A DNA stretch of 64,000 bases from an uncultured Endomicrobiia bacterium. GTDB lineage: Bacteria; Elusimicrobiota; Endomicrobiia; DTEH01. Below the pieces are notes generated by a model. The model did not search any database, was not told where the DNA came from, and worked only from the letters and a program-made list of their open reading frames with translations. Position 1 is the stretch's first letter. The number at the start of each line of letters is the position of its first letter. This document shows positions 1 through 64,000 of the stretch, in pieces. The position numbers and the translations under genes are program-made. The stretch covers positions 61,192 through 125,191 of the forward strand of contig CALDDQ010000002.1 in the NCBI GenBank assembly GCA_937936785.1, in the 5' to 3' direction.

Positions 1-903
1 TTTGCTTTTATAATTGAACATTTAGATACTTCAATTGCAACTATTGAAGAAGTAGAAGAGTTTCTGTCACTTCCTGTTGTAGGAATAATTCCTCACATTG
101 ATGTTTTACAAAAACAACCATTCGGTTTTATTAAAGTAAAAGAATCTTTAGAAGATATGAAAAAAAAGTTGGTAATATATCATTCTCCAAAATCACCGTA
201 TGTTGAAACATACCATACATTAAGAACAAATATAAAATTTTCTCAAGAACAAACAGAAACCAAAGGTATAATATTATTTACATCCTCAGGAGTTGGAGAA
301 GGCAAGACAATGACTGCAATAAATTTTGCTTTATCATCTTCTCTTGCTGGGATAAAGACATTGTTTATAGAGTTGGATTTAAGAAGACCTTTTGTACACA
401 AAATGTTAGGGCTAAACCGTGTTCCGGGATTTACTGATTTTGTAATAGGAAGAAAAACGGTTAACGAAGTTGTGCATACAACAACAGATTTTTTATTAGG
501 TGGATTAGAAATTGACAAAGTAGTTTCAACACCTGGGTTTGAAAATTTTTCTTTTATGTCTTGTGGTAATATTCCTCCTAATCCTGTTGACATCTTATCT
601 TCTTCTGAAACAGTTAATGTTTTTAAAGAATTAAAAAAAAATTATGATTTAATTGTTATAGATACTCCTCCAGTATTATTATTTGCTGATGCACAGATAT
701 TGTCAAAAATTGTGGATACAGTTGTTATTGTTTATAGAGTTGGTAAGATTGCCCGTGGAGCATTAAAACGTGCAAAAGAACAGTTACTTAGTGTAAAAGC
801 TAATTTAATAGGACTTGTTTTAAACGATATCCGTGCAGAAGAAATGGAACCAAGATACGGATATTATTATGCATACAAATATTATAGTAGAGAGAAAAAA
901 TAA
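1..903 (+). CDS. BY-kinase (Wzc/CpsD-like) tyrosine-protein kinase, cytoplasmic ATPase domain; 5'-truncated by the window edge
   Basis: Frame 1 is open from nt 1 into the 157..903 ORF, so the true start lies upstream of the window. Walker A 'SSGVGEGKT'; Walker B-like 'LIVIDTPP'; C-terminal tyrosine cluster 'YGYYYAYKYY' typical of BY-kinases. First gene of the polysaccharide locus. Confidence 0.8.
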   Translation, partial: FAFIIEHLDTSIATIEEVEEFLSLPVVGIIPHIDVLQKQPFGFIKVKESLEDMKKKLVIYHSPKSPYVETYHTLRTNIKFSQEQTETKGIILFTSSGVGEGKTMTAINFALSSSLAGIKTLFIELDLRRPFVHKMLGLNRVPGFTDFVIGRKTVNEVVHTTTDFLLGGLEIDKVVSTPGFENFSFMSCGNIPPNPVDILSSSETVNVFKELKKNYDLIVIDTPPVLLFADAQILSKIVDTVVIVYRVGKIARGALKRAKEQLLSVKANLIGLVLNDIRAEEMEPRYGYYYAYKYYSREKK

Positions 904-941
904 TTTTTTTAAGTTAAGCTGTAATTTTGTAATTAAAATAA

Positions 942-2327
942 ATGGAGAAAAAAAATCTTTTAGTACTTACAGCAATAATTATTTTAATTACATTCTTTAT
1001 TTCTAATCTAATAGTTAATTGGGAAAGTGTATTGGTTGTTCCATTAATTTTAGCATTTCTAATTCTGTTAATTTCTATTTACAATCCTGAAATAGGGTTA
1101 ATTTTTTTGGTTTTTTCAATGTTACTTTCTCCTGAAATAAAAGTAGCAAATTTGCCAAAAAGAGAGGTTGTAATTCGTATTGATGATTTATTGATATTTG
1201 CAGTATTAGTTGGTTGGTTTATAAGGTCAGTGTTTATTAAAAAATTAATAATTTCAGTTACACCGATATTGTTGCCAATGTTTTTATACACTTTAATTCT
1301 TATTATATCTACTTTTTTAGGGATTTTAGAAGGAAGGATAATGTTTCAACGTGCTATTTTTTATATTTTAAAGTATATAGAATATTTTGTTATATATTTT
1401 TTAGTAACAAATATAGTTTATGAAAAAAAAATAATCCCAGTTTATATTGTAGCATTTATTATAACTGCTGTAATTGTTAATATACACGGAATTTCATTAA
1501 TAGGCAAGGTTGATAGAGTTTATGCACCGTTTGATACTCCACAAGCAGTTATTGGAAGTGGTGAAGTAGGTGCAGGTGAAGCAAATACATATGGTGGTTA
1601 TTTGATAATAATGATGTCTTTAGCAATTTCTTTATTTTGCTATTCTTACAATATTTCTACGAGTATTTGTTTAATAATTTTTTTTATATCATGTTTAATT
1701 CCTTTTATTTATACATTATCAAGATCATCTTATTTGACATTTTTTCCTGTAATGTTATCTATAATTTTTTTAACTGAGAAGAAAAAAAATATTTTAATAT
1801 TTATGATTTTAATAGGGATAGTATTAACGTCTACTATATTTAAACAAACAATAAAAGTAGTGACAGCAAGAATCCAGAAAACTTTTTCTGAAGAAGATAA
1901 AAATGTAGAACAAAAAGTTTTTGGAATTAGAATTACAGACCTTTCTGCTTTAACACGAGTAGAATCATTCCAGTTAATATTTAAAAAATTTTTGGTAACG
2001 AAACCTGTTTTAGGATACGGTGTTACAGGAGTTGGTTTGATGGATGCACAAATACCGTTGATAGTGGGAGAATCAGGGTTGTTAGGCCTTTTTTGTTTTT
2101 TTTGGATGATATTTGAAATATACAAACATGGATATCTTATATTCAAAAATATAGGAAATAATTATTCAAAAGTAATTTCTTTATGTGTAATTTCTTGTTT
2201 AACTGGATTGTTAGTGCAATCAATTGGAGCAAATACTTTTATAATAATACGTATAATGGAACCATTTTGGTTTTTATGTGGACTAATGATGATAATGTCA
2301 AGAATTTATGAAGAACAAAGAATATAA
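942..2327 (+). CDS. Polytopic membrane protein, O-antigen polymerase/ligase-like (Wzy/WaaL family)
   Basis: 461 aa with at least 10 hydrophobic helices and a large loop in the C-terminal half. Position beside the BY-kinase and Wzx flippase in a glycan locus. Confidence 0.5.
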   Translation: MEKKNLLVLTAIIILITFFISNLIVNWESVLVVPLILAFLILLISIYNPEIGLIFLVFSMLLSPEIKVANLPKREVVIRIDDLLIFAVLVGWFIRSVFIKKLIISVTPILLPMFLYTLILIISTFLGILEGRIMFQRAIFYILKYIEYFVIYFLVTNIVYEKKIIPVYIVAFIITAVIVNIHGISLIGKVDRVYAPFDTPQAVIGSGEVGAGEANTYGGYLIIMMSLAISLFCYSYNISTSICLIIFFISCLIPFIYTLSRSSYLTFFPVMLSIIFLTEKKKNILIFMILIGIVLTSTIFKQTIKVVTARIQKTFSEEDKNVEQKVFGIRITDLSALTRVESFQLIFKKFLVTKPVLGYGVTGVGLMDAQIPLIVGESGLLGLFCFFWMIFEIYKHGYLIFKNIGNNYSKVISLCVISCLTGLLVQSIGANTFIIIRIMEPFWFLCGLMMIMSRIYEEQRI

Positions 2328-2371
2328 TTTTTTTCAATATAAAAAATAATTTTAAAAAGAAAAATTATAAT

Positions 2372-3289
2372 ATGGTATTATATGAAAATAATCCACAAAT
2401 AAGTGTTTTAATTCCAACTTTTAACCAAACTGAAAAACTTAGAAAAACTGTTGATAAAATTGCTGGACAGACATATCCAAAAGATAAAATTGAGATTATA
2501 ATATTTAATGATGGGAATAAAGAAGATACTGTAAAAAAAATTAAGCAAATTTTAGAATATTATAAAAATTTTAATTTTTCAAAAGTAGAACTTATAAATA
2601 ACAAAGAGAATGTCGGAATTTCAGTCGCAAGAAATTTGTTAATAAAAAAAATTTCTGTTAATACAAGATATTTATTTTTTTTAGATGATGATGTTTATAT
2701 TTCAAAAGATACAATTGAAGTTTTAGAAAAATATATTTCAAAAGACAATTCTATAGGTATCATAGCACCGAGGACAGTTCTTGTTAAAAATAGAAAAACT
2801 ATTCAATCTGCAAATTTTATAAACAATTTTACTGGCAAGTATATTTCTTTAGATAGCGATGAAATTGTTGAATGTGATTTTGTAGATCCTTTGTGTATGC
2901 TAGTAAGGAGAGATATTGTAGAAAAGATTGATGGATTTAATGAAAAATATTATAGGTCGCATGAAGGAGTAGATTTTTGTCTGAGAGCAAAAAAATTAGG
3001 ATATAAAATTGTATATAATCCATATGTAGTTGTAGAACATGATATAGAATCAAATACTAACACAGGAATAAGATTGTATTATTTGTATAGAAATAAGATA
3101 TTTATTATAAAAGAGCATTTACCTTTGTTTGGTAAAATATTAGGAATTTTTATAATTATAATTTTAGGGTTGCCGTTTTATATTTTTAGTTCTGTAAAAG
3201 AAAATAAAAGGTTTTGTTATACAGAGATAAAACTAATTCTGGAAGCAATAATAGATGGTGTTATGGGTAAGAATGGAAAAAAAATATGA
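2372..3289 (+). CDS. Glycosyltransferase family 2
   Basis: N-terminal 'ISVLIPTFNQ...' GT-A signature, 'IIIFNDGN', DxD-like 'FLDDDV'. Confidence 0.75.
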   Translation: MVLYENNPQISVLIPTFNQTEKLRKTVDKIAGQTYPKDKIEIIIFNDGNKEDTVKKIKQILEYYKNFNFSKVELINNKENVGISVARNLLIKKISVNTRYLFFLDDDVYISKDTIEVLEKYISKDNSIGIIAPRTVLVKNRKTIQSANFINNFTGKYISLDSDEIVECDFVDPLCMLVRRDIVEKIDGFNEKYYRSHEGVDFCLRAKKLGYKIVYNPYVVVEHDIESNTNTGIRLYYLYRNKIFIIKEHLPLFGKILGIFIIIILGLPFYIFSSVKENKRFCYTEIKLILEAIIDGVMGKNGKKI

Positions 3290-3960
3290 ACCTAGATAAA
3301 ATAAAAAAAATTCAGGAAGAAGAATACTTTAAGCCATACCATTGGATGCTAGAAAAAAATTTAGAAAGATTATATACTTTAAGAAACGATATATTATTAG
3401 AGTTTATTGAAAATTTTGATAACAAAAAAATATTAGATTTTGGTTGTGGTGATGGTAAAGTTGCTTATGAAATTTTAAAAAATTCTAATGGAAAAGTAAA
3501 ATTATATGGAGTAGATATCTCAGAAAAGGCGATACGTTTTGCAAGATGTCTCGTGCCAGAGGCAGAATTTTTTATATTAAAAGATAAAAAATTAGATTTT
3601 CAAAATAATTTTTTTGATATAATATGTTGTATGGATGTACTTGAACATCTTTTGCCAAATGAGATATTAAGAGTTTTAAAACATGAAGGAAAATTTATTT
3701 TTTCAGTACCAACAATACTAAAAAACTTAGATAAAAAACATTTTCAACACTTTACTACAGAAAAGATAAAGAAACTGTTAGGGAATAATTATTATAATTT
3801 TAGATTCCAAGGATATTTTATTAAGTTGCCTATTATACCTATAAACATAATTGATAAAATGTATAATAAAGGTACTATTTGGAATATCTTTTCTCCATTG
3901 ATAAAAAAATGTAATTTGAAAAGAGCACTATATTTTGTTGGAATAGCTATTAAAAAATAA
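3286..3960 (+). CDS. Class I SAM-dependent methyltransferase
   Basis: Motif I 'ILDFGCGDGKV'; acidic motif 'FDIICCMDVLEHL'. Start overlaps the upstream stop by 4 nt (operon). Confidence 0.7.
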   Translation: MNLDKIKKIQEEEYFKPYHWMLEKNLERLYTLRNDILLEFIENFDNKKILDFGCGDGKVAYEILKNSNGKVKLYGVDISEKAIRFARCLVPEAEFFILKDKKLDFQNNFFDIICCMDVLEHLLPNEILRVLKHEGKFIFSVPTILKNLDKKHFQHFTTEKIKKLLGNNYYNFRFQGYFIKLPIIPINIIDKMYNKGTIWNIFSPLIKKCNLKRALYFVGIAIKK

Positions 3961-3987
3961 TTATGTAAATTTTTTTTAGAAAAGTAA

Positions 3988-5289
3988 ATGAACAAAACAA
4001 AACAGGATTTTCATTCAAATGTGGTAGTTACAGGTATTACTGAGGTATTAAATATTGTCATTCGTATTATGTTAAATATTTTTTTAGCAAGACAACTCGG
4101 TGCTCAAGGTAGAGGAGAGTATGTTTTAGCATTACTTATTCCTGGAATGTTTTTAACATTTATATACCTTGGTGTTGGAGAAGCTACAACTGCTTTATTA
4201 GGTAAAGAAAAATATCCAAAAGAAAAAATAATTGGAAATTTGAATTTTTATATTTTAATAATGTCATTATTTAGTTTTTTACTATATTATGGTTTTGGAC
4301 AATTATTATTGAAAGCTGTTAAAAATAATATTTCAGTACAATTATATAAAATTTCCTATTGTATTATTCCAATAACTTTAATGTGGGGCGGTTATGCTTC
4401 AGTGCTTTTAGGTTTATCTTCAGTAAAAGTTGTTGGATGGGGAAGAGTATTAAATAATAGTTTATTCCTTATTATGGTTTTTACATATGTATACTTTTTT
4501 AAAATAACACCTAAAATTGCTGTGTTATTTTTTTTAATTACAAGTATAGCAGAAGTTATGTATCTAATTTATTGCATTACAAAAAAATCTGTATTTAAAA
4601 TTTGTTTTGATTTGAATATTATAAAAGAACAAATAAAATTTGGTACCAGATTTTTTTTAGGTGGATTATTTAGTCAAGCAAACAGGCGCTTAGATACTTT
4701 TTTAGTAAATTTTTTTGTTGGAACTTATGGACTAGGAATTTATGGTGTTGCAGTTAATTTAACTGAGATGATTCTTAATGTTTCTAACATTTTTGGGCGA
4801 GTAATTTTTTCTTCATCGGCAGTTTCTAAAGATAAGGAAAATATTAAATTAACTACAAGTGGAATAAGACAAAATTTATTTTTTATGATAATGATATCAA
4901 TTGTGCTAGGTATTTTTTTAAAACATATAATTTTATTTTTATATTCAAAAGAATTTATTTCTGCAATAAAACCTGCATTAGTATTATTGCCAGGGATAGT
5001 AGCGTTAGGATTGAGTAATGTTATTGGATATAGTTTGACTGGATATGGAAAGCCAGAAGAGATTACAAAAGCAGCCGGTATTGCGTTTATATTTACGGTT
5101 ATATTAGATTTGGTTTTGATACCAAAATATGGTATTAATGGAGCAGCGTTAGCTTCTACATTAGCATATGGGATTAGTGCAATTTATTTATTATGGTCAT
5201 ATTCAAATTATTCAAATCAGGTATTAGTAGATATGTTATTAATAAAAAAACAAGATATAATAAATTATTTTGTTAAACATAAAAGTTAA
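3988..5289 (+). CDS. Polysaccharide flippase, Wzx/MOP superfamily
   Basis: 433 aa, about 12 predicted TM helices, MOP-type charged/aromatic loops. Located in the glycan locus. Confidence 0.65.
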   Translation: MNKTKQDFHSNVVVTGITEVLNIVIRIMLNIFLARQLGAQGRGEYVLALLIPGMFLTFIYLGVGEATTALLGKEKYPKEKIIGNLNFYILIMSLFSFLLYYGFGQLLLKAVKNNISVQLYKISYCIIPITLMWGGYASVLLGLSSVKVVGWGRVLNNSLFLIMVFTYVYFFKITPKIAVLFFLITSIAEVMYLIYCITKKSVFKICFDLNIIKEQIKFGTRFFLGGLFSQANRRLDTFLVNFFVGTYGLGIYGVAVNLTEMILNVSNIFGRVIFSSSAVSKDKENIKLTTSGIRQNLFFMIMISIVLGIFLKHIILFLYSKEFISAIKPALVLLPGIVALGLSNVIGYSLTGYGKPEEITKAAGIAFIFTVILDLVLIPKYGINGAALASTLAYGISAIYLLWSYSNYSNQVLVDMLLIKKQDIINYFVKHKS

Positions 5290-5293
5290 AGTA

Positions 5294-6265
5294 ATGAGAA
5301 TAGATATTTTTAAAAAGATAGTAAGAGAAATTTTTTCATATGGCACATATTTTAACATAGTACCTAAACCGAATTTAAGACCAAATGGTATAAGTGCAAT
5401 GGTAAAAGTTTATAATGAGGAAAGATATTTAGAAGAATCTATTGACTCAGTTATGGATTTTGTTGATGAAATTGTTGTAGTTGATAATGGTTCAATTGAC
5501 GGTTCTTGGGAAAAACTGAACAAAATAAAAGAAAAAAATTCTAAAATAAAACTGTATAAGTTTGAAAATAAAAATTTTTGGAATTTTTCTAATTATGTAA
5601 TAGAAAAAACTTCCTACAGGTGGTTATTGAAATGGGATGCAGATTTTGTAGCTATTGTAAATAAAGGTAAAAACGAACTATCTTTTTTAAAGTCATTTAT
5701 AGATACTATAGATGATAATATACATTATTATTTTAAAATTCCTTTGGTTGAACTTGTAGGAGATTTCAATCACCAATTTCCAACAATGCGAGTTCGTAAG
5801 GATGCTGAGATTTTTACTTATTCAGATAGTGCTCGTTATATACCAGTAGAAAAATTTTTTAAAACTTCTCCTTATCCTTATAAATTACCAAATGATTTTG
5901 AAATATTTCCATGTAAAATAAAAATGGAAGGACTTAAATTACCATATTATTATAGGTTAGGAGAAATACCAAGAAATATTGCTTTTCATCTTAACATAAA
6001 ACCTTCTACTCGCTATTTGATAAGATATTTTTGGCCATCTTGGGCTTCTTCAAATAAAATAGACAATAAAGAAATAAACGAGCTTGAAACGTATGTTAAA
6101 GAATGGATTACTAAAAAATGGGGATTCAAGAATTTAGAAGAAGCAGCAAAATTTTTTTGTGATGAAATGAAAAAAAGTTTGGTAGAATATGATATAAGTT
6201 TAGGAAACTTACCAGATAATATAAAAATTCTTGCAGAAAAATTTTATGTTGAAAGTAATATATGA
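5294..6265 (+). CDS. Glycosyltransferase family 2-like
   Basis: 'ISAMVKVYNEERYLEESIDSV...DEIVVVDNGSIDGS' GT-A N-terminal motif. Start placed at the ATG (5294) just after the upstream stop rather than the overlapping ORF-track start 5270. Confidence 0.5.
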   Translation: MRIDIFKKIVREIFSYGTYFNIVPKPNLRPNGISAMVKVYNEERYLEESIDSVMDFVDEIVVVDNGSIDGSWEKLNKIKEKNSKIKLYKFENKNFWNFSNYVIEKTSYRWLLKWDADFVAIVNKGKNELSFLKSFIDTIDDNIHYYFKIPLVELVGDFNHQFPTMRVRKDAEIFTYSDSARYIPVEKFFKTSPYPYKLPNDFEIFPCKIKMEGLKLPYYYRLGEIPRNIAFHLNIKPSTRYLIRYFWPSWASSNKIDNKEINELETYVKEWITKKWGFKNLEEAAKFFCDEMKKSLVEYDISLGNLPDNIKILAEKFYVESNI

Positions 6266-6301
6266 TATATAAAAAATTTTACAATAAATTGAAATAACTA
6301 A

Positions 6302-7237
6302 ATGAATAAATTAAACTTAAATCTTTCTATATCAGCAATAATTGTTACATTTAATAGAAAAAAAAGTTTAGAGAAATGTTTAGAATCTTTATTTTATCAG
6401 ACATTACCAGCTAGCCATGTAATTTTAATAGATAATGCAAGCACAGATGGTACAGAAGAAATGGTCAAAAACAGGTTTAAACAAGTGTCATATTTTAGAC
6501 TTAGCGAGAACATTGGTGGAGCGGGTGGGTTTCACGAAGGAATAAAAATTGCTGTTAAAATGGGATTTTCATGGTTTTGGCTTATAGATGATGACAGTGT
6601 TCTTGATAAAAAAGCTCTAGAAAATTTAGTGTTATCGAGTAATCTTGATAAAAATAATGTATATGGTAGCATTACAGTATCTAATGAGGAACCCAATAAA
6701 ATAGTTTTTGGAATAATTGCAAAAGAAAATGATAAAAAAAAATATATAAAATATTATTGTGAAATACCTAAAATACCTTTAATAGAAACTGTTGGTATAG
6801 GTTTTTGTGGATTTTTTATTAGTAGAAGTGTCGTTGAAAAAGTTGGATTACCTATGAAAGAACTTTTTATCTATGCGGACGATTCTGAATATTCACGTAG
6901 AATAAATTTGAAATATAAAATAAAAATGTTTTATGTTAGAGAAAGTATAATTTATCATCCTGATATAAAATTAAGACAGATAAATTTTTTATGGAAAAAA
7001 ATTTCGATAATAGATTCTCCACCATGGAAGTGTTATTATAATATAAGGAATCATCTTTATTTGTTGAAACAATATAATAATTGGTTAAAATTTTATTTTT
7101 TTATTATACCAAAACAGTTTTTTTTTCTAATAATAAGGCTCTTATTTTTAGATAAAGATCAAAAGTTAAAAAGGTTTTATTTTTACTTTTTTGGAATTTT
7201 TGATAGTTTGTTAAATCGGTTTGGAAAGAGATTTTAA
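6302..7237 (+). CDS. Glycosyltransferase family 2 (rhamnosyltransferase-like)
   Basis: 'ISAIIVTFNRKKSLEKCLESL...ILIDNASTDGT', 'WLIDDDS' DxD. Confidence 0.75.
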   Translation: MNKLNLNLSISAIIVTFNRKKSLEKCLESLFYQTLPASHVILIDNASTDGTEEMVKNRFKQVSYFRLSENIGGAGGFHEGIKIAVKMGFSWFWLIDDDSVLDKKALENLVLSSNLDKNNVYGSITVSNEEPNKIVFGIIAKENDKKKYIKYYCEIPKIPLIETVGIGFCGFFISRSVVEKVGLPMKELFIYADDSEYSRRINLKYKIKMFYVRESIIYHPDIKLRQINFLWKKISIIDSPPWKCYYNIRNHLYLLKQYNNWLKFYFFIIPKQFFFLIIRLLFLDKDQKLKRFYFYFFGIFDSLLNRFGKRF

Positions 7238-7274
7238 TTATAGGTTCAAAAAAATAAATTTATAAATTAAATTT

Positions 7275-8426
7275 ATGAGAATTTTGTATGTAATAGAAAA
7301 TATGGAATATGGTGGTGGAGAAAGATGTTTTGAATTAATTATTAAAAAAATAAATAAAGAAAAATTTAATATATATATAGCTTGTTTTAATGATGGTATT
7401 TTAGTTGAGAGAATAAAAAATATGGTCAAAGTTTTACATTTAGATCTGAGAAAAAGAATTAATATAAAGAACATTTTATATTTAAAAGATATTATTATTA
7501 ACAACAAAATAGATATAGTTCACAGTCAAGGTGCAAGAGCTGACTTTTATGCTCGTATTGCTGCTAAGATAGCACGTGTTCCTATAGTTTCTTCTGTTAC
7601 AATGCCTGTGGAGGGATTTGATGTTAGTTTTTTTAAAAAACAAGTTTATATTTTTTTTGACAGATTAACAGAAAAATTTGTTAATAAATTTTTAGTATGT
7701 TCAAAATTTTTGTTTAAACAATTAAGTGAAAAACATAAAATTCCTAGAGAAAAAATAGAATTTATACCAAACGGTGTTGATTTAAAAAATTATTTTTATA
7801 GTTCAGAAAAAAATAATCAGATAAGAAATGAATTAGGAATTGAAAATAACACAATACTGATAGGTTCTATAGGTAGATTAGTATGGCAGAAAGGTCTTGA
7901 TTATTTAATTGATGCAGTATTAGTTTTGAAAAAATCTTTAGATAAAGAAATCTTTGACAAGATAAAGTTTATAATTGTTGGCGAAGGAGAAGAAAAGGGG
8001 AGGTTAATAAAAAAAACAAAGATGTTAAATATAGATAATAAAATAATTTTTACTGGATTTAGAGAAAATATTGGTGAAATATTTGATGCATTAGATATTT
8101 TTGTTTTGTCATCAGTATTAGAAGGACAACCGTTTGTTTTACTTGAGGCTATGGCATATGGAAAACCTATTGTTGCAACTAATATTAGTGGTGTGAACGA
8201 AACTGTTTTTAATAATGAAACATCTATTATGGTGAAACCATATGATGCAAAATCGCTCGCCAAAGGAATTGAAGTTTTATTAAAGAATAAACAAAAGGCT
8301 GTATCTTTAGGTGATAAAGCTAAAAAATATGTTCAAAAATTTTATGATTTTAATGTGTTAATAAAACAGTATGAAAATGTTTATGAGAAACTTTATATGC
8401 TAAACAAAAAAGTTTTGGAGAAATAA
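7275..8426 (+). CDS. Glycosyltransferase family 4 (GT-B)
   Basis: C-terminal 'EGQPFVLLEAMAYGKPIVATNISG' (EX7E-type motif). Confidence 0.8.
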   Translation: MRILYVIENMEYGGGERCFELIIKKINKEKFNIYIACFNDGILVERIKNMVKVLHLDLRKRINIKNILYLKDIIINNKIDIVHSQGARADFYARIAAKIARVPIVSSVTMPVEGFDVSFFKKQVYIFFDRLTEKFVNKFLVCSKFLFKQLSEKHKIPREKIEFIPNGVDLKNYFYSSEKNNQIRNELGIENNTILIGSIGRLVWQKGLDYLIDAVLVLKKSLDKEIFDKIKFIIVGEGEEKGRLIKKTKMLNIDNKIIFTGFRENIGEIFDALDIFVLSSVLEGQPFVLLEAMAYGKPIVATNISGVNETVFNNETSIMVKPYDAKSLAKGIEVLLKNKQKAVSLGDKAKKYVQKFYDFNVLIKQYENVYEKLYMLNKKVLEK

Positions 8427-10301
8427 ATGTGTGGAATATGTGGATTTGCAAATATAAATGACAAAGATTTGTTGATTAAAATGACACACACAATAAAACA
8501 TCGTGGACCAGATTCTGAGGGAATATATTTTGATGGAAATGTAGGGTTAGGAATTCGCAGGTTAAAAATTATTGATCTTGAAACAGGAGACCAACCAATT
8601 CATAATGAAGATAAAACAGTTTGGCTGGTATATAATGGTGAGATTTATAATTTCCAAAAACTTAGGACTGCTTTAGAACAAAAAGGGCACAAGTTTTATT
8701 CTCATTCAGACACAGAAGTTATTGTTCATATGTATGAAGAATATGGAAAAGATTTTGTTAAACAATTGCGTGGAATGTTCGGGTTTGCGTTATGGGATAA
8801 TAAAAAAAAACAACTTTTTATAGTTCGTGATCATATTGGGATAAAACCTATATATTACTCTATTGATAGTAGCAGATTAATTTTTGGATCAGAATTAAAA
8901 ACTTTACTTTGTTATAAAAACATAAGTAGAGAAATAAATTATAATGCAATAGATACATATTTATCTTATCTTTACATCCCTTCACCAATAACAATTTATA
9001 AGAGTATAAATAAATTATTACCTGGACACCTTTTGTTGTGGCAAGATGGTGAAATAAAAATTGAAAAATATTGGGATTTGGATAATTACAAAATTGAAAC
9101 TGAGATTGATGAAAAAAAGTGTATAGAACAATTAGATGTTTTGTTAAAAGATACAATAAAAAATTATTTAGTGAGCGATGTTTCATTAGGAGTATTTCTT
9201 TCTGGAGGACTTGATTCTTCAAGCATTGTTGCTTTAGTTAGTGAAATAACAAACAAACCGGTTAAAACATTTAATATAAGTTATGGAAAAAAATATATAG
9301 AATTTAATGAGACAGAAAAAGCACGATCTGTGGTAAGAAAATTTGGTTGTGAACATTATGAAGAAATATTAGAACCAAAATTAAAAGATTTTTTGCCAAC
9401 TATAGTTAACCATTTTGATGAACCGTTTGCAGATTCTTCTGCCATACCGAATTATTTGATTTCAAAAGTTGCAAGAAAAAATGTCAAAGTTGCGTTAACA
9501 GGTGTCGGAGGTGATGAAATTTTTGTTGGGTATCCAAGATATTTTGGAGCATATTTATATAATTTATATACAAAAATACCGTATTTTTTGCGATATGCGA
9601 TTTCTAAATTTTCATATTTTTTTCCGCAAACAGGATCAAGTCGAGATTGGAGTGGAAGAATAAAAAGATTCTTAAAAAATGGGACTTTAGATTTATCTGT
9701 TGCTTACAAACTTTGGATGACAAGTATAAACTATGAACTGAAAAATAAGTTGTATTCAAAAGATATGATTTCAAATATTGGAGATAATGGTGTATCTGAA
9801 GATGAAATAAGCAAATATTTTAATTTATTAAAAAATGGTTCTGTGGAAAAAATTTTTTATATAGATTTAAAAACATATTTAGTAGACGATTTGTTGTGTT
9901 TAGCTGATAGAATGAGTATGGCAAATTCGTTAGAATTAAGAGTTCCTTTTTGTGATATTAATTTGATAGAGTTTTTGTCAAAGATACCGTTTAAGTTAAA
10001 AATAAAAAATAATAATATGAAATATTTATTAAAAAAAGTAATGAAAAATGTTTTACCAGATGAGATACTTAATCAAAAAAAAATGGGTTTTATGATACCA
10101 TTAAAACACTGGTTGAAAGAAGAAACTGTAGATTTGTTAAGAGAATATTTTAATGATTCTGTAATAAACAAAAGAAAAATATTTAATAATAAAGTAATAA
10201 GTTGGATGATAGAACAACATATTAATGGAAAATATAATTTTTCAGATCAAATTTGGTCAATGATAGTTCTGGAAGAATGGTTTCGTAATTTTGTTGAATA
10301 A
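8427..10301 (+). CDS. asnB: Asparagine synthetase B-like glutamine amidotransferase (sugar-amidating type, as found in O-antigen loci)
   Basis: N-terminal 'MCGICGF' Ntn Cys nucleophile; PP-loop 'SGGLDSS'; 624 aa. Embedded in the glycan locus. Confidence 0.85.
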   Translation: MCGICGFANINDKDLLIKMTHTIKHRGPDSEGIYFDGNVGLGIRRLKIIDLETGDQPIHNEDKTVWLVYNGEIYNFQKLRTALEQKGHKFYSHSDTEVIVHMYEEYGKDFVKQLRGMFGFALWDNKKKQLFIVRDHIGIKPIYYSIDSSRLIFGSELKTLLCYKNISREINYNAIDTYLSYLYIPSPITIYKSINKLLPGHLLLWQDGEIKIEKYWDLDNYKIETEIDEKKCIEQLDVLLKDTIKNYLVSDVSLGVFLSGGLDSSSIVALVSEITNKPVKTFNISYGKKYIEFNETEKARSVVRKFGCEHYEEILEPKLKDFLPTIVNHFDEPFADSSAIPNYLISKVARKNVKVALTGVGGDEIFVGYPRYFGAYLYNLYTKIPYFLRYAISKFSYFFPQTGSSRDWSGRIKRFLKNGTLDLSVAYKLWMTSINYELKNKLYSKDMISNIGDNGVSEDEISKYFNLLKNGSVEKIFYIDLKTYLVDDLLCLADRMSMANSLELRVPFCDINLIEFLSKIPFKLKIKNNNMKYLLKKVMKNVLPDEILNQKKMGFMIPLKHWLKEETVDLLREYFNDSVINKRKIFNNKVISWMIEQHINGKYNFSDQIWSMIVLEEWFRNFVE

Positions 10302-10303
10302 AA

Positions 10304-11467
10304 ATGAAAAATTATAATATTTTAATTATAAGCGACATTATTCCAAGCGATTACGAAGGAGGGTCTGGATCTGTTTCTTGGGAGTTGGCAAAAAATTTGC
10401 TCCTAAAGAGACATAAGGTTACAATAATTACTAAAGGAAATAAAGAACATAAATCGTATGAGAATTATGAAGATATAGATATTTATCGTTATGGTAACAA
10501 TTTGTTAAAATGTAAAAAATTGTTTACTAAGCTTAGTTATGAGTTTAAGTTTGATTTAACTATTGGAATTCATCCGTATTCTTCTTTAGGGATTTTGCCT
10601 TTAATAGGTAAAACTAAAATACCATTTATTTATATTTTCAATTCTCCTTGGCCAGAAGAATTTAAAATTCGTGATAAAGATTTTAGGCGTAATTTTTTAC
10701 AAAGTAAGATAGGTTTTTTTATTAGAAAATTTGTAGAGATGAAAGTTTTATTACAAAGTAAAAAAGTTGTTGTTTTAAGTGAATTTATGAAAAACAAGGT
10801 TAAAAGTATGTATAATATTTTAGATGAAAAAATTGAAATTATTCCCGGTGGAATAGATTTGAAAAAGTTTTATCCAGTAGAAGATAGAAAAAAAATTAGA
10901 GAAATTTTAGGGTTGCCAAAAGAAAAAGTTATTTTATTAACAATTCGTAATTTAGTTAGTAGAATGGGATTAGAAAATTTAATTTCAGCATTTAGTATGT
11001 TAAAAAAAGATTTTAAAGAAATTTTTTTAGTTATTGGTGGTCGTGGTTATCTTGAAACAAAGTTAAAAAAAATGGCTATTGAATATAATTTAAGAGATGA
11101 GATTTTGTTCACAGGATATATTCCAGAAGAGAAGTTAGCATTGTATTACCAAATGGCAGATTTATTTGTATTACCTACTAAAGAGTTGGAAGGTTTTGGA
11201 TTAATAATTTTGGAATCATATTCTTGTGGCACACCAGTTGTTGCAACACCTATAGGAGCAATACCAGAAACAATAATAAAATTTGACAAAGATTTTTTGT
11301 TTAAAGGAGTAAGAGATATAGATATATATGAAGGTTTAAAAAATTTTATTTTAAATTATTTAAATGATGAAACTTTAAGAATAAAATGTAGACAGTTTGT
11401 GGAAAAAAATTATTCTTGGAGTAAGTTTACAGATCAGATAGAAAAAATTATTTTTAAAATCATATGA
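10304..11467 (+). CDS. Glycosyltransferase family 4
   Basis: 'EGFGLIILESYSCGTPVVATPIGA' GT-B C-terminal motif. Confidence 0.75.
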   Translation: MKNYNILIISDIIPSDYEGGSGSVSWELAKNLLLKRHKVTIITKGNKEHKSYENYEDIDIYRYGNNLLKCKKLFTKLSYEFKFDLTIGIHPYSSLGILPLIGKTKIPFIYIFNSPWPEEFKIRDKDFRRNFLQSKIGFFIRKFVEMKVLLQSKKVVVLSEFMKNKVKSMYNILDEKIEIIPGGIDLKKFYPVEDRKKIREILGLPKEKVILLTIRNLVSRMGLENLISAFSMLKKDFKEIFLVIGGRGYLETKLKKMAIEYNLRDEILFTGYIPEEKLALYYQMADLFVLPTKELEGFGLIILESYSCGTPVVATPIGAIPETIIKFDKDFLFKGVRDIDIYEGLKNFILNYLNDETLRIKCRQFVEKNYSWSKFTDQIEKIIFKII

Positions 11468-12309
11468 AAAAATGTATTATTTGTGGAAGTGTTGGAAATA
11501 AAAATATTTTTTTTATTGGAGGAAGAAAGTTGGTAAAATGTAATAAATGTGGATTATACTATGCTGTATATAATACAAAAAAAGATTTTGTGGAGTTTTA
11601 TAATAAAATTTATGAAAAAAATTTTAATTTAAAAAAAGTTGATGAAAGTAAAAAGATAATTTTTTTAAATGTTTTAAAAAAAATAAGTTTGAATTCAAAA
11701 GGAAATTTGTTAGATGTAGGAAGTGGTGATGGATATTTTTTGTTTTTAGCAAAAAGATTTGGTTGGGAAACTTATGGAATTGAGATTTCTACTGCAATGT
11801 CTCAATTGGCAAATGAGCGATATAAAATAAAAGTTATAAATTCAATTTTAGTTAAAGCAAGGTTTAAAGAAAATTTTTTTGATGTGGTAACAATGTTCGA
11901 TGTTGTTGATCAGTTAGAAAATCCAATTGAAGAGTTGCAAGAGATAAATAAAATATTAAAACCTGGTGGGATTTTGTTTTTAAGGTTACGTAATTCTTTT
12001 TATCATGTTAATTTACAAATTTTTTTAAGAAAAATATTTGGTAATATGGTTAAAAAAATGTTTGTTATACATGAATATTCATTTTCTGCTTCTAAAATTA
12101 AAAAGTTATTACAAAAAATGAATTTTAAAGAAATAGAAATAAAAAATTCATTTTTTTCATTTGGTGATCCATATTCATCTTTTAAAACAGAGGAAGTTAT
12201 TATAAATTATTTAAAAATAATATTTTATTATGTTTGTGAGATATTTTATTATATAACATTTAAAAAATTATTTTTTTCTCCTTCTTTGCTTATAAGTGCA
12301 AGGAAATAA
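11464..12309 (+). CDS. SAM-dependent methyltransferase with N-terminal zinc-ribbon
   Basis: 'CIICGS...CNKCG' Cys4 ribbon; motif I 'LLDVGSGDGYF'; 'FDVVTMFDVVDQLENP'. Confidence 0.6.
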   Translation: MKKCIICGSVGNKNIFFIGGRKLVKCNKCGLYYAVYNTKKDFVEFYNKIYEKNFNLKKVDESKKIIFLNVLKKISLNSKGNLLDVGSGDGYFLFLAKRFGWETYGIEISTAMSQLANERYKIKVINSILVKARFKENFFDVVTMFDVVDQLENPIEELQEINKILKPGGILFLRLRNSFYHVNLQIFLRKIFGNMVKKMFVIHEYSFSASKIKKLLQKMNFKEIEIKNSFFSFGDPYSSFKTEEVIINYLKIIFYYVCEIFYYITFKKLFFSPSLLISARK

Positions 12310-12316
12310 TTAAATA

Positions 12317-13516
12317 ATGAAGATATTGCATATCATAACTAGACTATCACGAGGTGGATCTGCAGAAAATGTTTTGATTTGTTGTGATAGATTTTCATCT
12401 GGTAGAGTACCACTAATGACCGACTATGAAGTTGTGCTTGTTTATGGTGGTGAAAAGATTAATTTTTTGAAAAAAAATGTTGTGTATAAAATTTATCATT
12501 TACCAGAGTTAGTGCGAGATGTATCGGTTTTAAAAGATATTATATCTTTTTGTAAAATATATAAAATTATAAGTAAAGAAAATCCAGATATTGTTCATAC
12601 TCATTCATCAAAAGCAGGAATTTTAGGTCGTTGGGCAACATTTTTTTATAATTGGAAAATTCAAATTAGAAATTATAAAAAAAAGGTAAAAATAATTCAT
12701 ACTCCACACGGGCATATTTTTTATGGTTACTATGATAAAATTAAAACATTGATTTTTGTTTTGTTAGAAAAGTTCACTGCAAGAATAACTGACAAAATAG
12801 TTGCCTTGACTAAAGGTGAAAAAAATGAATCAATAAAATTTGGATTAGGAAAAAAAGAACAGTGGGTAATTATTCCTTCAGGAGTTGATTATAAATTAAG
12901 AATTAAAGATTATAAAGTGGAAAAATTAAAAAAAGAATTTGGGATACAAAATAATGATTTAATAATAGGTACAGTTGCGAGATTAGAACCTGTAAAAGGT
13001 GTAAAATATTTTATAGATGCAATAAAGATAATTACAGATTATAAATTACCGATTGTAGATTATTGCAAATTTTTAATAGTAGGGGATGGAATAGAAAGAA
13101 AGTTTTTAGAAGAAAAAAGTAGGAAATTAAAAGTTAACAACAAAATTATTTTTACAGGTATGGTGGATTATGTTGTTGAAGTTATGTCAGTAATGGACAT
13201 ATACGTTCAACCATCAATAAATGAAGGTATGGGAAAGACAATTGTCATTGCAAGTATGTTAGGTTTGCCTATAGTGGCAACAAAAGTGCAAGGAATTCCT
13301 GATGTGGTAATAGACAAAATTACAGGATTTTTAATAAAACCAAAAAGTTCAAAAGAAATTGCAAAAGCTATTATGGACCTTATTATGGATGAGAATTTAA
13401 GAAAAAAATTAGGGTCAGAAGGTATAAAATGGGTAAGAAAAGTAGTGAATGGATATGAACAATTTAGTATTGATAGGATGTTATATGATCTGGAAAGATT
13501 ATATGAAACTGTATAA
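12317..13516 (+). CDS. Glycosyltransferase family 4
   Basis: 'EGMGKTIVIASMLGLPIVATKVQGIPDVV' GT-B C-terminal motif. Confidence 0.75.
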   Translation: MKILHIITRLSRGGSAENVLICCDRFSSGRVPLMTDYEVVLVYGGEKINFLKKNVVYKIYHLPELVRDVSVLKDIISFCKIYKIISKENPDIVHTHSSKAGILGRWATFFYNWKIQIRNYKKKVKIIHTPHGHIFYGYYDKIKTLIFVLLEKFTARITDKIVALTKGEKNESIKFGLGKKEQWVIIPSGVDYKLRIKDYKVEKLKKEFGIQNNDLIIGTVARLEPVKGVKYFIDAIKIITDYKLPIVDYCKFLIVGDGIERKFLEEKSRKLKVNNKIIFTGMVDYVVEVMSVMDIYVQPSINEGMGKTIVIASMLGLPIVATKVQGIPDVVIDKITGFLIKPKSSKEIAKAIMDLIMDENLRKKLGSEGIKWVRKVVNGYEQFSIDRMLYDLERLYETV

Positions 13517-14897
13517 AATATATTTTTTGTTGATATTATGGTTTGGAAATTTATTTTCATACCAAAAAGTATCATTTGTTTTTCATGTTCACTCAAACTA
13601 TAGTTCTGATACTAATCCATCAATTGAAGAGATTTTACAGGATTGTATAAAATATGATATTGACTCAATATGTTTGACAGATCATGCCATTGCAAAAACA
13701 GAATTTGGTATAAAACCGTTTCATAGGTTGTTAAAAAAAACTGTGGAATATAAAAGTATATTAAAGTCTGGAGTAAAAAAATATTTAGAAGAAATTAATT
13801 TTTTATCAAAGAAATATCCTCAGATAATTATATTTTCTGGAGCGGAAGTGGCTGCTGCATATTATTGGACAAGGGATAAAATAAATTTTGTATTGAACAA
13901 CTATCATAAACATATGCTTGTTGTAGGTTTTGAAGACGAGCAAGATTTTTATAAGTTGCCAGTGTTAGGTAATGAGATTAGATCTGAGAAATTTAATTTT
14001 TTTTCTTTATGGCCAATTTTAGGTATTTTGTATGTGTTAAGTTTTGTGAAAAGGAACAAAAAAGTTTTTATAATAGTTTTTTTATTAATTTTAATTATGA
14101 ACTATCCATTTAAATATTTATCTTATGATGGATATAATGATTATAATGAGATACCATACCAAAGTTTAATCAATTACATAAATAAATTTAAAGATAATAA
14201 ACTAATAATTTGGGCACATCCAGATGCACCTAATTGGACTGATGTAAGTTTGTTAAAAGATTATAAACTTTTTAAAATATTTACTAAAACTGATAAGTAT
14301 TATAATTCATTACTGAAAACAGTTAATTATGATGGTTTTTCAATTTTTGCTGAAGGATATAAAGAAACAGGAAAAATAAATGGTGTATGGGACAATTTGT
14401 TGTTGGAATATTGTATGGGACAAAGAGATAAACCAGTATGGTGTTTCTCAGAGGTGGACTATGGAGAAAATTCTGATGAGATATATGTAAGGAAAAATAT
14501 AGTTTATGTAGAACATAAAAAAAAAGATTCTATATTGAACTCGTTAAAAAAGGGTAAGTTTTATAGTTTATGGAGAGAAAAGGATAGAGAGATTATTTTA
14601 GAAAATTTTGAGTTTAGATGTGGTTCAAAGAAAGTTATTTTTGGTGAAGAGGTTGATGTTGAAGGAAAAATTAATATTTCAGGTGAAATAATTTTTTCTG
14701 ACAATTCTGTTTTTCCTATAAAAATTGATATTATAAAAAATGGAGTTTTAATTAAAACAATTGAAGGTAAGACACCATATAAGTTTAATTTTGAAGATAT
14801 TTATCTTGAAGATATGAAAAAAGGATATTATAGAATATTTATAGAATCTAAATATCCGAACAAAATTGCAACAAATCCAATTTTTGTAAAAAAATAG
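13503..14897 (+). CDS. PHP-domain (polymerase/histidinol phosphatase fold) metal-dependent phosphoesterase-like protein with signal peptide and internal hydrophobic segment
   Basis: 'FVFHVHSNYSSD...CLTDHA...FSGAEV' PHP motifs I-III and a later 'IIWAHPDAP' motif. N-terminal 'MKLYKIYFLLILWFGNLFS' signal-like segment. Central TM-like stretch 'LWPILGILYVLSFV...FIIVFLLILIM'. Start chosen at ATG 13503 (the ORF-track start 13449 overlaps the upstream gene by 68 nt). Confidence 0.45.
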   Translation: MKLYKIYFLLILWFGNLFSYQKVSFVFHVHSNYSSDTNPSIEEILQDCIKYDIDSICLTDHAIAKTEFGIKPFHRLLKKTVEYKSILKSGVKKYLEEINFLSKKYPQIIIFSGAEVAAAYYWTRDKINFVLNNYHKHMLVVGFEDEQDFYKLPVLGNEIRSEKFNFFSLWPILGILYVLSFVKRNKKVFIIVFLLILIMNYPFKYLSYDGYNDYNEIPYQSLINYINKFKDNKLIIWAHPDAPNWTDVSLLKDYKLFKIFTKTDKYYNSLLKTVNYDGFSIFAEGYKETGKINGVWDNLLLEYCMGQRDKPVWCFSEVDYGENSDEIYVRKNIVYVEHKKKDSILNSLKKGKFYSLWREKDREIILENFEFRCGSKKVIFGEEVDVEGKINISGEIIFSDNSVFPIKIDIIKNGVLIKTIEGKTPYKFNFEDIYLEDMKKGYYRIFIESKYPNKIATNPIFVKK

Positions 14898-15572
14898 ATG
14901 AAAATAAGTATTCATCAACCACAGTATATACCTTGGGCTGGATATTTTAATAAGATAATAAGAAGTGATATATTTGTATTTCTTGATGATGTGCAATATA
15001 AAAAAAATGAATGGCAAAATAGAAATAGAATAAAATCTATTTCAGGAACATTGTGGTTAACAGTTCCTGTTTATTATAAATTTGGTCAAAAAATTAATGA
15101 AGTAAAAATTGACAACAAAATTTTTTGGCAAAAAAATCATTTAAAAACAATAGATTTAAATTATAGAAAAAGTCAATATTTTAACAAAATATATCCTTTA
15201 GTTGAAAATGTTTTAAATAAAGAGTATAACTACTTAATAGACATAAACATTGCATCAATAAATATGGTTTTAAAATATTTAGGTATCAAAAGAAAAATTG
15301 TAAAATCATCAGAATATAAAGTTGAAGGAGAGAAATCATGCAGGTTAGTAAATATTTGTAAGATATTAGGAGGAGATATTTATTTATCAGGACAAGGTGC
15401 ACGTGATTATATTGATGAAAAAGAATTTATAAAAAATAATATAAAATTAGAATTTCAAGAATATAAAATTATTGAATATCCACAACTTTTTGGAAAATTT
15501 GTTCCAAACTTGTCAATATTAGATATGATGTTTAATTGTAGCAAGGAACAAACTTTAAAAATTATTAGTTAA
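14898..15572 (+). CDS. WbqC-like family protein
   Basis: N-terminal 'MKISIHQPQYIPWAGYFNKI' characteristic of the WbqC family. Immediately upstream of a DegT-type aminotransferase, as is typical. Confidence 0.75.
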   Translation: MKISIHQPQYIPWAGYFNKIIRSDIFVFLDDVQYKKNEWQNRNRIKSISGTLWLTVPVYYKFGQKINEVKIDNKIFWQKNHLKTIDLNYRKSQYFNKIYPLVENVLNKEYNYLIDINIASINMVLKYLGIKRKIVKSSEYKVEGEKSCRLVNICKILGGDIYLSGQGARDYIDEKEFIKNNIKLEFQEYKIIEYPQLFGKFVPNLSILDMMFNCSKEQTLKIIS

Positions 15573-15592
15573 TTTTTATATAAATAGTTAAT

Positions 15593-16648
15593 ATGATTCT
15601 ACATTCAAAACCTACAATTACAGAAAATGAAGTTAGAACTGTAAAAAAAGTTTTGTTTTCACAACGATTAACACAGAACGGTTTTGTAAACAAATTTGAA
15701 GATAAGATATCTAAATATTTTAACAAAAAATATTCAGTTTGTGTTTCATCAGGGACAGCAGCGTTGCACATTATTTTACAATCTTTAGGCGTAAATAAAA
15801 AAAGTGAAGTAATAATTCCTTCATATACCTGTTCTGCGTTATTATATTCTGTGTTATATTTAGGTGCAAAACCTGTGTTTGCTGATGTAAACGAATATGA
15901 TGGTAATATAAATTATTCAGATGCATGTACAAAAATTACAAAAAAAACCAAAGCTATAATTGTGCCACATATGTTTGGTTTTCCAATTGTTGAGATTAAA
16001 AAATTTTTAGAATTAGGTATACCTATTATAGAAGATTGTGCCCAGAGTGTAGGAGCAAAAATTTTTGGTGTAAAAGTTGGAAGTTTTTCAGATTATGGTG
16101 TAGTATCATTTTATGGGACAAAAATGTTAACAAGTGGTGGTGAAGGTGGATGTGTGTTTTTAAACTCAAGAAAAATTTATAGAAAATTGTTACAATTTAG
16201 AGATTATGATAAAAAAAATTATACAAATTTAAGTTATAATTATAAAATGACCGAGATACAAGCTGCTATTGGTGTTTCGCAGATAAAAGAAATTGAAAAT
16301 TTTGTTTCAAGAAGAAAAAAAATTGCTCAAACATATACAAAAGAATTAAACAAAATAGATATAGAATTGCCAGTTATTGTAGATATGGCTGAACCAGTTT
16401 TTTATAGATATATTATAAAATTGCCAAATAAAAAGATAATTAAAAAGGTTATTGACAAATATTTAGATAACAAAATTTCTGTATCAAGACCTGTTTATAT
16501 GCCATTAGATTTGTTATATAAAAAAAAAGTTTATTGTAAAACATCAAAAGAGTTATATGATAAATGTTTATCTTTACCGATTTATCCTTCGTTAAAAGAT
16601 GAAGAGTTGGATAAAATAATAAAAATTACAAAAAGGATATTTGGATAA
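15593..16648 (+). CDS. DegT/DnrJ/EryC1/StrS-family PLP-dependent sugar aminotransferase
   Basis: 'SSGTAALHIIL', 'CAQSVGAKIFGVKVGSFSDYGVVSFYGTKMLTSGGEGG' (Lys in 'GTKML' is the likely PLP lysine). Confidence 0.85.
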   Translation: MILHSKPTITENEVRTVKKVLFSQRLTQNGFVNKFEDKISKYFNKKYSVCVSSGTAALHIILQSLGVNKKSEVIIPSYTCSALLYSVLYLGAKPVFADVNEYDGNINYSDACTKITKKTKAIIVPHMFGFPIVEIKKFLELGIPIIEDCAQSVGAKIFGVKVGSFSDYGVVSFYGTKMLTSGGEGGCVFLNSRKIYRKLLQFRDYDKKNYTNLSYNYKMTEIQAAIGVSQIKEIENFVSRRKKIAQTYTKELNKIDIELPVIVDMAEPVFYRYIIKLPNKKIIKKVIDKYLDNKISVSRPVYMPLDLLYKKKVYCKTSKELYDKCLSLPIYPSLKDEELDKIIKITKRIFG

Positions 16649-16653
16649 AAATT

Positions 16654-17457
16654 ATGTATGAAACATTTTGGGGATTAAAAGAAAAACCGTTTGAAAATAC
16701 ACCTGATCCAAAATTTTTTTATAATTCACAACAACATGAGGAAGCTTTAGCACGAATGTTATACGTAATCCGAGAGAGTAAAGGAGCAGGATTATTAACT
16801 GGGGTATATGGTTGTGGTAAGACATTAATTTCAAGAGCAATTTTTAAAGAATTAGAACAAGACATTTATAAAATTGCCATAATAACAAATCCTAGGTTGG
16901 ATGACATAGAAATGTTAAGAATGATAACGTATAATTTAGGTGTTGGAAGTGATATACCTACAAGAAAAACAGATGTTTTGATAAAATTAGAAACTATTTT
17001 GAAAAATAATTTGTTAGATGGTAAAAAAACTGTAGTTATAATAGATGAAGCTCATGTAATTGAAAAAAAAGAAATTTTTGAGGAAATAAGGTTATTGTTA
17101 AATTTTCAGTTAGAGGATAAGTTTTTGTTAACATTATTACTTTTTGGTCAACCGGAGTTAAAAGATAAAGTTGAAGATATTAAACAGCTTAATCAGAGAA
17201 TTGTTATGAGACAAAACTTAACATCTTTTACCAGAGAAGAAGTTGAAAATTATATTTTTCATAGATTAACAGTTGCTGGATTGAAAGAAAAAATTTTTTC
17301 TTCTGAAATTATTGGACTAATTTTTGAACGATCTGGTGGTATTCCAAGACGTATTAACCAAATTTGTGATACAATACTTCTTGCATCTTTTGGCAAAGGG
17401 ACAAAAAATATTACACAAGATTTAGTAAAAGAAACTTTACAAAGTTTTTCTTTGTGA
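16654..17457 (+). CDS. ExeA/GspA-like AAA ATPase (EPS-locus-associated secretion ATPase type)
   Basis: Walker A 'GVYGCGKT', Walker B 'VVIIDEAH'; about 270 aa, which is the typical size. Confidence 0.6.
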   Translation: MYETFWGLKEKPFENTPDPKFFYNSQQHEEALARMLYVIRESKGAGLLTGVYGCGKTLISRAIFKELEQDIYKIAIITNPRLDDIEMLRMITYNLGVGSDIPTRKTDVLIKLETILKNNLLDGKKTVVIIDEAHVIEKKEIFEEIRLLLNFQLEDKFLLTLLLFGQPELKDKVEDIKQLNQRIVMRQNLTSFTREEVENYIFHRLTVAGLKEKIFSSEIIGLIFERSGGIPRRINQICDTILLASFGKGTKNITQDLVKETLQSFSL

Positions 17458-17481
17458 AAATAAATATAATAGGAGAAAATT

Positions 17482-18102
17482 ATGAACATACTTGCAATAG
17501 GAGCACATCCTGATGATATAGAATATGGTTGTGGAGGAACGCTGTTAAAGTTAAAATCTAAAGGTGCAAAATTAAATCTTTTAGTAATGACCAAAGGCGA
17601 GTATGGCGGGAAAGAAAGTGTTAGAAAAAAAGAACAAGAAAAAGTTTGTAAAAAACTTAGTGCGAAACTTTATTGGGGAGGTCTTTATGATACTAAAATT
17701 TTGTTATCTAAAGAGTTAATTAATCTTATAGAAAATAATATAAAAAAAGTTAGCCCGGATATAATATTTATTCATTATATGGAAGACACACATCAGGACC
17801 ATAGAAATATTTCTCAAGCGACAATTACTGCTACAAGATATGTAAGAAATGTTTTGTTTTATGAATCTCCAATGAGTATAAATTTTTCTCCAACAGTATT
17901 TATGGATATAGGTGATGTATTATCTAAAAAAATTTCTTTATTAAAAACACATCGTTCACAAGTATATTCTACAAAAATTAAAGGTTTGTCCATTGTTGAA
18001 GGAATGACTTCGTGTGCAATTTATCGCGGATACCAAACAAGAGTAAAATATGCAGAAGGATTTGTCCCTTTAAGATTATCATTAGATGTGTGTTTTAAAT
18101 AA
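17482..18102 (+). CDS. PIG-L/LmbE-family N-acetylglucosaminyl deacetylase
   Basis: 'ILAIGAHPDDIEYGCGGTLLK' and 'HQDHRN' metal-binding motifs. Confidence 0.8.
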   Translation: MNILAIGAHPDDIEYGCGGTLLKLKSKGAKLNLLVMTKGEYGGKESVRKKEQEKVCKKLSAKLYWGGLYDTKILLSKELINLIENNIKKVSPDIIFIHYMEDTHQDHRNISQATITATRYVRNVLFYESPMSINFSPTVFMDIGDVLSKKISLLKTHRSQVYSTKIKGLSIVEGMTSCAIYRGYQTRVKYAEGFVPLRLSLDVCFK

Positions 18103-18108
18103 TATTTT

Positions 18109-19236
18109 ATGAAAGAGAAATTGTTATATTTTTTAGTAATTATTTTAATAATATATTTTTTATCACCTATAGGAGGAACGTGGTTTTATTTAAAAGGAGT
18201 TAGATGGTTATACATTATTTTGTTGTCAGGAATGATTTCTTTTGTTATAGTTCCTATTTTAATAAATTTATCAAACAAGTTTAAATGGTTAGATTATCCT
18301 GATGAAAGAAAAATGCATAAAACACCTGTTCCAAGAATTGGTGGTTTAGCTATAATGATTTCATTTATTATTACTATAGTTAGAAACTTACAATTTTCTA
18401 GAGAAATACAAGGATTGTTGTTTTCTAGTATTTTAATAATGGTTATTGGTGTAATAGATGATATTTGGAATGTTAAAGCATGGATAAAGTTGTTATTTCA
18501 AATAATTGCATCATTTATTATTATAAGTTTTGGGTATAAAATTACAATAATACCTAATAATTGGCCGTTTGAAAATGTTATAGAAATTATTATTACAATA
18601 ATTTGGTTTGTTGGAGTAACAAATGCAATAAATTTTTTAGATGGTATTGATGGTCTAGTAGCATCGTTTGGAATATTTTGTTCAGGTATATTTTTAGTAT
18701 TGTCAATACTTACTGAACAAAAGTTTTTAGGTTATGTTGTTGCAACACTTTTTGGTGCGTGTTTAGGTTTTTTGAGATATAATTGGTTTAGTGCAAAAAT
18801 TTTTTTAGGTGACAGTGGATCAACATTGATAGGTTTTATTTTGGCAGCAGTTTCTGTAGTAGGTTTTTGGGCAAATAAAAATTTTTTAGTATCAGCATCA
18901 ACACCTATATTAATTTTAGGTGTGCCTATTTATGATATTATATATACCACAATTTCAAGAATAAATAATGGTAAAGTAAAAAATTTCAAACAATGGATAG
19001 AATATGTTGGGAAAGATCATATACATCATAGATTATTAAATTTAGGTTTTTCTATCCAAGCGTCAGTAGGTATAATAATATTGATAACATTTTGTTTAGG
19101 ATTATCATCTATAGTAATGAGATATTTACTTGTAGAAAATATTGGTACAATTTTGTTATTAATACAAGCAGTTACAATTTTTTTTATAATATCAATAATA
19201 ATGTTTTCTGGCAAAGAAAAAAATAATAAGTTTTAA
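18109..19236 (+). CDS. Polyprenyl-phosphate N-acetylhexosamine-1-phosphate transferase (WecA/MraY family); initiating transferase of the glycan locus
   Basis: 'DDIWNV', 'NAINFLDGIDGL', 'LGDSGS' motifs; about 10 TM helices. Confidence 0.8.
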   Translation: MKEKLLYFLVIILIIYFLSPIGGTWFYLKGVRWLYIILLSGMISFVIVPILINLSNKFKWLDYPDERKMHKTPVPRIGGLAIMISFIITIVRNLQFSREIQGLLFSSILIMVIGVIDDIWNVKAWIKLLFQIIASFIIISFGYKITIIPNNWPFENVIEIIITIIWFVGVTNAINFLDGIDGLVASFGIFCSGIFLVLSILTEQKFLGYVVATLFGACLGFLRYNWFSAKIFLGDSGSTLIGFILAAVSVVGFWANKNFLVSASTPILILGVPIYDIIYTTISRINNGKVKNFKQWIEYVGKDHIHHRLLNLGFSIQASVGIIILITFCLGLSSIVMRYLLVENIGTILLLIQAVTIFFIISIIMFSGKEKNNKF

Positions 19237-19263
19237 ATTACAATTTAATAATTTTTTAAGAGG

Positions 19264-20376
19264 TTGAATTTTATGAAATACAGGTATAAAAAATTTTTTT
19301 TATTTATATTTTTTTATTTTTTTTTGATAGAATATATTTTTTCATCTGGATATATTTATACAACAGCTTTAGGTAAGAAAATATCAAATAATGCAGTTGT
19401 AGTTGGGTTGGGGAATAACTTATCTTTAATAAATTCTTTATGTGTTATGAAATACAATCCCGCAAGTTTAGTAGACAACAAAAGTTTAACATTAGAAATT
19501 AATTATGGTTTTTATATTTTAGATGAAAGAATAATGGAAGACAAACTAAGGTTAGAAAAAAATAGTTATAATTATTTTACTACTCCAGAAATATCATTGT
19601 TTTATCCTATAAGAGCTAAAGAATCTTCTTTAAGTATAGGTTTTGGTTTAGGTTATGGTTCAGAATATGAAAATAATTATTCATATATTTCTGCGAGTAA
19701 TACGTATACAATAATCTCAAACATTGATTCAATGACAATGCCGATAGTTTTTGGTAGTGATAGAATATCTTTTTCTTTAAGTATTAAAAATATTTCAGGT
19801 ATAAAAAATGTAAATATTAATTCATCTAAAATAGAACATTCAATATCTGGCAATAGTATTGTGTTTGGTTCAAAGATAAAAATCTTAAATACTACTTTTG
19901 GTATTGGATATAATCCACAGACTGAACTTGAATTAAAAACTTCTTTATTTACACAAAAAGTGTCTTTTCCTGAAAAGATATTATTAGCATTTAAACAAGA
20001 TTTTTATATAGGATCAATTAAAGATTCAAGTGCATATTTGGAATTTGGATTAATGAACTATAGTAAAATTAAAATTGACAATATTGAAAGTGGATATAAT
20101 GACATTATGACAACTTCTATAGGTTTAGAAAAAAGTTTAAGTGAAGAGATGTTGTTAAGAATAGGTTTTTTTTATGAACCAAATTATATAATTCGTGGTA
20201 GTGTAAATAGTGGATTAAGTTGTGGACTAGGATATGATAAAAATAATTTACAGTTTAATTTAGGACTAAATTATAGTAAAGAAAACTATAAGGGAGATGA
20301 TATAATTTTTTCTACTAAAAAAGTTATTGATGAAAGTTATACAAACATAGTTTTAGGAATAAAATATAGGTTATAG
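19264..20376 (+). CDS. Outer-membrane beta-barrel protein, PorP/SprF/PorQ-like (putative T9SS-associated)
   Basis: Signal peptide; 'YNPASL' resembling the N-terminal NPAxxG motif of PorP/SprF. Alternating beta-strand pattern; C-terminal '...GIKYRL'. Paralogous to the 21846..22742 product. Confidence 0.4.
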   Translation: MNFMKYRYKKFFLFIFFYFFLIEYIFSSGYIYTTALGKKISNNAVVVGLGNNLSLINSLCVMKYNPASLVDNKSLTLEINYGFYILDERIMEDKLRLEKNSYNYFTTPEISLFYPIRAKESSLSIGFGLGYGSEYENNYSYISASNTYTIISNIDSMTMPIVFGSDRISFSLSIKNISGIKNVNINSSKIEHSISGNSIVFGSKIKILNTTFGIGYNPQTELELKTSLFTQKVSFPEKILLAFKQDFYIGSIKDSSAYLEFGLMNYSKIKIDNIESGYNDIMTTSIGLEKSLSEEMLLRIGFFYEPNYIIRGSVNSGLSCGLGYDKNNLQFNLGLNYSKENYKGDDIIFSTKKVIDESYTNIVLGIKYRL

Positions 20377-20430
20377 TTAATTTTAATGATTCGATAATTA
20401 TAAAATTATAAAATTTTAAAATTTTAAAAA

Positions 20431-21849
20431 ATGGTAAAAGATATTTATAATCTATTAAAAAATAAATATTTTAGAAATTTTTTTTTATCATTTACATTTT
20501 TTTTATTTAATTATATTTTTGCAGATCAGATAAATGTGTATTTTACAGATCCTACCAACAGTAATCCTGCTGTGAGTCAAATTTCATCTAACCAAAAACC
20601 GATAGATTTTGCGTTACGCGATTTTGTTTTATCGGCTAACAGTGGAACTACAATGTATGTTTGTATTTATGAAGTCAATAACACAACAATCACTACTGCA
20701 ATAGATGAAGTTGTTAACAGAGGGGTGAAAGTTTATTCCATATTTAATGTTGCTGTTAATACATCTGTTTTTAAGACAAACTTTTATTACAAACAATACG
20801 GTTCTTCTGGTTCTCAATATATGCACAACAAATTTGTAGTAATAAAAAGTTCCAAAGTGTGGACGGGGTCATACAACTTTACAGTTTCTGCAACAAAAGA
20901 ACAAGACAACTTTGCTTTAGAAATATTTTCAAAAGATTTGGCTGACATTTATGAGCAAGCTTTTAATTATATATGGGCCTATGGTAGTACAACAATTTCT
21001 ACGGAAGTTGCAAAATTTAATGGAAAAGAAATATTTGTAGATGGAATTTCTATAAAAACATACTTTAATCCATATTCACAAAATCCAGAACTTGCTTCAG
21101 TATTAGTGCAAAATTGGTATGATTCTTCAAACGAAATCTCAAAAGTGAGTAGTTTATACTTTTCTGTTGCATGGTTTACAGAAAGCAGTATTGTAAACAC
21201 AATTAAAACTTTAAAATCAAAAGGCGTATTGGTAAAAGGTATAATTGATGATGATAGTAAAAACTTTGATACTTACTATTCTTTATGGAATTCTTCTGTT
21301 CCAATATATTTTGATGCTAGAAGAACATCTTTTGGAAGTGGTCTTATGCATCACAAGTTTTGTGTTTCTGACCCATACAAAGTTTCAGGCAAAGTTATTG
21401 CCGGTTCTGCTAACTGGTCCGATAGTGCATTAAGAAGCGGTAGAGACAAAAATTACGAAAATATTTTAGTGATACAATCACAAAGTGTAGCAGAAAAATT
21501 TTATTTAGAATATTTAAGATTATATGAAAAAATTAGCGATATGTCATATAATAGTTTATCACAAGAGATAATATCAAAAATTAAATTATATCCTAATCCA
21601 GTAAAAACAAGTTTTAAAATAAGTTTTATTCCATCAATTGCTATAAAAAAAATTGATTTTTATATATACTCTATTTATGGTAGAAAAATTTTTGAACAAA
21701 AGAATGTAAGTTTTTATCCTGAAATTGAAAATATTGTTTTGATACAATTACCCTTGGATATAAACGATGGTATATATTATTTTGTTATAGAAGCAAGTGT
21801 ATTCCAAGATAGAAAAAAATATTATCAAAAATTTGTTGTAGAAAAATGA
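20431..21849 (+). CDS. Secreted phospholipase D (HKD)-superfamily protein with T9SS type-A C-terminal sorting domain
   Basis: Signal peptide. Two HKD-like motifs: 'MHNKFVVIKSS...GSYNFT' (degenerate) and 'MHHKFCVSD...IAGSANWS'. C-terminal 'LYPNPVKTSF...IYSIYGRKI...GIYYFVIEA...KFVVEK' matches a T9SS C-terminal domain. Confidence 0.65.
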   Translation: MVKDIYNLLKNKYFRNFFLSFTFFLFNYIFADQINVYFTDPTNSNPAVSQISSNQKPIDFALRDFVLSANSGTTMYVCIYEVNNTTITTAIDEVVNRGVKVYSIFNVAVNTSVFKTNFYYKQYGSSGSQYMHNKFVVIKSSKVWTGSYNFTVSATKEQDNFALEIFSKDLADIYEQAFNYIWAYGSTTISTEVAKFNGKEIFVDGISIKTYFNPYSQNPELASVLVQNWYDSSNEISKVSSLYFSVAWFTESSIVNTIKTLKSKGVLVKGIIDDDSKNFDTYYSLWNSSVPIYFDARRTSFGSGLMHHKFCVSDPYKVSGKVIAGSANWSDSALRSGRDKNYENILVIQSQSVAEKFYLEYLRLYEKISDMSYNSLSQEIISKIKLYPNPVKTSFKISFIPSIAIKKIDFYIYSIYGRKIFEQKNVSFYPEIENIVLIQLPLDINDGIYYFVIEASVFQDRKKYYQKFVVEK

Positions 21850-22742
21850 AAAAAAAAATAACACACAAAATATTTTTTTTATTTATGGTAAACACTTTTT
21901 TTTGGTTAAACTTGAACGCAGATATTAACGAAATATTTTTATTGCCAAGTTCTATTGAAGAAAGTGGTTTAATGACATCATTATATTCTATAAGTCAAGA
22001 TATTAATTCTATTTTTTACAATCCAGCAGGGATTGCTATTAATAACATAAAACGTTTTGGGTTAAATTATTCAATTTTATTTGACAATATAAAATCTGGT
22101 AGTGTTATTTTAAACTTTCCAACAAAAAAAAATAATTATTCTTTTGGTATTAAATATAATGATTTAGGAGATATAACTTTTTATAATGATTATGGAGAAA
22201 AACTTGGTGTTAAAAATTTATATGCATACAGAATAAATATTGGTTTTGGTAATGAACTGTTTATTTCAGGGTTATATTTAGGAATAAGTTTAGGCGTACA
22301 AAATATAGTTTTAAACAAAGAATATTTTCTTACCACATTAAATATTGGCGGAATATATATAATTCCAATACAAGAAACAGAGGTGCATATCGGTAGTAAT
22401 ATTGGTTCACAATACAATTTTGTTGAAAAAAAAGTTATATTAACACCATCTTTAGGGATGAAATATTTTTTACCGGAATACAAAAGTTTTGTTTCTTTAG
22501 CATATAAAATTATAGATAGGACAGATTTTTATAGTTTTGGTTTAGAATTAAGTTTTATTAAAAATATAAATTTGATTTTAGGTTATGAAATATCTACTCA
22601 AATAAAAGATTGGAATAATAATTTTGGAATAGCAACTAAAATAAATTTAACTAAAAGGCAAGATTTTAGTATTGGGTTTGGATATAGAACGTTAAACAAT
22701 TTGGGAAATATTTTATCAACAAGTATAGAATTTAGATTATGA
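21846..22742 (+). CDS. Outer-membrane beta-barrel protein, PorP/SprF/PorQ-like (putative T9SS-associated)
   Basis: Signal peptide; 'IFYNPAGIAIN' matches the SprF/PorP NPAG motif; C-terminal '...SIEFRL'. Overlaps its neighbours by 4 nt on each side (operon). Confidence 0.45.
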   Translation: MKKKITHKIFFLFMVNTFFWLNLNADINEIFLLPSSIEESGLMTSLYSISQDINSIFYNPAGIAINNIKRFGLNYSILFDNIKSGSVILNFPTKKNNYSFGIKYNDLGDITFYNDYGEKLGVKNLYAYRINIGFGNELFISGLYLGISLGVQNIVLNKEYFLTTLNIGGIYIIPIQETEVHIGSNIGSQYNFVEKKVILTPSLGMKYFLPEYKSFVSLAYKIIDRTDFYSFGLELSFIKNINLILGYEISTQIKDWNNNFGIATKINLTKRQDFSIGFGYRTLNNLGNILSTSIEFRL

Positions 22743-23644
22743 AAAAAATTTTTTTAATAATAACATTGTTCATAAACAATATTTTTGCATTGCAACGAGC
22801 AGAATATTTGTTAAAAGAAGAATATGTTCGTTCACAGAAAGATTTGGAAGTAATATTTTTGGATGTAGGACAAGGAGATTGTTCTTTTATAAAAACACCT
22901 TCAGGAAAAACGTTACTGGTGGATGGTGGTGGTTCGCCATATTGGTTAGGGGAAGATGTGTGGGATCCTGGAAAAAATGTTATAATCCCGTATTTAAAAT
23001 CAAGAAATATTCAAGAACTTGACTATATTATAATATCACATCCTCATGGTGACCATTTTGGTGGTATTTTTGCAGTTTTAGAAAATATTAAAGTAAAAAC
23101 TTTCATTGACAACGGTTATGTTGAAGGAGATCCTAATTATAAAGACTTATTATTATTAGTTAAAAGAAAAGTATTGGTTTATGAACAAGTTAAAGAAGGT
23201 GATGAAATAAAATTAGACAAAGATATTTTTATTAGAGTATATTTTCCGCCAAAAAGAGGATTTCCATTTGAAGGTGGTAATAATTCTTCAATAATATTTA
23301 GTTTAATTTATAAAAATTTTTCTGTATTATTTACAGGAGATGCAGAAATGGATTTAGAAAATTATCTTATAAGTAAACATAAAAATTCAATAAATTCTAA
23401 TGTGTTAAAAATTCCGCATCATGGTTCAAGAACATCGTCCACAGTAAGATTTATTAAAACAGTAAATCCTGATGTTGGAATATTTTCAACTGGTAGAAAA
23501 AATCGTTTTGGTCACCCACATAGAGAAGTGGTATCAAGATATAGTAAGTTAAATGTAGATATTTACAACACAGCTGAAGAAGGTAATATTGTTGTGTTGT
23601 CAGACGGAGAAAGATTTACGGTATATTCAAATGTTGGTGAATAA
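22739..23644 (+). CDS. Exported MBL-fold metallo-hydrolase, ComEC/Rec2 C-terminal-domain-like
   Basis: Signal peptide; 'IIISHPHGDHFGG' HxHxDH motif; 'IPHHGS'. Confidence 0.7.
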   Translation: MKKIFLIITLFINNIFALQRAEYLLKEEYVRSQKDLEVIFLDVGQGDCSFIKTPSGKTLLVDGGGSPYWLGEDVWDPGKNVIIPYLKSRNIQELDYIIISHPHGDHFGGIFAVLENIKVKTFIDNGYVEGDPNYKDLLLLVKRKVLVYEQVKEGDEIKLDKDIFIRVYFPPKRGFPFEGGNNSSIIFSLIYKNFSVLFTGDAEMDLENYLISKHKNSINSNVLKIPHHGSRTSSTVRFIKTVNPDVGIFSTGRKNRFGHPHREVVSRYSKLNVDIYNTAEEGNIVVLSDGERFTVYSNVGE

Positions 23645-23721
23645 TTTTTGGTTATAAAAAATGTATTTTTTTATAATTATTGACAATTTATAAAAAATAA
23701 TTTATTAAAGACAACATTCTT

Positions 23722-23794
23722 GGGCCCGTAGCTCAGCTGGTAGAGCACCAGCCTTTTAAGCTGGCTGCCGAGAGTTCGAATCTCTCCGGGCTCA
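23722..23794 (+). tRNA. tRNA-Lys (anticodon UUU)
   Basis: Cloverleaf folded by hand: acceptor GGGCCCG/CGGGCUC (one G-U pair), D-arm GCUC/GAGC, anticodon stem CCAGC/GCUGG with loop CUUUUAA (anticodon at 23755-23757), T-arm GAGAG-UUCGAAU-CUCUC, discriminator A. CCA is not encoded. Confidence 0.9.
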
Positions 23795-24085
23795 GTTTTT
23801 ACTATCCGTTAAGTAGTGTGAAAATTTTTAAGTATTATCTTTTATAATCTATTTAAATTGATAGATTTGTATTTTAATAATTTTATAATACTTGCAAATA
23901 AAAAAACAAAAATATTTTTATCTATGAGATTGTTATAAATGGAAATTAATCTGTGGGTTTTTAATAAATTATTAAAAAAATCTAAAAAATAGTTTATATC
24001 ATAAATTTTTTATCAGTATTTTTTCTGGTCCATACTATACTTATTTTTTTAGTTATAAAAAATTCATTTATCTAATAGTCTTCAA

Positions 24086-24114
24086 AATATTATTGTTGAC
24101 TTTCTGTGTTAAAA
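24086..24114 (+). promoter_or_regulatory. Candidate sigma-70-type promoter for the BMC operon (TTGACT-N17-TATATT)
   Basis: TTGACT at 24086-24091, a 17-nt spacer, TATATT at 24109-24114, about 90 nt upstream of the first BMC gene. Found by eye only; Bacteroidota-type promoter rules may apply instead. Confidence 0.3.
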
Positions 24115-24200
24115 ATGATATATTTACAAGATAAAACGGTTTAAATTAAACAAAATATTTTTATTATAATTAGTGTTAACATTTATTGGAGGTAAGAGAT

Positions 24201-24509
24201 ATGCTTTTTGCACGGGTAATTGGCAATGTTGTTTGTACAAGAAAAGATGATAAATTGAAAGGTTCAAAATTGTTATTGGTCCAACCTGTAGATTTAGAAA
24301 ATAATCCTAAAGGGAATCCTATTGTGGCAGTTGACGCAGTTGGTGCAGGAGAAGGTGAGATGGTTTTGATAGTACAAGGTTCTTCTGCTCGTCAGACAAA
24401 GTATACTGAAGGTACACCTGTAGATTGTACAATTTTTGCAATTGTAGATTCAGCAGAACGTGATGGAAAAAAAGTTTTTAACAAAACACAGGATTATGAT
24501 AAAAGATAA
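24201..24509 (+). CDS. BMC vertex protein (BMC-P; EutN/PduN/CcmL family)
   Basis: 'MLFARVIGNVVCTRK...LLLVQPVD...AVDAVGAGEGEMVLIVQGSSAR'. GGAGG RBS 8 nt upstream of ATG 24201 (the ORF-track start 24186 lies further upstream). Confidence 0.85.
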   Translation: MLFARVIGNVVCTRKDDKLKGSKLLLVQPVDLENNPKGNPIVAVDAVGAGEGEMVLIVQGSSARQTKYTEGTPVDCTIFAIVDSAERDGKKVFNKTQDYDKR

Positions 24510-24552
24510 GGTTTAGTCGTTAACTAAAATTCTATGAAAATTAAACAGGAGA

Positions 24553-26010
24553 ATGTTTATGGTACAAATTACCGAATCTGAACTAAAAAATTTAGTAGAA
24601 CTTGTTTTACAGAGATTAGAACAAAGAAATATAAATTTTGATAATAGTCATACAATTGAGACAGGTATAAATTATTCTAAGTATCATTTATGTTTAACTG
24701 TAGAAGAAGCAGTTACAAGAGCAAAATACGCACAAAAAATATTTCAAAGTTTAGGTCTTGAGAAAAGAAAAGAAATTATAGATAACATCAGAAGAAAAAG
24801 TTTAGAAAATGCACAATATTTAGCACAAATTACTGAAGAAGAAACCAAAATGGGCCGTTGGGAAAATAAGGTAAAAAAAAATGTTTTAGCAGCAATAAAA
24901 ACGCCCGGTGTGGAAGATATTCAGCCTGTAACAGCATACACAGGAGATCATGGTTTGACTTTGGTTGAATATGCACCTTATGGAGTAATTGCTGCTGTTA
25001 CACCATCAACAAATCCAACTTCGACAATAATTAACAATTCAATTTCAATTTTATCAGCAGGAAATTCTGTAATTTTTGCTCCACACCCATCAGCAAAAAA
25101 ATGTTCTCAAGAAACTATAAGAATAATTTATGATGCAATAGTAGAATGTTCTGGTCCGAAAGATTTGATATTAACTATAGATCCGCCTTCTGTAGAAGCA
25201 ACGCAGTCATTATTAAAACATCCTGATATAAAATTGGTAGTTGTTACTGGAGGTCCAGCGATAGTGAAAGTAGCGATGCAGAGTGGTAAAAAAACGATAG
25301 CTGCGGGACCTGGAAATCCGCCTGTAGTAGTAGATGAAACAGCTGTGTTTCCAAAATGTGTAAATGACATAATAGATGGTTCGAGTTTTGATAACGGGAT
25401 TTTGTGTACTGCAGAAAAAGAAGTTATTTTAGTTGAAAGCGTAAAAGAAAAGTTTATATCATACATGCGCAGGGAGACTCGTGCTTACGAACTAACAAAA
25501 GAACAGATGGACCATTTAGCAAAACTTGCAATAAAAGAACCTGCAGGACCACACTGTAAAGAAGGTGTTATAAATCGTGATTTTGTAGGTAAAGATGCAA
25601 ATGTTATTGCTAAAAGTATTGGTTTAAATTTATCTGAAGATATAGTTTTATTATGGGGAGTTGTGCCTAATGATCATCCATATATATGGACAGAACAACT
25701 TATGCCAGTTTTACCCGTTACGGTAGTAAAAGACATTGATGAAGCAATAGATCTTGCAGTTAAGGTTGAAGGAGACAATCATCATACTTTTATAATACAT
25801 TCGTTAAATGTTGACACATTGACAAAAATGGCAAAAGCATGTCAAGGATCAATTTTGGTAAAAAACGGTCCTTCATTTATGGGGTTAGGTTTTGGTGAAG
25901 GATATGCTACCTTAACAATAGCGACACCTACAGGCGATGGTCTTACAAAAGCAAAAAATTTTACAAGACCATTAAGATGTGTTTTGGTAGATTATTTAAG
26001 GATAGTATAA
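24553..26010 (+). CDS. CoA-acylating aldehyde dehydrogenase (PduP/EutE-like), BMC-encapsulated type
   Basis: 485 aa ALDH fold; 'GILCTAEKE' catalytic-Cys region. N-terminal amphipathic 'SELKNLVELVLQRLEQ' resembles an encapsulation peptide. Confidence 0.85.
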   Translation: MFMVQITESELKNLVELVLQRLEQRNINFDNSHTIETGINYSKYHLCLTVEEAVTRAKYAQKIFQSLGLEKRKEIIDNIRRKSLENAQYLAQITEEETKMGRWENKVKKNVLAAIKTPGVEDIQPVTAYTGDHGLTLVEYAPYGVIAAVTPSTNPTSTIINNSISILSAGNSVIFAPHPSAKKCSQETIRIIYDAIVECSGPKDLILTIDPPSVEATQSLLKHPDIKLVVVTGGPAIVKVAMQSGKKTIAAGPGNPPVVVDETAVFPKCVNDIIDGSSFDNGILCTAEKEVILVESVKEKFISYMRRETRAYELTKEQMDHLAKLAIKEPAGPHCKEGVINRDFVGKDANVIAKSIGLNLSEDIVLLWGVVPNDHPYIWTEQLMPVLPVTVVKDIDEAIDLAVKVEGDNHHTFIIHSLNVDTLTKMAKACQGSILVKNGPSFMGLGFGEGYATLTIATPTGDGLTKAKNFTRPLRCVLVDYLRIV

Positions 26011-26032
26011 TTTATTTAATAAAAAAAAGTTT

Positions 26033-27358
26033 ATGGATGAGATAATTTATAGAATAAAAAGTGCTGGTATAGTAGGTGCAGGTGGTGCTGGGTTTCCAAC
26101 ATATTTTAAGTTAGAATCTGCAAAAGGTAAAGTTGATACTTATATAATCAATGCAGCCGAGTGTGAACCGTTATTAAAAGTTGACCAACAAATTTTAAAA
26201 GTTTATACAGAAGAAATTTTATCTGCAGCAAAGAAAGTTGGTGATTATCTCGGAGTGAAGAAGATTGTTATAGGAATAAAAGAAAAGTACAAAGATGCTA
26301 TAGAAGTTTTAGAAAAAAGTATCAAACAATATAATAATATAGAACTATATTTGTTAGAAAATTTTTATCCTGCAGGGGATGAGTTTACCTTAATAAACGA
26401 AGTTACAGGCAGGATTATTCCGGAGGGCGGGTTACCAGTAAATGTTGGTTGTGTGGTAAATAATGTTGTTACATTACTAAACATTTATAACGCAATTGAA
26501 AAAAATATTTCTGTTATTACGAGACCTGTGAGTATTGTAGGTGAAGTAAAAGATCCAAAAACTTTAATAGTTCCGGTTGGGACAATTATTAAGGATTTAA
26601 TAAAATTATGCGGTGGGACAACAGTGGAACATTTTGCGATTATTGATGGTGGTCCGATGATGGGAAAAGTTGTCTGTGAAGATGATGTTGTTACAAAACG
26701 TACTTCAGGTATACTTGTGTTACCTTTAGAACATCCTGTTGTTATTATGAAAACAGTATCTGAACATCAGTATTTGTATCAGATAAAATCTGCTTGTGAA
26801 CAATGCCAGGATTGTACCGAAATTTGTCCGAGGTATTTGTTGGGTCATGAATTTGAATGTCACAAGATTCAAAGATCTGTGTCATATCAAATAGACGAAT
26901 TTTTAACACAAGCGTTTTTATGTTGTGAATGTGGACTTTGTGATTGGGTTTGTCCTATGTATCTATTACCAAGAAAAACAAACCAGTTAGTGAAACAAAT
27001 TTTAATAAAAAAAGGAATAAAAAATTCGCATAACAAAAAACCTGATAATGTTCGTGCAACAAAAGAATATAGAAAAGTGCCTGTAGAACGTTTAATTTCA
27101 AGATTTAATTTAACAGAATATTTATCAAAAGAAGCACCTTTAGAATTAGATGTTAAAGAATTTTCTGTTGTTAAAATACCTTTGGTACAACACATTGGCG
27201 CAAAACCTGTTTCTGTGGTAAAAGTTGGAGATGAAGTAAAAAAGAATGATTTGATATCTGTCATAGATGATTACAAATTAGGGACAAATCATCATGCATC
27301 AATAGATGGTAAAATAATTTTAGTTAATGACGAACATATTGTAATAAGCAAAAATTAG
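26033..27358 (+). CDS. pduS: PduS-like / RnfC-like Fe-S flavoprotein (BMC-associated)
   Basis: 'SAGIVGAGGAGFPTYFKL...INAAECEPLL' RnfC/PduS N-terminal motif. Two 4Fe-4S motifs: 'CEQCQDCTEICP' and 'CCECGLCDWVCP'. Confidence 0.8.
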   Translation: MDEIIYRIKSAGIVGAGGAGFPTYFKLESAKGKVDTYIINAAECEPLLKVDQQILKVYTEEILSAAKKVGDYLGVKKIVIGIKEKYKDAIEVLEKSIKQYNNIELYLLENFYPAGDEFTLINEVTGRIIPEGGLPVNVGCVVNNVVTLLNIYNAIEKNISVITRPVSIVGEVKDPKTLIVPVGTIIKDLIKLCGGTTVEHFAIIDGGPMMGKVVCEDDVVTKRTSGILVLPLEHPVVIMKTVSEHQYLYQIKSACEQCQDCTEICPRYLLGHEFECHKIQRSVSYQIDEFLTQAFLCCECGLCDWVCPMYLLPRKTNQLVKQILIKKGIKNSHNKKPDNVRATKEYRKVPVERLISRFNLTEYLSKEAPLELDVKEFSVVKIPLVQHIGAKPVSVVKVGDEVKKNDLISVIDDYKLGTNHHASIDGKIILVNDEHIVISKN

Positions 27359-27372
27359 TGGAGGCATAATTT

Positions 27373-27927
27373 ATGCAATCATCATTAGTATTATTAGAAT
27401 TAAATTCAATTGCTCGTGGGCTAGAAACTGCAGATGCAATGTGCAAAGTTGCCACAGTAAATTTGATTGATGCATATGCAATTTGTCCTGGGAAATATAT
27501 CATAATAATAAACGGTTTATTAGCAGATGTGCAGTCATCTTTAAACAAAGGTATAGAAGTTGCGCAGCAACATTTAATTGATAAGTTGTTAATACCTAAC
27601 ATTAGTCCAAAAATTATTCCTGCAATATTAGGAACGTCAAAGATAAGACAAAATATAATTTCGTTAGGTTCTATAGAAACATTTTCAGCAGCAAGTTGTA
27701 TTGTTGCATCAGATTTAGCATCGAAAAAAGCAGATGTTGATTTGATAGAAATACGATTAGCAAAAGGTTTAGGTGGAAAATCGTATGTAACATTATGTTC
27801 TGATGATGTAGGTGCAGTAAAAAGTGCAATTAACGAAGCTGTAATTTATACCAAAAAAAATGGTTCACTGGTACAAAAAACAGTTATTCCACAGATACAT
27901 CCTGATATGTTAAAAACAATTTTATAG
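27373..27927 (+). CDS. pduT: Tandem-BMC-domain shell protein (BMC-T), PduT-like with Fe-S-ligand cysteine
   Basis: 184 aa, the same length as PduT. Two BMC domains ('LVLLELNSIARGLETADAMCKVATV' and 'SLGSIETFSAASCIVASDLASKKADV'). 'AICPGK' corresponds to the PduT [4Fe-4S]-ligating Cys. Confidence 0.8.
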   Translation: MQSSLVLLELNSIARGLETADAMCKVATVNLIDAYAICPGKYIIIINGLLADVQSSLNKGIEVAQQHLIDKLLIPNISPKIIPAILGTSKIRQNIISLGSIETFSAASCIVASDLASKKADVDLIEIRLAKGLGGKSYVTLCSDDVGAVKSAINEAVIYTKKNGSLVQKTVIPQIHPDMLKTIL

Positions 27928-27948
27928 GGATTATGATGTGAGGGAAGT

Positions 27949-28401
27949 ATGAATATAGTAATAGGTTCAGACCATGGAGGGTTTAAATTAAAAGAAATAT
28001 TAAAAAAGTTTTTGCAATTACAAAATCATACTGTGGCAGATTTTGGTTGTTATTCGGAGGAACCTGTTGATTGGACAGACATTGCATTATTAGTAGCAGA
28101 ATCGGTAAAGGACAGATATTATGATTTTGGTATTTTGATTGACGGGTTTGGTGGAGCTGTATGTCTTGCAGCAAACAAGGTTAAAGGAGTTCGTGCAGTT
28201 TGTGCATATAACGAATTTTCAGCTAGATTAGCAAAAGAACATGACGATGCAAACATACTATGTCTTGGTGGCAAGACAGTTGGTGATTTGGAAAATATTG
28301 AAATCGTGAAATCCTTTTTGTCAGCACTGCCTGCGAAAGATGAAAAATATTTACGTAGGTTAAAAAAGTTGGATGATATTGAAAAAAAATATTTTAAATA
28401 A
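27949..28401 (+). CDS. Ribose-5-phosphate isomerase B / LacAB-family sugar-phosphate isomerase, paralogue 1 (divergent)
   Basis: 'IVIGSDHGGFKLK'; 'GILIDGFGGAVCLAANKVKGVRAV' (Asp where RpiB normally has the catalytic Cys). Confidence 0.75.
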   Translation: MNIVIGSDHGGFKLKEILKKFLQLQNHTVADFGCYSEEPVDWTDIALLVAESVKDRYYDFGILIDGFGGAVCLAANKVKGVRAVCAYNEFSARLAKEHDDANILCLGGKTVGDLENIEIVKSFLSALPAKDEKYLRRLKKLDDIEKKYFK

Positions 28402-28407
28402 AAAATT

Positions 28408-28875
28408 ATGAACTTAGCAATAGCTTCAGATCATACAGGGTTTGAGATAAAAAAAAATCTTGTTAAAAAACTTAATAATGAAGGGTATAATGTAATAGAT
28501 TTTGGTTGTTATAGTGATGAAAGTTGTGATTATCCTGATTATGCAATAAAAGTATCAAAAGCTGTTCAAAGAAAAGATGCAAAATTTGGGATATTAATTT
28601 GTGGTAGTGGTATAGGGATGAGCATTGTTGCAAACAAATTTAAAGGTATTCGTGCAGGATTGTGTTTTTCGGAAGAAACAGCCAAACTTATTGCAGAACA
28701 CAATTTCGCAAACATAATATGTTTACCTGCAAGAATAAAAGTTTGTGGTGAGAATATATCCGAGGATAAACTTTATTTATGGATAAAGATCTGGTTAACA
28801 ACTTCAAATTCAACTGAAGATAGGCATATTAACAGAATAAAAAAAATTGAGTTGTTAGAGAAAGAGATTTTGTAA
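28408..28875 (+). CDS. rpiB: Ribose-5-phosphate isomerase B (RpiB/LacAB family), paralogue 2 (canonical)
   Basis: 'LAIASDHTGFEIK'; 'GILICGSGIGMSIVANKFKGIRA' with the conserved Cys. Confidence 0.8.
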   Translation: MNLAIASDHTGFEIKKNLVKKLNNEGYNVIDFGCYSDESCDYPDYAIKVSKAVQRKDAKFGILICGSGIGMSIVANKFKGIRAGLCFSEETAKLIAEHNFANIICLPARIKVCGENISEDKLYLWIKIWLTTSNSTEDRHINRIKKIELLEKEIL

Positions 28876-28900
28876 AAAGTTTTTTAAAGAGGCTAATGTT

Positions 28901-29299
28901 ATGATAAAAAAAATGTATTTATTAACAATGATACTTTTTCAAACAATTGTCTATGGACAAGAAAATTTAGATGATATTATAAAATTGTTAAACTCAGGAC
29001 AAAATGACAATGCAATAAACATGTTAAAATCTTTGGGTTCTGATAATGAAATATTGTTTGCGATAGCATATCTTGAGAAAAAAGATTTTTCTAATGCTAA
29101 AAGTTATGCTTTAAAAAGTTTTTCAAAAAATTCTAGTATTGTGGTTGCAAGTTATATTTTAGCACAGATATATGAAGAGCAGAAAGATTATTTAACTGCA
29201 ATAAAATATTGGGACAACGTATATCGTAATGCAAAAGATAAGACAGTGAAAATGTTAGCAAAAAAACAGTGTGAAGTTTTAAAAGTTTTAACAAAATGA
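28901..29299 (+). CDS. Small exported TPR-like protein
   Basis: Signal peptide 'MIKKMYLLTMILFQTIVYGQ'; helical repeat-like composition. No family recognised. Confidence 0.35.
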   Translation: MIKKMYLLTMILFQTIVYGQENLDDIIKLLNSGQNDNAINMLKSLGSDNEILFAIAYLEKKDFSNAKSYALKSFSKNSSIVVASYILAQIYEEQKDYLTAIKYWDNVYRNAKDKTVKMLAKKQCEVLKVLTK

Positions 29300-29877
29300 A
29301 AATAATATATAATACAACTGCCAAATTTTTAATTTTATTAACCATGTTGTTTTATGTTGGTTGTACGCTAACGCCAAGAGGTGTGTTTTATAAAGATTTT
29401 GACCCGAGAAGAATTTCAGTTATTTCAGTAGGACAATTTACAACTTCAAGTGGTAATGCTATTAGTGACTATGTGAAAAATTTAATGATACAAAATTTGT
29501 TAGCAAGAAACTTTACTGTAAAAGAAGTTAACTCGGAAGATGTAGATTATGTATTATTAGGGAGTGTAACAAAATTTTTGCCAGAGAAAAAATTTTTAGT
29601 ATACACAGGGACAAACAAACAACAAGTAATGTTAGGTGGTCCTTTGACAGAAATTAGTGGTAGTAATGTGTACAACATTGGCACTGCATTTGGTGTTTCG
29701 GATGGAGAAATAGTTGTTACTAACGCTACAGTAGGAGTTAGTGCGAGGTTAGTAGAAAAAAGAACAGGTAATGTTGTCTGGAGCAGTTCATTTTCGTACG
29801 AAGCGCTAACTGCAGATACTGCAGCAGAAATTGTTGCAAATTATTTGATTACTTCATTGACAGGGTTAAGAAGATAG
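29296..29877 (+). CDS. Putative lipoprotein
   Basis: Signal peptide with lipobox-like 'LFYVGC' followed by a Ser/Thr/Gly-rich beta-type domain. No family recognised. Confidence 0.4.
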   Translation: MKIIYNTTAKFLILLTMLFYVGCTLTPRGVFYKDFDPRRISVISVGQFTTSSGNAISDYVKNLMIQNLLARNFTVKEVNSEDVDYVLLGSVTKFLPEKKFLVYTGTNKQQVMLGGPLTEISGSNVYNIGTAFGVSDGEIVVTNATVGVSARLVEKRTGNVVWSSSFSYEALTADTAAEIVANYLITSLTGLRR

Positions 29878-29902
29878 CTCTAAACAAGGAGAATAAAAAA
29901 TT

Positions 29903-30193
29903 ATGCAAGCAGGGATAGTAGTAGGCCGTGTTTGGGCAACACAAGAATATGAAAGTTTGAAAGGAAAAAAATTGTTGTTAGTATTACCAACAACATGGGA
30001 TAAAAAAATTAAATCTAATGATCCGATTGTTATGGTAGATACAGTAGGTGCGGGTGCAGGTGAGTTTATTTTTTATGTTTCATCTAGAGAAGCAGCAGTA
30101 GCTTGTGGTGGCAACAGTTTAAAAGATACACCTCCGGTAGATGCAGCTATTGTTGGAATAATTGATGGAATAAATTTAACAGAGGAATTATAA
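29903..30193 (+). CDS. BMC vertex protein (BMC-P; EutN/CcmL family), paralogue 2
   Basis: 'MQAGIVVGRVWATQEYESLKGKKLLLV...MVDTVGAGAGEF'. Confidence 0.85.
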   Translation: MQAGIVVGRVWATQEYESLKGKKLLLVLPTTWDKKIKSNDPIVMVDTVGAGAGEFIFYVSSREAAVACGGNSLKDTPPVDAAIVGIIDGINLTEEL

Positions 30194-30492
30194 TGTTTAT
30201 AGCAAAAGTTGTAGGAAATCTTTGGGCTACAAGAAAACATAAAAGTTTAGAAGGTGGAAAACTTTTATTAGTAAAAAAGTGTGATGGTTTAACAGGCAAG
30301 TTTTACAATGAAGAACCATCTTTAGCAATTGACATAAATATTGGAGCAGGTATTGGCGATATTGTTTTAGTTATGGATGAAGGCAGTTCTGCTAGACAAA
30401 TTCTAAACAACAAAATTGCTCCTGTTAGAACAATAGTATGTGGAATTATTGATTTGGTAAATTCTGGCAAACAAACAAAAAAATGGCATTAA
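30193..30492 (+). CDS. BMC vertex protein (BMC-P; EutN/CcmL family), paralogue 3
   Basis: 'MFIAKVVGNLWATRKHKSLEGGKLLLV...AIDINIGAGIGDIVLV'. Start overlaps the upstream stop by 1 nt. Confidence 0.8.
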   Translation: MFIAKVVGNLWATRKHKSLEGGKLLLVKKCDGLTGKFYNEEPSLAIDINIGAGIGDIVLVMDEGSSARQILNNKIAPVRTIVCGIIDLVNSGKQTKKWH

Positions 30493-30530
30493 ATGTTAAG
30501 ACAAAAAAAAATTAAGGAGTTAAATAGATT

Positions 30531-32027
30531 ATGAAAAACTTGTTATGTATTTTAATGGGTGGAGACAGAAATTTGCAAACAGCGTTTAATGCAGTGAAAG
30601 AGTTTACAAAAATTTTTATAGTAAAAATTTTTGTAAGCAAATCAGCAACACAAATTATTGGCACAGAAAAGATAAAGTCAGAATTAAGAGGTTGTGAAAT
30701 TATTATACCAAACGGAGAATATCTTGACCCACATAAATTATCTAATTGGGCAGATGTTTTAGTTATTCCGATTTTAACTTTGAACGGTTTGGCAAAAATT
30801 GTAAATCTTATGCCAGATAGTCAACAGATTAATATTACGATTGGTTGTCTGGAAAAAGGTATTCCAGTGATTGTATCAAAGGATAGTGTATTTTGTTCTT
30901 GTTATCCAGACCCTTCTGTGAACAGTCCATTATATAGAAAAGTAGAACAAAATTTGTCAGAGTTAAAATCATTAGGGATAACAGTTTCTACAGGTGAAAA
31001 TTTAGTTAACAATGTTTTAATACAATGTGGTATGGTAGAAAGTGTGATAAAACCATCTTCAGGTGGGAAAATTTTTTCTAACAACAAAATAATTAATGTA
31101 ACTTCAACTACACTTGGAAAAAATTTTGTTTCTGATAATGTAAATGTTACGATAGGTTCAGCAGGAAAAATATTTTCTAAGCCTCTAACAAAAAGTGGTA
31201 ATATTATTGATGATATTTGTGTCGCATTTAAGTTGAGTGACACATCACAAAATTTAGAATGTTTAAGTTGTGGAAAATGCGTAGAACGAAAAAAAAGATC
31301 CGTAGCACAAGTAATAAATGCTGGTGCAGATAGAATTGCTGCATATGATGTAAAAGATGTTGGGAAAGAAATTGCTCCATTAATAGATCACACCTTACTT
31401 AAAGCAAATGCAACTCAAGAAGAGATTGTAAAATTGTGTGAAGAAGCGAAGAAATATAAGTTTGCTTCTGTATGTGTCAATCCCGCATATGTAAATTTGT
31501 GTAAGCAACTATTAGGATCAAGTTCAGTAAAGGTATGCACAGTGATAGGGTTTCCGTTGGGAGCAACAACTTCGACTGTCAAAGCAATAGAAACAAAAGA
31601 AGCAATTGCAAACGGTGCAGATGAAGTTGATATGGTAATAAATATAGGTGCACTAAAATCAGGAAATTATCAATTGGTTTTTGATGACATTAAATCTGTT
31701 AGGGAAGCCTCTAGAGGAAAAATTTTAAAGGTAATAATTGAAACTGCATATTTAACTAAAGAAGAAAAAATTAAAGCATGTGAATTGTCCAAAGAAGCAG
31801 GTGCAGATTTTGTAAAAACATCAACAGGATTTGGACCTTCAGGTGCAACAGCAGAAGATATTGCATTAATGAAATTTGTTGTTGGACCTAAAATTGGTGT
31901 TAAAGCTTCTGGTGGAATACGTTCATTAGATGATGCAGTAAAAATGGTGAAAGCAGGAGCGACACGAGTAGGAGCTTCTGCTTCAGTAGCAATTGTAAGA
32001 GGTGAAGTTGGTAAAAGTAAATATTAA
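30531..32027 (+). CDS. deoC: Fusion protein: N-terminal degenerate flavoprotein (HFCD/CoaC)-fold domain plus Cys-rich linker plus C-terminal class I deoxyribose-phosphate aldolase (DeoC)
   Basis: C-terminal about 230 aa are near-canonical DeoC ('[11 protein letters not shown]', '[11 protein letters not shown]', Schiff-base Lys in '[10 protein letters not shown]', '[10 protein letters not shown]'). N-terminal 'CILMGG...[18 protein letters not shown]...LKSLGITV' resembles the flavoprotein fold but lacks the FMN-binding signatures. Linker carries 'ECLSCGKC'. Confidence 0.8.
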
Positions 32028-32107
32028 AAAAACAGTTAACTAAAAAATGACAGTAAATAAAATTTTATAAAAAACCCGTGGAAAAATTTTTTATACAGGA
32101 GGAATTT

Positions 32108-32404
32108 ATGGAAGAGAAAGATGCAGTAGGAATGATAGAAACGCGCGGAATGGTTGGTATGGTAGAAGCCACAGATGCAATGGTAAAAGCGGCAAAGGTT
32201 AGACATATTGGGTATGAAAAGGTTGGGACAGGTTTAGTAACAACTTTTGTAAGAGGAGAAGTTGGAGCAGTGAGAGCTGCAGTTGAATCTGGTGCTGCCG
32301 CAGCACAGAAAGTTGGTGAGTTAGTTTCTGTCCATGTAATTCCGCGTCCACATGAGTATTTGGAAAAATTGTTGTCTAAAATAGAAAAAGATTTTGAAAA
32401 ATAA
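32108..32404 (+). CDS. BMC hexamer shell protein (BMC-H; PduA/EutM-like)
   Basis: 'AVGMIETRGMVGMVEATDAMVKAAKV...GEVGAVRAAVESG'. Start taken at ATG 32108, which follows a GGAGG RBS; the ORF-track start 32078 is a GTG. Confidence 0.85.
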   Translation: MEEKDAVGMIETRGMVGMVEATDAMVKAAKVRHIGYEKVGTGLVTTFVRGEVGAVRAAVESGAAAAQKVGELVSVHVIPRPHEYLEKLLSKIEKDFEK

Positions 32405-32455
32405 AAACTTTTTATTCCAAATTTTAATGATTTTAATTTTTTGATAAATTTTTAA

Positions 32456-32770
32456 ATGAATAAAGAAGTTATTGTTGAGATTATTATTGAAGAACTTAAG
32501 AAACTTGGTTATTATGTTAATACAGAATCTCAATCAACAAATTTGGCTAAAAATTATAAATCAGGTTTTTTTACCAAAGAAAAATATATAAAAAGTGTAA
32601 CATCATTACCACCGGGTAAAAAATTAATTACAGAATATGATGTTAGACAGTATATTAAACTAAAAAATAACACAAAAGAATTTATAGTTCCAGAAAATGT
32701 TATTATAGGTCCTTTAGCAGAAGATTTAATAAATAGTTTAGAACTAAAGATTGTAAAGAAAAAAGGTTAA
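32456..32770 (+). CDS. Hypothetical protein (104 aa) immediately downstream of BMC-H
   Basis: ORF only; no recognisable motifs. Confidence 0.3.
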   Translation: MNKEVIVEIIIEELKKLGYYVNTESQSTNLAKNYKSGFFTKEKYIKSVTSLPPGKKLITEYDVRQYIKLKNNTKEFIVPENVIIGPLAEDLINSLELKIVKKKG

Positions 32771-32849
32771 ATTGCTCGTCATACAAGTTGACAAATACAA
32801 AGATGTATATTTTAAAAACTAATTAGTAAAAATCTAATTTAGGAGATTA

Positions 32850-33929
32850 TTGATGAACATAGACCAACTGTTGCAGGTTATGATAAAAACAGGGATTTCG
32901 GATATACATTTTAAATCAAACTCTGCCCCGTTAATAAGAATGAATGGGAAACTTATACCAACACAATATGAAAAGTTTACAAATGAATCAATACAAAAAA
33001 TGGCATATAGTTTAATGAACGATGTTCAAAAAAAAATTTTTGAGCAAGAAAACGAATTAGATTTTGCATATTCAATTTCTGGCTATGCAAGATTTAGAGT
33101 TAATATTTATAAACAAAAAAATTCTGTAGCTTTAACATTAAGAGTAATACCATTAGATTTAAAAACATTTCAAGATTTACATTTACCAAACGATGTTTTG
33201 ACAAAATTATGTAATGAATCACGGGGGTTAGTTTTAATAACAGGAGTGACAGGTTCAGGTAAAACAACGACATTAAATGCGATGTTGAATTTTATAAACG
33301 AAAAGTATCAATATAATATAATTACTGTAGAAGATCCAATTGAATATTATCATATTGACAAAAAATCTTCAATTTCTCAACGGGAAATAGGTAGTGATAC
33401 AAAATCGTTCAAGAATGCTTTAAGATACGTTTTAAGACAAGATCCAGATGTTGTAGTAATAGGAGAAATGCGCGATTTTGAAGCAATTTCTGCCGGGATA
33501 ACAGCAGCAGAAACAGGGCACTTAGTATTATCAACTATACATACTATAGATGCAGTACAAACAATTGATAGAATAATTGATACATATCCGCCACATCAAC
33601 AAAAACAAGCAAGGATTCAGTTATCTAATGTTTTAAAAGGTATTATTGGTCAAAGACTATGTTTATTAAATTCAGGCGAAGGAAGAATTCCTGCAACAGA
33701 AGTGTTAATAGCAACATCATTAGTTAGAAAATTAATTTTAGAAGATAAACCTCAAGAACTTTATAAAGCCATGGAAAATGGTGCATATTATTTAATGCAT
33801 ACATTTGACCAGGCATTATTAAAATTACATATTGATGGTGTAATTTCTTTTGAAGAAGCGATGGACAAAGCTACTAATCCAGAAGATTTACAATTAAAAC
33901 TTCGTGGAATTTCACAATCAAAAAGTTAA
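32850..33929 (+). CDS. pilT: Type IV pilus retraction ATPase PilT
   Basis: 'ISDIHF', Walker A 'GVTGSGKTTTL', Asp box 'NIITVEDPIEY', His box 'GHLVLSTIHT'; 359 aa. Confidence 0.85.
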   Translation: MMNIDQLLQVMIKTGISDIHFKSNSAPLIRMNGKLIPTQYEKFTNESIQKMAYSLMNDVQKKIFEQENELDFAYSISGYARFRVNIYKQKNSVALTLRVIPLDLKTFQDLHLPNDVLTKLCNESRGLVLITGVTGSGKTTTLNAMLNFINEKYQYNIITVEDPIEYYHIDKKSSISQREIGSDTKSFKNALRYVLRQDPDVVVIGEMRDFEAISAGITAAETGHLVLSTIHTIDAVQTIDRIIDTYPPHQQKQARIQLSNVLKGIIGQRLCLLNSGEGRIPATEVLIATSLVRKLILEDKPQELYKAMENGAYYLMHTFDQALLKLHIDGVISFEEAMDKATNPEDLQLKLRGISQSKS

Positions 33930-33947
33930 TTTTGGAGAAAATATTTC

Positions 33948-34778
33948 GTGAATGAATCAAGAAAGGATTTAAACGATATTTTATCAGAACTACATAAAGT
34001 ATTAGATGATTTATCTTTAGAAACAGGGGTGAAGGAAAAGTTAGAACCAGTAATTTCTAAAGAACCAAAATTAGATGAACTGGTTTCAGATAATAAGATT
34101 AAAAAAGAAGATATTGCTTTAGACACAGAACAAAATGTTAAGTTGAATACTTTGGTTAATGACAAAGAAAAAGAAATTTTCCAAGAATCAAAGGAATTTT
34201 ATGTGGAAGATAAAAAAGAACCATTGGTTGACAAACAAACGGTTGCTTTTGAACAAAATCATGCTGAACAACAACAAGATTTGCATGGACATCTGGTTAA
34301 TAACAATAACACAGAAAAAGTTTTAGAAGAAAAGTTACCACAAGAAACTAAAATAAAAGAATCTCAATCACAAGAATCTATTGTAATAAAACAAGAAGAT
34401 ATAAATCAAACTATAATAAATACAATCATTATATATCCTAAAAGTATTCCGGATGCTAAACAAACTTTTTATGATCAAGTCAACACAACATTAAAACGAG
34501 TAAGTAAAAAACCAGTAAGGATGATTTCTGTTTGGGAATTGCAGTATGAAAATTCAGAACAAGATTTGATAAAAAATTATAATTGGCTATTGTCACAGAT
34601 AAAAACAAATGATGTAAAAGGTCTTTTTTTTATAACGAATGAAGCAGTAATTTTAGATGATTTCATAAAAAAGGTTGCAATGGAAGTTTTTATGATAAAA
34701 TCTATAAAATATTCAGAACTTAAATCAAAATCTATATATTTGGATATAGCAATTGACATACTACTTACTGTAAAATAA
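33948..34778 (+). CDS. Acidic hypothetical protein whose C-terminal about 140 aa domain is shared with the downstream DnaA-like protein
   Basis: The Glu/Lys/Gln-rich N-terminal half is low complexity. C-terminal 'IIIYPKS...NYNWLLSQIKTNDVKGLFFIT...SIYLDIAIDILL' aligns by eye with the C-terminus of the 34790..36694 product. Confidence 0.4.
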   Translation: MNESRKDLNDILSELHKVLDDLSLETGVKEKLEPVISKEPKLDELVSDNKIKKEDIALDTEQNVKLNTLVNDKEKEIFQESKEFYVEDKKEPLVDKQTVAFEQNHAEQQQDLHGHLVNNNNTEKVLEEKLPQETKIKESQSQESIVIKQEDINQTIINTIIIYPKSIPDAKQTFYDQVNTTLKRVSKKPVRMISVWELQYENSEQDLIKNYNWLLSQIKTNDVKGLFFITNEAVILDDFIKKVAMEVFMIKSIKYSELKSKSIYLDIAIDILLTVK

Positions 34779-34789
34779 AATAATAAAAA

Positions 34790-36694
34790 ATGATAACTTC
34801 TTGGGAGTTAAAATTTTCTCCTGTTGAAAAATATTCCAACAGGTATAGATTAAAGGTAAATTGTTCTAATGAAGATGTTGAAGAAATTAGTAGTTTTTTA
34901 AAAGACGAGTTAAAACTTGATATATCACCTGCGTTTCAATCTTTAAGTGGCGAATATAACTGGGGAATTTATATTTATGATTTGAAGAATGATGAAAAAC
35001 AAAAACTCGTAGAAAAAATGTTTTTTGTATGTAAAAATGGTTTTGTAGAGGATAAAGAAAAAATGCAACCAAATGTAGAAAAAACAAATGTTGCAGATGT
35101 TTCACCCGAGCTAGGAAATATTTTATCAGATTTAGTAAAAAATATGACAGAAAAAGCTGTTGCTACAAATTCAGAAAAAGAAACTTTTGTAAATGTAAAA
35201 ACTATTGAAGAAGAATATCAAGGGTTACCTTTAGTTCCAAGATATACATTTGAAAATTTTGTAGTAGGTCCAAATAATAGGTTTACTCACGCAGCAGCAT
35301 TGGCTGTTGCAGAAAATCCTGGCAAAACTTATAATCCATTATTTATTTATGGTGGAGTAGGTCTTGGTAAAACACATTTAATGCAAGCTGTAGGGCATTT
35401 TTTAAAAACAAAAAAACCTCTAAGTAAAATCATGTATATAACTTCAGAAAAATTTGTAAGTCAAGTTATAGAAGCTATAAGAAAAGGTGGAATTCGTAAT
35501 TTACGCGATTCGTATCGTGATATAGATTTACTTTTGATTGATGATATACAATTTATGGCAGATTCAGAATCTACTCAAGAAGAATTTTTCCATATATTTA
35601 ACACATTACACCAATATGGCCGGCAGATAGTAATGACTAGTGATAGACCACCAAAATTACTTACAACTTTAGAGGATAGATTAAGGTCAAGGTTTGAGTG
35701 GGGCTTAATTGCAGATATAAAATCTCCTTCATTAGAGACACGTGTCGCAATTTTAAAACGCAAAGGTGAAGAAGAAAATGTTAATTTAGATGATAATATT
35801 TTGTTATACATAGCATCAAAACTTAAGTCCAACATTCGTGAATTAGAAGGTTTTTTAAAACGAATAAATGTGTATGCAAATTTGACGAATCAGCCAGTAG
35901 ATATTACTTTAGTTAAACAATTAATGAGCGAATTGTTACCAAAAGAAGAACTTACTGATGAAGAAAAAAGTATTTTAGAAAAAAGTAATGAAGAGACATC
36001 TTCTTCGACTAAGGATGTTGTATCTATTCCCAAACCGAAACCCAAGGTTCAAACATTTAAATCAGCAACACAAAATGACAGTCGTGATAATGTAAAAACT
36101 GTTGTTCAAAAAGTAAAACCAATTTCAATTGAGAACATATATAAATCATCTAAAGAAATTCCTAATACAGTATCAAAACCAGAATCAAAAAATATAGAAG
36201 AACAAAAATTTGTTGTAGAACAACAAAATAAGATTTCTCCACAACAGAATGAAGATAAACTAATAAAGATAGATGAAGAAAAATTTTATCAGGACTACGA
36301 ATCTGCAGTTAATGTAGTTGAAGTATCATTTTTTTATCCGGAGGGTAAGTTAGAAGAGTTGTATGTAGTAAAACAGAAGTTTGCTGAAATTATCAAAAAA
36401 CATAATTTAAGATACAAAATAGTTACAGCTTTTGATAGGCCATATGCATTAGAAAACATAAACTATAAAATGTTTTTAGAATTATGTAAAACTAATAAAA
36501 TTGATGTTTGTGTTTTAATCTCGCCACAACCCGGCGAGATAGTTTCTACGGAAGAATTTTATGAAAACATAGCTCCGTTAATGGAAGCAGGAGAGATTAT
36601 CTTTGAATTCATTCCTTGGCGTGATTTAACTAAAGAATATAGATATTTAAACCTAGCATTAGACATTGCATTGTCAAAATTTAAATTAGAATAA
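34790..36694 (+). CDS. DnaA-like AAA+ ATPase: canonical DnaA domain III, but no DnaA domain IV (DNA-binding HTH); instead a charged linker and an unrecognised C-terminal domain
   Basis: Domain III motifs: 'RYTFENFVVGPNNRFTHAAALAVAENPGKTYNPLFIYGGVGLGKTHL', 'IDLLLIDDIQF', 'QEEFFHIFNTLHQYGRQIVMTSDRPP', 'LEDRLRSRFEWGLIADI', 'SNIRELEGFLKRI'. No 'GGRDHTTV'-type signature anywhere C-terminal. Not followed by dnaN. Confidence 0.6.
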   Translation: MITSWELKFSPVEKYSNRYRLKVNCSNEDVEEISSFLKDELKLDISPAFQSLSGEYNWGIYIYDLKNDEKQKLVEKMFFVCKNGFVEDKEKMQPNVEKTNVADVSPELGNILSDLVKNMTEKAVATNSEKETFVNVKTIEEEYQGLPLVPRYTFENFVVGPNNRFTHAAALAVAENPGKTYNPLFIYGGVGLGKTHLMQAVGHFLKTKKPLSKIMYITSEKFVSQVIEAIRKGGIRNLRDSYRDIDLLLIDDIQFMADSESTQEEFFHIFNTLHQYGRQIVMTSDRPPKLLTTLEDRLRSRFEWGLIADIKSPSLETRVAILKRKGEEENVNLDDNILLYIASKLKSNIRELEGFLKRINVYANLTNQPVDITLVKQLMSELLPKEELTDEEKSILEKSNEETSSSTKDVVSIPKPKPKVQTFKSATQNDSRDNVKTVVQKVKPISIENIYKSSKEIPNTVSKPESKNIEEQKFVVEQQNKISPQQNEDKLIKIDEEKFYQDYESAVNVVEVSFFYPEGKLEELYVVKQKFAEIIKKHNLRYKIVTAFDRPYALENINYKMFLELCKTNKIDVCVLISPQPGEIVSTEEFYENIAPLMEAGEIIFEFIPWRDLTKEYRYLNLALDIALSKFKLE

Positions 36695-36857
36695 AAAAAG
36701 TATAGAAATACATAGTATAATTTGTTATACATTGAAAAAGAGTTGGAAATTTGAGGATTTTGATAATTTTGTGTCAGAGATTAAAAATATAAATAAAATA
36801 TAAGATAAAATATGTTTTATTCTTAATAACTTAACTTTTAACATAGGAGAATTAAAA

Positions 36858-38135
36858 ATGAAGCGATTTATAATTTTTGTTTTGTTGACAACATTTTTTT
36901 CTATAACAACAACGTTTGCAAAACAGGAACAGGATAAGACATATCAGCAATTGAAAATTTTGTTAGATGTGTTAAACTATACAAAAGAAAATTATGTAGA
37001 GGAAGTTGATATAGAAAAATTGATAAATTCAGCAGCTAAAGGAATAACAAGATCTTTAGATGCTTTTTCACAATTTATGGAACCAGATGATTTTAAAGAA
37101 CTAAAAGTTGAAACAGAAGGCCAGTTTGGAGGGTTAGGAATAAGAATTGCAATTAGAGATGAATGGTTAACTGTTATTACACCGCTACCTGGCACTCCTG
37201 CATATAAAATAGGTATATTACCTGGGGATAAAATTGTAAAAATTGAAAATGAATCTACGCAAGGAATTACAGTTACTGATGCAGTAAAAAAACTTCGTGG
37301 TACACCTGGGACAAAAGTTAATATTACAATAGTTCGTGAAGGAGTGAAAGAACCGATTGATTATACTATTACTCGTGATATTATAAAAATTGAAGCGGTG
37401 AAATTTAAGACAGAACTAAAAGATGGTATAGGGTATATTGCTCTTTATGAGTTTAATAGTAATTCTTATAGTGAGATGGTTGATTCATTGAACGAATTAA
37501 AGAAAAGAGGTATGACAAGTTTAGTTTTAGATTTAAGAAATAATCCCGGTGGTTTACTAAATCAAGCTGTAGATATTTCGAAACTTTTTATTGGTGATAA
37601 TAAACTAATAGTTTATACTGAAGGTAGAAATGCTCCAAGAAAAGATTATCGTGCAGATGAGAAAGCTTTGTTTGCTGATATTCCAATGGTAACTTTAGTT
37701 AACGGAGGTTCTGCTTCTGGAGCTGAGATTTTAGCAGGAGCGTTGCAGGATAACAAACGGTCTTTAATAATTGGTTCACAAACTTTTGGTAAAGCATCTG
37801 TGCAAAGTGTTTTAAATTTGGATAAGGGATATGGATTAAAAATTACAACAGCGAAATATTATACTCCTTCAGGAAGAAGTATTCAAAGGGAAGAAAAGTC
37901 TTCTGTTAAAGGTTCAACTGAAACTTACACAGGTGGAATTATACCTGATATTATTATAAACGTTCCCAAGGAGATAGAAGCAAAATTATATCAGCAAAGA
38001 GAAGAAATTTATTTTTCTGGTAAAGAGCCTGTTTCTGCAGTAAAAAAAGAGGATCAGGTTGAAGATGTTGTTTTAAATCGTGCATATGAAATTCTAAAAG
38101 CAATAAATATTTATTCTCAATATAACAGAAAATAA
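36858..38135 (+). CDS. S41-family C-terminal processing peptidase (Ctp/Prc-like)
   Basis: Signal peptide; PDZ region 'GLGIRIAIRDEWLTVITPLPGTPAYKIGILPGDKIVKIE'; 'LDLRNNPGG'; catalytic 'GSASGAEI'. Confidence 0.8.
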   Translation: MKRFIIFVLLTTFFSITTTFAKQEQDKTYQQLKILLDVLNYTKENYVEEVDIEKLINSAAKGITRSLDAFSQFMEPDDFKELKVETEGQFGGLGIRIAIRDEWLTVITPLPGTPAYKIGILPGDKIVKIENESTQGITVTDAVKKLRGTPGTKVNITIVREGVKEPIDYTITRDIIKIEAVKFKTELKDGIGYIALYEFNSNSYSEMVDSLNELKKRGMTSLVLDLRNNPGGLLNQAVDISKLFIGDNKLIVYTEGRNAPRKDYRADEKALFADIPMVTLVNGGSASGAEILAGALQDNKRSLIIGSQTFGKASVQSVLNLDKGYGLKITTAKYYTPSGRSIQREEKSSVKGSTETYTGGIIPDIIINVPKEIEAKLYQQREEIYFSGKEPVSAVKKEDQVEDVVLNRAYEILKAINIYSQYNRK

Positions 38136-39104
38136 ATGTCTAACATAAAATATATTCTTGGGATAGAAACTTCCTGTGACGAAACTTCTGCAGCAGTAGT
38201 AGATGAAAAATTAAATATAATTACAAATATAATTTTTTCTCAACAAAAACTTCATTCTCAATATTTTGGTGTTGTGCCTGAACTTGCCAGTAGAACACAT
38301 TATGAAAAAATACAATATGTATTAGAAAAAGTTTTCAAAAAAGTTAAAATTAGTGAAATTAGTTTAATATCGTATACAGAAGAACCTGGTTTAAAAGGTG
38401 CATTACTTATTGGAAAAATAGTTGCACATACTCTGTCGTATATTTATAAAATACCTATAGTAGGAGTTAACCATTTGTGGGGGCATATAAATTCAATATT
38501 TTTGTCTAATACAAAATTTAGATTTCCATTCTTATCATTAATAATTTCAGGTGGACATACAGAACTTAGTATAGTGAGTTCTTATAACAAAAGAAAAATT
38601 TTAGGCAATACAAGAGACGATGCAGTGGGCGAATCTTTTGATAAAGTAGCAAAAATGTTAAAACTTACATATCCAGGAGGACCGATTATAGAAAAATATG
38701 CCAGGTATGGAGATAAAAATTATGTATATTTTAAAAGACCTTATATGGAAGAAACTTGGGATTTTAGTTTTAGTGGATTGAAAACTGCAGTATTATATTA
38801 TTTAAATTCTATAAAATTAAAATCTTTACTATTAGATAAAAAATTTATTGCAAACATTTGTGCTTCTTTTCAAGAAGCTATATGTGACACTTTGTCTAAA
38901 AAATTGATTTTAGCAACTCAAAAGTTTAATTGTAAAACTGTTTGTATATCTGGTGGCGTGTCTGCTAATAAATATTTAAGACAATATATTAAAAAAGAAT
39001 TAAGTAAAGAAAATATAGAAGTAGTCTTTCCTAAAGAAAACCTTTCTACAGACAATGCCGCAATGATAGCAGTTGCCGGTAGAAACAAATATATATTCAA
39101 TTAA
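38136..39104 (+). CDS. tsaD: tRNA N6-adenosine threonylcarbamoyltransferase TsaD (Kae1/Gcp family)
   Basis: 'ILGIETSCDETSAAVV', 'VGVNHLWGH', 'ISGGVSAN'. Confidence 0.85.
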   Translation: MSNIKYILGIETSCDETSAAVVDEKLNIITNIIFSQQKLHSQYFGVVPELASRTHYEKIQYVLEKVFKKVKISEISLISYTEEPGLKGALLIGKIVAHTLSYIYKIPIVGVNHLWGHINSIFLSNTKFRFPFLSLIISGGHTELSIVSSYNKRKILGNTRDDAVGESFDKVAKMLKLTYPGGPIIEKYARYGDKNYVYFKRPYMEETWDFSFSGLKTAVLYYLNSIKLKSLLLDKKFIANICASFQEAICDTLSKKLILATQKFNCKTVCISGGVSANKYLRQYIKKELSKENIEVVFPKENLSTDNAAMIAVAGRNKYIFN

Positions 39105-39128
39105 ATATTACTTTTTTTATAACAACTG

Positions 39129-39185
39129 TTGACAAACTTTTGTCAAAGTGGTATAAAGTGGTAGTAAGTAGTAATAATGTGGACT
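39129..39185 (+). promoter_or_regulatory. Candidate Pmra promoter (TTGACA-N17-TATAAA) overlapping an 8-bp inverted repeat and about 10-bp-phased MraZ-box-like direct repeats
   Basis: TTGACA at 39129-39134, TATAAA at 39152-39157. Inverted repeat TTGACAAA-CT-TTTGTCAA at 39129-39146. Direct repeats AAGTGGTA (39146), AAGTGGTA (39156), AAGTAGTA (39166) and ATGTGGAC (39177), ending 5 nt before the mraZ ATG. Confidence 0.45.
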
Positions 39186-39189
39186 TTTT

Positions 39190-39618
39190 ATGAATATATA
39201 TACTGGAATATCATATCATATTTTAGATTCAAAAAGTAGACTATTTTTAGCACCAAAATATAGAGGTAAATCAAATAAATATATTTTGTGTTCTGGTATT
39301 GATGATTGTGTGGTTATATATTCTTATGATAACTGGAATAAGATTGTAGGTAAGATAGAATCTATTTCTTTAAAAAACAAATCTTATCAGAGAGCTTTTT
39401 TAAGAACTTTTTTTGCAGATGTAGAGATGGTAGTGATTGACAATCAAGGAAGAATATTGATACCACAAAAATTTAAAGAAAAATATAATCTGATAAAAGA
39501 AGTTGTAGTGGTTGGAGTTAAGGACAAAATAGAATTATGGAACAAAAAAGTTTGGGAAAGATATTACTTAACTTCTGTAAATGTGTTGAAAAAAATAAAA
39601 GCACAGCTGGAAATATGA
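39190..39618 (+). CDS. mraZ: Transcriptional regulator MraZ
   Basis: 142 aa. Two MraZ half-domains with 'LDSKSRLFLA' and 'DNQGRILIPQ' (DxxGR motifs). First gene of the dcw cluster. Confidence 0.85.
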   Translation: MNIYTGISYHILDSKSRLFLAPKYRGKSNKYILCSGIDDCVVIYSYDNWNKIVGKIESISLKNKSYQRAFLRTFFADVEMVVIDNQGRILIPQKFKEKYNLIKEVVVVGVKDKIELWNKKVWERYYLTSVNVLKKIKAQLEI

Positions 39619-39622
39619 TTTT

Positions 39623-40495
39623 ATGCACATTCCTGTAATGGTAGATATTGTAATAAAATATTTTTCAGAAAACAAAGGAAAAGTTTTTGTAGATGCGACT
39701 TTAGGTTGTGGTGGTTATGCAAAAAAAATATTAGAAAACTGTAAAGAAAGTTTTGTCATAGGAATAGATTGTGATATAAACGCTATAAATTATACAAAAG
39801 AGTATTTAAAAGATTATATTGATAAAAAAAGATTAGTTCTAATAAATACTAGTTATATCAACATAAAAGATGTCATAAATAATTTGGGATTAGAATCTAT
39901 AGACGGGGTAGTATTTGATTTAGGTATGTCAACTTTGCAATTGAGAACTAACAGGGGGTTTAGTTTTAGTGATGAAAAGTTAGATATGAGAATGTCACAG
40001 AAAGACAATTCAATTACTGCAGAATCAATAGTAAATACTTTTAGAGAAGATCAACTGGCAGATATATTTTATAATTATGGAGAAGAAAGATATAGTAGAA
40101 TTGTTTCAAAATATATTTGTGAATATAGAAAATCTAAAAAAATAGTTTCTGCACGAGAGTTGTCTGAACTGATTAAAAACAAATTAGGTAAGTTTTATTA
40201 TAAGTCAAAAATACATCCTGCAACAAAAATATTTCAAGCTTTAAGAATATTTGTCAATAACGAACTTAGTAATATTGAACAAGGAGTTTCTAATTCAATA
40301 GAATTGTTAAATAGTTCAGGCATATGTGTTTGTGTTTCATTTCACTCATTAGAAGATAGAATAGTAAAAAATATTTTCAAGAAAAGAGATGATTGTAAAA
40401 TTTTAACTAAAAAACCGCTAATTGCTTCACAAGAAGAGGTAAAGATAAATCCTGCATCAAGAAGTGCAAAGTTAAGAGTTGTTAAAAAAATATGA
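39623..40495 (+). CDS. rsmH: 16S rRNA (cytosine1402-N4)-methyltransferase RsmH (MraW)
   Basis: 'HIPVM', 'VDATLGCGGY', 'VVFDLGMSTLQL', 'LNSSGICVCVSFHSLEDRIVK'. Confidence 0.9.
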   Translation: MHIPVMVDIVIKYFSENKGKVFVDATLGCGGYAKKILENCKESFVIGIDCDINAINYTKEYLKDYIDKKRLVLINTSYINIKDVINNLGLESIDGVVFDLGMSTLQLRTNRGFSFSDEKLDMRMSQKDNSITAESIVNTFREDQLADIFYNYGEERYSRIVSKYICEYRKSKKIVSARELSELIKNKLGKFYYKSKIHPATKIFQALRIFVNNELSNIEQGVSNSIELLNSSGICVCVSFHSLEDRIVKNIFKKRDDCKILTKKPLIASQEEVKINPASRSAKLRVVKKI

Positions 40496-40755
40496 ACTTA
40501 AGATATTTTTTGTTTCTTATAATATTATTTGGGATAGTATTTTTTTATTTACGACAACAAATTGAAATTACTAAAATTCAGTATAAAATTAAAGATACTT
40601 TTGATAAAATATCAATTTTAGATATTGAAAACAAACAACTTTCTGTTCAAATAGAGAGTTTAAAATCTTATGCCAGATTGGAAGAGTTTGCGACAAAAAA
40701 TAATTTTATAAAACCTAATTTTAAAGAAATAAAAATTGTTTATTACAAAAATTAA
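40492..40755 (+). CDS. ftsL: Cell-division protein FtsL-like (small bitopic membrane protein)
   Basis: 87 aa, single N-terminal TM helix followed by a coiled-coil-like segment. Conserved position between rsmH and ftsI. Confidence 0.55.
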   Translation: MNLRYFLFLIILFGIVFFYLRQQIEITKIQYKIKDTFDKISILDIENKQLSVQIESLKSYARLEEFATKNNFIKPNFKEIKIVYYKN

Positions 40756-42482
40756 TGAAAAAATTAAATTTTAGTAACAAAACAGAATCTTTTAGCAAAA
40801 AGAGGTTCGATTTAATAAAATTTCTAGTTTTATTAATTATTCCCACTATAATAATTTTAAAATTATTTTTCTTACAGGTATGGCAATATGAAAATCTTTT
40901 ACCTATAATTAAAAAACAAATTTCTACCTTTATGAAAATAAACATTCCTCGTGGGGACATATACGACAGAAATTACAAGACTTTAGTTACAACATTAGAA
41001 TATGATTTAATTTCTGTTAATTCTAATGAATTTTTGAAAGGATTAGAAAAAAACAGGGACAATCTTACCTTGTTATCAAAGATTATGGAAGTTCCTGAAA
41101 TAGAAATTCTCAAACGGTGTGAAAAAGAGAAATATTTTTGGTTTTCTAAAGAGTTAGATGTTAGTATTTCATATGAATTAAGAAATATTCGTGGTTTGGA
41201 TTTTAATAGATTTTTAAAACGACACTATCCACAAAATAATTTAGCTTGTTATGTCTTAGGTGGTGTTGATAATAACAATGTTGGATATTCAGGGATAGAA
41301 CGTGAATATGAGAATATTTTATGTAATGTAAAGAGTAAAAATATAGCAGTTTATAAAACAGGAAACATTAACAATAGAACAATTCGTTTAACAAAAATTT
41401 CTGATATAGATGAAGTTGAAAATTTAAACAAAAATAATTCTGTTATTCTTACAATAGATTCAAAAATACAATATAAAGTTGAAAAAATATTAAAAGATGC
41501 ATATGAACAATTTTTTCCTGAAAAAGTTATGTGTGTGATCCAAGAACCAAACTCAGGTGAAATTTTAGCGATGGCAGTTTATCCTCCTTCATCCAAACCG
41601 TTAAGCAATCCAATTATTAATTTGGCTTTTGAGCCAGGATCAACATTTAAAGTATTTCCAGTAGCGATGTTTCTGGAAGAAAATATAGTAGATAAAAATA
41701 CAATATTTGATTGTGAGAATGGAAAATTTTATTATGCAGGGAATGAAATTTCAGATCTTAAACCACACAAAAAATTGTCTATGAAAGATATTATAGTGCA
41801 TTCTTCTAATATTGGAATGGCAAAAGCATATTTATCTATGAACGATCCTGAAAAGTATTGTTCGTATTTAAAATTATTTGGATTTGGTACTTTGACTGGG
41901 ATAGAATTACCTGGAGAAATTAAAGGTTGGATAGTTACACCCAGAAGTTCTCGTTGGTCAAACTATCAACCTGTAGCAATGAGTTTTGGTCAAGGAATGT
42001 TTGTTACAGCAATTCAAATTGTTAATGCATACTCTGCAATTGCTAATAGAGGAGAACTGTTACAGCCACGCATTGTGAAATATATTCTTGATAGTAATGG
42101 CAATGTTGTTCAAGAAAATAAAAAGACTTTTGTGAGGCGAGTTTTAAGTCAAGAAAATGCAGATGTTATAAAAGAAATGTTAGAAGAAACAGTATTAAGA
42201 GGTACAGCTTTTGGTACTAAGATTGATGGGATAAGTATTTGTGCTAAGACAGGTACTGCTCAAAAGTATGATCCACAAATAAAAAAGTATTCAAACACAA
42301 AATCGTTAATAAGTGTATGTGGTTTTTTCCCAAAAGAAAATCCTATGTATGTGATAGGATTATTTTTTGACGAACCCAAAAAAGGTAGGTTAGCATCTGA
42401 TGTTGCAGTTCCTGTTTTTAAAAGAATAGTTTTAGAAATTTTAAATATTACCGAAGATATAAAATATGCAAAAGCGAATTAA
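40755..42482 (+). CDS. ftsI: Peptidoglycan D,D-transpeptidase FtsI (class B PBP)
   Basis: N-terminal TM anchor; 'GSTFKVF' (SxxK), 'HSSNIGM' (SxN), 'AKTGTAQ' (KTG). Confidence 0.85.
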   Translation: MKKLNFSNKTESFSKKRFDLIKFLVLLIIPTIIILKLFFLQVWQYENLLPIIKKQISTFMKINIPRGDIYDRNYKTLVTTLEYDLISVNSNEFLKGLEKNRDNLTLLSKIMEVPEIEILKRCEKEKYFWFSKELDVSISYELRNIRGLDFNRFLKRHYPQNNLACYVLGGVDNNNVGYSGIEREYENILCNVKSKNIAVYKTGNINNRTIRLTKISDIDEVENLNKNNSVILTIDSKIQYKVEKILKDAYEQFFPEKVMCVIQEPNSGEILAMAVYPPSSKPLSNPIINLAFEPGSTFKVFPVAMFLEENIVDKNTIFDCENGKFYYAGNEISDLKPHKKLSMKDIIVHSSNIGMAKAYLSMNDPEKYCSYLKLFGFGTLTGIELPGEIKGWIVTPRSSRWSNYQPVAMSFGQGMFVTAIQIVNAYSAIANRGELLQPRIVKYILDSNGNVVQENKKTFVRRVLSQENADVIKEMLEETVLRGTAFGTKIDGISICAKTGTAQKYDPQIKKYSNTKSLISVCGFFPKENPMYVIGLFFDEPKKGRLASDVAVPVFKRIVLEILNITEDIKYAKAN

Positions 42483-43971
42483 AGATATTTTAGATGGAGT
42501 TGATATTATAAGATTTTATGGTGATATATCTTTAAATGTTAGTGGTATAAAATATGATTCTCGGAGTGTAACAAAAGATGATTTATTTATATGTTTAAAA
42601 GGACAACATTTTGATGGTAAAGATTTTGTGAATGAAGCGATAAACAGAGGTGTTTTAGGAATAGTTGCAGAGAAAGAAATTTCTGGATTACCCAAAGATA
42701 AAGTACTGATAGTTGTAAAAGATACATACAAAACTTTAGGGAAAGTTTCATCAAATTTTTATGACCATCCATCAAAAAAAGTTTTACTTATAGGTGTTAC
42801 TGGGACAAATGGTAAAACTACAATAACTTATATTTTAGAATCAATATTTCGTTTTGCTGGCTATAATACAGGTGTAATAGGGACGATAAATTGTCGCTAT
42901 AATAATGAAGTAATACCTTCCGTACATACAACTCCGATTTCTTCAGATTTACAAAAGATTATGTATGAAATGGTAGATGCTGGTGTTGAAGTTATAATAA
43001 TGGAAGTTTCATCACATTCATTAGTTCAAGGAAGAGTATCTGAATGTGAGTTTGATGTTTCAATATTTACGAACTTAACAAATGAACATTTAGATTTTCA
43101 TAAAACTATGGAAGAATATTTCAAAGCCAAAAGTTTATTATTTAAAAATATGGTTGAAATAAAAAAAGAGAAGTTATTATCAAAACCTTTTGGAGAAAAA
43201 TGTTGTGTAATAAATTTAGATGATGATTGGGGTAATCAAATGGCAAGTGAATGTTCAATAAAAAATGTTTTTACATTTGGTAAAAACAAAACAAGTAAAT
43301 TTAAATGGAATGGAGTAAAACCTTCTTTAGATGGGACAAATTTTGAGATAAAATTTAATGGTAGTATAATAAGCATTTATACACCACTTATAGGGGAATA
43401 TAATATTTCAAATGTAGTTGCATCGTTTGTAGCATCATATTCACAAAAAATAGATATTGCAAAAATTGTTGAAGGAATAAAAAATGTTCCACCAATAGCT
43501 GGCAGGCTTGAAAAAATACAAACAAACCAAAAATTTAATATTTTAATAGATTATGCTCATACACCAGATGCATTAGAAAAAGTGATTAAAGTTATAAAAA
43601 AGTTGCCTCATAGAAAGTTAATAGTAGTATTTGGTTGTGGTGGGGATAGAGACAGGACAAAACGTCCTTTGATGGGTTCAATAGCCACTTCTTTATCGGA
43701 TTATGTGATTTTAACTTCAGATAATCCAAGGACAGAAGATCCAGAAAAAATTATTTTAGATATTGAAGTTGGAATAAAAAGGATTAACAAAACAAACTAT
43801 GAAATTTGTGTTGATAGGAAAGAGGCAATATTTCGTGCAATAAAATTTGCTTCTGAAGGTGATATAATTTTGTTAGCAGGCAAAGGTCATGAAAATTATC
43901 AAATTGTAGGTGAAAAAAAAATACATTTTGACGAGCGCGAAATCGTTAAAGAAGGATTAAAGTTTGTATGA
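42466..43971 (+). CDS. murE: UDP-MurNAc-L-Ala-D-Glu:meso-diaminopimelate ligase MurE
   Basis: 'GVTGTNGKTT'; 'LTSDNPRTEDP' (DNPR motif, consistent with meso-DAP specificity). Confidence 0.9.
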   Translation: MQKRIKDILDGVDIIRFYGDISLNVSGIKYDSRSVTKDDLFICLKGQHFDGKDFVNEAINRGVLGIVAEKEISGLPKDKVLIVVKDTYKTLGKVSSNFYDHPSKKVLLIGVTGTNGKTTITYILESIFRFAGYNTGVIGTINCRYNNEVIPSVHTTPISSDLQKIMYEMVDAGVEVIIMEVSSHSLVQGRVSECEFDVSIFTNLTNEHLDFHKTMEEYFKAKSLLFKNMVEIKKEKLLSKPFGEKCCVINLDDDWGNQMASECSIKNVFTFGKNKTSKFKWNGVKPSLDGTNFEIKFNGSIISIYTPLIGEYNISNVVASFVASYSQKIDIAKIVEGIKNVPPIAGRLEKIQTNQKFNILIDYAHTPDALEKVIKVIKKLPHRKLIVVFGCGGDRDRTKRPLMGSIATSLSDYVILTSDNPRTEDPEKIILDIEVGIKRINKTNYEICVDRKEAIFRAIKFASEGDIILLAGKGHENYQIVGEKKIHFDEREIVKEGLKFV

Positions 43972-45377
43972 ACTTTAATTTAGATGTGCCAGTTTTGTTA
44001 GAAACTTTTTTACAAAAAACAGAAGCAAAATATTATTTTAATAATAAAAATTATTTAATTAAAAGAGTTATAACTGATAGCAGAAAATTTGACACAGAAG
44101 GTGGGATATTTTTTGCAATAAAAGGAAAAACTTTTGATGGTCATAATTTTATAAATGAAATAATTTCAAAAGTAGATTTTGTAGTATTATCACAGAAATT
44201 AGATGTAGATAGTAAATATATTTCAAAACTAATTTATGTAAAAGACACAACTATTGCATTAGACACTTTAGCAAATATTTATAGAAACTTGTTTAGTGAA
44301 CTAAAAATAATTGCAATTGTTGGGTCTAACGGAAAAACTACTACTAAAGAAATAATAAAAAGTATATTTTCAAAAAAGTATAAAGTTTCTGCTACTGAAA
44401 AAAATTTCAACAACTTATTAGGTGTAGCTTACACACTTTTTCAGGTTAAAAAAAACACACAATTTTGTATTGTAGAGTTAGGTATTTCATTTAAAGGAGA
44501 GATGCAACTTTTAGGTTCAACTGTAGAACCAGACATTGTAGTTTTAACAAATATAGGTAAGGAACATTTAGAATTTTTAGAGGACACAAATACAGTTTTT
44601 AATGAGGAAACTCAGATTATAAAATACATTCGTGATAAAGGATTGGTTATAATAAATAAGGATGACAAATATTTGTCGAAATTATTAGTTAATAAACCAA
44701 AAAAATATTTTAGTATAAATTCTAAATCAACAGACATATTTGCTAGTGATATTGTTTATGATATAAATATTACCAAATTTAAGATAGTTATAAGAACATC
44801 TATAGGAGTAAAATTGTATTTTAATATAGAAACAAAACTTTTTGGCATTCACAACATCTATAACATTTTAGCTGCAATAACCACAGCGTTTTACTGTGGT
44901 ATTGACGATGTTGAAATTATTCAACAAACGATCTCTGAATTTGAAGGAGTAGAGATGCGTGGAAAAAAGTATTTTGTTAACAATAACATTATTTTAGATG
45001 AGAGTTATAATGCTAATCCCGATTCTATGAAAACTGTTATAAAAGAATTTTTTGCTGTAGAGAGAGAAAAAGTTCTAGTTTTAGGTGATATGCTTGAATT
45101 AGGTAAAAGTTCAAAAGTAGAACATGAAAATTTATTTAATGAAATAGATTTAAGCAAAGTAAAAAAAATATTTCTTATAGGACAGGAAATTAGATATTTG
45201 TATAAAAAAATTAGTGATAAAAAAAATGTTGTTTATTGTGACACAAAAGAAGAACTTTTAAATGAAATTAAAAAATTGGTTTATTCACAAAAAAATTTAA
45301 TAATTTTATTTAAAGCATCTAATCATATAGGACTTAGTAAAATTGTTTTAGAATTGATATCAAATAACAAGATTTAA
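43968..45377 (+). CDS. murF: UDP-MurNAc-tripeptide:D-Ala-D-Ala ligase MurF
   Basis: 'GSNGKTTTKE' P-loop, Mur ligase architecture. Position after murE. Confidence 0.85.
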   Translation: MNFNLDVPVLLETFLQKTEAKYYFNNKNYLIKRVITDSRKFDTEGGIFFAIKGKTFDGHNFINEIISKVDFVVLSQKLDVDSKYISKLIYVKDTTIALDTLANIYRNLFSELKIIAIVGSNGKTTTKEIIKSIFSKKYKVSATEKNFNNLLGVAYTLFQVKKNTQFCIVELGISFKGEMQLLGSTVEPDIVVLTNIGKEHLEFLEDTNTVFNEETQIIKYIRDKGLVIINKDDKYLSKLLVNKPKKYFSINSKSTDIFASDIVYDINITKFKIVIRTSIGVKLYFNIETKLFGIHNIYNILAAITTAFYCGIDDVEIIQQTISEFEGVEMRGKKYFVNNNIILDESYNANPDSMKTVIKEFFAVEREKVLVLGDMLELGKSSKVEHENLFNEIDLSKVKKIFLIGQEIRYLYKKISDKKNVVYCDTKEELLNEIKKLVYSQKNLIILFKASNHIGLSKIVLELISNNKI

Positions 45378-45418
45378 AGCTTTTTTGATTTTATAACTTA
45401 AATTTTTAGGAGATAAAT

Positions 45419-46501
45419 ATGTTTTATTACTTGTTTACAAATCTCACACCTTATTATTCAGTATTTAATTTATTTAAATATATTACTGTTAGATCATTTT
45501 TTGCATTTTTGACTGGTTTTATAATTTGTATTTTGATTTCACCAGTAATAATAAGGTTTATAAAATCTAGACAGTTTGTCCAAACAATTCGCGATGATGG
45601 TCCTCAGACACATAAAATAAAAAAAGATACTCCGACAATGGGAGGGATAATAATATTAATTTCGTTAATTGTTTCATCATTACTTTGGGCACAGATGAAT
45701 AAATTCGTTCTGTGGTCAAATTTTGTGGTATTGTATTTAGGTGTGTTAGGTTTTGTAGATGATTATTTAAAGGTTATAAAAAAACATTCAAAAGGTGTAA
45801 GTGTGGCACAAAAAATTTTTTTTCAACTGATTCTTTCTGTTGCTATATGTATTTTTTTATACATTAATCCAAACAATTTTTTATATCAGAACCGATTACA
45901 TATACCATATTTAAAAGAAACATTTATTTTTATTGGAACAGGATATTTTTTGTTAGTAATATTAGTATTACTTGGTAGTTCTAATGGAGTAAATTTAACT
46001 GATGGACTTGATGGATTGGCTATTGGTAATTTAATTTTTGTAAGTATAACTTATGCTATACTAAGTTACGTAGCAGGAAATTTTAGGCTTGCTACATATT
46101 TAAAATTGATTTATGTGCCCGGAGCAGGTGAATTAACAGTATTCTTGTCATCTATGGCAGGTGTAGGGCTTGGTTTTTTGTGGTACAACTGTTATCCTGC
46201 AACAATTTTTATGGGTGATACAGGTTCTTTATTTCTCGGAGGAGTTATAGGTTTAATTGCAGTTTTTATACATCAAGAGTTATTGTTAATTATAGCAGGT
46301 GGAATTTTTGTAGCAGAAGTTGTATCAGTTATGTTACAAGTTGGGTATTACAAAAGGACAAAAAAACGAATTTTTCTTATGTCGCCATTGCATCATCATT
46401 TTGAACTAAAGGGTTGGCCTGAAACAAAAGTTACTGTAAGATTTTGGATAATAAGCATAATACTATCAATGATAACTTTAGCTTCTTTAAAAATAAGATG
46501 A
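45419..46501 (+). CDS. mraY: Phospho-N-acetylmuramoyl-pentapeptide transferase MraY
   Basis: 'NLTDGLDGLA', 'MGDTGSL', 'HHHFE'; 10 TM helices. Confidence 0.9.
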   Translation: MFYYLFTNLTPYYSVFNLFKYITVRSFFAFLTGFIICILISPVIIRFIKSRQFVQTIRDDGPQTHKIKKDTPTMGGIIILISLIVSSLLWAQMNKFVLWSNFVVLYLGVLGFVDDYLKVIKKHSKGVSVAQKIFFQLILSVAICIFLYINPNNFLYQNRLHIPYLKETFIFIGTGYFLLVILVLLGSSNGVNLTDGLDGLAIGNLIFVSITYAILSYVAGNFRLATYLKLIYVPGAGELTVFLSSMAGVGLGFLWYNCYPATIFMGDTGSLFLGGVIGLIAVFIHQELLLIIAGGIFVAEVVSVMLQVGYYKRTKKRIFLMSPLHHHFELKGWPETKVTVRFWIISIILSMITLASLKIR

Positions 46502-47901
46502 GTATTGTAGAATTGTTTAAAAACAAGAAAGTTGGGTTTATAGGTTTTGGGAAAAGTAATATTAGTTTAGCAAAATTTTTGTTAGAACATTTTTTAAAAG
46601 AAGAAGATACAGAAATTTTTTTTACTGAGTCTTTAGAGGAAAAAAAATTTGTTGAACAAATATCAAAATTAAATCTTTTAAATTCAAAGATTCAATATGA
46701 ATTTGGTGGGCATAGTGAAAAGATATTAGATTGTGATATAATAATAAAATCTCCAGGTATATCAAACAATAACGAATTAGTACAGAAAATAAAACAAAAA
46801 CAAATCCCTATTTTTAACGAATTAGAGATTTCATATAGACTTATTGTTGAAAAACTAAATTGTATTCCCAAAATTGTTGCAATAACAGGTACTAATGGCA
46901 AAACCACAACTACAACTTTGATTGGAAAGATATGTGGATCATATTTTAAAGAAGTTTTTGTTGCAGGGAATATCGGTGTTCCAATGATAGAATATTATGA
47001 CAAAATTACAAATGATTCTATAATAATTTTAGAAGTATCAAGTTATCAGTTGGAAGATATCTCAGAATTTAAACCGTACATATCTTGTATATTAAATATA
47101 ACAGAGGATCATCTTGAACATCATGGTAACATGCAAAATTATGTTGCATCAAAATCAAAAATTTTTATGAACCAAACAAAAACAGATTTTCTAGTATTAA
47201 ATTATGACAATAAAATTATTTATAGAATGAACATAAGAAATATTATTCCAAAAAAAATATATTTTAGCACACAAACAAGGTTGGTTGAAGGATGTTTTTG
47301 GTTTAATAAAAGTAAAAAAATAATTTTTGTAGATGAAAAGTTTAATGAAACAGTTTTGGTCCCAAAGATAAATATTCCCGGATTGCACAATATAGAAAAC
47401 ATCTTAGCATCTGTAATTTGTGCGTTTATTTTAAAGGTTCCAAAAGAAATAATTGAAAAATCAATTTCAGAATTTAATGGTGTCGAACATAGGTTAGAAT
47501 TTGTTCGCAAGGTAGATTCAGTAGATTACATAAACGATTCTAAAGGGACAAATGTAGATTCTACAATAGTAGCGTTGAAAAGTTTTGATAATCCAATTCA
47601 TTTAATACTGGGTGGTAGAGATAAAGGTGCTCCTTATACTCCACTAATTCCGTTAATAAATTCAAAAGTAAAGTCTATTTTACTAATAGGAGAATCTACG
47701 GATGTAATCTATTCCCAACTTAAATATTCAAGAGCAGAAATTTATAAATGTGAAACTTTAGAGAATGCAATAAAAAAAGTAAAATCTATTGCCAAAAGAG
47801 GTGAGATAGTTTTGTTTTCTCCTGCTTGTAGTTCGTTTGACCAATTTAATAATTTTGAGCATAGGGGAAAAGTTTTTAAGGATTTAGTTAATAGGTTATG
47901 A
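46498..47901 (+). CDS. murD: UDP-MurNAc-L-Ala:D-Glu ligase MurD
   Basis: 'GTNGKTTTT'. Start taken at ATG 46498, which overlaps the mraY stop, rather than the ORF-track start 46444. Confidence 0.85.
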   Translation: MSIVELFKNKKVGFIGFGKSNISLAKFLLEHFLKEEDTEIFFTESLEEKKFVEQISKLNLLNSKIQYEFGGHSEKILDCDIIIKSPGISNNNELVQKIKQKQIPIFNELEISYRLIVEKLNCIPKIVAITGTNGKTTTTTLIGKICGSYFKEVFVAGNIGVPMIEYYDKITNDSIIILEVSSYQLEDISEFKPYISCILNITEDHLEHHGNMQNYVASKSKIFMNQTKTDFLVLNYDNKIIYRMNIRNIIPKKIYFSTQTRLVEGCFWFNKSKKIIFVDEKFNETVLVPKINIPGLHNIENILASVICAFILKVPKEIIEKSISEFNGVEHRLEFVRKVDSVDYINDSKGTNVDSTIVALKSFDNPIHLILGGRDKGAPYTPLIPLINSKVKSILLIGESTDVIYSQLKYSRAEIYKCETLENAIKKVKSIAKRGEIVLFSPACSSFDQFNNFEHRGKVFKDLVNRL

Positions 47902-49001
47902 AAGATAAGATAGGTTTGATTAAAACACATTCAGGAGATATATTTTTATTAACTATATTGTCAATTTCAATTTTTGGTGCTGTGATGATATTTTCAACTA
48001 CAGCGCAACAAAGTGTTAATCCGTATGAATATTTTATAAAACAGTTAAGATATATTTTTTTAGGTTTATTTATAAGTTTTGTTTTTAGTAAAATTAATTT
48101 TCGAAATTATAAGAAGATTACAGAAATATTTTTGTTTTTTACGATAGTATTGTTAATCTATGTATTATTTTTCACACGAGAAATCAAAGGTGCCAATAGA
48201 TGGATTTCGTTACCAGTTTTAGGTAACTTTCAACCTGCAGAATTGGCAAAAATTAGTATAGTGATGTTTATCGCAAAATTTGTTGATAATCACAGAAGCA
48301 AAATAATTGCGTTTAAACAAGAAACATGGATTTTGTTAGGAGTAATATTTTTAATATGCGGGTTAATAATTATTCAACCAGACATTGGAATTCCAATAGT
48401 AATTTTCTCTACCAGCACAATATTACTTTTTATTTCAGGATTGAAGATAAAGTTTATGATAAAAGTTATTTTTCCAATAATTATTGTTTTAGCAATATCA
48501 ATACTTTTTGTTCCACATAGAATAAAACGTATGACAACGTTTATGGATCCGTGGAAATACCAAAAAAAAGAAGGGTATCAACTAATCCAATCATATTTAG
48601 CGTTATCTTATGGGAACATTTTTGGTCGTGGGTTAGGTAAGAGCCAGTTTAAAGAATTTTATTTACCTGAAGCGCATACAGATTTTATTTTTTCCGTAAT
48701 AGGAGAAGAGTTAGGTTTTATTGGCACAGTTTTAGTTTTATTAGTATTTATGTTTTTATTCTTTATTAGCACAAAAATGGTTGAACAAACGAGGTCTTTC
48801 TATGGTGCATTGTTAATATATGGACTTGTTTTAAACATAGTTTTACAATCTTTTGTAAACATAGCAGTAACAGCAGGACTTTTACCAACCAAAGGATTGG
48901 GGCTTCCATTTATTTCTTATGGAGGTTCTGCATTGATTACAAATTTTATTAGTGTAGGGATAATATTAGGTGTATGGAAACAAAACCAGAAAAAATTTTA
49001 G
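47898..49001 (+). CDS. ftsW: SEDS-family peptidoglycan glycosyltransferase FtsW
   Basis: 10-TM SEDS topology; 'LPEAHTDFIFS'; conserved dcw position. Confidence 0.85.
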   Translation: MKDKIGLIKTHSGDIFLLTILSISIFGAVMIFSTTAQQSVNPYEYFIKQLRYIFLGLFISFVFSKINFRNYKKITEIFLFFTIVLLIYVLFFTREIKGANRWISLPVLGNFQPAELAKISIVMFIAKFVDNHRSKIIAFKQETWILLGVIFLICGLIIIQPDIGIPIVIFSTSTILLFISGLKIKFMIKVIFPIIIVLAISILFVPHRIKRMTTFMDPWKYQKKEGYQLIQSYLALSYGNIFGRGLGKSQFKEFYLPEAHTDFIFSVIGEELGFIGTVLVLLVFMFLFFISTKMVEQTRSFYGALLIYGLVLNIVLQSFVNIAVTAGLLPTKGLGLPFISYGGSALITNFISVGIILGVWKQNQKKF

Positions 49002-50092
49002 TTGTAAGTTCTCCTACTGGTGGACACTTGTATCCTGCAATAGAAGTTAGTCGTCAGTTATTGAATTCAGGAGGTAAAATAATTTTTGTAACACAGCAAC
49101 AGTCTAAATTTATTGATTTAATAAAGGATGAGTTAAATTTATTTTTTTTAGTACCTAATAATTTTTTAGTTATAGAAACTGTTCCAGCAGCAAAATTTTC
49201 AAGAGACAATCCAATAAAAATTTTAATTTTTTTATTTTCAACATTAAAGTCATTTATAAAATCGATAAGAATTTTATTAATTCACAGACCAAATTTAATT
49301 TTTAGCACTGGTGGATATACTTCAATTTCTTTAATTTTAGTTAGTAAACTTTTTTTTCCAAAGATGAAGATTGTTTTACAGGAACAAAATTATGTGTTAG
49401 GGTTAACAAACAAGTTTTTATCGGTTTTTGCTGACAAAATTTGTTGTGGATTTCCTGTAGAAAAAAAATTTAATTCTAAAAAGTATATTTTTACTGGAAA
49501 TCCTATCCGAGAAAAATTTAAGTTAAAAACAAACAAAGAACAAATATATAAAAAATTTGGGTTTGACAAACAAAAATTTACACTTTTAATATTTGGTGGA
49601 AGTCAAGGAGCAAAAAGATTAAATGATGAGATAATAAACATTTTAAAAGTTGAAGGTGAGAAGTTAAAAAATGTTCAAGTTATACATATAACTGGGTCCA
49701 ATGATTTTGTAAGGATGAAAAATGAATATAACGATCTCAAAACAAAAAATGTAGTATTGCCATATTTATCCAATATGGAAGAAGCTTATATAATATCAGA
49801 TTTAATAATTTCACGGGCTGGAGCTATGACAATTTCAGAACTAATTTATTTTAAAAAACCTGCAATTTTGGTGCCATTTCCATTTGCGACAGAGTTTCAT
49901 CAAAACTGGAATGCACAATATTTAAAAACGTATGGATGTGCTTTAGTTGTTTATCAAAAAAATGATTTTGGAAAAAAATTGAAAGAAACATTAGTGTCTT
50001 TAATGAGTGATAAAAACAAATTAGAAATGATGAAAAAAAATTTTGATAAATTATCATTTCCAAAAAATACTATAATAGAGGTATTAAACTAA
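48974..50092 (+). CDS. murG: UDP-GlcNAc:MurNAc-pentapeptide-PP-undecaprenol GlcNAc transferase MurG
   Basis: 'SSPTGGHLYPAIEV' N-terminal G-loop; GT28 architecture; 'GGSQGA'. Confidence 0.85.
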   Translation: METKPEKILVVSSPTGGHLYPAIEVSRQLLNSGGKIIFVTQQQSKFIDLIKDELNLFFLVPNNFLVIETVPAAKFSRDNPIKILIFLFSTLKSFIKSIRILLIHRPNLIFSTGGYTSISLILVSKLFFPKMKIVLQEQNYVLGLTNKFLSVFADKICCGFPVEKKFNSKKYIFTGNPIREKFKLKTNKEQIYKKFGFDKQKFTLLIFGGSQGAKRLNDEIINILKVEGEKLKNVQVIHITGSNDFVRMKNEYNDLKTKNVVLPYLSNMEEAYIISDLIISRAGAMTISELIYFKKPAILVPFPFATEFHQNWNAQYLKTYGCALVVYQKNDFGKKLKETLVSLMSDKNKLEMMKKNFDKLSFPKNTIIEVLN

Positions 50093-50266
50093 AAATTGAT
50101 AAAAAATAAAGTTTTTATAAAAATAATAATTTTAACTAAAAAGTGAAAATTAATAATATCGTATGATTAAAATTAAATATCAGATATTATTCTAAATTGG
50201 TTTTATAATTAGTAATTTTTTAATCCTTGACAAATAAAAAAAATTCTTGTAAAACAGATAAAAATA

Positions 50267-50911
50267 ATGGACAAAGACACTAATAAAAAAATCTTCATGA
50301 GGAAACAGTTAGAAAGTGTTTCCAAAATTCTTTTCAAAAACAATTTTGAAACTTATATTTTTGATGATACACAATCTGCAACTGATTATATTATATCCAC
50401 TGTGGGAAAAAATAAAAACATTGGTATAGGTGGTAGTGTAACTATTACAGAGATTGGTTTAGTGGCAAAGTTAGAAAAAAATGGAAACAAAATTTTTACC
50501 CATGTAAGGAATATGACAAACGAACAACGTCGCAAGGTTTGGTTAAAAGCCCAAAATTCAGATTATTATTTTGCTTCTCCTCAAGCAATAACAATTAAAG
50601 GTGAAATGATATTTTTAGATGCAAACGGTAACCGTGTTTCTTCAATAATTTATGGTCCTAAAAAAGTTGTTTTAGTTGCTGGATATAACAAAATTGTAAA
50701 AGATTATAATTTAGGTTTATGGAGAGCAAGAAATATTAGTGCGATAATAAACAATTTGAGGTTGAACCGTAAAAATCCTTGCATTGTTACAGGGAAATGT
50801 GAAGATTGTAATTCTAAAGAAAGAATTTGTAATATATTAACAGTATTATACAAAAAACCAAGTTATACGGACTACATAGTAATATTGATTAACGAGGAGT
50901 TAGGATATTGA
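50267..50911 (+). CDS. LUD-domain (LutC/DUF162-like) protein
   Basis: 'IGIGGSVTITEIGLV...ASPQAITIKGEMIFLDANGNRV' resembles the LUD domain. C-terminal Cys pair 'CIVTGKCEDCNSKERIC'. Confidence 0.4.
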   Translation: MDKDTNKKIFMRKQLESVSKILFKNNFETYIFDDTQSATDYIISTVGKNKNIGIGGSVTITEIGLVAKLEKNGNKIFTHVRNMTNEQRRKVWLKAQNSDYYFASPQAITIKGEMIFLDANGNRVSSIIYGPKKVVLVAGYNKIVKDYNLGLWRARNISAIINNLRLNRKNPCIVTGKCEDCNSKERICNILTVLYKKPSYTDYIVILINEELGY

Positions 50912-50952
50912 AACTAAAAATAATTGTTTTATTATAACAAAAAATTCGGCAT

Positions 50953-51486
50953 ATGAAAATAGTACTTAATGATGAAGAAATAAAAAATATAATAAAAACT
51001 CTTGCAGCAGAAATTGTTAAAAGGTACAAGGATTTATCACAGGTTGCATTGGTGGGTATACATACAAACGGTGTTTATATTGCAAAACGGTTAAACGAAG
51101 AAATTTTTATTCTAACAGGGAAAAAACTAAATTTGGGTGTAGTGGACATAACATTTTATCGTGATGATATTGGTTTAAGCGATATTATAAAATTAGCAAA
51201 GGATACTGAGATAAATTTTGACATAAATGGTAAAGAAATAATTTTAGTAGATGATGTAATTTATACTGGAAGAACAATTCGTGCTGCAATGGAACAAATA
51301 TTAGAGATAGGTAGAGCAAAAAGTATAACAATTTTAGCGTTAGTAGATCGCGGGTTGCGTGAATTGCCAATATATGCTGAGTTTGTAGGGAAAGTTATAA
51401 AAACTTTGCCTAACCAAAAGATTAAAGTTTTGTTAAAAGAAGATAATAAGTTAAAAAAAGATAAAATAGTTTTATATGATGAATAA
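50953..51486 (+). CDS. pyrR: PyrR bifunctional pyrimidine regulatory protein / uracil phosphoribosyltransferase
   Basis: PRPP-binding 'ILVDDVIYTGRTIRAAM'; 177 aa. Confidence 0.85.
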   Translation: MKIVLNDEEIKNIIKTLAAEIVKRYKDLSQVALVGIHTNGVYIAKRLNEEIFILTGKKLNLGVVDITFYRDDIGLSDIIKLAKDTEINFDINGKEIILVDDVIYTGRTIRAAMEQILEIGRAKSITILALVDRGLRELPIYAEFVGKVIKTLPNQKIKVLLKEDNKLKKDKIVLYDE

Positions 51487-51507
51487 GATTACATAAATTT
51501 TAAAAAT

Positions 51508-52452
51508 ATGACAAACAAAATATTATTTACTAAAAAACATTTGCTGGGGTTGGAAGATTTTACAAGAGAAGAGATAAAACTTATTTTAGACACAGCAAAA
51601 CCATTTAAAAATTTATTTACTCGGTCAATAAAAAAAGTTCCTACTTTACGTGGCAGGAGTGTAGTATTACTTTTTTATGAAGCATCAACTCGTACAAGAA
51701 CATCATTTGAACTTGCAGCAAAACGTTTATCTGCTGACACAATAAACATTGCGGTAAATGTTTCCAGTGTAAAAAAGGGAGAATCATTAATAGACACAGC
51801 AAAAACTTTAGAGTCAATGAAATCAGATTTTATAGTGATTCGACATTCGTATTCTGGTTCACCACATATTTTAGCAAAAAATGTTTCTTCGTCAATAATA
51901 AACGCTGGGGACGGGTTTCATGAACATCCGTCACAAGGTTTATTGGACATATACACGGTTAACGAAAAAAAAGGTAGAGTTGCAGGGTTAAAAGTTGTAA
52001 TAGTAGGCGACATTTTACATAGTCGTGTTGCGCGGTCAAACTTGTGGGGACTGACAAAATTAGGCGCAAAAGTAATTTTGTGTGGTCCACCAACATTGAT
52101 ACCAAAAGATGTTCAAAAAGTTTCTCCATCCAACATTGATATAGAATATAATTTAGACAAAGCAATAAAAGATGCTGATGTGGTAAATATTTTACGTGTT
52201 CAATTTGAACGTCAGATGGAACATTTATTTCCATCTATAAGAGAATATAGTTTGTTGTATGGTATGAACAAAGAACGATTGTCAAGAGCTAAAAATGATG
52301 TTTTAATTTTACATCCAGGACCAATGAATCGCGGGTTAGAAATTACAAGTGAAGTAGCAGATAGTTTAAACTCTGTAATAAATGAACAGGTTACAAATGG
52401 TATTGCAGTAAGAATGGCAATTTTGTATCTTTTGTCAAGTGTGAAAGAATAA
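51508..52452 (+). CDS. pyrB: Aspartate carbamoyltransferase catalytic subunit
   Basis: 'STRTRTSFE', 'HPSQGLLD', 'HPGPMNRG'. Confidence 0.9.
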
Positions 52453-52481
52453 AAAGATAATATATTAAATTTTAAAAAATT

Positions 52482-53771
52482 ATGAAAATATTAATAAAAA
52501 ATGGTTTTGTAGTAGACCCAAGCCAGAAGTTAGAAAAGAAATTAGACTTATTGATAGAAAATGGCAAGATTATAAAATTGTTATCAAAAATTAACAGGTC
52601 TAAAGGTGCAAAAGTTATTGATGCAAAAAATTGTGTTGTATGTCCTGGATTGATAGATATTCATACTCACTTACGTGAACCTGGCCATGAAGAAGAAGAA
52701 ACAATTGCAACTGGGACTCGTGCTGCAGCTGCTGGTGGTATAACAACGGTATTTTGTATGCCTAATACGCATCCTGTTATAGATAACCAGACAACGGTAG
52801 AATTTATTTTATTAAAAGCGAAAAAAGAAGGTGTTGTGAATGTTTTTCCAGTAGGGTCAATTACAAAAGGTATTCTGGGAGAAGAATTGTCTGAAATCGG
52901 TGAACTAAAAAAAGCTGGTGTGGTAGGTGTTACTGATGATGGAGAACCAGTAATGAATTCAAAAATAATGCGTCGTGCATTGGAGTATTCCAAAATGTTT
53001 AATTTACCGGTAATTTCTCATTGTGAAGATAAAAATTTATCCAAAGATGGAGTAATAAATGAAGGTTTAATTTCTACTTTATTAGGTTTGCGAGGTATTC
53101 CATCACAATCTGAAGATATTATGGTTATAAGAGACATAATTTTATCTTCGTTGGCTGGTGGCAAACTACATATTACGCATATTTCAACAAAAAAATCAGT
53201 AGAATATATCCGTAGAGCAAAAAAGGAAGGTGTAAATGTTACCTGCGACACTGCACCACACTATTTTGTTTTGACAGAAAATTATATCAAAGGAAAAAAG
53301 TTAGAACATGTTTATGATACAAATGCAAAGATGAAACCACCTCTTAGAACACAAGAAGATGTTGATGCAATTATTGAAGGATTAAAAGATGGCACAATAG
53401 ATTGTATTGCTTCAGACCATGCACCACATACTTTGGAAGAAAAAAGTAAAGAGTTTGATTTAGCACCTTTTGGAATTATTGGATTAGAAACACTACTGCC
53501 GTTGAGTGTAACATTTTTATATAAAAAAAATAAGATGTCATTATTAAAACTTATCTCAAAATTTACGACCAACCCATCCAAAATATTTAATTTAAAATGC
53601 GGTTGTTTAAAAGAAGGTTTTGTTGCAGATGTAACAATTTTTAATCCTGAAGAAGAGTTTTTAGTTAAAAAATTTGTTTCTAAGAGTTGTAATTCACCAT
53701 TTTTGGGCTGGAAACTTAAAGGAAAGATAAAATATACAATTTGTAATGGAAAAATTGTTTATTCTACATAA
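52482..53771 (+). CDS. pyrC: Dihydroorotase
   Basis: 'PGLIDIHTHLREPG', 'ASDHAPH'; 429 aa. Confidence 0.85.
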   Translation: MKILIKNGFVVDPSQKLEKKLDLLIENGKIIKLLSKINRSKGAKVIDAKNCVVCPGLIDIHTHLREPGHEEEETIATGTRAAAAGGITTVFCMPNTHPVIDNQTTVEFILLKAKKEGVVNVFPVGSITKGILGEELSEIGELKKAGVVGVTDDGEPVMNSKIMRRALEYSKMFNLPVISHCEDKNLSKDGVINEGLISTLLGLRGIPSQSEDIMVIRDIILSSLAGGKLHITHISTKKSVEYIRRAKKEGVNVTCDTAPHYFVLTENYIKGKKLEHVYDTNAKMKPPLRTQEDVDAIIEGLKDGTIDCIASDHAPHTLEEKSKEFDLAPFGIIGLETLLPLSVTFLYKKNKMSLLKLISKFTTNPSKIFNLKCGCLKEGFVADVTIFNPEEEFLVKKFVSKSCNSPFLGWKLKGKIKYTICNGKIVYST

Positions 53772-53810
53772 AGTTTTTTTCAAGTGTTATTTTAGTGTCA
53801 CTATTGTGAA

Positions 53811-54731
53811 ATGAACAAAAACATTTTTGTACAAAAAAGTAAAGTTATTAAAAACAGTAGTATTTCACGAGACACTTTTTTATTAAAATTCTTTTCAAGA
53901 GAAAAATTTTATCCAACTCAGTTTTTAATGATAGATGTTTATCCTAAAAAATTTTTGTTAAAACCTTTCACAGTAGCAGATTATGATGAGAAAAGAAATA
54001 TAGTTTCAATAATTTATCGCATAATTGGTGAAGGAACAAGATTTTTGGCAGAGAAAAAGGTAGGAGAAAAAATAAGTTTTTTAGGCCCGTTTGGTAATGT
54101 GGAAAAGATTGAAAAGATTAAAGAGAGTTTAATTTCTAATAAAGATTACTTTAATAGTGAAGGATGGGTGTCAAAGAGTAAAATAATTTTGCTTGCTGGC
54201 GGAAGTGGTATAGCATCAATAATTTATTTATATAAGTGGTTATCAAAAAAAATAAATAATATCAAAGTTTTTTATGGTGAAAGTGACAATAAATTTGTTG
54301 TAGATTTAAAAAAGTTTGGAATTAACAATGTTGTTTATACTACAGACAACGGTTCTTGTGGTAAGAAAGGTTTTGTTACCGGAATATTTTTACAAGAAGT
54401 TAAAAAATTAAAACTTGCTAAAAAAAATAAATTTAATTTACACATAATTCAAGATAGTCAACCGATTACAATTTTTTCTTGTGGTCCAAAAGCGATGTTG
54501 AAATCATTGCAACAGATAGTAAAAGAACATAAAAATATTAAATGTTATGTTTTGTTAGAAGAATATATGTGTTGTGGTGTGGGTTTATGTCGAGGTTGTG
54601 TAGTTAAAACGGTTCGGTCAAAGGTTAAAATTAATAGTGATGAGAAATTAATTTTGAGAGAAAAAAGTTTTGAATACAAATCTGTATGCAAAGATGGTCC
54701 AGTGTTTGATATTAATGAAGTTATATTTTAA
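53811..54731 (+). CDS. pyrK: Dihydroorotate dehydrogenase electron-transfer subunit PyrK-like (FAD/NAD-binding with 2Fe-2S)
   Basis: FNR-like fold; C-terminal 'CGVGLCRGC...C' 2Fe-2S motif. Has an N-terminal extension of about 50 aa. Confidence 0.65.
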   Translation: MNKNIFVQKSKVIKNSSISRDTFLLKFFSREKFYPTQFLMIDVYPKKFLLKPFTVADYDEKRNIVSIIYRIIGEGTRFLAEKKVGEKISFLGPFGNVEKIEKIKESLISNKDYFNSEGWVSKSKIILLAGGSGIASIIYLYKWLSKKINNIKVFYGESDNKFVVDLKKFGINNVVYTTDNGSCGKKGFVTGIFLQEVKKLKLAKKNKFNLHIIQDSQPITIFSCGPKAMLKSLQQIVKEHKNIKCYVLLEEYMCCGVGLCRGCVVKTVRSKVKINSDEKLILREKSFEYKSVCKDGPVFDINEVIF

Positions 54732-54826
54732 ATTTTATTTATAAAACCATTGTTGATTTTTATTTTTTTTGTTTATAAAATACTATATTATTGTACAAAA
54801 CTAAGTGTTAAAGGAGGAATATTTTT

Positions 54827-55996
54827 ATGCATATAGCAATACGAATGGCAAGGTTAGGAACAGAAACAGCGTTTGAAGTTTTAGCCAAAGCAAAAGCGTT
54901 AGAAGCAAAAGGAAAAAGTGTTGTTCATTTAGAAATAGGAGAACCGGATTTTGACACACCACAAAATATTAAAAAAGCTGCAATTGATGCTATTAATAAC
55001 GGGTTTACACATTATGGTCCATCAGCAGGGTTACCTGAACATAGAAAAGCTATCGCAGAATATATTTCCCAAACTCGTGGTATAGAGGTTGATCCTGATG
55101 AAGTTGTTGTTACTCCAGGTGCAAAACCAATAATTTTTTTCACAATTTTGACCTGGTTACGACCTGGTGATGAAGTTTTAACACCATCGCCTGGGTTTCC
55201 AATTTATGAGTCAATGATAAATTTTGTAGGAGCAAAGCCAGTTTTGTATCCGCTAAGAGAAGAAAACAATTTTGATATTGACATTGATGAGTTTAAAAAA
55301 TTAGTATCTCCAATGACCAAAATGATAATTTTAAATTCACCACAGAATCCTACTGGCAGTGTTTTGTCTAAAGAAACATTATATGAAATTTCACGAATTG
55401 TTAAAGAAGATAATGATATGTTAGTAATTTCAGATGAAGTGTATTCAGAGATAATTTATGAAGGGAAACATTCAAGTATAGCATCAATTGATGGTATGAA
55501 AGATAGAACAGTTATAATAGACGGTTATTCAAAAACTTTTGCAATGACAGGATGGCGTTGTGGGTATGGTATAATGAACAAAGATTTGGCAAAATATGTC
55601 TCACAGTTGCAAACAAATTCTACAAGTTGTACTGCGACATTCACACAGATTGCTTGTATAGAAGCGTTAAAAGGACCAAAAGATGATGTAAAAAATATGG
55701 TTGAAGAATTTCGTAAACGTCGTGATATTATTGTTGATGGGTTGAATAAAATACCGGGTTTTACTTGCAAGATGCCCAAAGGTGCATTTTATGTATTCCC
55801 AAACATTAAAGGTACAGGTAAAACAGCAAAAGAGTTACAGGAATATTTGTTAAACGAAGCAGGTGTTGCGTGTTTAAGTGGTACAGCATTTGGTGCTTAT
55901 GGAAAAGGTTATTTACGGTTCTCATATGCAAATTCGGTTGAGAATATTAAAGAAGCATTAAAACGTATTGATGCAGCGGTTAGAAAGTTGAAATAA
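54827..55996 (+). CDS. Class I/II pyridoxal-phosphate aminotransferase (aspartate aminotransferase-like)
   Basis: 'VTPGAKP', 'NSPQNPTG', PLP-lysine motif 'YSKTFAMTGWRCGY'. Confidence 0.8.
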   Translation: MHIAIRMARLGTETAFEVLAKAKALEAKGKSVVHLEIGEPDFDTPQNIKKAAIDAINNGFTHYGPSAGLPEHRKAIAEYISQTRGIEVDPDEVVVTPGAKPIIFFTILTWLRPGDEVLTPSPGFPIYESMINFVGAKPVLYPLREENNFDIDIDEFKKLVSPMTKMIILNSPQNPTGSVLSKETLYEISRIVKEDNDMLVISDEVYSEIIYEGKHSSIASIDGMKDRTVIIDGYSKTFAMTGWRCGYGIMNKDLAKYVSQLQTNSTSCTATFTQIACIEALKGPKDDVKNMVEEFRKRRDIIVDGLNKIPGFTCKMPKGAFYVFPNIKGTGKTAKELQEYLLNEAGVACLSGTAFGAYGKGYLRFSYANSVENIKEALKRIDAAVRKLK

Positions 55997-56065
55997 ATTT
56001 TTTAAGTTAAAAATTTTAAGAATAGAAAAAAATAAAAACTTAAATAAGACTTTAAAAAAAAATGT

Positions 56066-56139
56066 TCCGGGATTGTGTAATGGTAGCACAAGAGACTTTG
56101 GATCTCTTTGTCTAGGTTCGAATCCTAGTCCCGGAGCCA
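56066..56139 (+). tRNA. tRNA-Gln (anticodon UUG)
   Basis: Hand-folded: acceptor UCCGGGA/UCCCGGA, D-arm GUGU-AAUGGUA-GCAC, anticodon stem AGAGA/UCUCU with loop CUUUGGA, T-arm CUAGG-UUCGAAU-CCUAG, discriminator G. CCA is encoded (56137-56139). Confidence 0.85.
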
Positions 56140-56488
56140 TTTTGAAAAATCGTTCAAACTGGCTCCACAATCAAAAACACTGCGAGCCTACGACCACTAA
56201 TTTATCTTGTTTGTATTGAGTGATAAATTTCATTTTTGAATTTTAGAGGTATTGTTTGAAAGTTGTTTAATATTAAGAGCCAGCTTAAAAGATTGTTTAA
56301 GATTTTATATATGATAAATTGTAGTGAATCGTTATTATAAGTTTTGTTAAGTTATAATTATTTTTTAATTTCAGTTTATAAATCGATTTTTGATTTGATA
56401 ATCATATTTAAAAATTATTTTGGAATATAAAATGCAAACAATTTTTTGTCTGACTTAAAAATTATACTTTACCTATCTTTTTTATTAT

Positions 56489-58342
56489 ATGTTAAAAATA
56501 TTTATATGTTGTTTAATTATTTTTTCTTGCAACCTTTATAGCAATAATTTTAAAGATGAAAATTTTATTGCAGGGATAGCATTAAAAGATTTTGGATTTC
56601 CCGGGTGGGCAAAAAAATATACGGCATCAACTTTAGATGCTGTAAGAAATTCTGCTGCAAAGTGGGTAAGTGTCCATTATTTTAATTCTTATACTTCAAC
56701 TGGTACACCAACAATAGCATCTTCTTATAAATCAGATGGGTATAGTTCTAACCAAGCAAAACTTGATGAATATAAATATGTAATCCAAGAAGCAAAAAAA
56801 CGTGGATATAAAATTTGTTTAATTTCATCATTATTTTTTGGTGAGATGTTAGGTGGGTTATCTGTGGAAGAAGAGGTAGCATTAAATGAATCATTATACA
56901 TTGCTCACAGTAATGATTGGTATGATAACTGGTTTAATTCTTATAAAGAAAGATTAACAGAACTTGCAAATTTAGCAAACGAGTCTGGTGTAGATATGTT
57001 AGCATTAGGGTGGAACATTACTTATGTTACAGGTGATGTGAAAGGTTCTTATGATGTAACATCTAAGTGGAAGGAAATTATTAATGATTTGAGAAAAATA
57101 TATAAAGGAAAAATAATTTTACCTGAAACAACTAATGGTTATGACAATAACTATCTAAAAGGTATAGAAGGACTTTTTAATGATTTAGATTATATAAGTT
57201 TACATCTTACAATGGATGGTTTAAAAGGTTTTAGTGGAAAAAAATACATAGAAGATATTGACGAAATAAAAACAACTTTTAAAATAATTTTTTCCACTTT
57301 TGGTTTTTCAAGATATTATCAATATTATGGCAAGAAAACAATAATTTTTACTACTGTAACAAGCAGCACAAGATGTTTTGAGGGAGTATGGTTTGAAGAA
57401 ATGGTGGAACAACCAGGACTAATTCAAGATTTTGATGCACAAAAAAATGTTTATCAGGCAATGTTTGATGTACTATCTTCTACAGATTGGATTGGAGGGA
57501 CATTTCCGTGGGGATATTGGTGGAAAGATGATTTTTATAAAAACGAAGATGGGAATAATACATATTCTTTTGACAAAGGTGCTTCTATAAGAAAAAAGCC
57601 ATCTGAAGAAGTTGTATATAATTTTTATAGTGTAGAAGAAAAAAAACTTTTATTAAACACTACAACATATTATGAAATTTTTTTAAATAACAAAAATAGT
57701 TTTACAAAGATAATTATCCCAGAAGGAACTTTTAACCAAAATGTTAATATTACAATTTCTACTTTAAGTACTTCAGGTATTACAAAAAGAACAACAAAAG
57801 GAGATGCACAGTTGACTAATATTGGTATTGAGATAAAAACAGATTTAGATTTACAGCCAAGTAAAGGAATAGTAATAGAGACATATTATAAAGATAGTGA
57901 CATAGAACAGATAACAAATGATGAGTCAAAATTAACTTTTGTAATGGTAAACGAAGAAACGAATTTTTTGGATGAAATAAAAAGTATAGTTAATTCTGAT
58001 TATAACCAGATAACAACAACTACTACACACTTATCAAAGTTTGTAATTATTTTACCTTCACAGACAAATCTCTCTGAAGCAAAGGTTGTTATTTATCCAA
58101 ATCCGTTTAATCCGCACAAAAATTTAAATGTTACAATCAAATATTATCCAGCTGATGCTACCGCAACAGTTTACAACCTTTCAGGAGAATTAGTTACTAG
58201 TCTTGTTTATGACAGTTTTTCTGGTAAAACAACTTGGGATGGAAAAAATTCTGGTGGAAACATGGTAGCCAGCGGTATATATTTTGTTTTAATAAAAACA
58301 AACACAAAATCTGCAACTGGCAAAATTGCAGTAATAAAATAA
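56489..58342 (+). CDS. Secreted protein with T9SS type-A C-terminal sorting domain; N-terminal TIM-barrel glycosidase-like region (family not determined)
   Basis: Signal peptide. C-terminal 'VIYPNPFNPHKNLNVTIKYY...ATVYNLSGELV...GIYFVLIKT...GKIAVIK' matches a T9SS C-terminal domain. No catalytic family recognised by eye. Confidence 0.55.
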   Translation: MLKIFICCLIIFSCNLYSNNFKDENFIAGIALKDFGFPGWAKKYTASTLDAVRNSAAKWVSVHYFNSYTSTGTPTIASSYKSDGYSSNQAKLDEYKYVIQEAKKRGYKICLISSLFFGEMLGGLSVEEEVALNESLYIAHSNDWYDNWFNSYKERLTELANLANESGVDMLALGWNITYVTGDVKGSYDVTSKWKEIINDLRKIYKGKIILPETTNGYDNNYLKGIEGLFNDLDYISLHLTMDGLKGFSGKKYIEDIDEIKTTFKIIFSTFGFSRYYQYYGKKTIIFTTVTSSTRCFEGVWFEEMVEQPGLIQDFDAQKNVYQAMFDVLSSTDWIGGTFPWGYWWKDDFYKNEDGNNTYSFDKGASIRKKPSEEVVYNFYSVEEKKLLLNTTTYYEIFLNNKNSFTKIIIPEGTFNQNVNITISTLSTSGITKRTTKGDAQLTNIGIEIKTDLDLQPSKGIVIETYYKDSDIEQITNDESKLTFVMVNEETNFLDEIKSIVNSDYNQITTTTTHLSKFVIILPSQTNLSEAKVVIYPNPFNPHKNLNVTIKYYPADATATVYNLSGELVTSLVYDSFSGKTTWDGKNSGGNMVASGIYFVLIKTNTKSATGKIAVIK

Positions 58343-58363
58343 ATTTTAAAGGAGAAAAAATGT

Positions 58364-61300
58364 ATGAAAAAAATTTTAATTTTAGTTTTTGTTATGAATT
58401 TTATAGGAATTCTATCTGCAAAAAATATTATTGTAGAACAATTTGATTGGAATGAAGGTTGGGAAAAAATATTAGCAGAGAATTCAAAAATAGAAATTTC
58501 TTTAGACAAAGGTTATAAAAATAAATCAATAAAAATGGATTATAATTTAGGTTCCCAAAAACTTTATGCTGTTATTGCAAAAAAGCTTGATTTGTTATTG
58601 CCTGAAAATTATAAATTTACATTTTATGTTAAAGGTGAGGGAAAAAACAATTTAGAGTTTAAACTTATAGATGAAGACGGTAACACTTTTTGGAAAATAT
58701 TTGAAAATAAAAAATTTCCATCTAATTGGGAAAAAATTACAATTTATGACAAAGATATAATTTATGCTTGGGGTCCGAAAAAAAAAGAAAAAATTAGTTT
58801 AGTAAAAAGTATTGAACTTGGAATTTCAGGTGGTGAGACACAAAAGGGTATTGTGTGGTTTGATGAGTTAGATTTAATTCAAATAGTAGATGATAATATT
58901 ATTTTAAAACCGAGTTCAGTCAAAGCGTCATCTCAGGAATTGGATTTATATCCACCGGAAAACGTTTTTGATGGTAAAATGGAAACTCGTTGGAGTAGCC
59001 AGTTTTTAGATAATCAATGGTTTGAAATTGATTTAGGAGAAACAAAAAAAATTTCCGGATTAACAATTTTTTGGGAAGCTGCATATACAAAAATTTATGA
59101 TGTTGAAATCTCTGTTGATGGTAAAACATGGAAAAAAGTTTATGCTACACAAAACAGTGATGGTGGTCGTGACGAAATATTTTTTCAAGCACAAAATATA
59201 CGATTTGTAAAATTAAATTTACACAAAAGAGCAACATCGTGGGGAAACTCAATTTATGAAATAATTTTACGTCCTGCTTCGGAAGAAATTAAGTTGTCAG
59301 CATCATCTTCAAAAAAAGAGACGTTTATTTATAACATTTTAGACAATGATCATCAAACAGTTTGGCATAGTGGAAAAACTAACAAAGCAATTGTTGAACT
59401 AAATTTCGTTAAAGAATACGAACTTGGCGGATTATTTATTTTTTGGGATAATGATTTTGCAAAAGATTATACGATAGATTATTCTGTTGATGGCAAGCTT
59501 TGGCAAAATATAAAGACAGTAACTTCTGGCAATGGAGATTGGGACAAATTTTATTTTGATAAAGTTAAAATTAAATATTTAAGAATAAATTGTATAAAAA
59601 GTGCAACTGGCGCAGGTTTTGGAATAAGAGATATAGAAATAAAAGGTGCGGACGAATCTGTAACACCGTTGCGTTTATATGAAATAAAAGCAGAAGAAGC
59701 ACCTGCTGGATATTATCCAATTTGGTTGTCAAAAAAACAAATTTATTGGACAGTATCTGGTGTTTTAGATGATGATAAAGAGATTTTATTATCTGAGTTT
59801 AGCGATGTGGAACCAGATAAAGGTAGTTTTTCAATAATGCCATATTTGTATCTTGACAACAAACTAATTACAAGAAACGACGTTATAATAACACATAAAT
59901 TAGAAAAAGATTATTTACCAATTCCAAGTGTAATTTGGGAAAATGACAAAATTAATTTTGAAACAAAAGCAATTGTGTATGGTAAAGAAGACGAGTCTGT
60001 TGCTTATATGAGATATAAGGTGAAAAATGTAACAAAAAATATGGTATCGGGAAAGTTTTATCTTACAATAAGACCTTTTCAGGTAAATCCTCCATGGCAA
60101 TATGGTGGTTTGTCTAAAATAGAAAATATTTATAATGAAAAAGATGTTATATTTGTTGATAACAAAAAAATATTTACAATTACTCCACCTGCAAAAATTG
60201 GTTTTGTTACAAGCCGGGAAGGTGATATTATTGATTATGTGTGGACAGGTAAATTGTTCAATTTATCAAATAAAGTTTATGATGAGAATGGTTTTGCTAG
60301 TGGGGCAATAGAATATGACCTTATATTGAAACCAGAAGAAGAAAAAAATTTTTACATTGCAATACCGTTACATAAAACTTTTTCAGAAATTAAGTTTGAC
60401 AATTTTGATATTCAGTTTGAAAATATGACAAAAGATACGACAAAAATCTTTGATGATATCGTTAGCAAAACGGAGTTTAACATTCGACAAAAGGATGTTT
60501 TAAACACATTAAAATCAAACTTGTTATATTTATTAATCAACAAAGACAAAGATACACTTCATCCTGGGTCAAGAAATTATCAACGTGCATGGATGCGAGA
60601 TGGAGCTTTAATGTGTAGAGCATTGTTAAATATGGGTTATACAAAAGGCATTGAAGATTTTATAGAAATATTTGCAAAAAATCAATTTTCTGACGGAAAA
60701 ATTCCAGCTATAATTGATGTAAATGGAGTTGATCCAATAGATGAATTTGATAGTCAAGGACAGTTTGTATATGTAATATTACAATATTATTATCACACAA
60801 AAAACAAGTTAGTACTAGAAAAATATTGGCCTAACATAAAAAAAGCGCTTGAATTTTTGGTTCAACTTAGAAATAAAAGGTTAACTGAAGAATATAAAAA
60901 TGGTCCTGTAGAAAAAAGGATTTTATATGGTATATTACCAGAATCTGTTAGTCACGAAGGATATTTTAATCCACCAAGACATTCTTACTGGGACGATTTT
61001 TGGGCATTGAAAGGGTATAAAGATGCAAAAATAATTGCAAAAATTTTAGGCAAAAATGATATGATAAATTGGATACAAAGGGAAGAAACAGCACTTAGAA
61101 AGTCATTGCTTGAATCTATAAAACTTGTTATGAGATATAGAAACATAGATTATATTCCCGGGTGTGCCGAGTTGGGTGATTTTGATCCTACTTCAACTGC
61201 AATCGCAGTTGCAATTTGTGATGAAACCAAATATTTGCCACAAGAAATTTTAGAAAACACTTTTGACAAATATTATAGAGAAAAAGATTTGAATCTTAGT

Positions 61301-61846
61301 GGAAATTATTCTCCATATGAAGTCCGTATAATTGAAGCATTTGTTCTTATGGGGCAAAAAGACAGAGCAAACGATTTGTTAAAATATTTATTAAGAGATA
61401 GAAGACCTTTAGAGTGGAATCATTTTGCAGAAGTTGTTCACAGAGATTATAGGTTATCTCAGTATATTGGCGATATGCCACACACATGGATTGGTGCAGA
61501 ATATATAAATTCTGTTAGGAGTATGTTGGTGTTAGAAGGTGAAGAATCTGGGATTTTAATGTTATGTAAGGGTTTAACAGAAGAATGGATAAGTGAAAAT
61601 GAAAAAATAGGAGTAAGAAATTTACCAACAATATGGGGTAAAATAAATTTTGAAATGACCAGAACCAACAATAGTATAAAAGCTAGAATTAATGGAGATA
61701 TTAAGGTGCCCAAAGAAACAATTTTATATGTTCCTGTGAACAAAAAAATCAAAGAAGTAAGAATTAATGGTAAAGAATGGGAAAAACATTCAGGAAACGA
61801 GGTCAATATAACAAACATTCCAGCTGAAATAGAAATTAAGTTTTAG
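58364..61846 (+). CDS. Large secreted protein: two F5/8 type C (discoidin) domains plus a C-terminal six-hairpin (alpha/alpha)6 glycosidase-like domain
   Basis: Signal peptide 'MKKILILVFVMNFIGILSA'. Discoidin motifs 'NVFDGKMETRWSS...WFEIDLGE' and 'ILDNDHQTVWHSGK...'. C-terminal 'YQRAWMRDGALMCRALL' resembles glucoamylase/debranching-type six-hairpin enzymes. Confidence 0.5.
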   Translation: MKKILILVFVMNFIGILSAKNIIVEQFDWNEGWEKILAENSKIEISLDKGYKNKSIKMDYNLGSQKLYAVIAKKLDLLLPENYKFTFYVKGEGKNNLEFKLIDEDGNTFWKIFENKKFPSNWEKITIYDKDIIYAWGPKKKEKISLVKSIELGISGGETQKGIVWFDELDLIQIVDDNIILKPSSVKASSQELDLYPPENVFDGKMETRWSSQFLDNQWFEIDLGETKKISGLTIFWEAAYTKIYDVEISVDGKTWKKVYATQNSDGGRDEIFFQAQNIRFVKLNLHKRATSWGNSIYEIILRPASEEIKLSASSSKKETFIYNILDNDHQTVWHSGKTNKAIVELNFVKEYELGGLFIFWDNDFAKDYTIDYSVDGKLWQNIKTVTSGNGDWDKFYFDKVKIKYLRINCIKSATGAGFGIRDIEIKGADESVTPLRLYEIKAEEAPAGYYPIWLSKKQIYWTVSGVLDDDKEILLSEFSDVEPDKGSFSIMPYLYLDNKLITRNDVIITHKLEKDYLPIPSVIWENDKINFETKAIVYGKEDESVAYMRYKVKNVTKNMVSGKFYLTIRPFQVNPPWQYGGLSKIENIYNEKDVIFVDNKKIFTITPPAKIGFVTSREGDIIDYVWTGKLFNLSNKVYDENGFASGAIEYDLILKPEEEKNFYIAIPLHKTFSEIKFDNFDIQFENMTKDTTKIFDDIVSKTEFNIRQKDVLNTLKSNLLYLLINKDKDTLHPGSRNYQRAWMRDGALMCRALLNMGYTKGIEDFIEIFAKNQFSDGKIPAIIDVNGVDPIDEFDSQGQFVYVILQYYYHTKNKLVLEKYWPNIKKALEFLVQLRNKRLTEEYKNGPVEKRILYGILPESVSHEGYFNPPRHSYWDDFWALKGYKDAKIIAKILGKNDMINWIQREETALRKSLLESIKLVMRYRNIDYIPGCAELGDFDPTSTAIAVAICDETKYLPQEILENTFDKYYREKDLNLSGNYSPYEVRIIEAFVLMGQKDRANDLLKYLLRDRRPLEWNHFAEVVHRDYRLSQYIGDMPHTWIGAEYINSVRSMLVLEGEESGILMLCKGLTEEWISENEKIGVRNLPTIWGKINFEMTRTNNSIKARINGDIKVPKETILYVPVNKKIKEVRINGKEWEKHSGNEVNITNIPAEIEIKF

Positions 61847-61956
61847 GTTTTAAAAAGTTGTATACAAATTTTAAATGAAACACTTGACAAAAAAATATAA
61901 TTATTGTATTCAATACTAACTTTGTGAAAAATTTCACAATCTTTTAGGTATAAAAA

Positions 61957-63000
61957 ATGCAAAAAATTATACAATATCAAGATTTTATAACAAGATTATG
62001 TCAGATTTATGAAGAAATGTCTTCAAATTATAATTTAGACATTTATTTGCCTACAAAAGATTTAAAGTATAAAGAAGTTCAAAATAAAGAAGATATTGTA
62101 GATATTTCTTTAGATAGTATTAGAATGACAGAACCTGTAAAAACATTTTTTTTTCGTCCAAAGGAAGATTTGTTAAGATATGAGAAAGAAAATTTTTTAC
62201 AAATAATTGTTGGTATAAAATCTTGTGACTTATCCGCGATAAAAGTTTTAGACGCAATGTTTTTAGAAAAAGGTTATGTTGACAGTAGTTATAAATTTTT
62301 CAGGGATAGAACAATTATAATTTCTTGTGATTGTCCAAAGCCAGAAAAAAATTGTTTTTGTAGTCTAATAAACAATACACCATATCCTACAAGCGGTTAT
62401 GATTTAAATTTAGAGTTTGTAGATGATACGCGATTTATTTTGTCCAGTGGTAGTGTAAAAGGCGAAGATCTGCTAGATAAATATTTTTTAAATTATGATG
62501 CTCCTACGAAGGATGATATTGTTAAGCGAGATAATTTACATATTTTATCAGTACAAAATGTTAAAGAAATAAACAAAGAATACTTATTAGAACACAAAGA
62601 TGACTATTATAGAGTTGTAAAAGAAAGTTATGACATAAACAACATTTGGCAAGAGGAAAGTTCAACCTGTGTTCAATGCAAAGGGTGCAACTTTATTTGT
62701 CCAAGTTGTTATTGTTTTTTCATACGTGAGAGTTCAAAAGATTTTGAAAATCAATATAGAGATAGAGTGTGGGACGCATGTCATTCTACTGGTTATGGAA
62801 GGGTAGCTGGAGGTGGAAATTCAAGAAAATATAAATTTCAACGGTTTAGAAACAGGTATCAGTGTAAGTTTGTTTATAGAAAAGATAATTTTAATTTTTA
62901 TGCTTGCACAGGTTGTGGAAGATGTATAGAAGTTTGTCCTGGGAAAATTGATATTAGGAAAGTGGTAAAAAGTTTGACCAAAGTAATTACTTATGCATGA
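61957..63000 (+). CDS. 4Fe-4S cluster protein, anaerobic sulfite reductase subunit A (AsrA)-like / sulfhydrogenase-like
   Basis: 347 aa. 'CVQCKGCNFICPSCYC' and 'CTGCGRCIEVCPGKIDI' ferredoxin-type motifs plus additional Cys clusters 'CDCPKPEKNCFC'. Confidence 0.45.
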   Translation: MQKIIQYQDFITRLCQIYEEMSSNYNLDIYLPTKDLKYKEVQNKEDIVDISLDSIRMTEPVKTFFFRPKEDLLRYEKENFLQIIVGIKSCDLSAIKVLDAMFLEKGYVDSSYKFFRDRTIIISCDCPKPEKNCFCSLINNTPYPTSGYDLNLEFVDDTRFILSSGSVKGEDLLDKYFLNYDAPTKDDIVKRDNLHILSVQNVKEINKEYLLEHKDDYYRVVKESYDINNIWQEESSTCVQCKGCNFICPSCYCFFIRESSKDFENQYRDRVWDACHSTGYGRVAGGGNSRKYKFQRFRNRYQCKFVYRKDNFNFYACTGCGRCIEVCPGKIDIRKVVKSLTKVITYA

Positions 63001-63037
63001 TTTTTTAAAAATTTTATAGTATCAGAAAAAGTTAAAA

Positions 63038-63862
63038 ATGAAAAATATATATTCACCAATTGGTGCAAAAATTATAAAAATTATTGACGAAACTGCTAAT
63101 ATTAAAACATTTACTTTTAAACGTTTAGATAATCAAAAATTTTCCTTTAACACAGGACAATTTATAGAACTTACAGTATTTGGTGTTGGAGAAGCACCGT
63201 TTACACCGTCATCATCACCATTTGAAACTGATACGATAGATGTCACAATAATGAAAACGGGTCGTATGACAGAAGTGTTACATTCAATGAAAGAAGGAGA
63301 TGTGATTGGTCTAAGAGGTCCTTATGGTAATGGTTATCCGGTTGAAAAATTTAATGGCAAAGAAATTTTAATTATAGGTGGTGGTGTTGGGTTAGCACCT
63401 TTAAGGTCGTTATTATTGACCTTGATTGCTACAATAAAAAATTATAGAAAGATTACACTAAATTATGGTGCTAAAACGCCACAGGATGTGGTATACAAAT
63501 ATTTGTTTCCCGGTTGGAAAAAGATAAGTGGATTAGAAATTAACCGTAGTGTAGACAAATGTCAGGAAGGCGAATGGAATGAAACCACAGGTGTAGTAAC
63601 ATGTTTGTTAGACAACATCAAGATAGATATAAGAAACTCTGTCGCAATAGTTTGTGGTCCGCCTATTATGATGAAGTTTACTACGTTAAAACTTTTAAGT
63701 ATTGGTTACAGATCTGACCAGATTTATCTTTCAATGGAACGAAATATGAGCTGTGGATTAGGTAAATGTGGTCATTGTCAGTTAGGTAGTTATTTTATTT
63801 GTAAAGATGGTCCTGTATTTACATGGGAACAGATCAAAGATATTCAGGATCCATTTGAATAA
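63038..63862 (+). CDS. FAD/NAD(P)-binding oxidoreductase with C-terminal 2Fe-2S, AsrB-like
   Basis: 274 aa. FNR-like 'RPFTPSS'-type and 'ILIIGGGVGLAP' motifs; C-terminal 'CGLGKCGHCQLGSYFICKDGPVF' 2Fe-2S cluster. Confidence 0.5.
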   Translation: MKNIYSPIGAKIIKIIDETANIKTFTFKRLDNQKFSFNTGQFIELTVFGVGEAPFTPSSSPFETDTIDVTIMKTGRMTEVLHSMKEGDVIGLRGPYGNGYPVEKFNGKEILIIGGGVGLAPLRSLLLTLIATIKNYRKITLNYGAKTPQDVVYKYLFPGWKKISGLEINRSVDKCQEGEWNETTGVVTCLLDNIKIDIRNSVAIVCGPPIMMKFTTLKLLSIGYRSDQIYLSMERNMSCGLGKCGHCQLGSYFICKDGPVFTWEQIKDIQDPFE

Positions 63863-64000
63863 AGACTTGGAGTATTAATAGCGAAATAGTTTTGTTCACG
63901 AACTAAAAGTTAGCGTTGTGTTTCATCAGATCCAAAGTTGCAAAATCGATACTCCGATCATAACGTTGTTTATTTTGATAATTGTTATTGAAAAGTTTTA

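Follow-up and report, generated by a model that had tools for sequence, protein, structure and literature searches.

Four genes in an uncultured Endomicrobiia bacterium, which belongs to the Elusimicrobiota and not to the Bacteroidota, are best read as an envelope-bound module degrading or taking up extracellular DNA. There is a slightly better than even case that they form a reduced copy of an Elusimicrobiota-conserved cluster of about ten genes that serves to bind nucleic acid and break it down at the envelope. This cluster reuses T9SS-style parts in a phylum where T9SS is not known.

Gene arrangement and protein products

Within the window (the whole 64,000-nt stretch of DNA that was analysed), four co-directional open reading frames encode OMP1, PLD, OMP3 and MBL (Table 1), all with N-terminal segments resembling signal peptides. 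The tight coupling claimed in the preliminary description was recovered. The 4-nt overlaps (ATGA) it reported exist between PLD and OMP3 and between OMP3 and MBL, but OMP1 and PLD are separated by a 54-nt gap. Its overlap couples OMP3 translationally to the gene for PLD. The start codon of OMP1 is probably ATG 19273; an AAGAGG ribosome-binding site abuts TTG 19264. At the tRNA-Lys gene, the G+C content steps from ~0.25 to ~0.31 in the composition profile. The earlier proposal is supported in so far as the module is exported, hydrolytic and associated with the envelope, and brings its own partner proteins in the outer membrane.

Table 1. Features of the module and its surroundings, in window coordinates
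Feature	Position (nt)	Strand	Details and basis
OMP1, exported 14-stranded FadL/TodX/BamG-like outer-membrane barrel, N-terminal plug	19264..20376	+	370 aa; AF2, Foldseek, profile
OMP1 NPA motif	19456-19464		aa 65-67, within plug
PLD, PLD-superfamily nuclease-type enzyme, signal peptide, two HKD, C-terminal T9SS type-A-like CTD	20431..21849	+	472 aa; Pfam, profiles
PLD HKD motif 1	20824-20877		H132-x-K134, G146-S-x-N149
PLD HKD motif 2	21349-21414		H307-x-K309, G325-S-x-N328
PLD CTD	21571-21846		aa 381-472
PLD CTD, YPNP	21589-21600		aa 387-390
PLD CTD, Gly417	within 21676-21687
PLD CTD, Lys467	within 21826-21846
OMP3, exported PorV/PorQ-like 14-stranded barrel, N-terminal helical plug	21846..22742	+	298 aa; NCBIfam, profile, AF2
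OMP3 NPA motif	22020-22028		aa 59-61
MBL, exported stand-alone ComEC-type metallo-beta-lactamase nuclease domain	22739..23644	+	301 aa; Pfam, NCBIfam, PDB profile
MBL HPHGDH motif	23039-23056		aa 101-106
tRNA-Lys (UUU)	23721..23795	+	ARAGORN, Rfam; marks module's downstream boundary
SPU-type bacterial microcompartment (BMC) locus	24186..32770	+	Pfam on L083 (same organism); definition PMC11585597
Two RpiB genes	27949-28875		Part of SPU BMC locus
DERA/DeoC	30531-32027		Part of SPU BMC locus
GH113 glycoside hydrolase with type-A CTD (second CTD protein)	56489..58342	+	Context, same genome

The two HKD motifs described earlier in PLD are invariant across 30 homologues (alignment A1), and two stretches of the protein match PLDc_2 (E=3e-33). 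Its family profile finds Zucchini/PLD6 (7.5e-18), Nuc (5e-11) and NucT (2e-7) in the PDB, and an NCBIfam search likewise returns NucT. Judged by sequence, PLD belongs to the nuclease branch (Zucchini/Nuc/NucT-like) of its superfamily. Nucleic acid and phospholipid had both been suggested as substrates; the former is strongly favoured over the latter. The close homologues come from Endomicrobiia and other Elusimicrobiota, and all pair PLDc_2 with Por_Secre_tail or FlgD_ig.

The C-terminal domain (CTD) of PLD, ~90 aa long and opened by YPNP, had been called a textbook type-A T9SS domain. It is of T9SS type, but not textbook by HMM score: Por_Secre_tail gives 22.5 bits against a Pfam GA of 27, and TIGR04183 20.5 against 23. 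In the PDB, the CTD part of the family profile matches the PorU CTD (1.4e-3) and the substrate CTD 8glj_D (1.8e-3). Gly417 and Lys467, which at least 90% of PLD-family members share, match reported functional determinants of CTDs (PMC11285876). The GH113 protein passes both cut-offs (Por_Secre_tail 28.5 bits, GA 27; TIGR04183 35.1 bits, cut-off 23) and is matched at E=5e-7 by an HMM made from the CTDs of PLD-family proteins. Its presence in the same genome implies that the organism uses T9SS-type sorting domains.

Both flanking proteins are beta-barrels, as first thought, each with 14 strands. The PorP/SprF identity assigned to them is rejected, neither giving a PorP/SprF HMM signal at E<=1. 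The NPA motifs taken as its mark do lie near both N-termini, but they are a hatch feature of the FadL/PorV superfamily. OMP3 is PorV/PorQ-like on sequence and model evidence. An Elusimicrobiota-only profile of its family (A2) finds F. johnsoniae PorV (6h3i_F, E=8.2e-15) as best PDB match, the next standing at 0.0095, and the AF2 model (pLDDT 86, 14 strands) has its best query-normalised TM-score, 0.68, to PorV. NCBIfam scores are 45 bits for PorV_fam (cut-off 90), 32 for PorQ and 19 for PorV. At 298 aa against 402 aa for PorV, OMP3 has a barrel ~100 residues shorter; the CTD-binding extracellular loops of PorV may be absent from it, which counts against CTD docking.

OMP1 has instead a FadL/TodX/BamG-like fold. 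Its AF2 model (pLDDT 88.4, pTM 0.86) matches FadL by Foldseek at E=2e-13 and TMq 0.75, with a TMq of only 0.53 for PorV, and its family profile finds TodX (2e-25), BamG (1e-12) and PorV (8e-11) in the PDB. As a single sequence it has no Pfam match and scores only 23 bits with PorV_fam. Characterised proteins of the FadL fold carry hydrophobic molecules, not nucleic acid, which counts against the reading of the four genes as a nucleic-acid module. The two barrels, described as paralogous, are not close paralogues (BLASTP E=0.036) but distant homologues by profile comparison (hhalign 99.1%, E=1e-18).

The identification of MBL as an exported ComEC-like protein was borne out by matches to Lactamase_B (1e-19), to the ComEC MBL domain 9ic4_A (9e-54) and ComEC 30bt_A (6e-50) in the PDB, and to TIGR00361 ComEC_Rec2 (158.8 bits), covering only its C-terminal positions 439-663. 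MBL is probably periplasmic, because it has neither a transmembrane competence domain nor a CTD. The MBL domain of ComEC is an Mn-dependent DNA nuclease (PMC8579336).

A larger cluster in Elusimicrobiota

PLD is followed immediately by an OMP3-family (PorV-like) barrel at all 13 distinct Elusimicrobiota-type loci with downstream sequence, down to 30% PLD identity. Among ~70 PLD loci of other phyla, only one (L071) has such a barrel in its flank. This adjacency is beyond chance. MBL comes after the barrel in the window, and L007, L008, L089, L091 and L092 each have an orthologue (37-42% identity) at the corresponding place. The full cluster begins with a giant fn3/LTD protein, a PorV-like barrel, three SpoVG, PLD, a PorV-like barrel and MBL, and continues with an LTD protein, PorV-like::ComEA-HhH, ComEA-HhH::large OMP and a FadL-like barrel. 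LTD and SpoVG proteins, ComEA HhH domains fused to outer-membrane barrels, a pilin and PilD are additional to the window set. PorV_fam matches 21 of the 24 cluster barrels (best 5e-45). OMP1 orthologues (56% identity) keep their position in L084 and L093. In L007, which has four CTD-tailed proteins and four barrels, the full cluster ends its series of barrels with a full-length OMP1 homologue.

The barrels on both sides of PLD, previously considered unusual, are explained by this alternation of CTD-tailed proteins with FadL/PorV-type barrels, of which the window would hold a reduced copy. A strict one-to-one pairing of CTD and barrel fails here, as the module has two barrels for one CTD cargo and the GH113-CTD protein has no adjoining barrel.

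The same parts could belong to an ordinary T9SS, with the complete canonical machinery (SprA/Sov, PorKLMN, PorU/Z) encoded elsewhere in Endomicrobiia, PLD as a type-A substrate and OMP3 as the organism's PorV or PorQ. The type-A-like pattern of the PLD CTD with its two conserved determinants, the above-threshold CTD of the GH113 protein and the matches of cluster barrels to PorV, PorQ and PorV2 models all fit this. So do giant proteins of relatives with weak CHU_C (type-B CTD) tails that precede a barrel; in L087 this barrel matches PorP_SprF, as in the type-B arrangement of Bacteroidota. It is nevertheless rather unlikely. T9SS genes are reported only in Bacteroidota/FCB phyla and as absent from other phyla (PMC4793230; PMC11285876), a literature search found no paper linking T9SS to Elusimicrobia, and neither the 64-kb window nor ~12 related loci of 20 kb showed any core gene, SprA, PorKLMN and PorU included. 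Moreover, each cluster has several PorV-like barrels, each beside a CTD protein, against the single general PorV of the canonical system (PMC12398890).

Genomic neighbours and possible functions

The SPU (sugar-phosphate-utilising) BMC locus, which also contains aldehyde dehydrogenase and shell genes, begins 540 nt 3' of the module. Such compartments occur in Elusimicrobia and are predicted to catabolise DNA-derived deoxyribose-5-phosphate (PMC11585597). In the distant relative L089, genes for the salvage of nucleosides and phosphate lie around the module: DUF3006, adenosine and cytidine deaminases, a Na/Pi cotransporter, uridine kinase, an HD dGTPase-like protein, an AP endonuclease and a HIT protein.

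This catabolic setting argues against a role in competence rather than feeding. In that role the cluster would provide the outer-membrane step still missing from natural transformation in the Elusimicrobiota, with PLD and MBL processing incoming DNA in the manner of NucT or EndA and of the C-terminal ComEC domain, and the window copy would be a remnant that kept the nucleases alone. NucT, a nuclease associated with the membrane, has been linked to the uptake of DNA in Helicobacter, and PLD matches its competence-associated family. In relatives, a PorV-like barrel and a large OMP each carry a fused ComEA HhH domain that scores above the TIGR00426 cut-off, and in Endomicrobiia relatives a pilin and PilD come next. 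Endomicrobium conserve and express comEC, comF, comM and dprA, while their outer-membrane step is unknown and their retention of pilD has been called puzzling (PMC8809381). Yet the window has no ComEA-barrel genes, pilin or PilD, and DNA taken up for transformation would be liable to destruction by a pair of non-specific nucleases, so that this role appears quite improbable.

On the upstream side, a WecA-type GT4 gene, the last of a ~19-kb polysaccharide cluster, comes immediately before the module in the window and in L084 and L093. The module might therefore belong to that cluster and remodel envelope lipid or glycan, with PLD acting on phospholipid, cardiolipin or a phosphodiester-linked surface polymer, MBL as a phosphodiesterase like pneumococcal phosphorylcholine esterase, and the FadL-like barrel moving lipid, as its family's hydrophobic cargo would allow. 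JGI labels PLD homologues as cardiolipin synthase-like, and MBL has weak PDB matches to CbpE (2e-4). However, MBL's match to ComEC is better by ~50 orders of magnitude, the PLD domains have nucleases and not cardiolipin synthases as their best relatives in structure and sequence, and the polysaccharide link is limited to the closest relatives, ten other loci having DNA-binding/nuclease gene surroundings. Remodelling is accordingly a very remote prospect.

Under the preferred reading of a nucleic acid-degrading module, PLD would be held at the outer membrane after Sec export by docking of its CTD onto the PorV-like barrel of the adjacent gene, following T9SS carrier/cargo logic but with a dedicated carrier. 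It would cut extracellular or incoming DNA or RNA, and the CTD-less MBL nuclease would complete degradation in the periplasm. OMP1 may serve this system as an additional carrier or channel. The products would enter nucleoside, phosphate and deoxyribose catabolism, with deoxyribose-5-phosphate handled by the neighbouring microcompartment. In relatives, the presence of ComEA-barrel fusions, pilin and PilD suggests that the clusters may also feed DNA uptake. The sub-threshold CTD and a microcompartment adjacency confined to this genome speak against the module reading. So does the export route: without an SprA-like translocon, a folded PLD has no known way to the surface and could be periplasmic instead.

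Comparison with known systems

One close counterpart is the type-A cargo and PorV of the Bacteroidota T9SS, as in the F. johnsoniae SprA-PorV-substrate complexes (6h3i/8gl6-8gln). As in type-A cargo, PLD combines a Sec signal peptide with a C-terminal Ig-like sorting domain that has the initial YPNP, the beta3-beta4-loop Gly and the last-strand Lys; the PLDc_2 and Por_Secre_tail architecture also occurs in Bacteroidota, e.g., Hymenobacter. OMP3 resembles PorV in being a FadL-related barrel of 14 strands that is plugged by its N-terminal part. The differences lie in the phylum, the core genes and the multiple barrels discussed above, and in scores below the curated PorV, PorQ and CTD cut-offs. 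With type-B T9SS (SprB-SprF, PG1035-PorP), the cluster shares the genetic logic of a cargo gene followed directly by that of its own outer-membrane carrier; the giant proteins that precede a barrel in relatives are adhesin-like. Unlike in that system, the window barrels lack a PorP/SprF signal, the PLD tail is type-A-like and TIGR03519 matches only 3 of the 24 cluster barrels.

MBL shares strong homology, HxHxDH and an extracytoplasmic location with ComEC's C-terminal domain, but it is not a ComEC: it is free-standing and exported, has no competence channel or OB domain, and is encoded with outer-membrane proteins. PLD shares its HKD catalytic motifs with Nuc, NucT and Zucchini; these enzymes are single-HKD dimers, whereas PLD unites the two HKD halves in a single chain and carries a sorting domain as well. 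The relatives' clusters resemble ComEA/type IV pilus DNA uptake in their ComEA-type HhH domains, pilin and prepilin peptidase. No secretin was seen, however, and ComEA, a free periplasmic protein in Gram-negative uptake, is fused to outer-membrane barrels. The SPU microcompartment is a neighbour outside the conserved cluster; it adjoins the module, and its predicted substrate is the deoxyribose-5-phosphate freed by DNA breakdown.

Layout and surroundings of the module

The four co-directional genes named in the preliminary description are borne out by ORF calls. It had also described them as tightly coupled by 4-nt overlaps; ATGA overlaps were indeed found at the PLD/OMP3 and OMP3/MBL junctions, but OMP1 and PLD are separated by a gap of 54 nt. 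A gene for a WecA-type glycosyltransferase ends 27 nt before OMP1, the true start of which is probably ATG 19273, because the ribosome-binding site AAGAGG abuts TTG 19264. As read from the translations, all four module proteins carry an N-terminal segment resembling a signal peptide, and none of the four has a lipobox cysteine.

Features of the window, with coordinates in window positions
Feature	Position	Strand	Remarks
Surface-polysaccharide cluster	157-19236		~19 kb, upstream of the module
PHP-domain protein	13449-14897		482 aa; in the polysaccharide cluster
ExeA/PEP-CTERM-type ATPase	16654-17457		TIGR03015 235 bits, below cut-off; in the polysaccharide cluster
OMP1	19264-20376	+	370 aa ORF
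PLD	20431-21849	+	472 aa ORF
OMP3	21846-22742	+	298 aa ORF
MBL	22739-23644	+	301 aa ORF
tRNA-Lys	23721-23795		closes the module block
SPU-type BMC locus	24186-32770		precomputed Pfam on L083 (same organism)
BMC-H and EutN/CcmL shell genes	within 24186-32770
Aldehyde dehydrogenase	24553-26010
RnfC-like protein	26033-27358
Two RpiB-family genes	27949-28875		PF02502
DERA/DeoC	30531-32027		PF01791
PilT-like T2SSE ATPase, then a protein without family match	32850-34778		359 aa and 276 aa; just upstream of dnaA
dnaA	34790-36694		634 aa, unusually long; mid-window
GH113 glycoside hydrolase with type-A CTD	56489-58342		TIGR04183 35.1 vs 23 bits; PF18962 28.5 vs 27 bits
GH113-CTD gene, then a protein with two F5/8 type C (discoidin) domains	56489-61846		second protein 1160 aa

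For the PLD protein, the nearest homologues (50-66% identity) are encoded by metagenome-assembled genomes of Endomicrobiia/Elusimicrobiota, and an identical copy of OMP3 is present in the Logan assembly of run ERR9287890. Among the GTDB representative genomes searched, the best match reaches 56% identity, and the species itself is absent there.

With a G+C content of 0.24-0.32, the window is strongly AT-rich, and there is a step in composition at the tRNA-Lys, near 24000, from 0.24-0.27 over 1-24000 (polysaccharide cluster and nuclease module) to 0.31-0.32 in the microcompartment locus. Against this background, promoter and terminator scans told little: 57 promoter-like sites were counted where 50 are expected, and the single terminator-like match near the module end falls within the tRNA. 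All 59 window ORFs (at least 90 aa, greedy non-overlap filter) lie on the forward strand, and the cumulative GC skew rises steadily over 1-64000. Since there is no skew switch at dnaA, the replication origin is apparently not beside this gene. Besides the two genes listed in the table, the polysaccharide cluster encodes a tyrosine-kinase-like AAA_31 protein, a flippase, several GT2/GT4 glycosyltransferases, asparagine synthase, methyltransferases, WbqC, DegT, a PIG-L deacetylase and a WecA-type GT4.

The PLD and MBL proteins

PLDc_2 (PF13091) matches two stretches of the PLD protein (E = 3e-33; 114.8 bits vs a cut-off of 27). The two HKD motifs seen earlier are both there (H132-x-K134 with G146-S-x-N149, and H307-x-K309 with G325-S-x-N328) and do not vary among 30 aligned homologues. 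When the family profile was compared with the PDB, its PLD-domain matches all belonged to the nuclease branch (Zucchini/PLD6, 7.5e-18; Nuc, 5e-11; NucT, 2e-7), and NucT is also the best NCBIfam match. The protein is accordingly predicted to be a Nuc-like nuclease of the PLD superfamily. Enzymes of the Nuc type work without metal ions.

Its C-terminus, the final 92 residues with YPNP at their start, had been described as a textbook type-A CTD (C-terminal T9SS-type sorting domain). The HMM scores fall short of that, lying under the curated cut-offs (Por_Secre_tail, PF18962, 22.5 vs 27 bits; TIGR04183, 20.5 vs 23), but the C-terminal position and the conserved glycine and lysine agree with it. 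Two residues are reported to be needed for the function of type-A CTDs, a glycine located in the β3-β4 loop and a lysine of the last strand (PMC11285876). G417 and K467, at least 90% conserved in the 30 homologues, appear to correspond to these residues, with strands assigned by sequence pattern. The family profile also reaches the solved CTDs of PorU and of an F. johnsoniae substrate (E ~ 1e-3). The CTD of the GH113 glycoside hydrolase passes both curated cut-offs, and this genome therefore does use such sorting domains.

The fourth gene had been said to encode an exported hydrolase like the MBL domain of ComEC, and this assignment holds: the protein contains the motif HPHGDH and is homologous to the C-terminal nuclease domain of ComEC. 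It matches TIGR00361 (ComEC_Rec2) over positions 439-663 only, that is, the MBL part (158.8 bits vs a cut-off of 190), and in the PDB it finds 9ic4_A (9e-54) and ComEC 30bt_A (6e-50). The protein has 301 aa, with a signal peptide, and neither a membrane domain nor a CTD. ComEC's C-terminal domain is a DNA endonuclease dependent on Mn2+ and is important for transformation (PMC8579336).

Anti-phage defence, with a DrmC-like PLD and an Avs1a- or 6A-MBL-like MBL, was considered and rejected on the scores (23.8 vs 133; 43.7 vs 420), and also because all module proteins are exported and encoded with outer-membrane barrels.

The OMP1 and OMP3 barrels

The preliminary description was largely right in its observations, but the family it assigned to the barrels is wrong. 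Neither OMP1 nor OMP3, which it had called PorP/SprF-like, matches TIGR03519 or PF11751 at E ≤ 1. Nor are they close paralogues, as it had proposed, the BLASTP match between them being not significant (E = 0.036); their families are homologous at the profile level only, as members of one superfamily (hhalign 99.1%, E = 1e-18). For the PorV/PorQ family (NF033709, PF19572), PorV_fam scores below its cut-off of 90 bits with both OMP3 (45.2) and OMP1 (23.2), and OMP3 also weakly matches PorQ and PorV in NCBIfam. Over 24 barrels of related clusters, NCBIfam returned PorV_fam for 21 (best 5e-45), PorV2 for 13, PorQ and PorV for 11 each, PorP/SprF for three (E ≤ 0.01) and BamG for two; in Pfam, PorP/SprF matched 0 of 17.

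A protein search with the single OMP3 sequence gave just two weak matches. The family diverges too fast for word-indexed search and was therefore assembled from synteny, as an alignment of 17 Elusimicrobiota sequences. In the PDB, its profile finds F. johnsoniae PorV (6h3i_F, 8.2e-15), followed by TbuX (0.0095), and in a large protein database it reaches genuine PorV proteins of Bacteroidia. The AlphaFold2 model of OMP3 (pLDDT 86, pTM 0.80) shows 14 strands plus a helical plug at the N-terminus, and PorV gives the highest query-normalised TM-score (0.68). From profile and model, OMP3 is predicted to be a PorV/PorQ-like 14-stranded barrel, closest to PorV among solved structures. It lacks some 100 residues relative to PorV, and a CTD pocket like that of PorV may therefore not be formed by its loops.

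The OMP1 family is small, with 22 representatives in 1.84 billion proteins, and a Pfam search with OMP1 alone gave no match. In the PDB, the family profile finds TodX (2e-25), then BamG subunits of Bacteroidota BAM complexes, then PorV (8e-11). The OMP1 model (pLDDT 88.4) has FadL as its best structural match (Foldseek E = 2e-13, TMq 0.75; PorV, TMq 0.53), which predicts a FadL fold (FadL/TodX, PF03349), a 14-strand barrel with an N-terminal hatch bearing NPA at aa 65-67. The NPA motif, common to OMP1 and OMP3, marks the hatch in proteins of the FadL superfamily; the FadL mutants "delta NPA", N33A and P34A occur in the PDB match list of OMP1.

The cluster in related genomes and its proposed function

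Synteny was examined by calling ORFs in every fetched locus and by iterative searches. Of the distinct Elusimicrobiota-type loci, 13 have sequence downstream of the PLD gene, and in all 13 the very next gene encodes an OMP3-family barrel (the window, L001, L003, L004, L005, L007, L008, L009, L085, L087, L089, L091 and L092, a count that includes L007 and L009, whose records state no taxonomy), with PLD identity down to about 30%. In a further, truncated locus (L084), an OMP3 orthologue of 56% identity begins after PLD. Among about 70 PLD loci of Chloroflexota, Bacteroidota and other phyla, one (L071) has an OMP3-family barrel in its flank. MBL is the gene that comes next in the window and, with 37-42% identity, in L007, L008, L089 (two copies), L091 and L092; the 4-nt overlaps recur in L092 and L008.

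The full order of ten genes was read from L091, L092 and L007. It runs from a giant fn3/LTD protein, a PorV-like barrel and an exported protein with three SpoVG domains to PLD, a second PorV-like barrel and MBL. These are followed by an LTD/TP_1001 protein, a PorV-like barrel to which two ComEA helix-hairpin-helix repeats are fused (TIGR00426, 87 bits, cut-off 53), a protein of ~780 aa that has a ComEA repeat at its N-terminus and ends in an aromatic residue, as an OMP β-signal does, and a FadL-like barrel that is a full-length homologue of OMP1. The giant protein, PLD and the LTD protein have CTD-like tails, as does a protein of 332 aa encoded behind the last barrel in L007, but the SpoVG and MBL proteins do not; L007 has four tails and four barrels. 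In the window, the GH113-CTD gene has no adjacent PorV-like barrel and the module has two barrels for one tail, so pairing is not strictly one-to-one here.

The fused barrels, together with the protein encoded after them, occupy L001 13364-16986, L007 9372-13073 and L091 16709-20624; the protein after the fusion has 720-790 aa and ends in W or F, and its C-terminal ~600 residues have no match in the PDB or NCBIfam. The exported triple-SpoVG proteins, of 370-394 aa (L007 3580-4692; L008 2311-3495; L091 10939-12096; L092 10986-12131), are encoded between a PorV-like barrel and PLD, and an extracytoplasmic SpoVG is uncommon. Barrels upstream of PLD in L003 (8736-9929), L085 (8716-9888) and L087 (8570-9910) have an N-terminal extension of ~100 aa that matches four-helix-bundle/23S rRNA intervening-sequence models (TIGR02436; PF05635) and could be a small gene of its own that ORF calling joined to the barrel. 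In some Elusimicrobiota (L005 9983-11953; P0045-P0051), a PLD variant of ~650 aa has an extra TP_1001_2nd (PF26342) domain and is directly followed by a barrel-HhH fusion.

Tails and PorV/PorQ-like barrels would fit a canonical T9SS encoded elsewhere in the genome, as would the weak CHU_C tail followed by a barrel matching PorP_SprF in relatives. This explanation is nevertheless rather unlikely. The system has been reported only for Bacteroidota and other FCB phyla, there are multiple PorV-like barrels, and Pfam and NCBIfam searches for core components (SprA/Sov, PorK/L/M/N = GldK/L/M/N, PorU, PorZ) found none among the 59 window ORFs, nor were core genes found in about 12 related 20-kb loci. 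Among the papers searched, none connects T9SS with Elusimicrobia or Endomicrobium either, and the T9SS framing cannot be confirmed in Elusimicrobiota.

Endomicrobium conserve and express comEC, comF, comM, dprA and recA (PMC8809381). How DNA passes their outer membrane is unclear, and the retention of pilD and pilins was called puzzling; the same study found no complete pilus or secretin system and never mentions ComEA (PMC8809381). In L001, L085 and L087, the nearest Endomicrobiia after L084 and L093, there is no MBL gene, and the cluster is followed by genes for a pilin and a prepilin peptidase; in Endomicrobiia, pilin and PilD come after the large ComEA protein. Lying beside pilin and PilD, the ComEA-barrel fusions suggest themselves as candidates for this outer-membrane step in a competence apparatus. 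The window copy, however, has no such fusions, pilin or PilD, and its context is catabolic; this proposal has little probability. A broader one, still tentative, is an undescribed Elusimicrobiota outer-membrane apparatus that captures, degrades and takes up DNA, with T9SS-like parts and without SprA/PorKLMN. Each CTD-tailed protein (the LTD adhesin, the PLD nuclease and the LTD protein) would have its own PorV-like barrel, and the ComEA domains would bind DNA while fused directly to barrels. The window would then represent the nuclease core of the apparatus, beside a deoxyribose-phosphate microcompartment. If so, the missing outer-membrane step of Endomicrobium DNA uptake would be supplied. 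The cluster is in any case a concrete candidate for how DNA crosses this membrane, which makes the question raised for Endomicrobium (PMC8809381) testable.

The window module is a reduced copy of the conserved Elusimicrobiota cluster. The order GT4, OMP1, PLD and OMP3 at the end of a polysaccharide cluster is common to the window, L084 and L093, with MBL in the window. That neighbourhood is the sole basis for a role in lipid or glycan remodelling, including a phospholipid substrate, which is highly improbable, as the polysaccharide cluster is not conserved beyond the closest relatives.

All recognisable domains of the conserved cluster are nucleases or bind nucleic acids or associate with DNA: Nuc-like PLD, ComEC-type MBL, ComEA HhH, SpoVG and LTD. 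Pfam describes the co-occurrence of LTD with secreted MBL and other phosphoesterases. Downstream of the module, the BMC locus begins 540 nt past the MBL gene, with only the tRNA-Lys between them. SPU bacterial microcompartments (BMCs), found in Elusimicrobia, are defined by DERA, RpiB-family and shell genes, and their predicted role is the catabolism of deoxyribose-5-phosphate that comes from DNA (PMC11585597); with these three kinds of gene in one locus, the window BMC is of this type. The adjacency of module and SPU BMC was seen in one genome only. In L089, DUF3006 precedes the module, and the surroundings include adenosine deaminase, cytidine deaminase, an Na/Pi cotransporter, uridine kinase, an HD dGTPase-like protein, an AP endonuclease and a HIT protein. 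These two independent contexts point to the use of nucleic-acid breakdown products.

Together with the domain content of the cluster, they therefore favour an envelope-bound module for nucleic-acid degradation, which we hold, with modest confidence, to be the probable function. The PLD nuclease would be tethered through its CTD to the PorV-like barrel encoded by the overlapping gene, OMP3; so docked, it may be exposed at the cell surface and act on nucleic acids, and the periplasmic MBL nuclease would complete the digestion. A role for OMP1 in this may be presumed. By placing exported nucleases next to an SPU BMC, the window supports the proposal that such compartments burn DNA-derived deoxyribose, itself a prediction.

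Compared with ComEC/Rec2, the MBL protein lacks the transmembrane competence domain. T9SS-type sorting domains and carriers of the PorV type count as hallmarks of Bacteroidota/FCB, and the Elusimicrobiota host matters because T9SS is described only in those phyla. Here, gene pairs for a CTD cargo and a PorV-like carrier are conserved in Elusimicrobiota and dedicated to nucleases and DNA-binding proteins, which extends CTD-PorV biology outside the FCB group. A full T9SS, if present, would widen the phyletic range known for the system; if there is none, the CTD-PorV pair functions apart from the translocon, with consequences for how T9SS evolved. If the DNA-capturing apparatus exists, the pair predates the T9SS translocon or is separable from it.

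Follow-up and report, generated by a model that had tools for sequence, protein, structure and literature searches.

Sugar-phosphate-utilising (SPU) bacterial microcompartment (BMC) loci are defined by the combination of a DeoC-type aldolase (DERA, pfam01791), an RpiB-type isomerase (pfam02502), an acylating aldehyde dehydrogenase (AldDH) with an encapsulation peptide (EP), and shell genes that include a BMC-P triplet, two members of which are adjacent, an arrangement that all SPU loci are stated to share (Sutter 2021; Dwyer 2024). A single standard BMC-H is normal for SPU3, 5, 6, and 7. Alcohol dehydrogenase is found only in some SPU2, 4, and 6 loci, and the phosphotransacylase (PTAC) is missing from most SPU2, 3, 5, and 6 loci (Dwyer 2024). 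The SPU1 subtype, which is exclusive to Elusimicrobia, contains PTAC, TIM, a PduS/PduT pair, and two BMC-H proteins with KAAK/PRPH and KAA(N/D)/PQPH interfaces, respectively (Sutter 2021; Dwyer 2024), and split SPU1 loci have already been documented (Sutter 2021). The PduS/PduT pair (MNdh/BMC-T^SE) is an NAD+-regenerating module that occurs in 361 BMC loci without alcohol dehydrogenase; PduS lies directly beside PduT in 97% of MNdh loci, and activity and complex formation have been demonstrated for the Clostridium botulinum proteins only (PNAS 2024, PMC11626177).

The region at 24201-32404 of the 64,000-nucleotide stretch of DNA analyzed here (the window) has the genes and motifs of an SPU-type BMC locus, and we assign it to the Elusimicrobia-specific SPU1 subtype. 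Our main reading, to which we give a probability of about 75%, is that it represents the main SPU1-type BMC locus in a low-GC Endomicrobia-like bacterium that keeps PTAC, TIM, and a second BMC-H (BMC-H1) in a satellite locus of the same genome. The locus belongs to a known organelle type, and the genes that seem to be missing are either normally absent from that type or, most likely, encoded elsewhere in the genome, on a different contig. The first-pass annotation had recognized the SPU class, which stands, and had called the gene complement unusual; most of it is ordinary for SPU, and what holds of that claim is that, relative to its own subtype, the window is without a three-gene 5′ module. 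Pfam and NCBIfam place every gene named in that annotation at the coordinates given below, all on the + strand, as are the other features described here. Three conserved genes had been passed over, encoding a TPR protein, a lipoprotein, and a 104-aa protein. All of the locus genes (14/14) are intact and full length relative to their orthologues, and tight, operon-like spacing is kept across the locus. As in SPU1 (Sutter et al. 2021, Supplementary Data 2; Dwyer et al. 2024), the origin lies in the same phylum, the DERA and RpiB genes are near two adjacent BMC-P genes with the third BMC-P apart, the AldDH has an N-terminal EP, the BMC-H has a KAAK/PRPH interface, and the N-terminal extension of DERA is not an EP. 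The main locus in the window differs from SPU1 in having no TIM, PTAC, or KAA(N/D)/PQPH BMC-H, which are probably in the satellite.

The 5′ boundary is set in this genome by a tRNA-Lys(UUU) gene at 23721-23795 (ARAGORN; Rfam tRNA, 73 bits), so the locus does begin right after a tRNA gene, as had been noted. The adjacency has no island signature: the 3′ end of the tRNA has no second copy in the window, and the locus is native in composition. An assembly artefact at this boundary is ruled out by L093, a contig assembled separately, which spans the MBL-tRNA-BMC-P1 junction with 99.987% identity over 15,197 bp. The 405-bp AT-rich spacer ahead of BMC-P1 contains no Rfam riboswitch. It does contain a weak promoter-like sequence, TTGACT-17-TATATT with a TG element, at 24096-24124; the consensus scan that returned it gave 55 sites against 45 expected, which is not significant on its own.

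The one BMC-H, one PduT-like BMC-T, and three BMC-P proteins first proposed all match the PF00936 or PF03319 models. BMC-P1 (24201-24509, 102 aa; PF03319, 1.8e-33) is a pentameric vertex protein and the solitary member of the triplet; it has a GGAGG ribosome-binding site 8 nt 5′ of its ATG and is 82-83% identical to BMC-P1 of the related loci L083 and L096. The adjacent pair consists of BMC-P2 (29903-30193, 96 aa; PF03319, 2.4e-23), which is 66-76% identical to its orthologues, and BMC-P3 (30193-30492, 99 aa; PF03319, 2.8e-24), the start of which overlaps the BMC-P2 stop. The BMC-H (32078-32404; PF00936, 8e-27) carries the KAAK/PRPH interface of the SPU1 BMC-H2 and is 77-89% identical to BMC-H2 of relatives. 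Its true start is likely the ATG at 32108, which gives 98 aa, the length called in L093. Three BMC-P genes for a single BMC-H had been considered peculiar, a view that must be dropped given the universal triplet and the subtypes with one standard BMC-H cited above. The PduT-type BMC-T^S (27373-27927; PF00936 twice, 1.2e-37) has tandem BMC domains, and its best NCBIfam match, TIGR02526 eut_PduT, is below cutoff; its pore cysteine motif, AICPGKY (CPGK), can be read directly from the sequence. SPU1 has also been described as having a second BMC-T^S without the cysteine; neither the window nor any relative examined encodes it, which is a further difference from that subtype.

The CoA-acylating AldDH is of the EutE/PduP type (24553-26010; PF00171; NF011927, 597 bits, cutoff 403); the corresponding database entry has 483 aa, beginning at 24559. 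Its N-terminus, SELKNLVELVLQRLEQ, is followed by a linker of ∼25 aa, and the predicted helix (LKNLVELVLQRLEQ) is amphipathic, in agreement with the EP-like helix suggested previously. The nearest named relatives of both AldDH (74% identity) and DERA are from Endomicrobia and Elusimicrobiota. The next gene encodes a PduS-type metabolosome NADH dehydrogenase (MNdh, 26033-27358) with PF01512, PF10531, PF13534, and PF13375 in that order, corresponding to FMN/NADH (Complex1_51K), SLBB, two 4Fe-4S motifs (a dicluster), and a C-terminal RnfC sandwich (RnfC_N). This is the four-domain order of the MNdh/BMC-T^SE module (pfam01512, pfam10531, Fe-S dicluster, pfam13375). As in that module, the gene directly adjoins that of a tandem-BMC protein with a CP(G/S)K pore motif, and the locus has AldDH and no alcohol dehydrogenase. 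Among the features compared we found no difference from the module, and by analogy the BMC-T may be the electron conduit partner of MNdh. The claim that an NAD recycling partner is missing is therefore contradicted by an intact, adjacent PduS/PduT pair with the CPGK pore motif.

The signature enzyme is a 498-aa DeoC/DERA fusion (30531-32027; TIGR00126 deoC, 299 bits, cutoff 117). Its C-terminal TIM barrel (31371-32027; TIGR00126) is modeled confidently; D367, K429, and K458 are invariant and Y498 nearly so, and we take these to be the catalytic Asp, two Lys, and C-terminal Tyr of the E. coli enzyme. The N-terminal domain (aa 1-170, 30531-31040; AlphaFold2 pLDDT 94.7) is predicted to adopt an HFCD/UbiX-type flavoprotein (Rossmann-like) fold: Foldseek returns 1mvn from the PDB at 8e-9 (TM ∼0.7), with UbiX, EpiD, and CoaC matching too, and PF02441 is found in 13 of 16 homologues (best 6e-10). 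No encapsulation helix precedes it in this genome; many homologues have one. The intervening disordered linker (31041-31370; pLDDT <50 over aa 171-274) contains the motif [ST][AG]GK[IV]F twice in strict form and once more loosely, as TTLGKNF, together with a Cys230/244/247/250 cluster in which C247 and C250 are invariant and C230 nearly so among 27 homologues. The two RpiB paralogues, a (27949-28401, 150 aa; PF02502, 3.6e-43) and b (28408-28875, 155 aa; PF02502, 5.5e-50), both lack an N-terminal extension; alignment with the paralogues of relatives shows that in a the catalytic Cys is replaced by Asp (ILIDGFG), as in LacA, and that b keeps it (ILICGSG). These catalytic domains are as orthodox as those of housekeeping DeoC and RpiB, but the genes sit among shell genes in an order conserved across divergent genomes (GC 0.27-0.53), and none of 80 housekeeping DeoC loci from genomes has such neighbors or the 280-aa extension of the DERA in the window. 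The DERA, AldDH, and BMC-P triplet core is shared with SPU2/3/5/6/7, many of which also encode just one standard BMC-H and, within the locus, neither PTAC nor alcohol dehydrogenase. In those subtypes, by contrast, RPI usually begins with an EP and has a linker of ∼75 aa, and the DERA extension is ∼70 aa, as compared to 280 aa with a flavoprotein-fold domain here; SPU7 additionally has DERA and two BMC-P genes in a satellite.

The reported absence of a PduL-type phosphotransacylase and an alcohol dehydrogenase is borne out: a Pfam scan of the 40 remaining ORFs of 110 aa or more found no PF06130, PF00465, or further shell gene anywhere in the window, and tblastn with TIM, PTAC, and BMC-H1 of relatives gives no match in the window. 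The related loci L083, L085, and L091 have the order TIM-PTAC-BMC-H1(KAAN/PQPH)-BMC-P1-AldDH-PduS-BMC-T-RpiBa-RpiBb-TPR-lipoprotein-BMC-P2-BMC-P3-DERA-BMC-H2(KAAK/PRPH), with a GGDEF gene between DERA and BMC-H2 in L083. In L085 and L091 the 104-aa gene comes after BMC-H2; PilT, also the downstream neighbor in the window (32850-33929), comes next in L085, and L091 ends before it. The shared proteins are 31-91% identical to those of the window (the three 5′ genes being compared to those of L083). The locus in the window starts exactly at BMC-P1, without TIM, PTAC, and BMC-H1. A locus on a 101-kb contig from the same run as L093 (ERR9287890), L105, carries NupC-GGDEF-TIM-PTAC-BMC-H1(KAAN/PQPA) followed by unrelated genes, and its PTAC begins with an encapsulation helix (MEEKIVDEITKKVIERI...). 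L105 has a GC of 0.283, and its tetranucleotide composition cannot be told apart from that of the window: the Pearson correlation is 0.995 and the Euclidean distance 0.0075, a match as good as that between single quarters of the window and its remainder (0.991-0.994 and 0.009-0.017) and better than for the locus of any related organism (correlation not above 0.985, distance not below 0.0138). Relative to L083, its TIM, PTAC, and BMC-H1 are 78%, 63%, and 96% identical, a divergence matching that of the window genes (47-82%). On the basis of the shared run, the composition, and the complementary gene content, L105 is probably the satellite locus of this genome, which would make the locus in the window a split locus, a situation known for SPU1. 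Of the earlier claim that a CoA recycling partner is missing, the absence of PTAC from the window stands, but the gene is very probably on this other contig.

The function that we infer carries over to SPU1 what in vitro studies found for the DERA of SPU6 and the Clostridium MNdh. Deoxyribose 5-phosphate from the breakdown of DNA or deoxynucleosides would enter a shell composed of BMC-H, PduT-type BMC-T, and three BMC-P proteins, in which the encapsulated acylating AldDH would convert acetaldehyde to acetyl-CoA and NADH. The PduS/MNdh flavoprotein would re-oxidize NADH and pass electrons via its own Fe-S clusters to a [4Fe-4S] cluster in the PduT pore and on to the outside of the shell; alcohol dehydrogenase would therefore not be needed. 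The PduL-type PTAC, with its own encapsulation helix, would recycle CoA. It would not have been lost, nor would TIM and the other BMC-H, whose charge is complementary: a rearrangement with its breakpoint between BMC-H1 and BMC-P1 would have separated all three from the main locus, leaving them in the satellite GGDEF-TIM-PTAC-BMC-H1 elsewhere in this genome, on a different contig.

Among the relatives, the locus is found in split, in decaying, and in shell-less form. The genome of the window might have a streamlined compartment with one BMC-H and no encapsulated phosphotransacylase, such that acetyl-CoA and CoA cross the shell or a housekeeping enzyme is used, with L105 coming from a co-occurring relative; related low-GC Endomicrobia-like organisms (L083, L099) were indeed found in the same study as L105. 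The absence of PTAC, TIM, and BMC-H1 from the window fits this, as does the lack of a PTAC homologue among the matches listed on a 169,103-bp contig. SPU2, 3, 5, and 6 mostly do without PTAC (Dwyer 2024), and truly PTAC-less versions of this locus may exist, since two Endomicrobia MAG loci (L096, L097) have neither TIM nor PTAC beside the BMC. We nevertheless consider this unlikely, although with a small real chance: L105 comes from the same run, has a window-like composition, and ends exactly where the locus in the window begins, and a lone BMC-H1 with an EP-bearing PTAC makes sense only if that genome has a BMC elsewhere. Moreover, PTAC-less SPU types typically use BMC-T^dp to pass acetyl-CoA (Dwyer 2024), and the window has none. 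That the compartment is no longer made and its genes are heading for loss is very improbable. Such decay is seen in L098, which has a frameshifted PduS, a truncated BMC-T, and a locus that stops after RpiBa, and in L099-L101, shell-less remnants with EP-less PTAC and extension-less DeoC; the DERA in the window likewise lacks the N-terminal helix of many homologues. Against this, every gene is full length, the operon-like spacing is kept, and the DERA Lys/Asp/Tyr, Fe-S motifs, PduT pore Cys, and BMC-H interface motifs are all conserved.

For the SPU1-type compartment that we favor, the substrate could still be a different sugar phosphate, either replacing deoxyribose 5-phosphate or used alongside it, with a LacA/LacB-like RpiB heteromer as a true isomerase feeding the aldolase. 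The pairing of two conserved paralogues that differ in the catalytic residue, Asp in one and Cys in the other, is reminiscent of the LacAB heteromer; SPU6 RPI has little R5P isomerase activity, and the published discussion leaves the role of RPI unexplained and other sugar phosphates possible. We regard this as improbable, because the aldolase is an equivalog-level deoC match with all DERA catalytic residues and SPU6 DERA acts on dR5P in vitro (Dwyer 2024). Related loci are also flanked by a nucleoside transporter (L103, L105) or adenine deaminase (L085, L001), and L085 has a metalloenzyme-family gene, possibly a phosphopentomutase.

The three additional genes recur in conserved order in this clade and go unmentioned in the parts of the published SPU1 descriptions available to us. 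The small TPR protein (28901-29299; weak TPR matches) has a signal peptide, with orthologues in the same position in L083, L085, L087, L090, L091, L096, and L099. The lipoprotein (29296-29877) is weakly GNA1162/PelC/CsgG-like (weak PF05643 match in 4/4 members; PDB 4hrv, E = 0.013); its lipobox reads VGC, with Gly-Cys invariant in the alignment, and it is syntenic in all related loci with sequence there except L098. Both appear from this synteny to be conserved passengers of the SPU1 loci in this clade. The 104-aa protein (32456-32770) has an EP-like amphipathic helix at its N-terminus, joined by a linker to a C-terminal domain that resembles the C-terminal third of eut_hyp (TIGR02536 positions 123-206, 5e-6), an accessory protein related to flavoproteins that is found in EUT2 and SPU4 loci. 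The helix recalls the SPU4 eut_hyp, and the DERA N-domain, with its PF02441/HFCD fold, matches positions 52-141 (5e-6). At 26 bits each against a family cutoff of 152.6, neither is a eut_hyp member; unlike in eut_hyp, the two parts are on separate polypeptides here, one DERA-fused and one free-standing. The 104-aa gene always follows BMC-H2 (L001, L085, L087, L091, L096), and its family is small, with 17 representatives in 1.84 billion proteins.

Sugar-phosphate-utilising (SPU) bacterial microcompartments (BMCs) are among the most widespread and least characterised metabolosomes, by which anaerobes are proposed to use DNA debris as food. At a GC content of 0.27 the window is very rich in AT, all of its convincing genes lie on the + strand, and the families of the locus genes were assigned by Pfam and NCBIfam profiles. 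A 405-bp AT-rich spacer separates tRNA-Lys(UUU) (23721-23795, +) from BMC-P1 (24201-24509, +; PF03319, 1.8e-33; GGAGG 8 nt 5' of the ATG), beyond which the genes form a tightly packed run. This comprises an EutE/PduP-type acylating aldehyde dehydrogenase (AldDH; 24553-26010, +; NF011927, 597 bits, cutoff 403), a PduS-type protein (26033-27358, +) with Complex1_51K, SLBB, 4Fe-4S dicluster and C-terminal RnfC_N domains, a tandem-domain BMC-T (27373-27927, +; two PF00936 domains), RpiBa (27949-28401, +; PF02502, 3.6e-43), RpiBb (28408-28875, +; PF02502, 5.5e-50), a small TPR protein with a signal peptide (28901-29299, +), a weakly GNA1162/PelC/CsgG-like lipoprotein (29296-29877, +), BMC-P2 (29903-30193, +) and BMC-P3 (30193-30492, +), both PF03319, a 498-aa DeoC protein, the DERA fusion (30531-32027, +), BMC-H (32078-32404, +; PF00936), a 104-aa protein without a Pfam match (32456-32770, +) and PilT (32850-33929, +). 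BMC-P3 begins on the last base of BMC-P2, with BMC-P1 5.4 kb farther upstream; compared in pairs, the three are 33-49% identical. The C-terminal 220 aa of the DERA fusion match TIGR00126 (299 bits, cutoff 117), with conservation of D367, K429, K458 and Y498, which we take to be the catalytic Asp, the two Lys and the C-terminal Tyr of the E. coli enzyme.

The first-pass annotation had made its reading depend on the shell genes, all of which match the PF00936 and PF03319 models far above the gathering scores. Every gene family that it listed was recovered by Pfam or NCBIfam; the TPR, lipoprotein and 104-aa genes had been missed. The amphipathic helix that it described at the AldDH N-terminus is present and is followed by a linker, with the Aldedh domain starting at aa 50; from its sequence, the helix is a putative encapsulation peptide (EP).

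SPU loci are defined by pfam01791, pfam02502, an AldDH and a BMC-P triplet of which two genes are adjacent (Sutter et al. 2021; Dwyer et al.). The published triplets consist of a grey and orange colour-clade pair with a third member from green, blue or purple, and the AldDH EP is N-terminal in every subtype except SPU6. In the window, PF00936 and PF03319 shell genes are clustered with enzymes, as expected of a BMC locus, and all four SPU features are found (DeoC aldolase, RpiB, AldDH with an EP-like helix, BMC-P triplet), which supports the earlier assignment to this class. SPU1, known only from Elusimicrobia, has an AldDH, a PduL-type phosphotransacylase (PTAC), pfam00121, a PduS/PduT pair and two BMC-H genes with KAAK/PRPH and KAA(N/D)/PQPH interfaces. 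The window likewise has the adjacent PduS/PduT pair, and, among named sequences, its AldDH (74%) and DERA have their nearest homologues in MAGs of Endomicrobia, Endomicrobiia and Elusimicrobiota; judged by these homologues to be of Elusimicrobia origin, the locus is assigned to SPU1. It differs from the published subtype in that the second BMC-T^S, the one without a pore cysteine, is not found. A second tandem-BMC gene is absent from the window and from four related contigs (L083, L085, L091, L096), and could lie elsewhere in the genome of the window. The PTAC (pfam06130) and pfam00121 genes are likewise not in the 64 kb, and only the KAAK/PRPH type of BMC-H is present.

Related contigs show what the full array looks like. 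In L083, L085 and L091 (the last equivalent to L087) the 5' half reads TIM-PTAC-BMC-H1-BMC-P1-AldDH-PduS-BMC-T-RpiBa-RpiBb, where TIM is triosephosphate isomerase, and the 3' half TPR-lipoprotein-BMC-P2-BMC-P3-DERA-BMC-H2; most genes of L083 have 71-82% protein identity to those of the window. Closer still are three environmental variants (P0002, P0124, P0125), at 85-92% identity. BMC-H1 carries KAAN/PQPH and BMC-H2 carries KAAK/PRPH, like the window BMC-H, so that the two interface types published for SPU1 recur in these three loci. The 104-aa gene follows BMC-H2 in L085 and L091, with PilT-(unknown)-DnaA-like then following in L085; in L083, DERA and BMC-H2 are separated by a GGDEF gene. The window cluster corresponds to this array with BMC-P1 as exactly its first gene. 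That boundary is real, since a separate assembly of run ERR9287890 (L093) reproduces it at 99.987% identity over 15,197 bp, including the junction from the metallo-beta-lactamase (MBL) gene through tRNA-Lys to BMC-P1; the earlier description of a compact locus just after a tRNA gene thus stands. Insertion of an integration island at tRNA-Lys was considered and rejected, as neither a second tRNA 3' end nor meaningful direct or inverted repeats were found. The quarter of the window that holds the locus is native in composition (tetranucleotide correlation of 0.994 with the rest), and the 405-bp leader contains no riboswitch or other RNA element at E <= 1. In an exact look-up among indexed contigs, the AldDH version starting MVQ was matched, and the DERA fusion and the 104-aa protein matched none.

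The missing 5' genes are probably those on another contig. With the PTAC of L083 as query we recovered P0259, a 63%-identical PTAC on a 101-kb contig whose sources are the same as those of the window proteins (NCBI, Logan, ENA); its Logan copy, L105, and L093 both stem from run ERR9287890. L105 encodes, in order, a NupC-type nucleoside transporter, a small DUF7577-like ORF, a GAF-GGDEF protein, TIM, PTAC and a BMC-H, with unrelated housekeeping genes beyond. The PTAC has an N-terminal helix (MEEKIVDEITKKVIERI), and the BMC-H (99 aa) is of the KAAN type (KAAN/PQPA) and 96% identical to BMC-H1 of L083. The GC content of L105 is 0.283, and its tetranucleotide profile correlates with that of the window at 0.995 (Euclidean distance 0.0075), compared with 0.991-0.994 (0.009-0.017) for quarters of the window against its remainder and <=0.985 (>=0.0138) for the loci of related organisms. 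The gene content of the L105 module stops where the window locus begins, and an isolated BMC-H beside an EP-bearing PTAC would have no evident use unless a compartment were encoded at another site. On this matching composition and complementary content, we judge it probable (about 0.75) that the window and L105, a candidate satellite, together hold a split SPU1 locus. The window locus is then SPU1 in split form and adds little to the BMC catalogue itself; it does show that, when genes seem to be missing from a BMC locus, satellite contigs ought to be looked for before the locus is described as unusual.

A GAF-GGDEF gene repeatedly stands ahead of TIM-PTAC, at the 5' end of the array (L105 1592-2656, L083 369-1481, L099 8014-9093, L103 3896-4966), and comes after a NupC-type nucleoside transporter in L103 and L105. 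The recurrence of GGDEF-TIM-PTAC in L083, L099 and L103 suggests that the arrangement is ancestral, and the diguanylate cyclase-type protein may regulate the system.

Largely, then, the gene complement that the first-pass annotation called unusual is ordinary. Three BMC-P genes for one BMC-H had been counted among its oddities; the triplet is universal in SPU loci, and a single standard BMC-H is usual in SPU3, 5, 6 and 7. Its statement that PduL and an alcohol dehydrogenase are absent holds within the 64-kb window: Pfam searches of the 40 other ORFs of >=110 aa found no PF06130, Fe-ADH or extra shell genes (these ORFs are polysaccharide-synthesis genes, a dcw cluster, pyrimidine-synthesis genes and other unrelated genes), and when TIM, PTAC and BMC-H1 of related loci served as tblastn queries, the window's own BMC-H was the only match. 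An alcohol dehydrogenase is rare in SPU loci, and its absence need not leave the gap in NAD recycling that had been proposed. PduS homologues have been re-assigned as metabolosome NADH dehydrogenases (MNdh) that pass electrons to a [4Fe-4S] cluster in the CP(G/S)K pore of an adjacent PduT-type BMC-T, and 361 BMC loci have this pair without an alcohol dehydrogenase (PNAS 2024, PMC11626177). The window PduS has the four MNdh domains in the published order and both CxxCxxCxxxCP motifs, the adjoining BMC-T contains AICPGKY, and the locus encodes an AldDH, so that all elements of the MNdh/BMC-T^SE module are in place. The missing PTAC is the one real departure: its absence is normal in SPU2, 3, 5 and 6, not in SPU1. 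Subtypes that lack PTAC usually carry a BMC-T^dp, which the window does not.

After published models, we infer a five-step mechanism. Deoxyribose 5-phosphate (dR5P) would enter the compartment via shell pores, DERA would cleave it to G3P and acetaldehyde, and AldDH would convert the acetaldehyde to acetyl-CoA with formation of NADH; MNdh and BMC-T would then export the electrons, while the satellite-encoded PTAC would regenerate CoA and release acetyl phosphate. A role in nucleoside catabolism is consistent with the genes that flank related loci, among them a nucleoside transporter in L103 and L105 and adenine deaminase, transketolase and metalloenzyme-family genes in L001 and L085.

The two RpiB proteins make up a LacA/LacB-like pair: the catalytic Cys is kept in RpiBb and replaced by Asp in RpiBa (by Ser in L096). 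This difference is relevant because the Cys-less RPI of SPU6 binds DERA yet is almost inactive. Published SPU RPIs carry an N-terminal EP and linker; RpiBa and RpiBb of the window lack both. Only the Cys-type RpiB is kept in the shell-less locus of L099.

In the DERA fusion, aa 1-170 adopt an HFCD/UbiX flavoprotein fold in the predicted structure (pLDDT 94.7); Foldseek matched PPC decarboxylase 1mvn (8e-9, TM about 0.7) as well as UbiX, EpiD and CoaC, and PF02441 was matched by 13/16 homologous N-domains. A sequence search of the PDB with this region gave no significant match. Relatives of this fold form trimers or dodecamers, and DERA is dimeric. The linker (aa 171-280, 31041-31370) is predicted to be disordered and contains two strict copies of [ST][AG]GK[IV]F and a looser TTLGKNF; homologues have up to three strict copies, many have one, and the most distant have none. 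Its cysteines (C230-x13-C244-x2-C247-x2-C250, with C247 and C250 invariant and CPHC in a subgroup of homologues) look like a metal or Fe-S site. An EP helix of typical form (MDKNLVEKITKEV...) stands at the start of many DERA-fusion homologues; the window protein and its closest relatives have none, nor room for one upstream. In the 104-aa protein a linker joins an EP-like helix (IVEIIIEELKKL) to a conserved domain at the C-terminus, and in the related loci compared its gene always follows BMC-H2. Its family has 17 representatives in 1.84 billion proteins, and a sequence search of the PDB gave no significant match. The idea that it duplicates part of the DERA fusion was rejected (hhalign probability 1%).

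Both pieces resemble eut_hyp (TIGR02536), a flavoprotein-related accessory protein noted in SPU4 loci. The DERA N-domain aligns to profile positions 52-141 (26.3 bits, 5e-6) and the 104-aa protein to positions 123-206 (26.2 bits, 5e-6), each covering a different part and neither giving a full-length match above the 152.6-bit cutoff; they are related to eut_hyp, if weakly, and are not members of the family. When the whole DERA fusion was scanned against genome contigs, generic DeoC matches at 80 housekeeping loci were returned, the source genome and SPU1 relatives not being among them; only one (L058) has shell genes, and none of the 80 has the DERA N-domain or the 104-aa protein. A tentative reading, which we consider unlikely as a whole, is that DERA is packaged by a two-piece adaptor derived from eut_hyp and not by its own EP and that, separately, the locus states represent stepwise metabolosome loss, in which EP signals were shed once the shell had gone. 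One piece would be the HFCD/UbiX-fold domain fused to DERA via the motif-bearing linker; the other would be the 104-aa protein, with its EP-like helix and its match to the C-terminal part of eut_hyp. Together they would hold DERA in the cargo core by cross-linking and anchor it to the shell, and they might add a redox or flavin function. The flavoprotein-fold domain, its EP-bearing partner and the RpiB pair are testable leads on SPU cargo assembly.

Several states of the locus occur in this low-GC, Endomicrobia-like lineage. It is complete in L083, lacks TIM and PTAC in two Endomicrobia MAGs (L096, L097), and is probably split between the window and L105. It is eroding in L098 (9164-13971), where PduS is frameshifted, BMC-T is truncated and nothing lies beyond RpiBa. 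Three shell-less loci (L099-L101) read GGDEF-TIM-PTAC-RpiBb-TPR-lipoprotein-DeoC-PilT (9220-12899 in L099), with PTAC lacking the helix and DeoC lacking the whole 280-aa extension. The series appears to record compartment loss, and could be used for studying how compartments disappear and how EP signals are shed. The TPR protein and lipoprotein (28901-29877) are conserved in SPU1 loci of divergent genomes, even in shell-less L099; as exported proteins they cannot be lumenal cargo. The lipoprotein alignment as a metagenome query retrieved only four loci, and a sequence search of the PDB gave no significant match.

Downstream of PilT, at 34790-36694, lies a gene for a 634-aa DnaA-like protein that matches positions 33-366 of 437 of the DnaA equivalog (365 bits); it lacks the DNA-binding domain IV, in whose place an unrelated stretch of ~220 aa forms the C-terminus. 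Its counterparts follow PilT and a 230-276-aa unknown in L085, L096 and L099, and occur in L001 without the intervening unknown; the window has no GC-skew switch. Directly upstream of tRNA-Lys, with PilT just downstream of the locus, is an operon-like trio (20431-23644) that encodes a NucT/PLD-family nuclease ending in a T9SS sorting tail (20431-21849), a 298-aa protein (21846-22742) and, as a secreted stand-alone protein, a ComEC/Rec2 metallo-beta-lactamase domain (22739-23644; TIGR00361 positions 439-663). Beside a deoxyribose-phosphate compartment, the trio points to a theme of extracellular-DNA degradation and uptake; the adjacency is not kept in L083, L085 or L096. Further predicted secreted proteins (19264-20376 and 56489-58342) have a T9SS (Por_Secre_tail) domain or no Pfam match; one of them is a GH113-like glycoside hydrolase bearing a T9SS tail. 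These sorting domains indicate a type IX secretion system in the Elusimicrobia-like genome of the window.

Follow-up and report, generated by a model that had tools for sequence, protein, structure and literature searches.

Two adjacent genes in a 64-kb stretch of DNA from an Endomicrobiia-like bacterium (64,000 nucleotides, hereafter the window) most likely encode the MNdh/BMC-T^SE module of a microcompartment of the sugar-phosphate-utilising (SPU) type, where the module would recycle NAD+ by exporting electrons through the shell; we give this reading a probability of roughly 0.8. The MNdh/BMC-T^SE pair was named by Sutter et al. (PNAS 2024, PMC11626177), whose list of hosts includes SPU loci; for SPU compartments, Dwyer et al. 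2024 (PMC11585597) invoke the electron-export module. An initial annotation had proposed, from motifs, that a PduS-like flavoprotein and a PduT-like shell protein serve redox exchange across the shell, and that reading is well founded yet not new, because it was already published in 2024 (PMC11626177; PMC11585597). The two genes, with the cofactor motifs of the first, are:

26033-27358, + strand: MNdh (PduS-type metabolosome NADH dehydrogenase), 441 aa, identified by Pfam, alignment to RnfC structures, invariant motifs, AlphaFold2 and Foldseek
26075-26101, + strand: GAGGAGFPT glycine-rich loop, flavin/nucleotide site of MNdh, residues 15-23, aligning with G(M/L)GGA(T/I)FPT of RnfC
26795-26830, + strand: first CxxCxxCxxxCP motif of MNdh, CEQCQDCTEICP, residues 255-266 (C255, C258, C261, C265)
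26921-26956, + strand: second CxxCxxCxxxCP motif of MNdh, CCECGLCDWVCP, residues 297-308 (C297, C300, C303, C307)
27373-27927, + strand: BMC-T^SE (PduT-type single-layer tandem-BMC trimer), 184 aa, identified by Pfam, alignment to PduT and the motif definition of Sutter 2024

The domain architecture of the 441-aa protein is that of PduS. Specifically, Pfam finds a Complex1_51K FMN/NADH domain (PF01512, residues 8-152, E 1.7e-45), an SLBB domain (PF10531, 166-211), a region with two [4Fe-4S] sites (Fer4_17, 254-311) and an RnfC barrel-sandwich domain (RnfC_N, PF13375, 378-435), and the C-terminal position of the barrel is the order that distinguishes an MNdh. All four cysteines of the first motif, and likewise all four of the second, are present in 100% of 115 full-length homologues. 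The flavin and nucleotide motifs G15-T23 (GxGGAGFPT), E43-C-E-P46 and Y112-P-A-G-D-E117 (YPxGDE) are likewise invariant or nearly invariant among the 115 homologues. The motifs on which the initial annotation had relied, namely GAGGAGFPT, the two CxxCxxCxxxCP motifs and AICPGK in the 184-aa tandem-BMC protein, all lie in the open reading frames to which it ascribed them, with Pfam E-values that argue against chance. Its proposed kinship with PduS and PduT is borne out by the domain order, the conservation and the alignment to PduT structures described below, and the flavin- and NAD-site motifs that it suggested looking for (GAGGAGFPT, ECEP, YPAGDE) are present.

Among solved structures the closest relatives of this protein are RnfC subunits. 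Residues 2-309 align to RnfC structures with an E-value of 2.4e-55 (HMMER), the C-terminal barrel matches the N-terminus of RnfC in a separate HMMER alignment, and the AlphaFold2 model (mean pLDDT 93.8) has as its best Foldseek matches the RnfC chains 9ERI, 8RBQ and 7ZC6 (TM ~0.65, E 2.8e-25 to 5e-21). RnfC of the Rnf ferredoxin:NAD+ oxidoreductase (7ZC6, 9ERI, 8AHX) also has this FMN/NADH site, and in it too a pair of 4Fe-4S clusters conducts electrons to a partner. One may ask whether the gene encodes a genuine RnfC that serves a membrane Rnf complex and lies in this operon by chance; the protein scores slightly over the cutoff of NCBIfam TIGR01945 (rnfC; 254.5 bits against 245.95), and JGI labels close homologues 'RnfC subunit', a naming that may have arisen because the protein exceeds that very cutoff. 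However, circular permutation has placed the barrel at the C-terminus here, instead of the N-terminus as in RnfC; rnfA, B, D, E and G were not found in the window; and, whereas RnfC partners membrane subunits, all related loci examined keep this gene beside an aldehyde dehydrogenase gene and one for a CPGK-bearing BMC-T. On these three grounds we reject the RnfC reading, whose chance of being correct is negligible.

The 184-aa shell protein contains two BMC domains (PF00936, E 1.2e-37) and aligns over its full length to PduT structures; its top structure match is 3NWG (phmmer, E 1.4e-44), which bears VCPGK. The AICPGK motif occupies residues 36-41 (nucleotides 27478-27495), with the codon of Cys38 at 27484-27486. 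Alignment to solved structures by phmmer pairs Cys38 with the cysteine in TICPGK of Citrobacter PduT (3PAC) and with the serine in TISPGK of 3N79, a Salmonella PduT entry that represents the C38S mutant. The former pairing agrees with the earlier proposal that Cys38 holds the position of the PduT cluster ligand. CPGK is kept in the BMC-T of all four syntenic relatives (4/4), and Cys38 is the predicted ligand of a [4Fe-4S] cluster at the pore. The protein also has K25, the residue that was mutated in the published complex against self-assembly (Sutter et al. 2024, PMC11626177). It scores 103 bits against the TIGR02526 equivalog cutoff of 250 and is therefore a divergent member. The Salmonella and Citrobacter PduS/PduT proteins (3N79, 3PAC; PMC2982820) belong to families homologous to the present pair, and Cys38 aligns with the ligand position of PduT; in that system PduS binds PduT and bears FMN and two 4Fe-4S clusters (PMC2982820).

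The initial annotation also noted that the two genes are neighbours: only 14 bp separate the end of MNdh from the start of BMC-T, a GGAGG ribosome-binding site precedes the latter, and the aldehyde dehydrogenase gene of the locus lies directly upstream of MNdh. Four related loci (L001 and L004-L006) have the same adjacency, and in all of them an aldehyde dehydrogenase gene lies upstream. These comparative loci were obtained by exact-protein look-ups of homologues, because a contig scan with the PduS-like protein gave a single true relative (an Elusimicrobiota metagenome assembly, 53% identity) and one distant match; the nearest relatives come from Endomicrobiia and Elusimicrobiota genomes assembled from metagenomes. 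Consistent with this arrangement, BMC-T adjacency has been reported in 97% of MNdh loci, and CP(G/S)K beside MNdh is universal (PMC11626177). The best-characterized counterpart, MNdh/BMC-T^SE of the Clostridium botulinum GRM1 compartment (PMC11626177), shares the four domains and their permuted order, the two 4Fe-4S sites and the flavin/nucleotide motifs, as well as an adjoining tandem-BMC protein with CP(G/S)K and K25, and it too co-occurs with an aldehyde dehydrogenase; here, the window yielded no alcohol dehydrogenase. It differs in that the host compartment here is of the SPU type, the phylum is another and the present pair is known from its genes; Firmicutes homologues among the search matches are ~45-50% identical to this MNdh.

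Both genes belong to a 13-gene microcompartment operon (24186-32770), whose other members and upstream elements are:

23721-23795, + strand: tRNA-Lys (UUU), upstream boundary of the locus (ARAGORN)
24096-24124, + strand: promoter-like site preceding the first gene of the operon (TTGACT, 17-nt spacer, TATATT, TG extension), a consensus match alone that does not imply function
24186-24509, + strand: BMC-P pentamer, EutN/CcmL family (PF03319, E 1.8e-33)
24553-26010, + strand: CoA-acylating aldehyde dehydrogenase (PF00171; NCBIfam NF011927, 596.8 bits against a cutoff of 403)
27949-28401, + strand: RpiB-family sugar-phosphate isomerase, paralogue 1 (PF02502, E 3.6e-43; NCBIfam NF004051)
28408-28875, + strand: RpiB-family sugar-phosphate isomerase, paralogue 2 (PF02502, E 5.5e-50; NCBIfam)
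28901-29299, + strand: small TPR-like protein, signal-like sequence at the N-terminus (weak TPR matches in Pfam; synteny)
29296-29877, + strand: putative lipoprotein, signal sequence ending VGC (weak GNA1162-like/CsgG matches; synteny)
29903-30193, + strand: BMC-P pentamer, paralogue 2 (PF03319, E 2.4e-23)
30193-30492, + strand: BMC-P pentamer, paralogue 3 (PF03319, E 2.8e-24)
30531-32027, + strand: signature enzyme, a deoxyribose-phosphate aldolase (DERA) fusion (TIGR00126, 299 bits against a cutoff of 117; PF01791)
32078-32404, + strand: BMC-H hexamer, the sole one in the window (PF00936, E 8e-27)
32456-32770, + strand: 104-aa BMC-associated protein (TIGR02536 positions 123-206, E 5.4e-6; best phmmer E 3e-8)

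Two of these starts likely need adjusting: relatives of the first BMC-P align from its residue 6, which points to the ATG at 24201, and the true start of the BMC-H is likely near 32108. Where the tRNA-Lys stands, the relatives compared (L001, L004 and L006) have a BMC-H gene, to which L006 adds TIM and PTAC genes; tblastn revealed no decayed BMC-H, PTAC or TIM upstream of the operon. A pair of genes for putatively secreted proteins is also conserved within the operon: the TPR-like gene is kept at the same position in L004-L006 (in L005 by Pfam and position alone), and the putative lipoprotein gene in L001 and L004-L006.

Judged by its gene content, the locus is a sugar-phosphate-utilising microcompartment as described by Dwyer 2024, an assignment that rests on DERA, RpiB, the three BMC-P, BMC-H and BMC-T. 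Pfam identifies an N-terminally extended DeoC-type aldolase (PF01791) alongside the aldehyde dehydrogenase, two RpiB (PF02502), three BMC-P of the EutN/CcmL family, one BMC-H and one BMC-T. Described SPU loci (Axen 2014; Sutter 2021; Dwyer, Sutter & Kerfeld 2024, PMC11585597) share with it DERA and the aldehyde dehydrogenase, both N-terminally extended, and RpiB, together with a BMC-P triplet, BMC-H, BMC-T^s and a homologue of PduS; every SPU subtype but SPU6 is reported to have PduS, and Elusimicrobia are among the SPU host phyla (PMC11585597). There are also differences. The DERA extension is ~70 aa in SPU6 (PMC11585597) but ~275 aa here, where it comprises a flavoprotein-like domain and a Cys motif; the RpiB paralogues leave no space for an N-terminal encapsulation peptide, unlike those of the described loci; and both phosphotransacylase and BMC-T^dp are missing from this locus, whereas SPU loci without PTAC typically carry BMC-T^dp (PMC11585597). 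The lack of BMC-T^dp, together with the PTAC and TIM genes of relative L006, points towards the SPU1/4/7 group.

The proposed mechanism follows from placing these proteins in one compartment. [quoted passage not shown] The 441-aa flavoprotein would dock at the lumenal face of the BMC-T trimer and oxidise NADH at its FMN, with single electrons moving via its two [4Fe-4S] clusters to the [4Fe-4S] cluster held by three Cys38 at the trimer pore, from which a cytosolic acceptor, for example ferredoxin or flavodoxin, would carry them off. In this way NAD+ would be regenerated without losing aldehyde to alcohol. The domain architecture, the cofactor motifs, the alignment of Cys38 with PduT, the gene adjacency and the operon content were established for this locus, whereas the oxidation of NADH, the way the electrons run and the formation of the complex were measured on Clostridium botulinum homologues: these co-purify as a complex with FMN and Fe-S, turn over NADH with a kcat of 20 per second and, as followed in vitro with EPR and voltammetry, transfer NADH-derived electrons to the shell cluster (PMC11626177). 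By analogy, this MNdh is predicted to bind FMN and Fe-S, oxidise NADH and form a complex with its shell trimer, and the pair would act as its C. botulinum homologues do, sit inside the shell and be the sole NAD+ recycler; against the lumenal placement, half of the published AlphaFold complex models put MNdh at the outer face of the shell (PMC11626177).

The same wiring might also be imagined to run backwards, such that reduced cytosolic ferredoxin passes electrons through BMC-T to MNdh to make lumenal NADH and the compartment works reductively: acetyl-CoA would be reduced to acetaldehyde, which would then condense with glyceraldehyde 3-phosphate. The nearest relative of solved structure, RnfC, is part of a reversible ferredoxin:NAD+ oxidoreductase. 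Likewise, both the aldolase and the acylating aldehyde dehydrogenase can in principle run in either direction. We nonetheless consider this direction unlikely: the potentials assigned to the Fe-S centers of the published complex (-0.147, -0.217 and -0.349 V) suit NADH oxidation and outward transfer (PMC11626177), and both Dwyer 2024 (PMC11585597) and a 2025 archaeal preprint (PMC12747264) read SPU compartments as catabolic.

A further possibility is that O2 is the main acceptor, at the flavin or at the shell cluster, so that the system keeps the lumen or its surroundings anoxic and the export of reducing power is secondary. The nearest relatives here come from Endomicrobiia and Elusimicrobiota metagenome assemblies, and these groups are mostly anaerobes; therefore, O2 would seldom be available. 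Furthermore, the Pfam matches in the locus include no glycyl radical enzyme or other O2-labile enzyme. Although O2 is the only acceptor demonstrated in vitro and Sutter 2024 discuss such a role (PMC11626177), we regard scavenging as improbable for this locus and retain NAD+ recycling by electron export as the preferred reading.

It is informative to examine the classical role of PduS, cobalamin reduction, in light of the enzymes encoded nearby. Citrobacter PduS binds and reduces cobalamin in vitro (PMC2982820), and some SPU3, SPU6 and HO genomes carry a satellite EutABC ('EUT module'; PMC8217296). Among the + strand ORFs of at least 100 aa in the 64-kb window, however, there is no diol/glycerol dehydratase, ethanolamine ammonia-lyase, adenosyltransferase or B12-binding domain, as the initial annotation had maintained for a B12-dependent signature enzyme; nor does a B12-dependent enzyme or adenosyltransferase appear in the flank gene tables of the syntenic loci with Pfam annotation (L004-L006). 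The combination expected of a cobalamin reductase, a B12 signature enzyme with an adenosyltransferase in the compartment locus, is thus missing among these ORFs of the 64-kb window, and the signature enzyme here is a class I aldolase, which is B12-free. Pdu compartments have a B12-dependent diol dehydratase and an alcohol dehydrogenase, neither of which was found in this locus, and a cobalamin reductase would therefore have no client here. In addition, Sutter 2024 argue that the fold has scant room for cobalamin and that NADH turnover is B12-independent (PMC11626177). With no B12 client among the ORFs scanned in the window and a B12-free aldolase, we reject the cobalamin-reductase reading as highly improbable. 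The alternative favoured at the outset, redox exchange with NAD+ regeneration, gains support from the NAD+-reducing aldehyde dehydrogenase of the locus and from the published MNdh/BMC-T^SE model. The + strand ORFs of at least 100 aa in the window also include no alcohol dehydrogenase (PF00465) or phosphotransacylase (PF06130), and the locus has no double-layer BMC-T, although genes for either enzyme, or a satellite B12 module, may lie elsewhere in the genome; 361 BMC loci have been reported that lack an alcohol dehydrogenase gene yet have PduS/T (PMC11626177).

The signature enzyme is a fusion. Its N-terminal domain (~2-160) is assigned to the flavoprotein-like family PF02441 from its sequence, and a linker with a conserved four-Cys motif (C230...C244xxC247xxC250) connects it to the aldolase (~281-489); in an AlphaFold2 model from a six-sequence alignment, residues 61-277 have a pLDDT <50. 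At its C-terminus the 104-aa protein matches (phmmer) the C-terminal domain found in PF02441 flavoproteins that are BMC-associated and stand alone, and its N-terminus is an amphipathic, encapsulation-peptide-like helix. SPU-type microcompartments of Hodarchaeales (bioRxiv 2025, PMC12747264) resemble this locus in having an MNdh and CPGK T^s pair, for which electron export is proposed, and a DERA-flavoprotein fusion that the authors call 'uncommon in BMC'; they differ in that the present locus is bacterial (Elusimicrobiota-like) and its pentamers are without K/R-rich disordered tails, and the four-Cys linker motif is absent from the text of that preprint (PMC12747264). One can speculate that the flavoprotein-like domain and four-Cys motif of DERA, with the split-off 104-aa protein, form a second lumenal redox center that exchanges electrons with MNdh. 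We hold this idea to be improbable; if it were true, the shell wire would serve chemistry past the recycling of aldehyde dehydrogenase NADH, for example a sugar-phosphate redox step or a lumen redox state that controls the signature enzyme. The DERA fusion with its Cys motif and the TPR/lipoprotein pair hold more novelty than the MNdh/BMC-T reading.

The practical value of these observations is modest. The RnfC labels that homologues often bear would mislead metabolic reconstructions of Elusimicrobiota, and a locus without an alcohol dehydrogenase, phosphotransacylase or double-layer BMC-T nearby in the window makes the fate of acetyl-CoA, its exit or the recycling of its CoA, a more pressing question. 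The MNdh/BMC-T^SE module has already been reported in 2,172 of >7,000 microcompartment loci; the present locus would be a further, previously unannotated instance of this known module, of an Endomicrobiia type, and it fits electrochemical recycling of NAD+ through the shell.

The PduS-like gene and the shell-protein gene that follows it lie in a compact operon (24186-32770, + strand) whose gene set is that of a sugar-phosphate-utilising (SPU) microcompartment, with deoxyribose-phosphate aldolase (DERA) as its signature enzyme. In gene order, the operon comprises:

First gene of the operon, + strand: pentameric shell protein (BMC-P)
Directly upstream of the PduS-like gene, + strand: CoA-acylating aldehyde dehydrogenase (NF011927, 597 bits)
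26033-27358, + strand: PduS-like protein, 441 aa (open reading frame, motifs and Pfam)
27373-27927, + strand: tandem-BMC shell protein (BMC-T), 184 aa (open reading frame and two Pfam BMC domains)
27949-28875, + strand: two tandem RpiB isomerases, 150 and 155 aa
28901-29877, + strand: small TPR-like protein and putative lipoprotein
Between the lipoprotein and DERA genes, + strand: two further BMC-P
After the second and third BMC-P, + strand: 498-aa protein with DERA in its C-terminal part (TIGR00126, 299 bits)
Between the DERA and 104-aa genes, + strand: hexameric shell protein (BMC-H)
32456-32770, + strand: 104-aa protein, last gene of the operon

The initial annotation had described a PduS-like protein with two cluster motifs beside a tandem-BMC protein, and both are present. 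In the PduS-like protein, GAGGAGFPT occupies residues 15-23 and the cluster motifs CEQCQDCTEICP and CCECGLCDWVCP occupy residues 255-266 and 297-308. Pfam recognizes Complex1_51K (E 1.7e-45), SLBB, 4Fe-4S dicluster and C-terminal RnfC barrel-sandwich domains; among named homologues, the nearest belong to Endomicrobiia (81% identity) and other Elusimicrobiota. None of the eight cluster cysteines varies across 115 full-length homologues, of which at least 97% keep the flavin- and nucleotide-binding motifs (the glycine-rich loop, ECEP and YPAGDE). In a search of solved structures, RnfC chains align across residues 2-309 (E 2.4e-55); likewise, RnfC subunits are the top Foldseek PDB matches to an AlphaFold2 model (mean pLDDT 93.8, input of 63 sequences). 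The C-terminal barrel is matched by the N-terminal barrel of RnfC, a placement that is the circular permutation typical of PduS.

The BMC-T gene begins 14 bp after the PduS-like gene, with a GGAGG ribosome-binding site ahead of it. Its product aligns over its full length with the PduT-type trimers 3NWG (E 1.4e-44), 3PAC (Citrobacter PduT) and 3N79 (Salmonella PduT). Because AICPGK spans residues 36-41, its cysteine is Cys38; this residue aligns with the cysteine of TICPGK in 3PAC and with the serine of TISPGK in 3N79, which is the C38S mutant. The cysteine thus falls at the PduT cluster-ligand position, as had been proposed.

That PduS homologues occur in loci with no B12 enzymes, SPU loci among them, was already pointed out as a puzzle by Axen et al. 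(2014). Parsons et al. (2010, PMC2982820) demonstrated the binding of PduS to PduT and proposed PduT as the exit for electrons. Sutter et al. (2024, PMC11626177) renamed the pair MNdh/BMC-T^SE (metabolosome NADH dehydrogenase and electron-transfer shell trimer) and found the module in 2,172 of >7,000 loci, SPU among them; an aldehyde dehydrogenase always accompanies it, a CP(G/S)K BMC-T adjoins MNdh in 97% of cases, and 361 module loci are without an alcohol dehydrogenase. The C. botulinum proteins form a stable complex with FMN and Fe-S that oxidizes NADH (kcat 20 per second); NADH reduces the shell cluster, and the potentials fit outward transfer (PMC11626177). Dwyer et al. (2024, PMC11585597) report a PduS homologue in every SPU subtype but SPU6 and cite MNdh as an NAD+ recycling route, and a 2025 preprint (PMC12747264) used the model again for SPU-type compartments. 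The window pair shows all sequence-level features of the module, and CPGK is found in the MNdh-adjacent BMC-T of all four related Elusimicrobiota loci that we compared (L001, L004, L005 and L006). On those features the pair is taken as an NAD+-regenerating electron conduit; it would serve the SPU compartment by biochemical steps carried over from the homologues. Inward electron flow through the pair, an oxygen-scavenging role for it, and a position of MNdh on the exterior of the shell are less well supported.

Alternatively, the PduS-like protein could be a cobalamin reductase, which would need a satellite B12 module. Such modules have been reported for some SPU3, SPU6 and HO genomes (PMC8217296), but neither the window nor the L004-L006 flanks contained a client enzyme. 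The claim that a B12-dependent signature enzyme is absent held: among + strand open reading frames of at least 100 aa across the 64-kb window there is no B12-dependent dehydratase or lyase, and also no cobalamin adenosyltransferase, iron-type alcohol dehydrogenase or PduL-type phosphotransacylase (PTAC).

Most of the operon gene order is common to the four related loci. These have a second BMC-H gene before the first BMC-P wherever the upstream flank is present (L001, L004 and L006), and the L006 flank additionally has TIM and PTAC. At this place (23645-24185) the window has tRNA-Lys and non-coding DNA instead, and a tblastn search there for remnants of BMC-H, TIM and PTAC genes found none; this leaves the locus with a single BMC-H and with neither PTAC nor a double-layer BMC-T (BMC-T^dp). 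This differs from published SPU loci, in which the lack of PTAC typically goes with a double-layer BMC-T (Dwyer 2024, PMC11585597). Furthermore, SPU RPI carries an N-terminal encapsulation peptide and a linker of ~75 aa (PMC11585597), whereas the window RpiB paralogues have no space for these because both start directly after preceding stop codons. Beside them, the putative lipoprotein gene is kept in all four relatives (tblastn) and the TPR-like gene in three of four, with L005 by Pfam and position only (pair at ~13936-14993 in L001, 12873-13849 in L004, 4229-5310 in L005 and 13123-14111 in L006). The TPR-like protein has a signal-like sequence; exported proteins are unexpected within a BMC operon.

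The N-terminal DERA extension is likewise distinct, at ~275 aa compared with ~70 aa in SPU descriptions (30531-31370, + strand, encodes the first 280 aa). Residues ~2-160 share homology with the 'Flavoprotein' domains of PF02441: at 19.4 bits the window protein itself stays under the Pfam cutoff of 22.7 bits, which its orthologue at 52% identity and many relatives found by phmmer exceed. FCSC lies at residues 121-124, and between the flavoprotein-like domain and the aldolase is a C-x(6-16)-C-x2-C-x2-C motif (here C230, then C244xxC247xxC250) that most fusions of this kind retain across diverse lineages. L001, L004 and L006 each have a full-length version of the fusion, and roughly a dozen 50%-identity clusters contain it. 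It does not come up in the main text of Dwyer 2024 (PMC11585597); the 2025 preprint (PMC12747264) notes a similar fusion in Asgard archaeal SPU compartments and calls it uncommon in bacteria, but the Cys motif goes unmentioned there. Standalone PF02441 relatives (~260 aa) consist of an encapsulation-peptide-like N-terminal helix, the PF02441 domain and a C-terminal domain. The C-terminal ~50 aa of the 104-aa protein match this last domain in BMC-associated members, its match to TIGR02536 is at positions 123-206, and its N-terminus resembles an amphipathic encapsulation peptide. It appears that an ancestral flavoprotein has been split here between the DERA fusion and the 104-aa protein.

On its upstream side the operon is flanked by tRNA-Lys and a cluster for polysaccharide synthesis; pilT-like and dnaA-like genes, the dcw cell-wall cluster and pyrimidine genes are found downstream. 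Every annotated gene-sized open reading frame of the window (G+C ~27%, about 24-32%) runs on the + strand, with positive GC skew in all 2-kb bins (1-64000), which fits a long co-oriented run of leading-strand genes. The operon is followed (32850-36694, + strand) by genes for three proteins: a PilT-like ATPase, one of 276 aa that matches no family, and a DnaA-like protein of 634 aa in which Pfam finds the DnaA ATPase domain only, the DnaA N- and C-terminal domains not being found. This trio is syntenic in L004 (16697-20430), and in L001 and L005, too, PilT comes after the locus; residues 1-84 of the DnaA-like protein also match the beginning of a GGDEF protein adjoining the L006 locus. Elsewhere, two secreted enzymes, PLD-like (20431-21849) and GH113-like (56489-58342), carry Por_Secre_tail, a type IX secretion system C-terminal sorting domain.

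Redox exchange with NAD regeneration in place of cobalamin recycling, as the initial annotation proposed, is thus supported, and the conduit reading coincides with the model published and tested in 2024, to which this locus adds another example. The PduS-like protein scores narrowly above the NCBIfam TIGR01945 'rnfC' subfamily cutoff (254.5 vs 245.95 bits), and close homologues bear the JGI label RnfC. The permuted domain order, together with a search of the window that found no Rnf membrane genes, rules out that it is a true RnfC. RnfC labels on MNdh-type homologues may lead metabolic reconstructions to infer a false Rnf complex.
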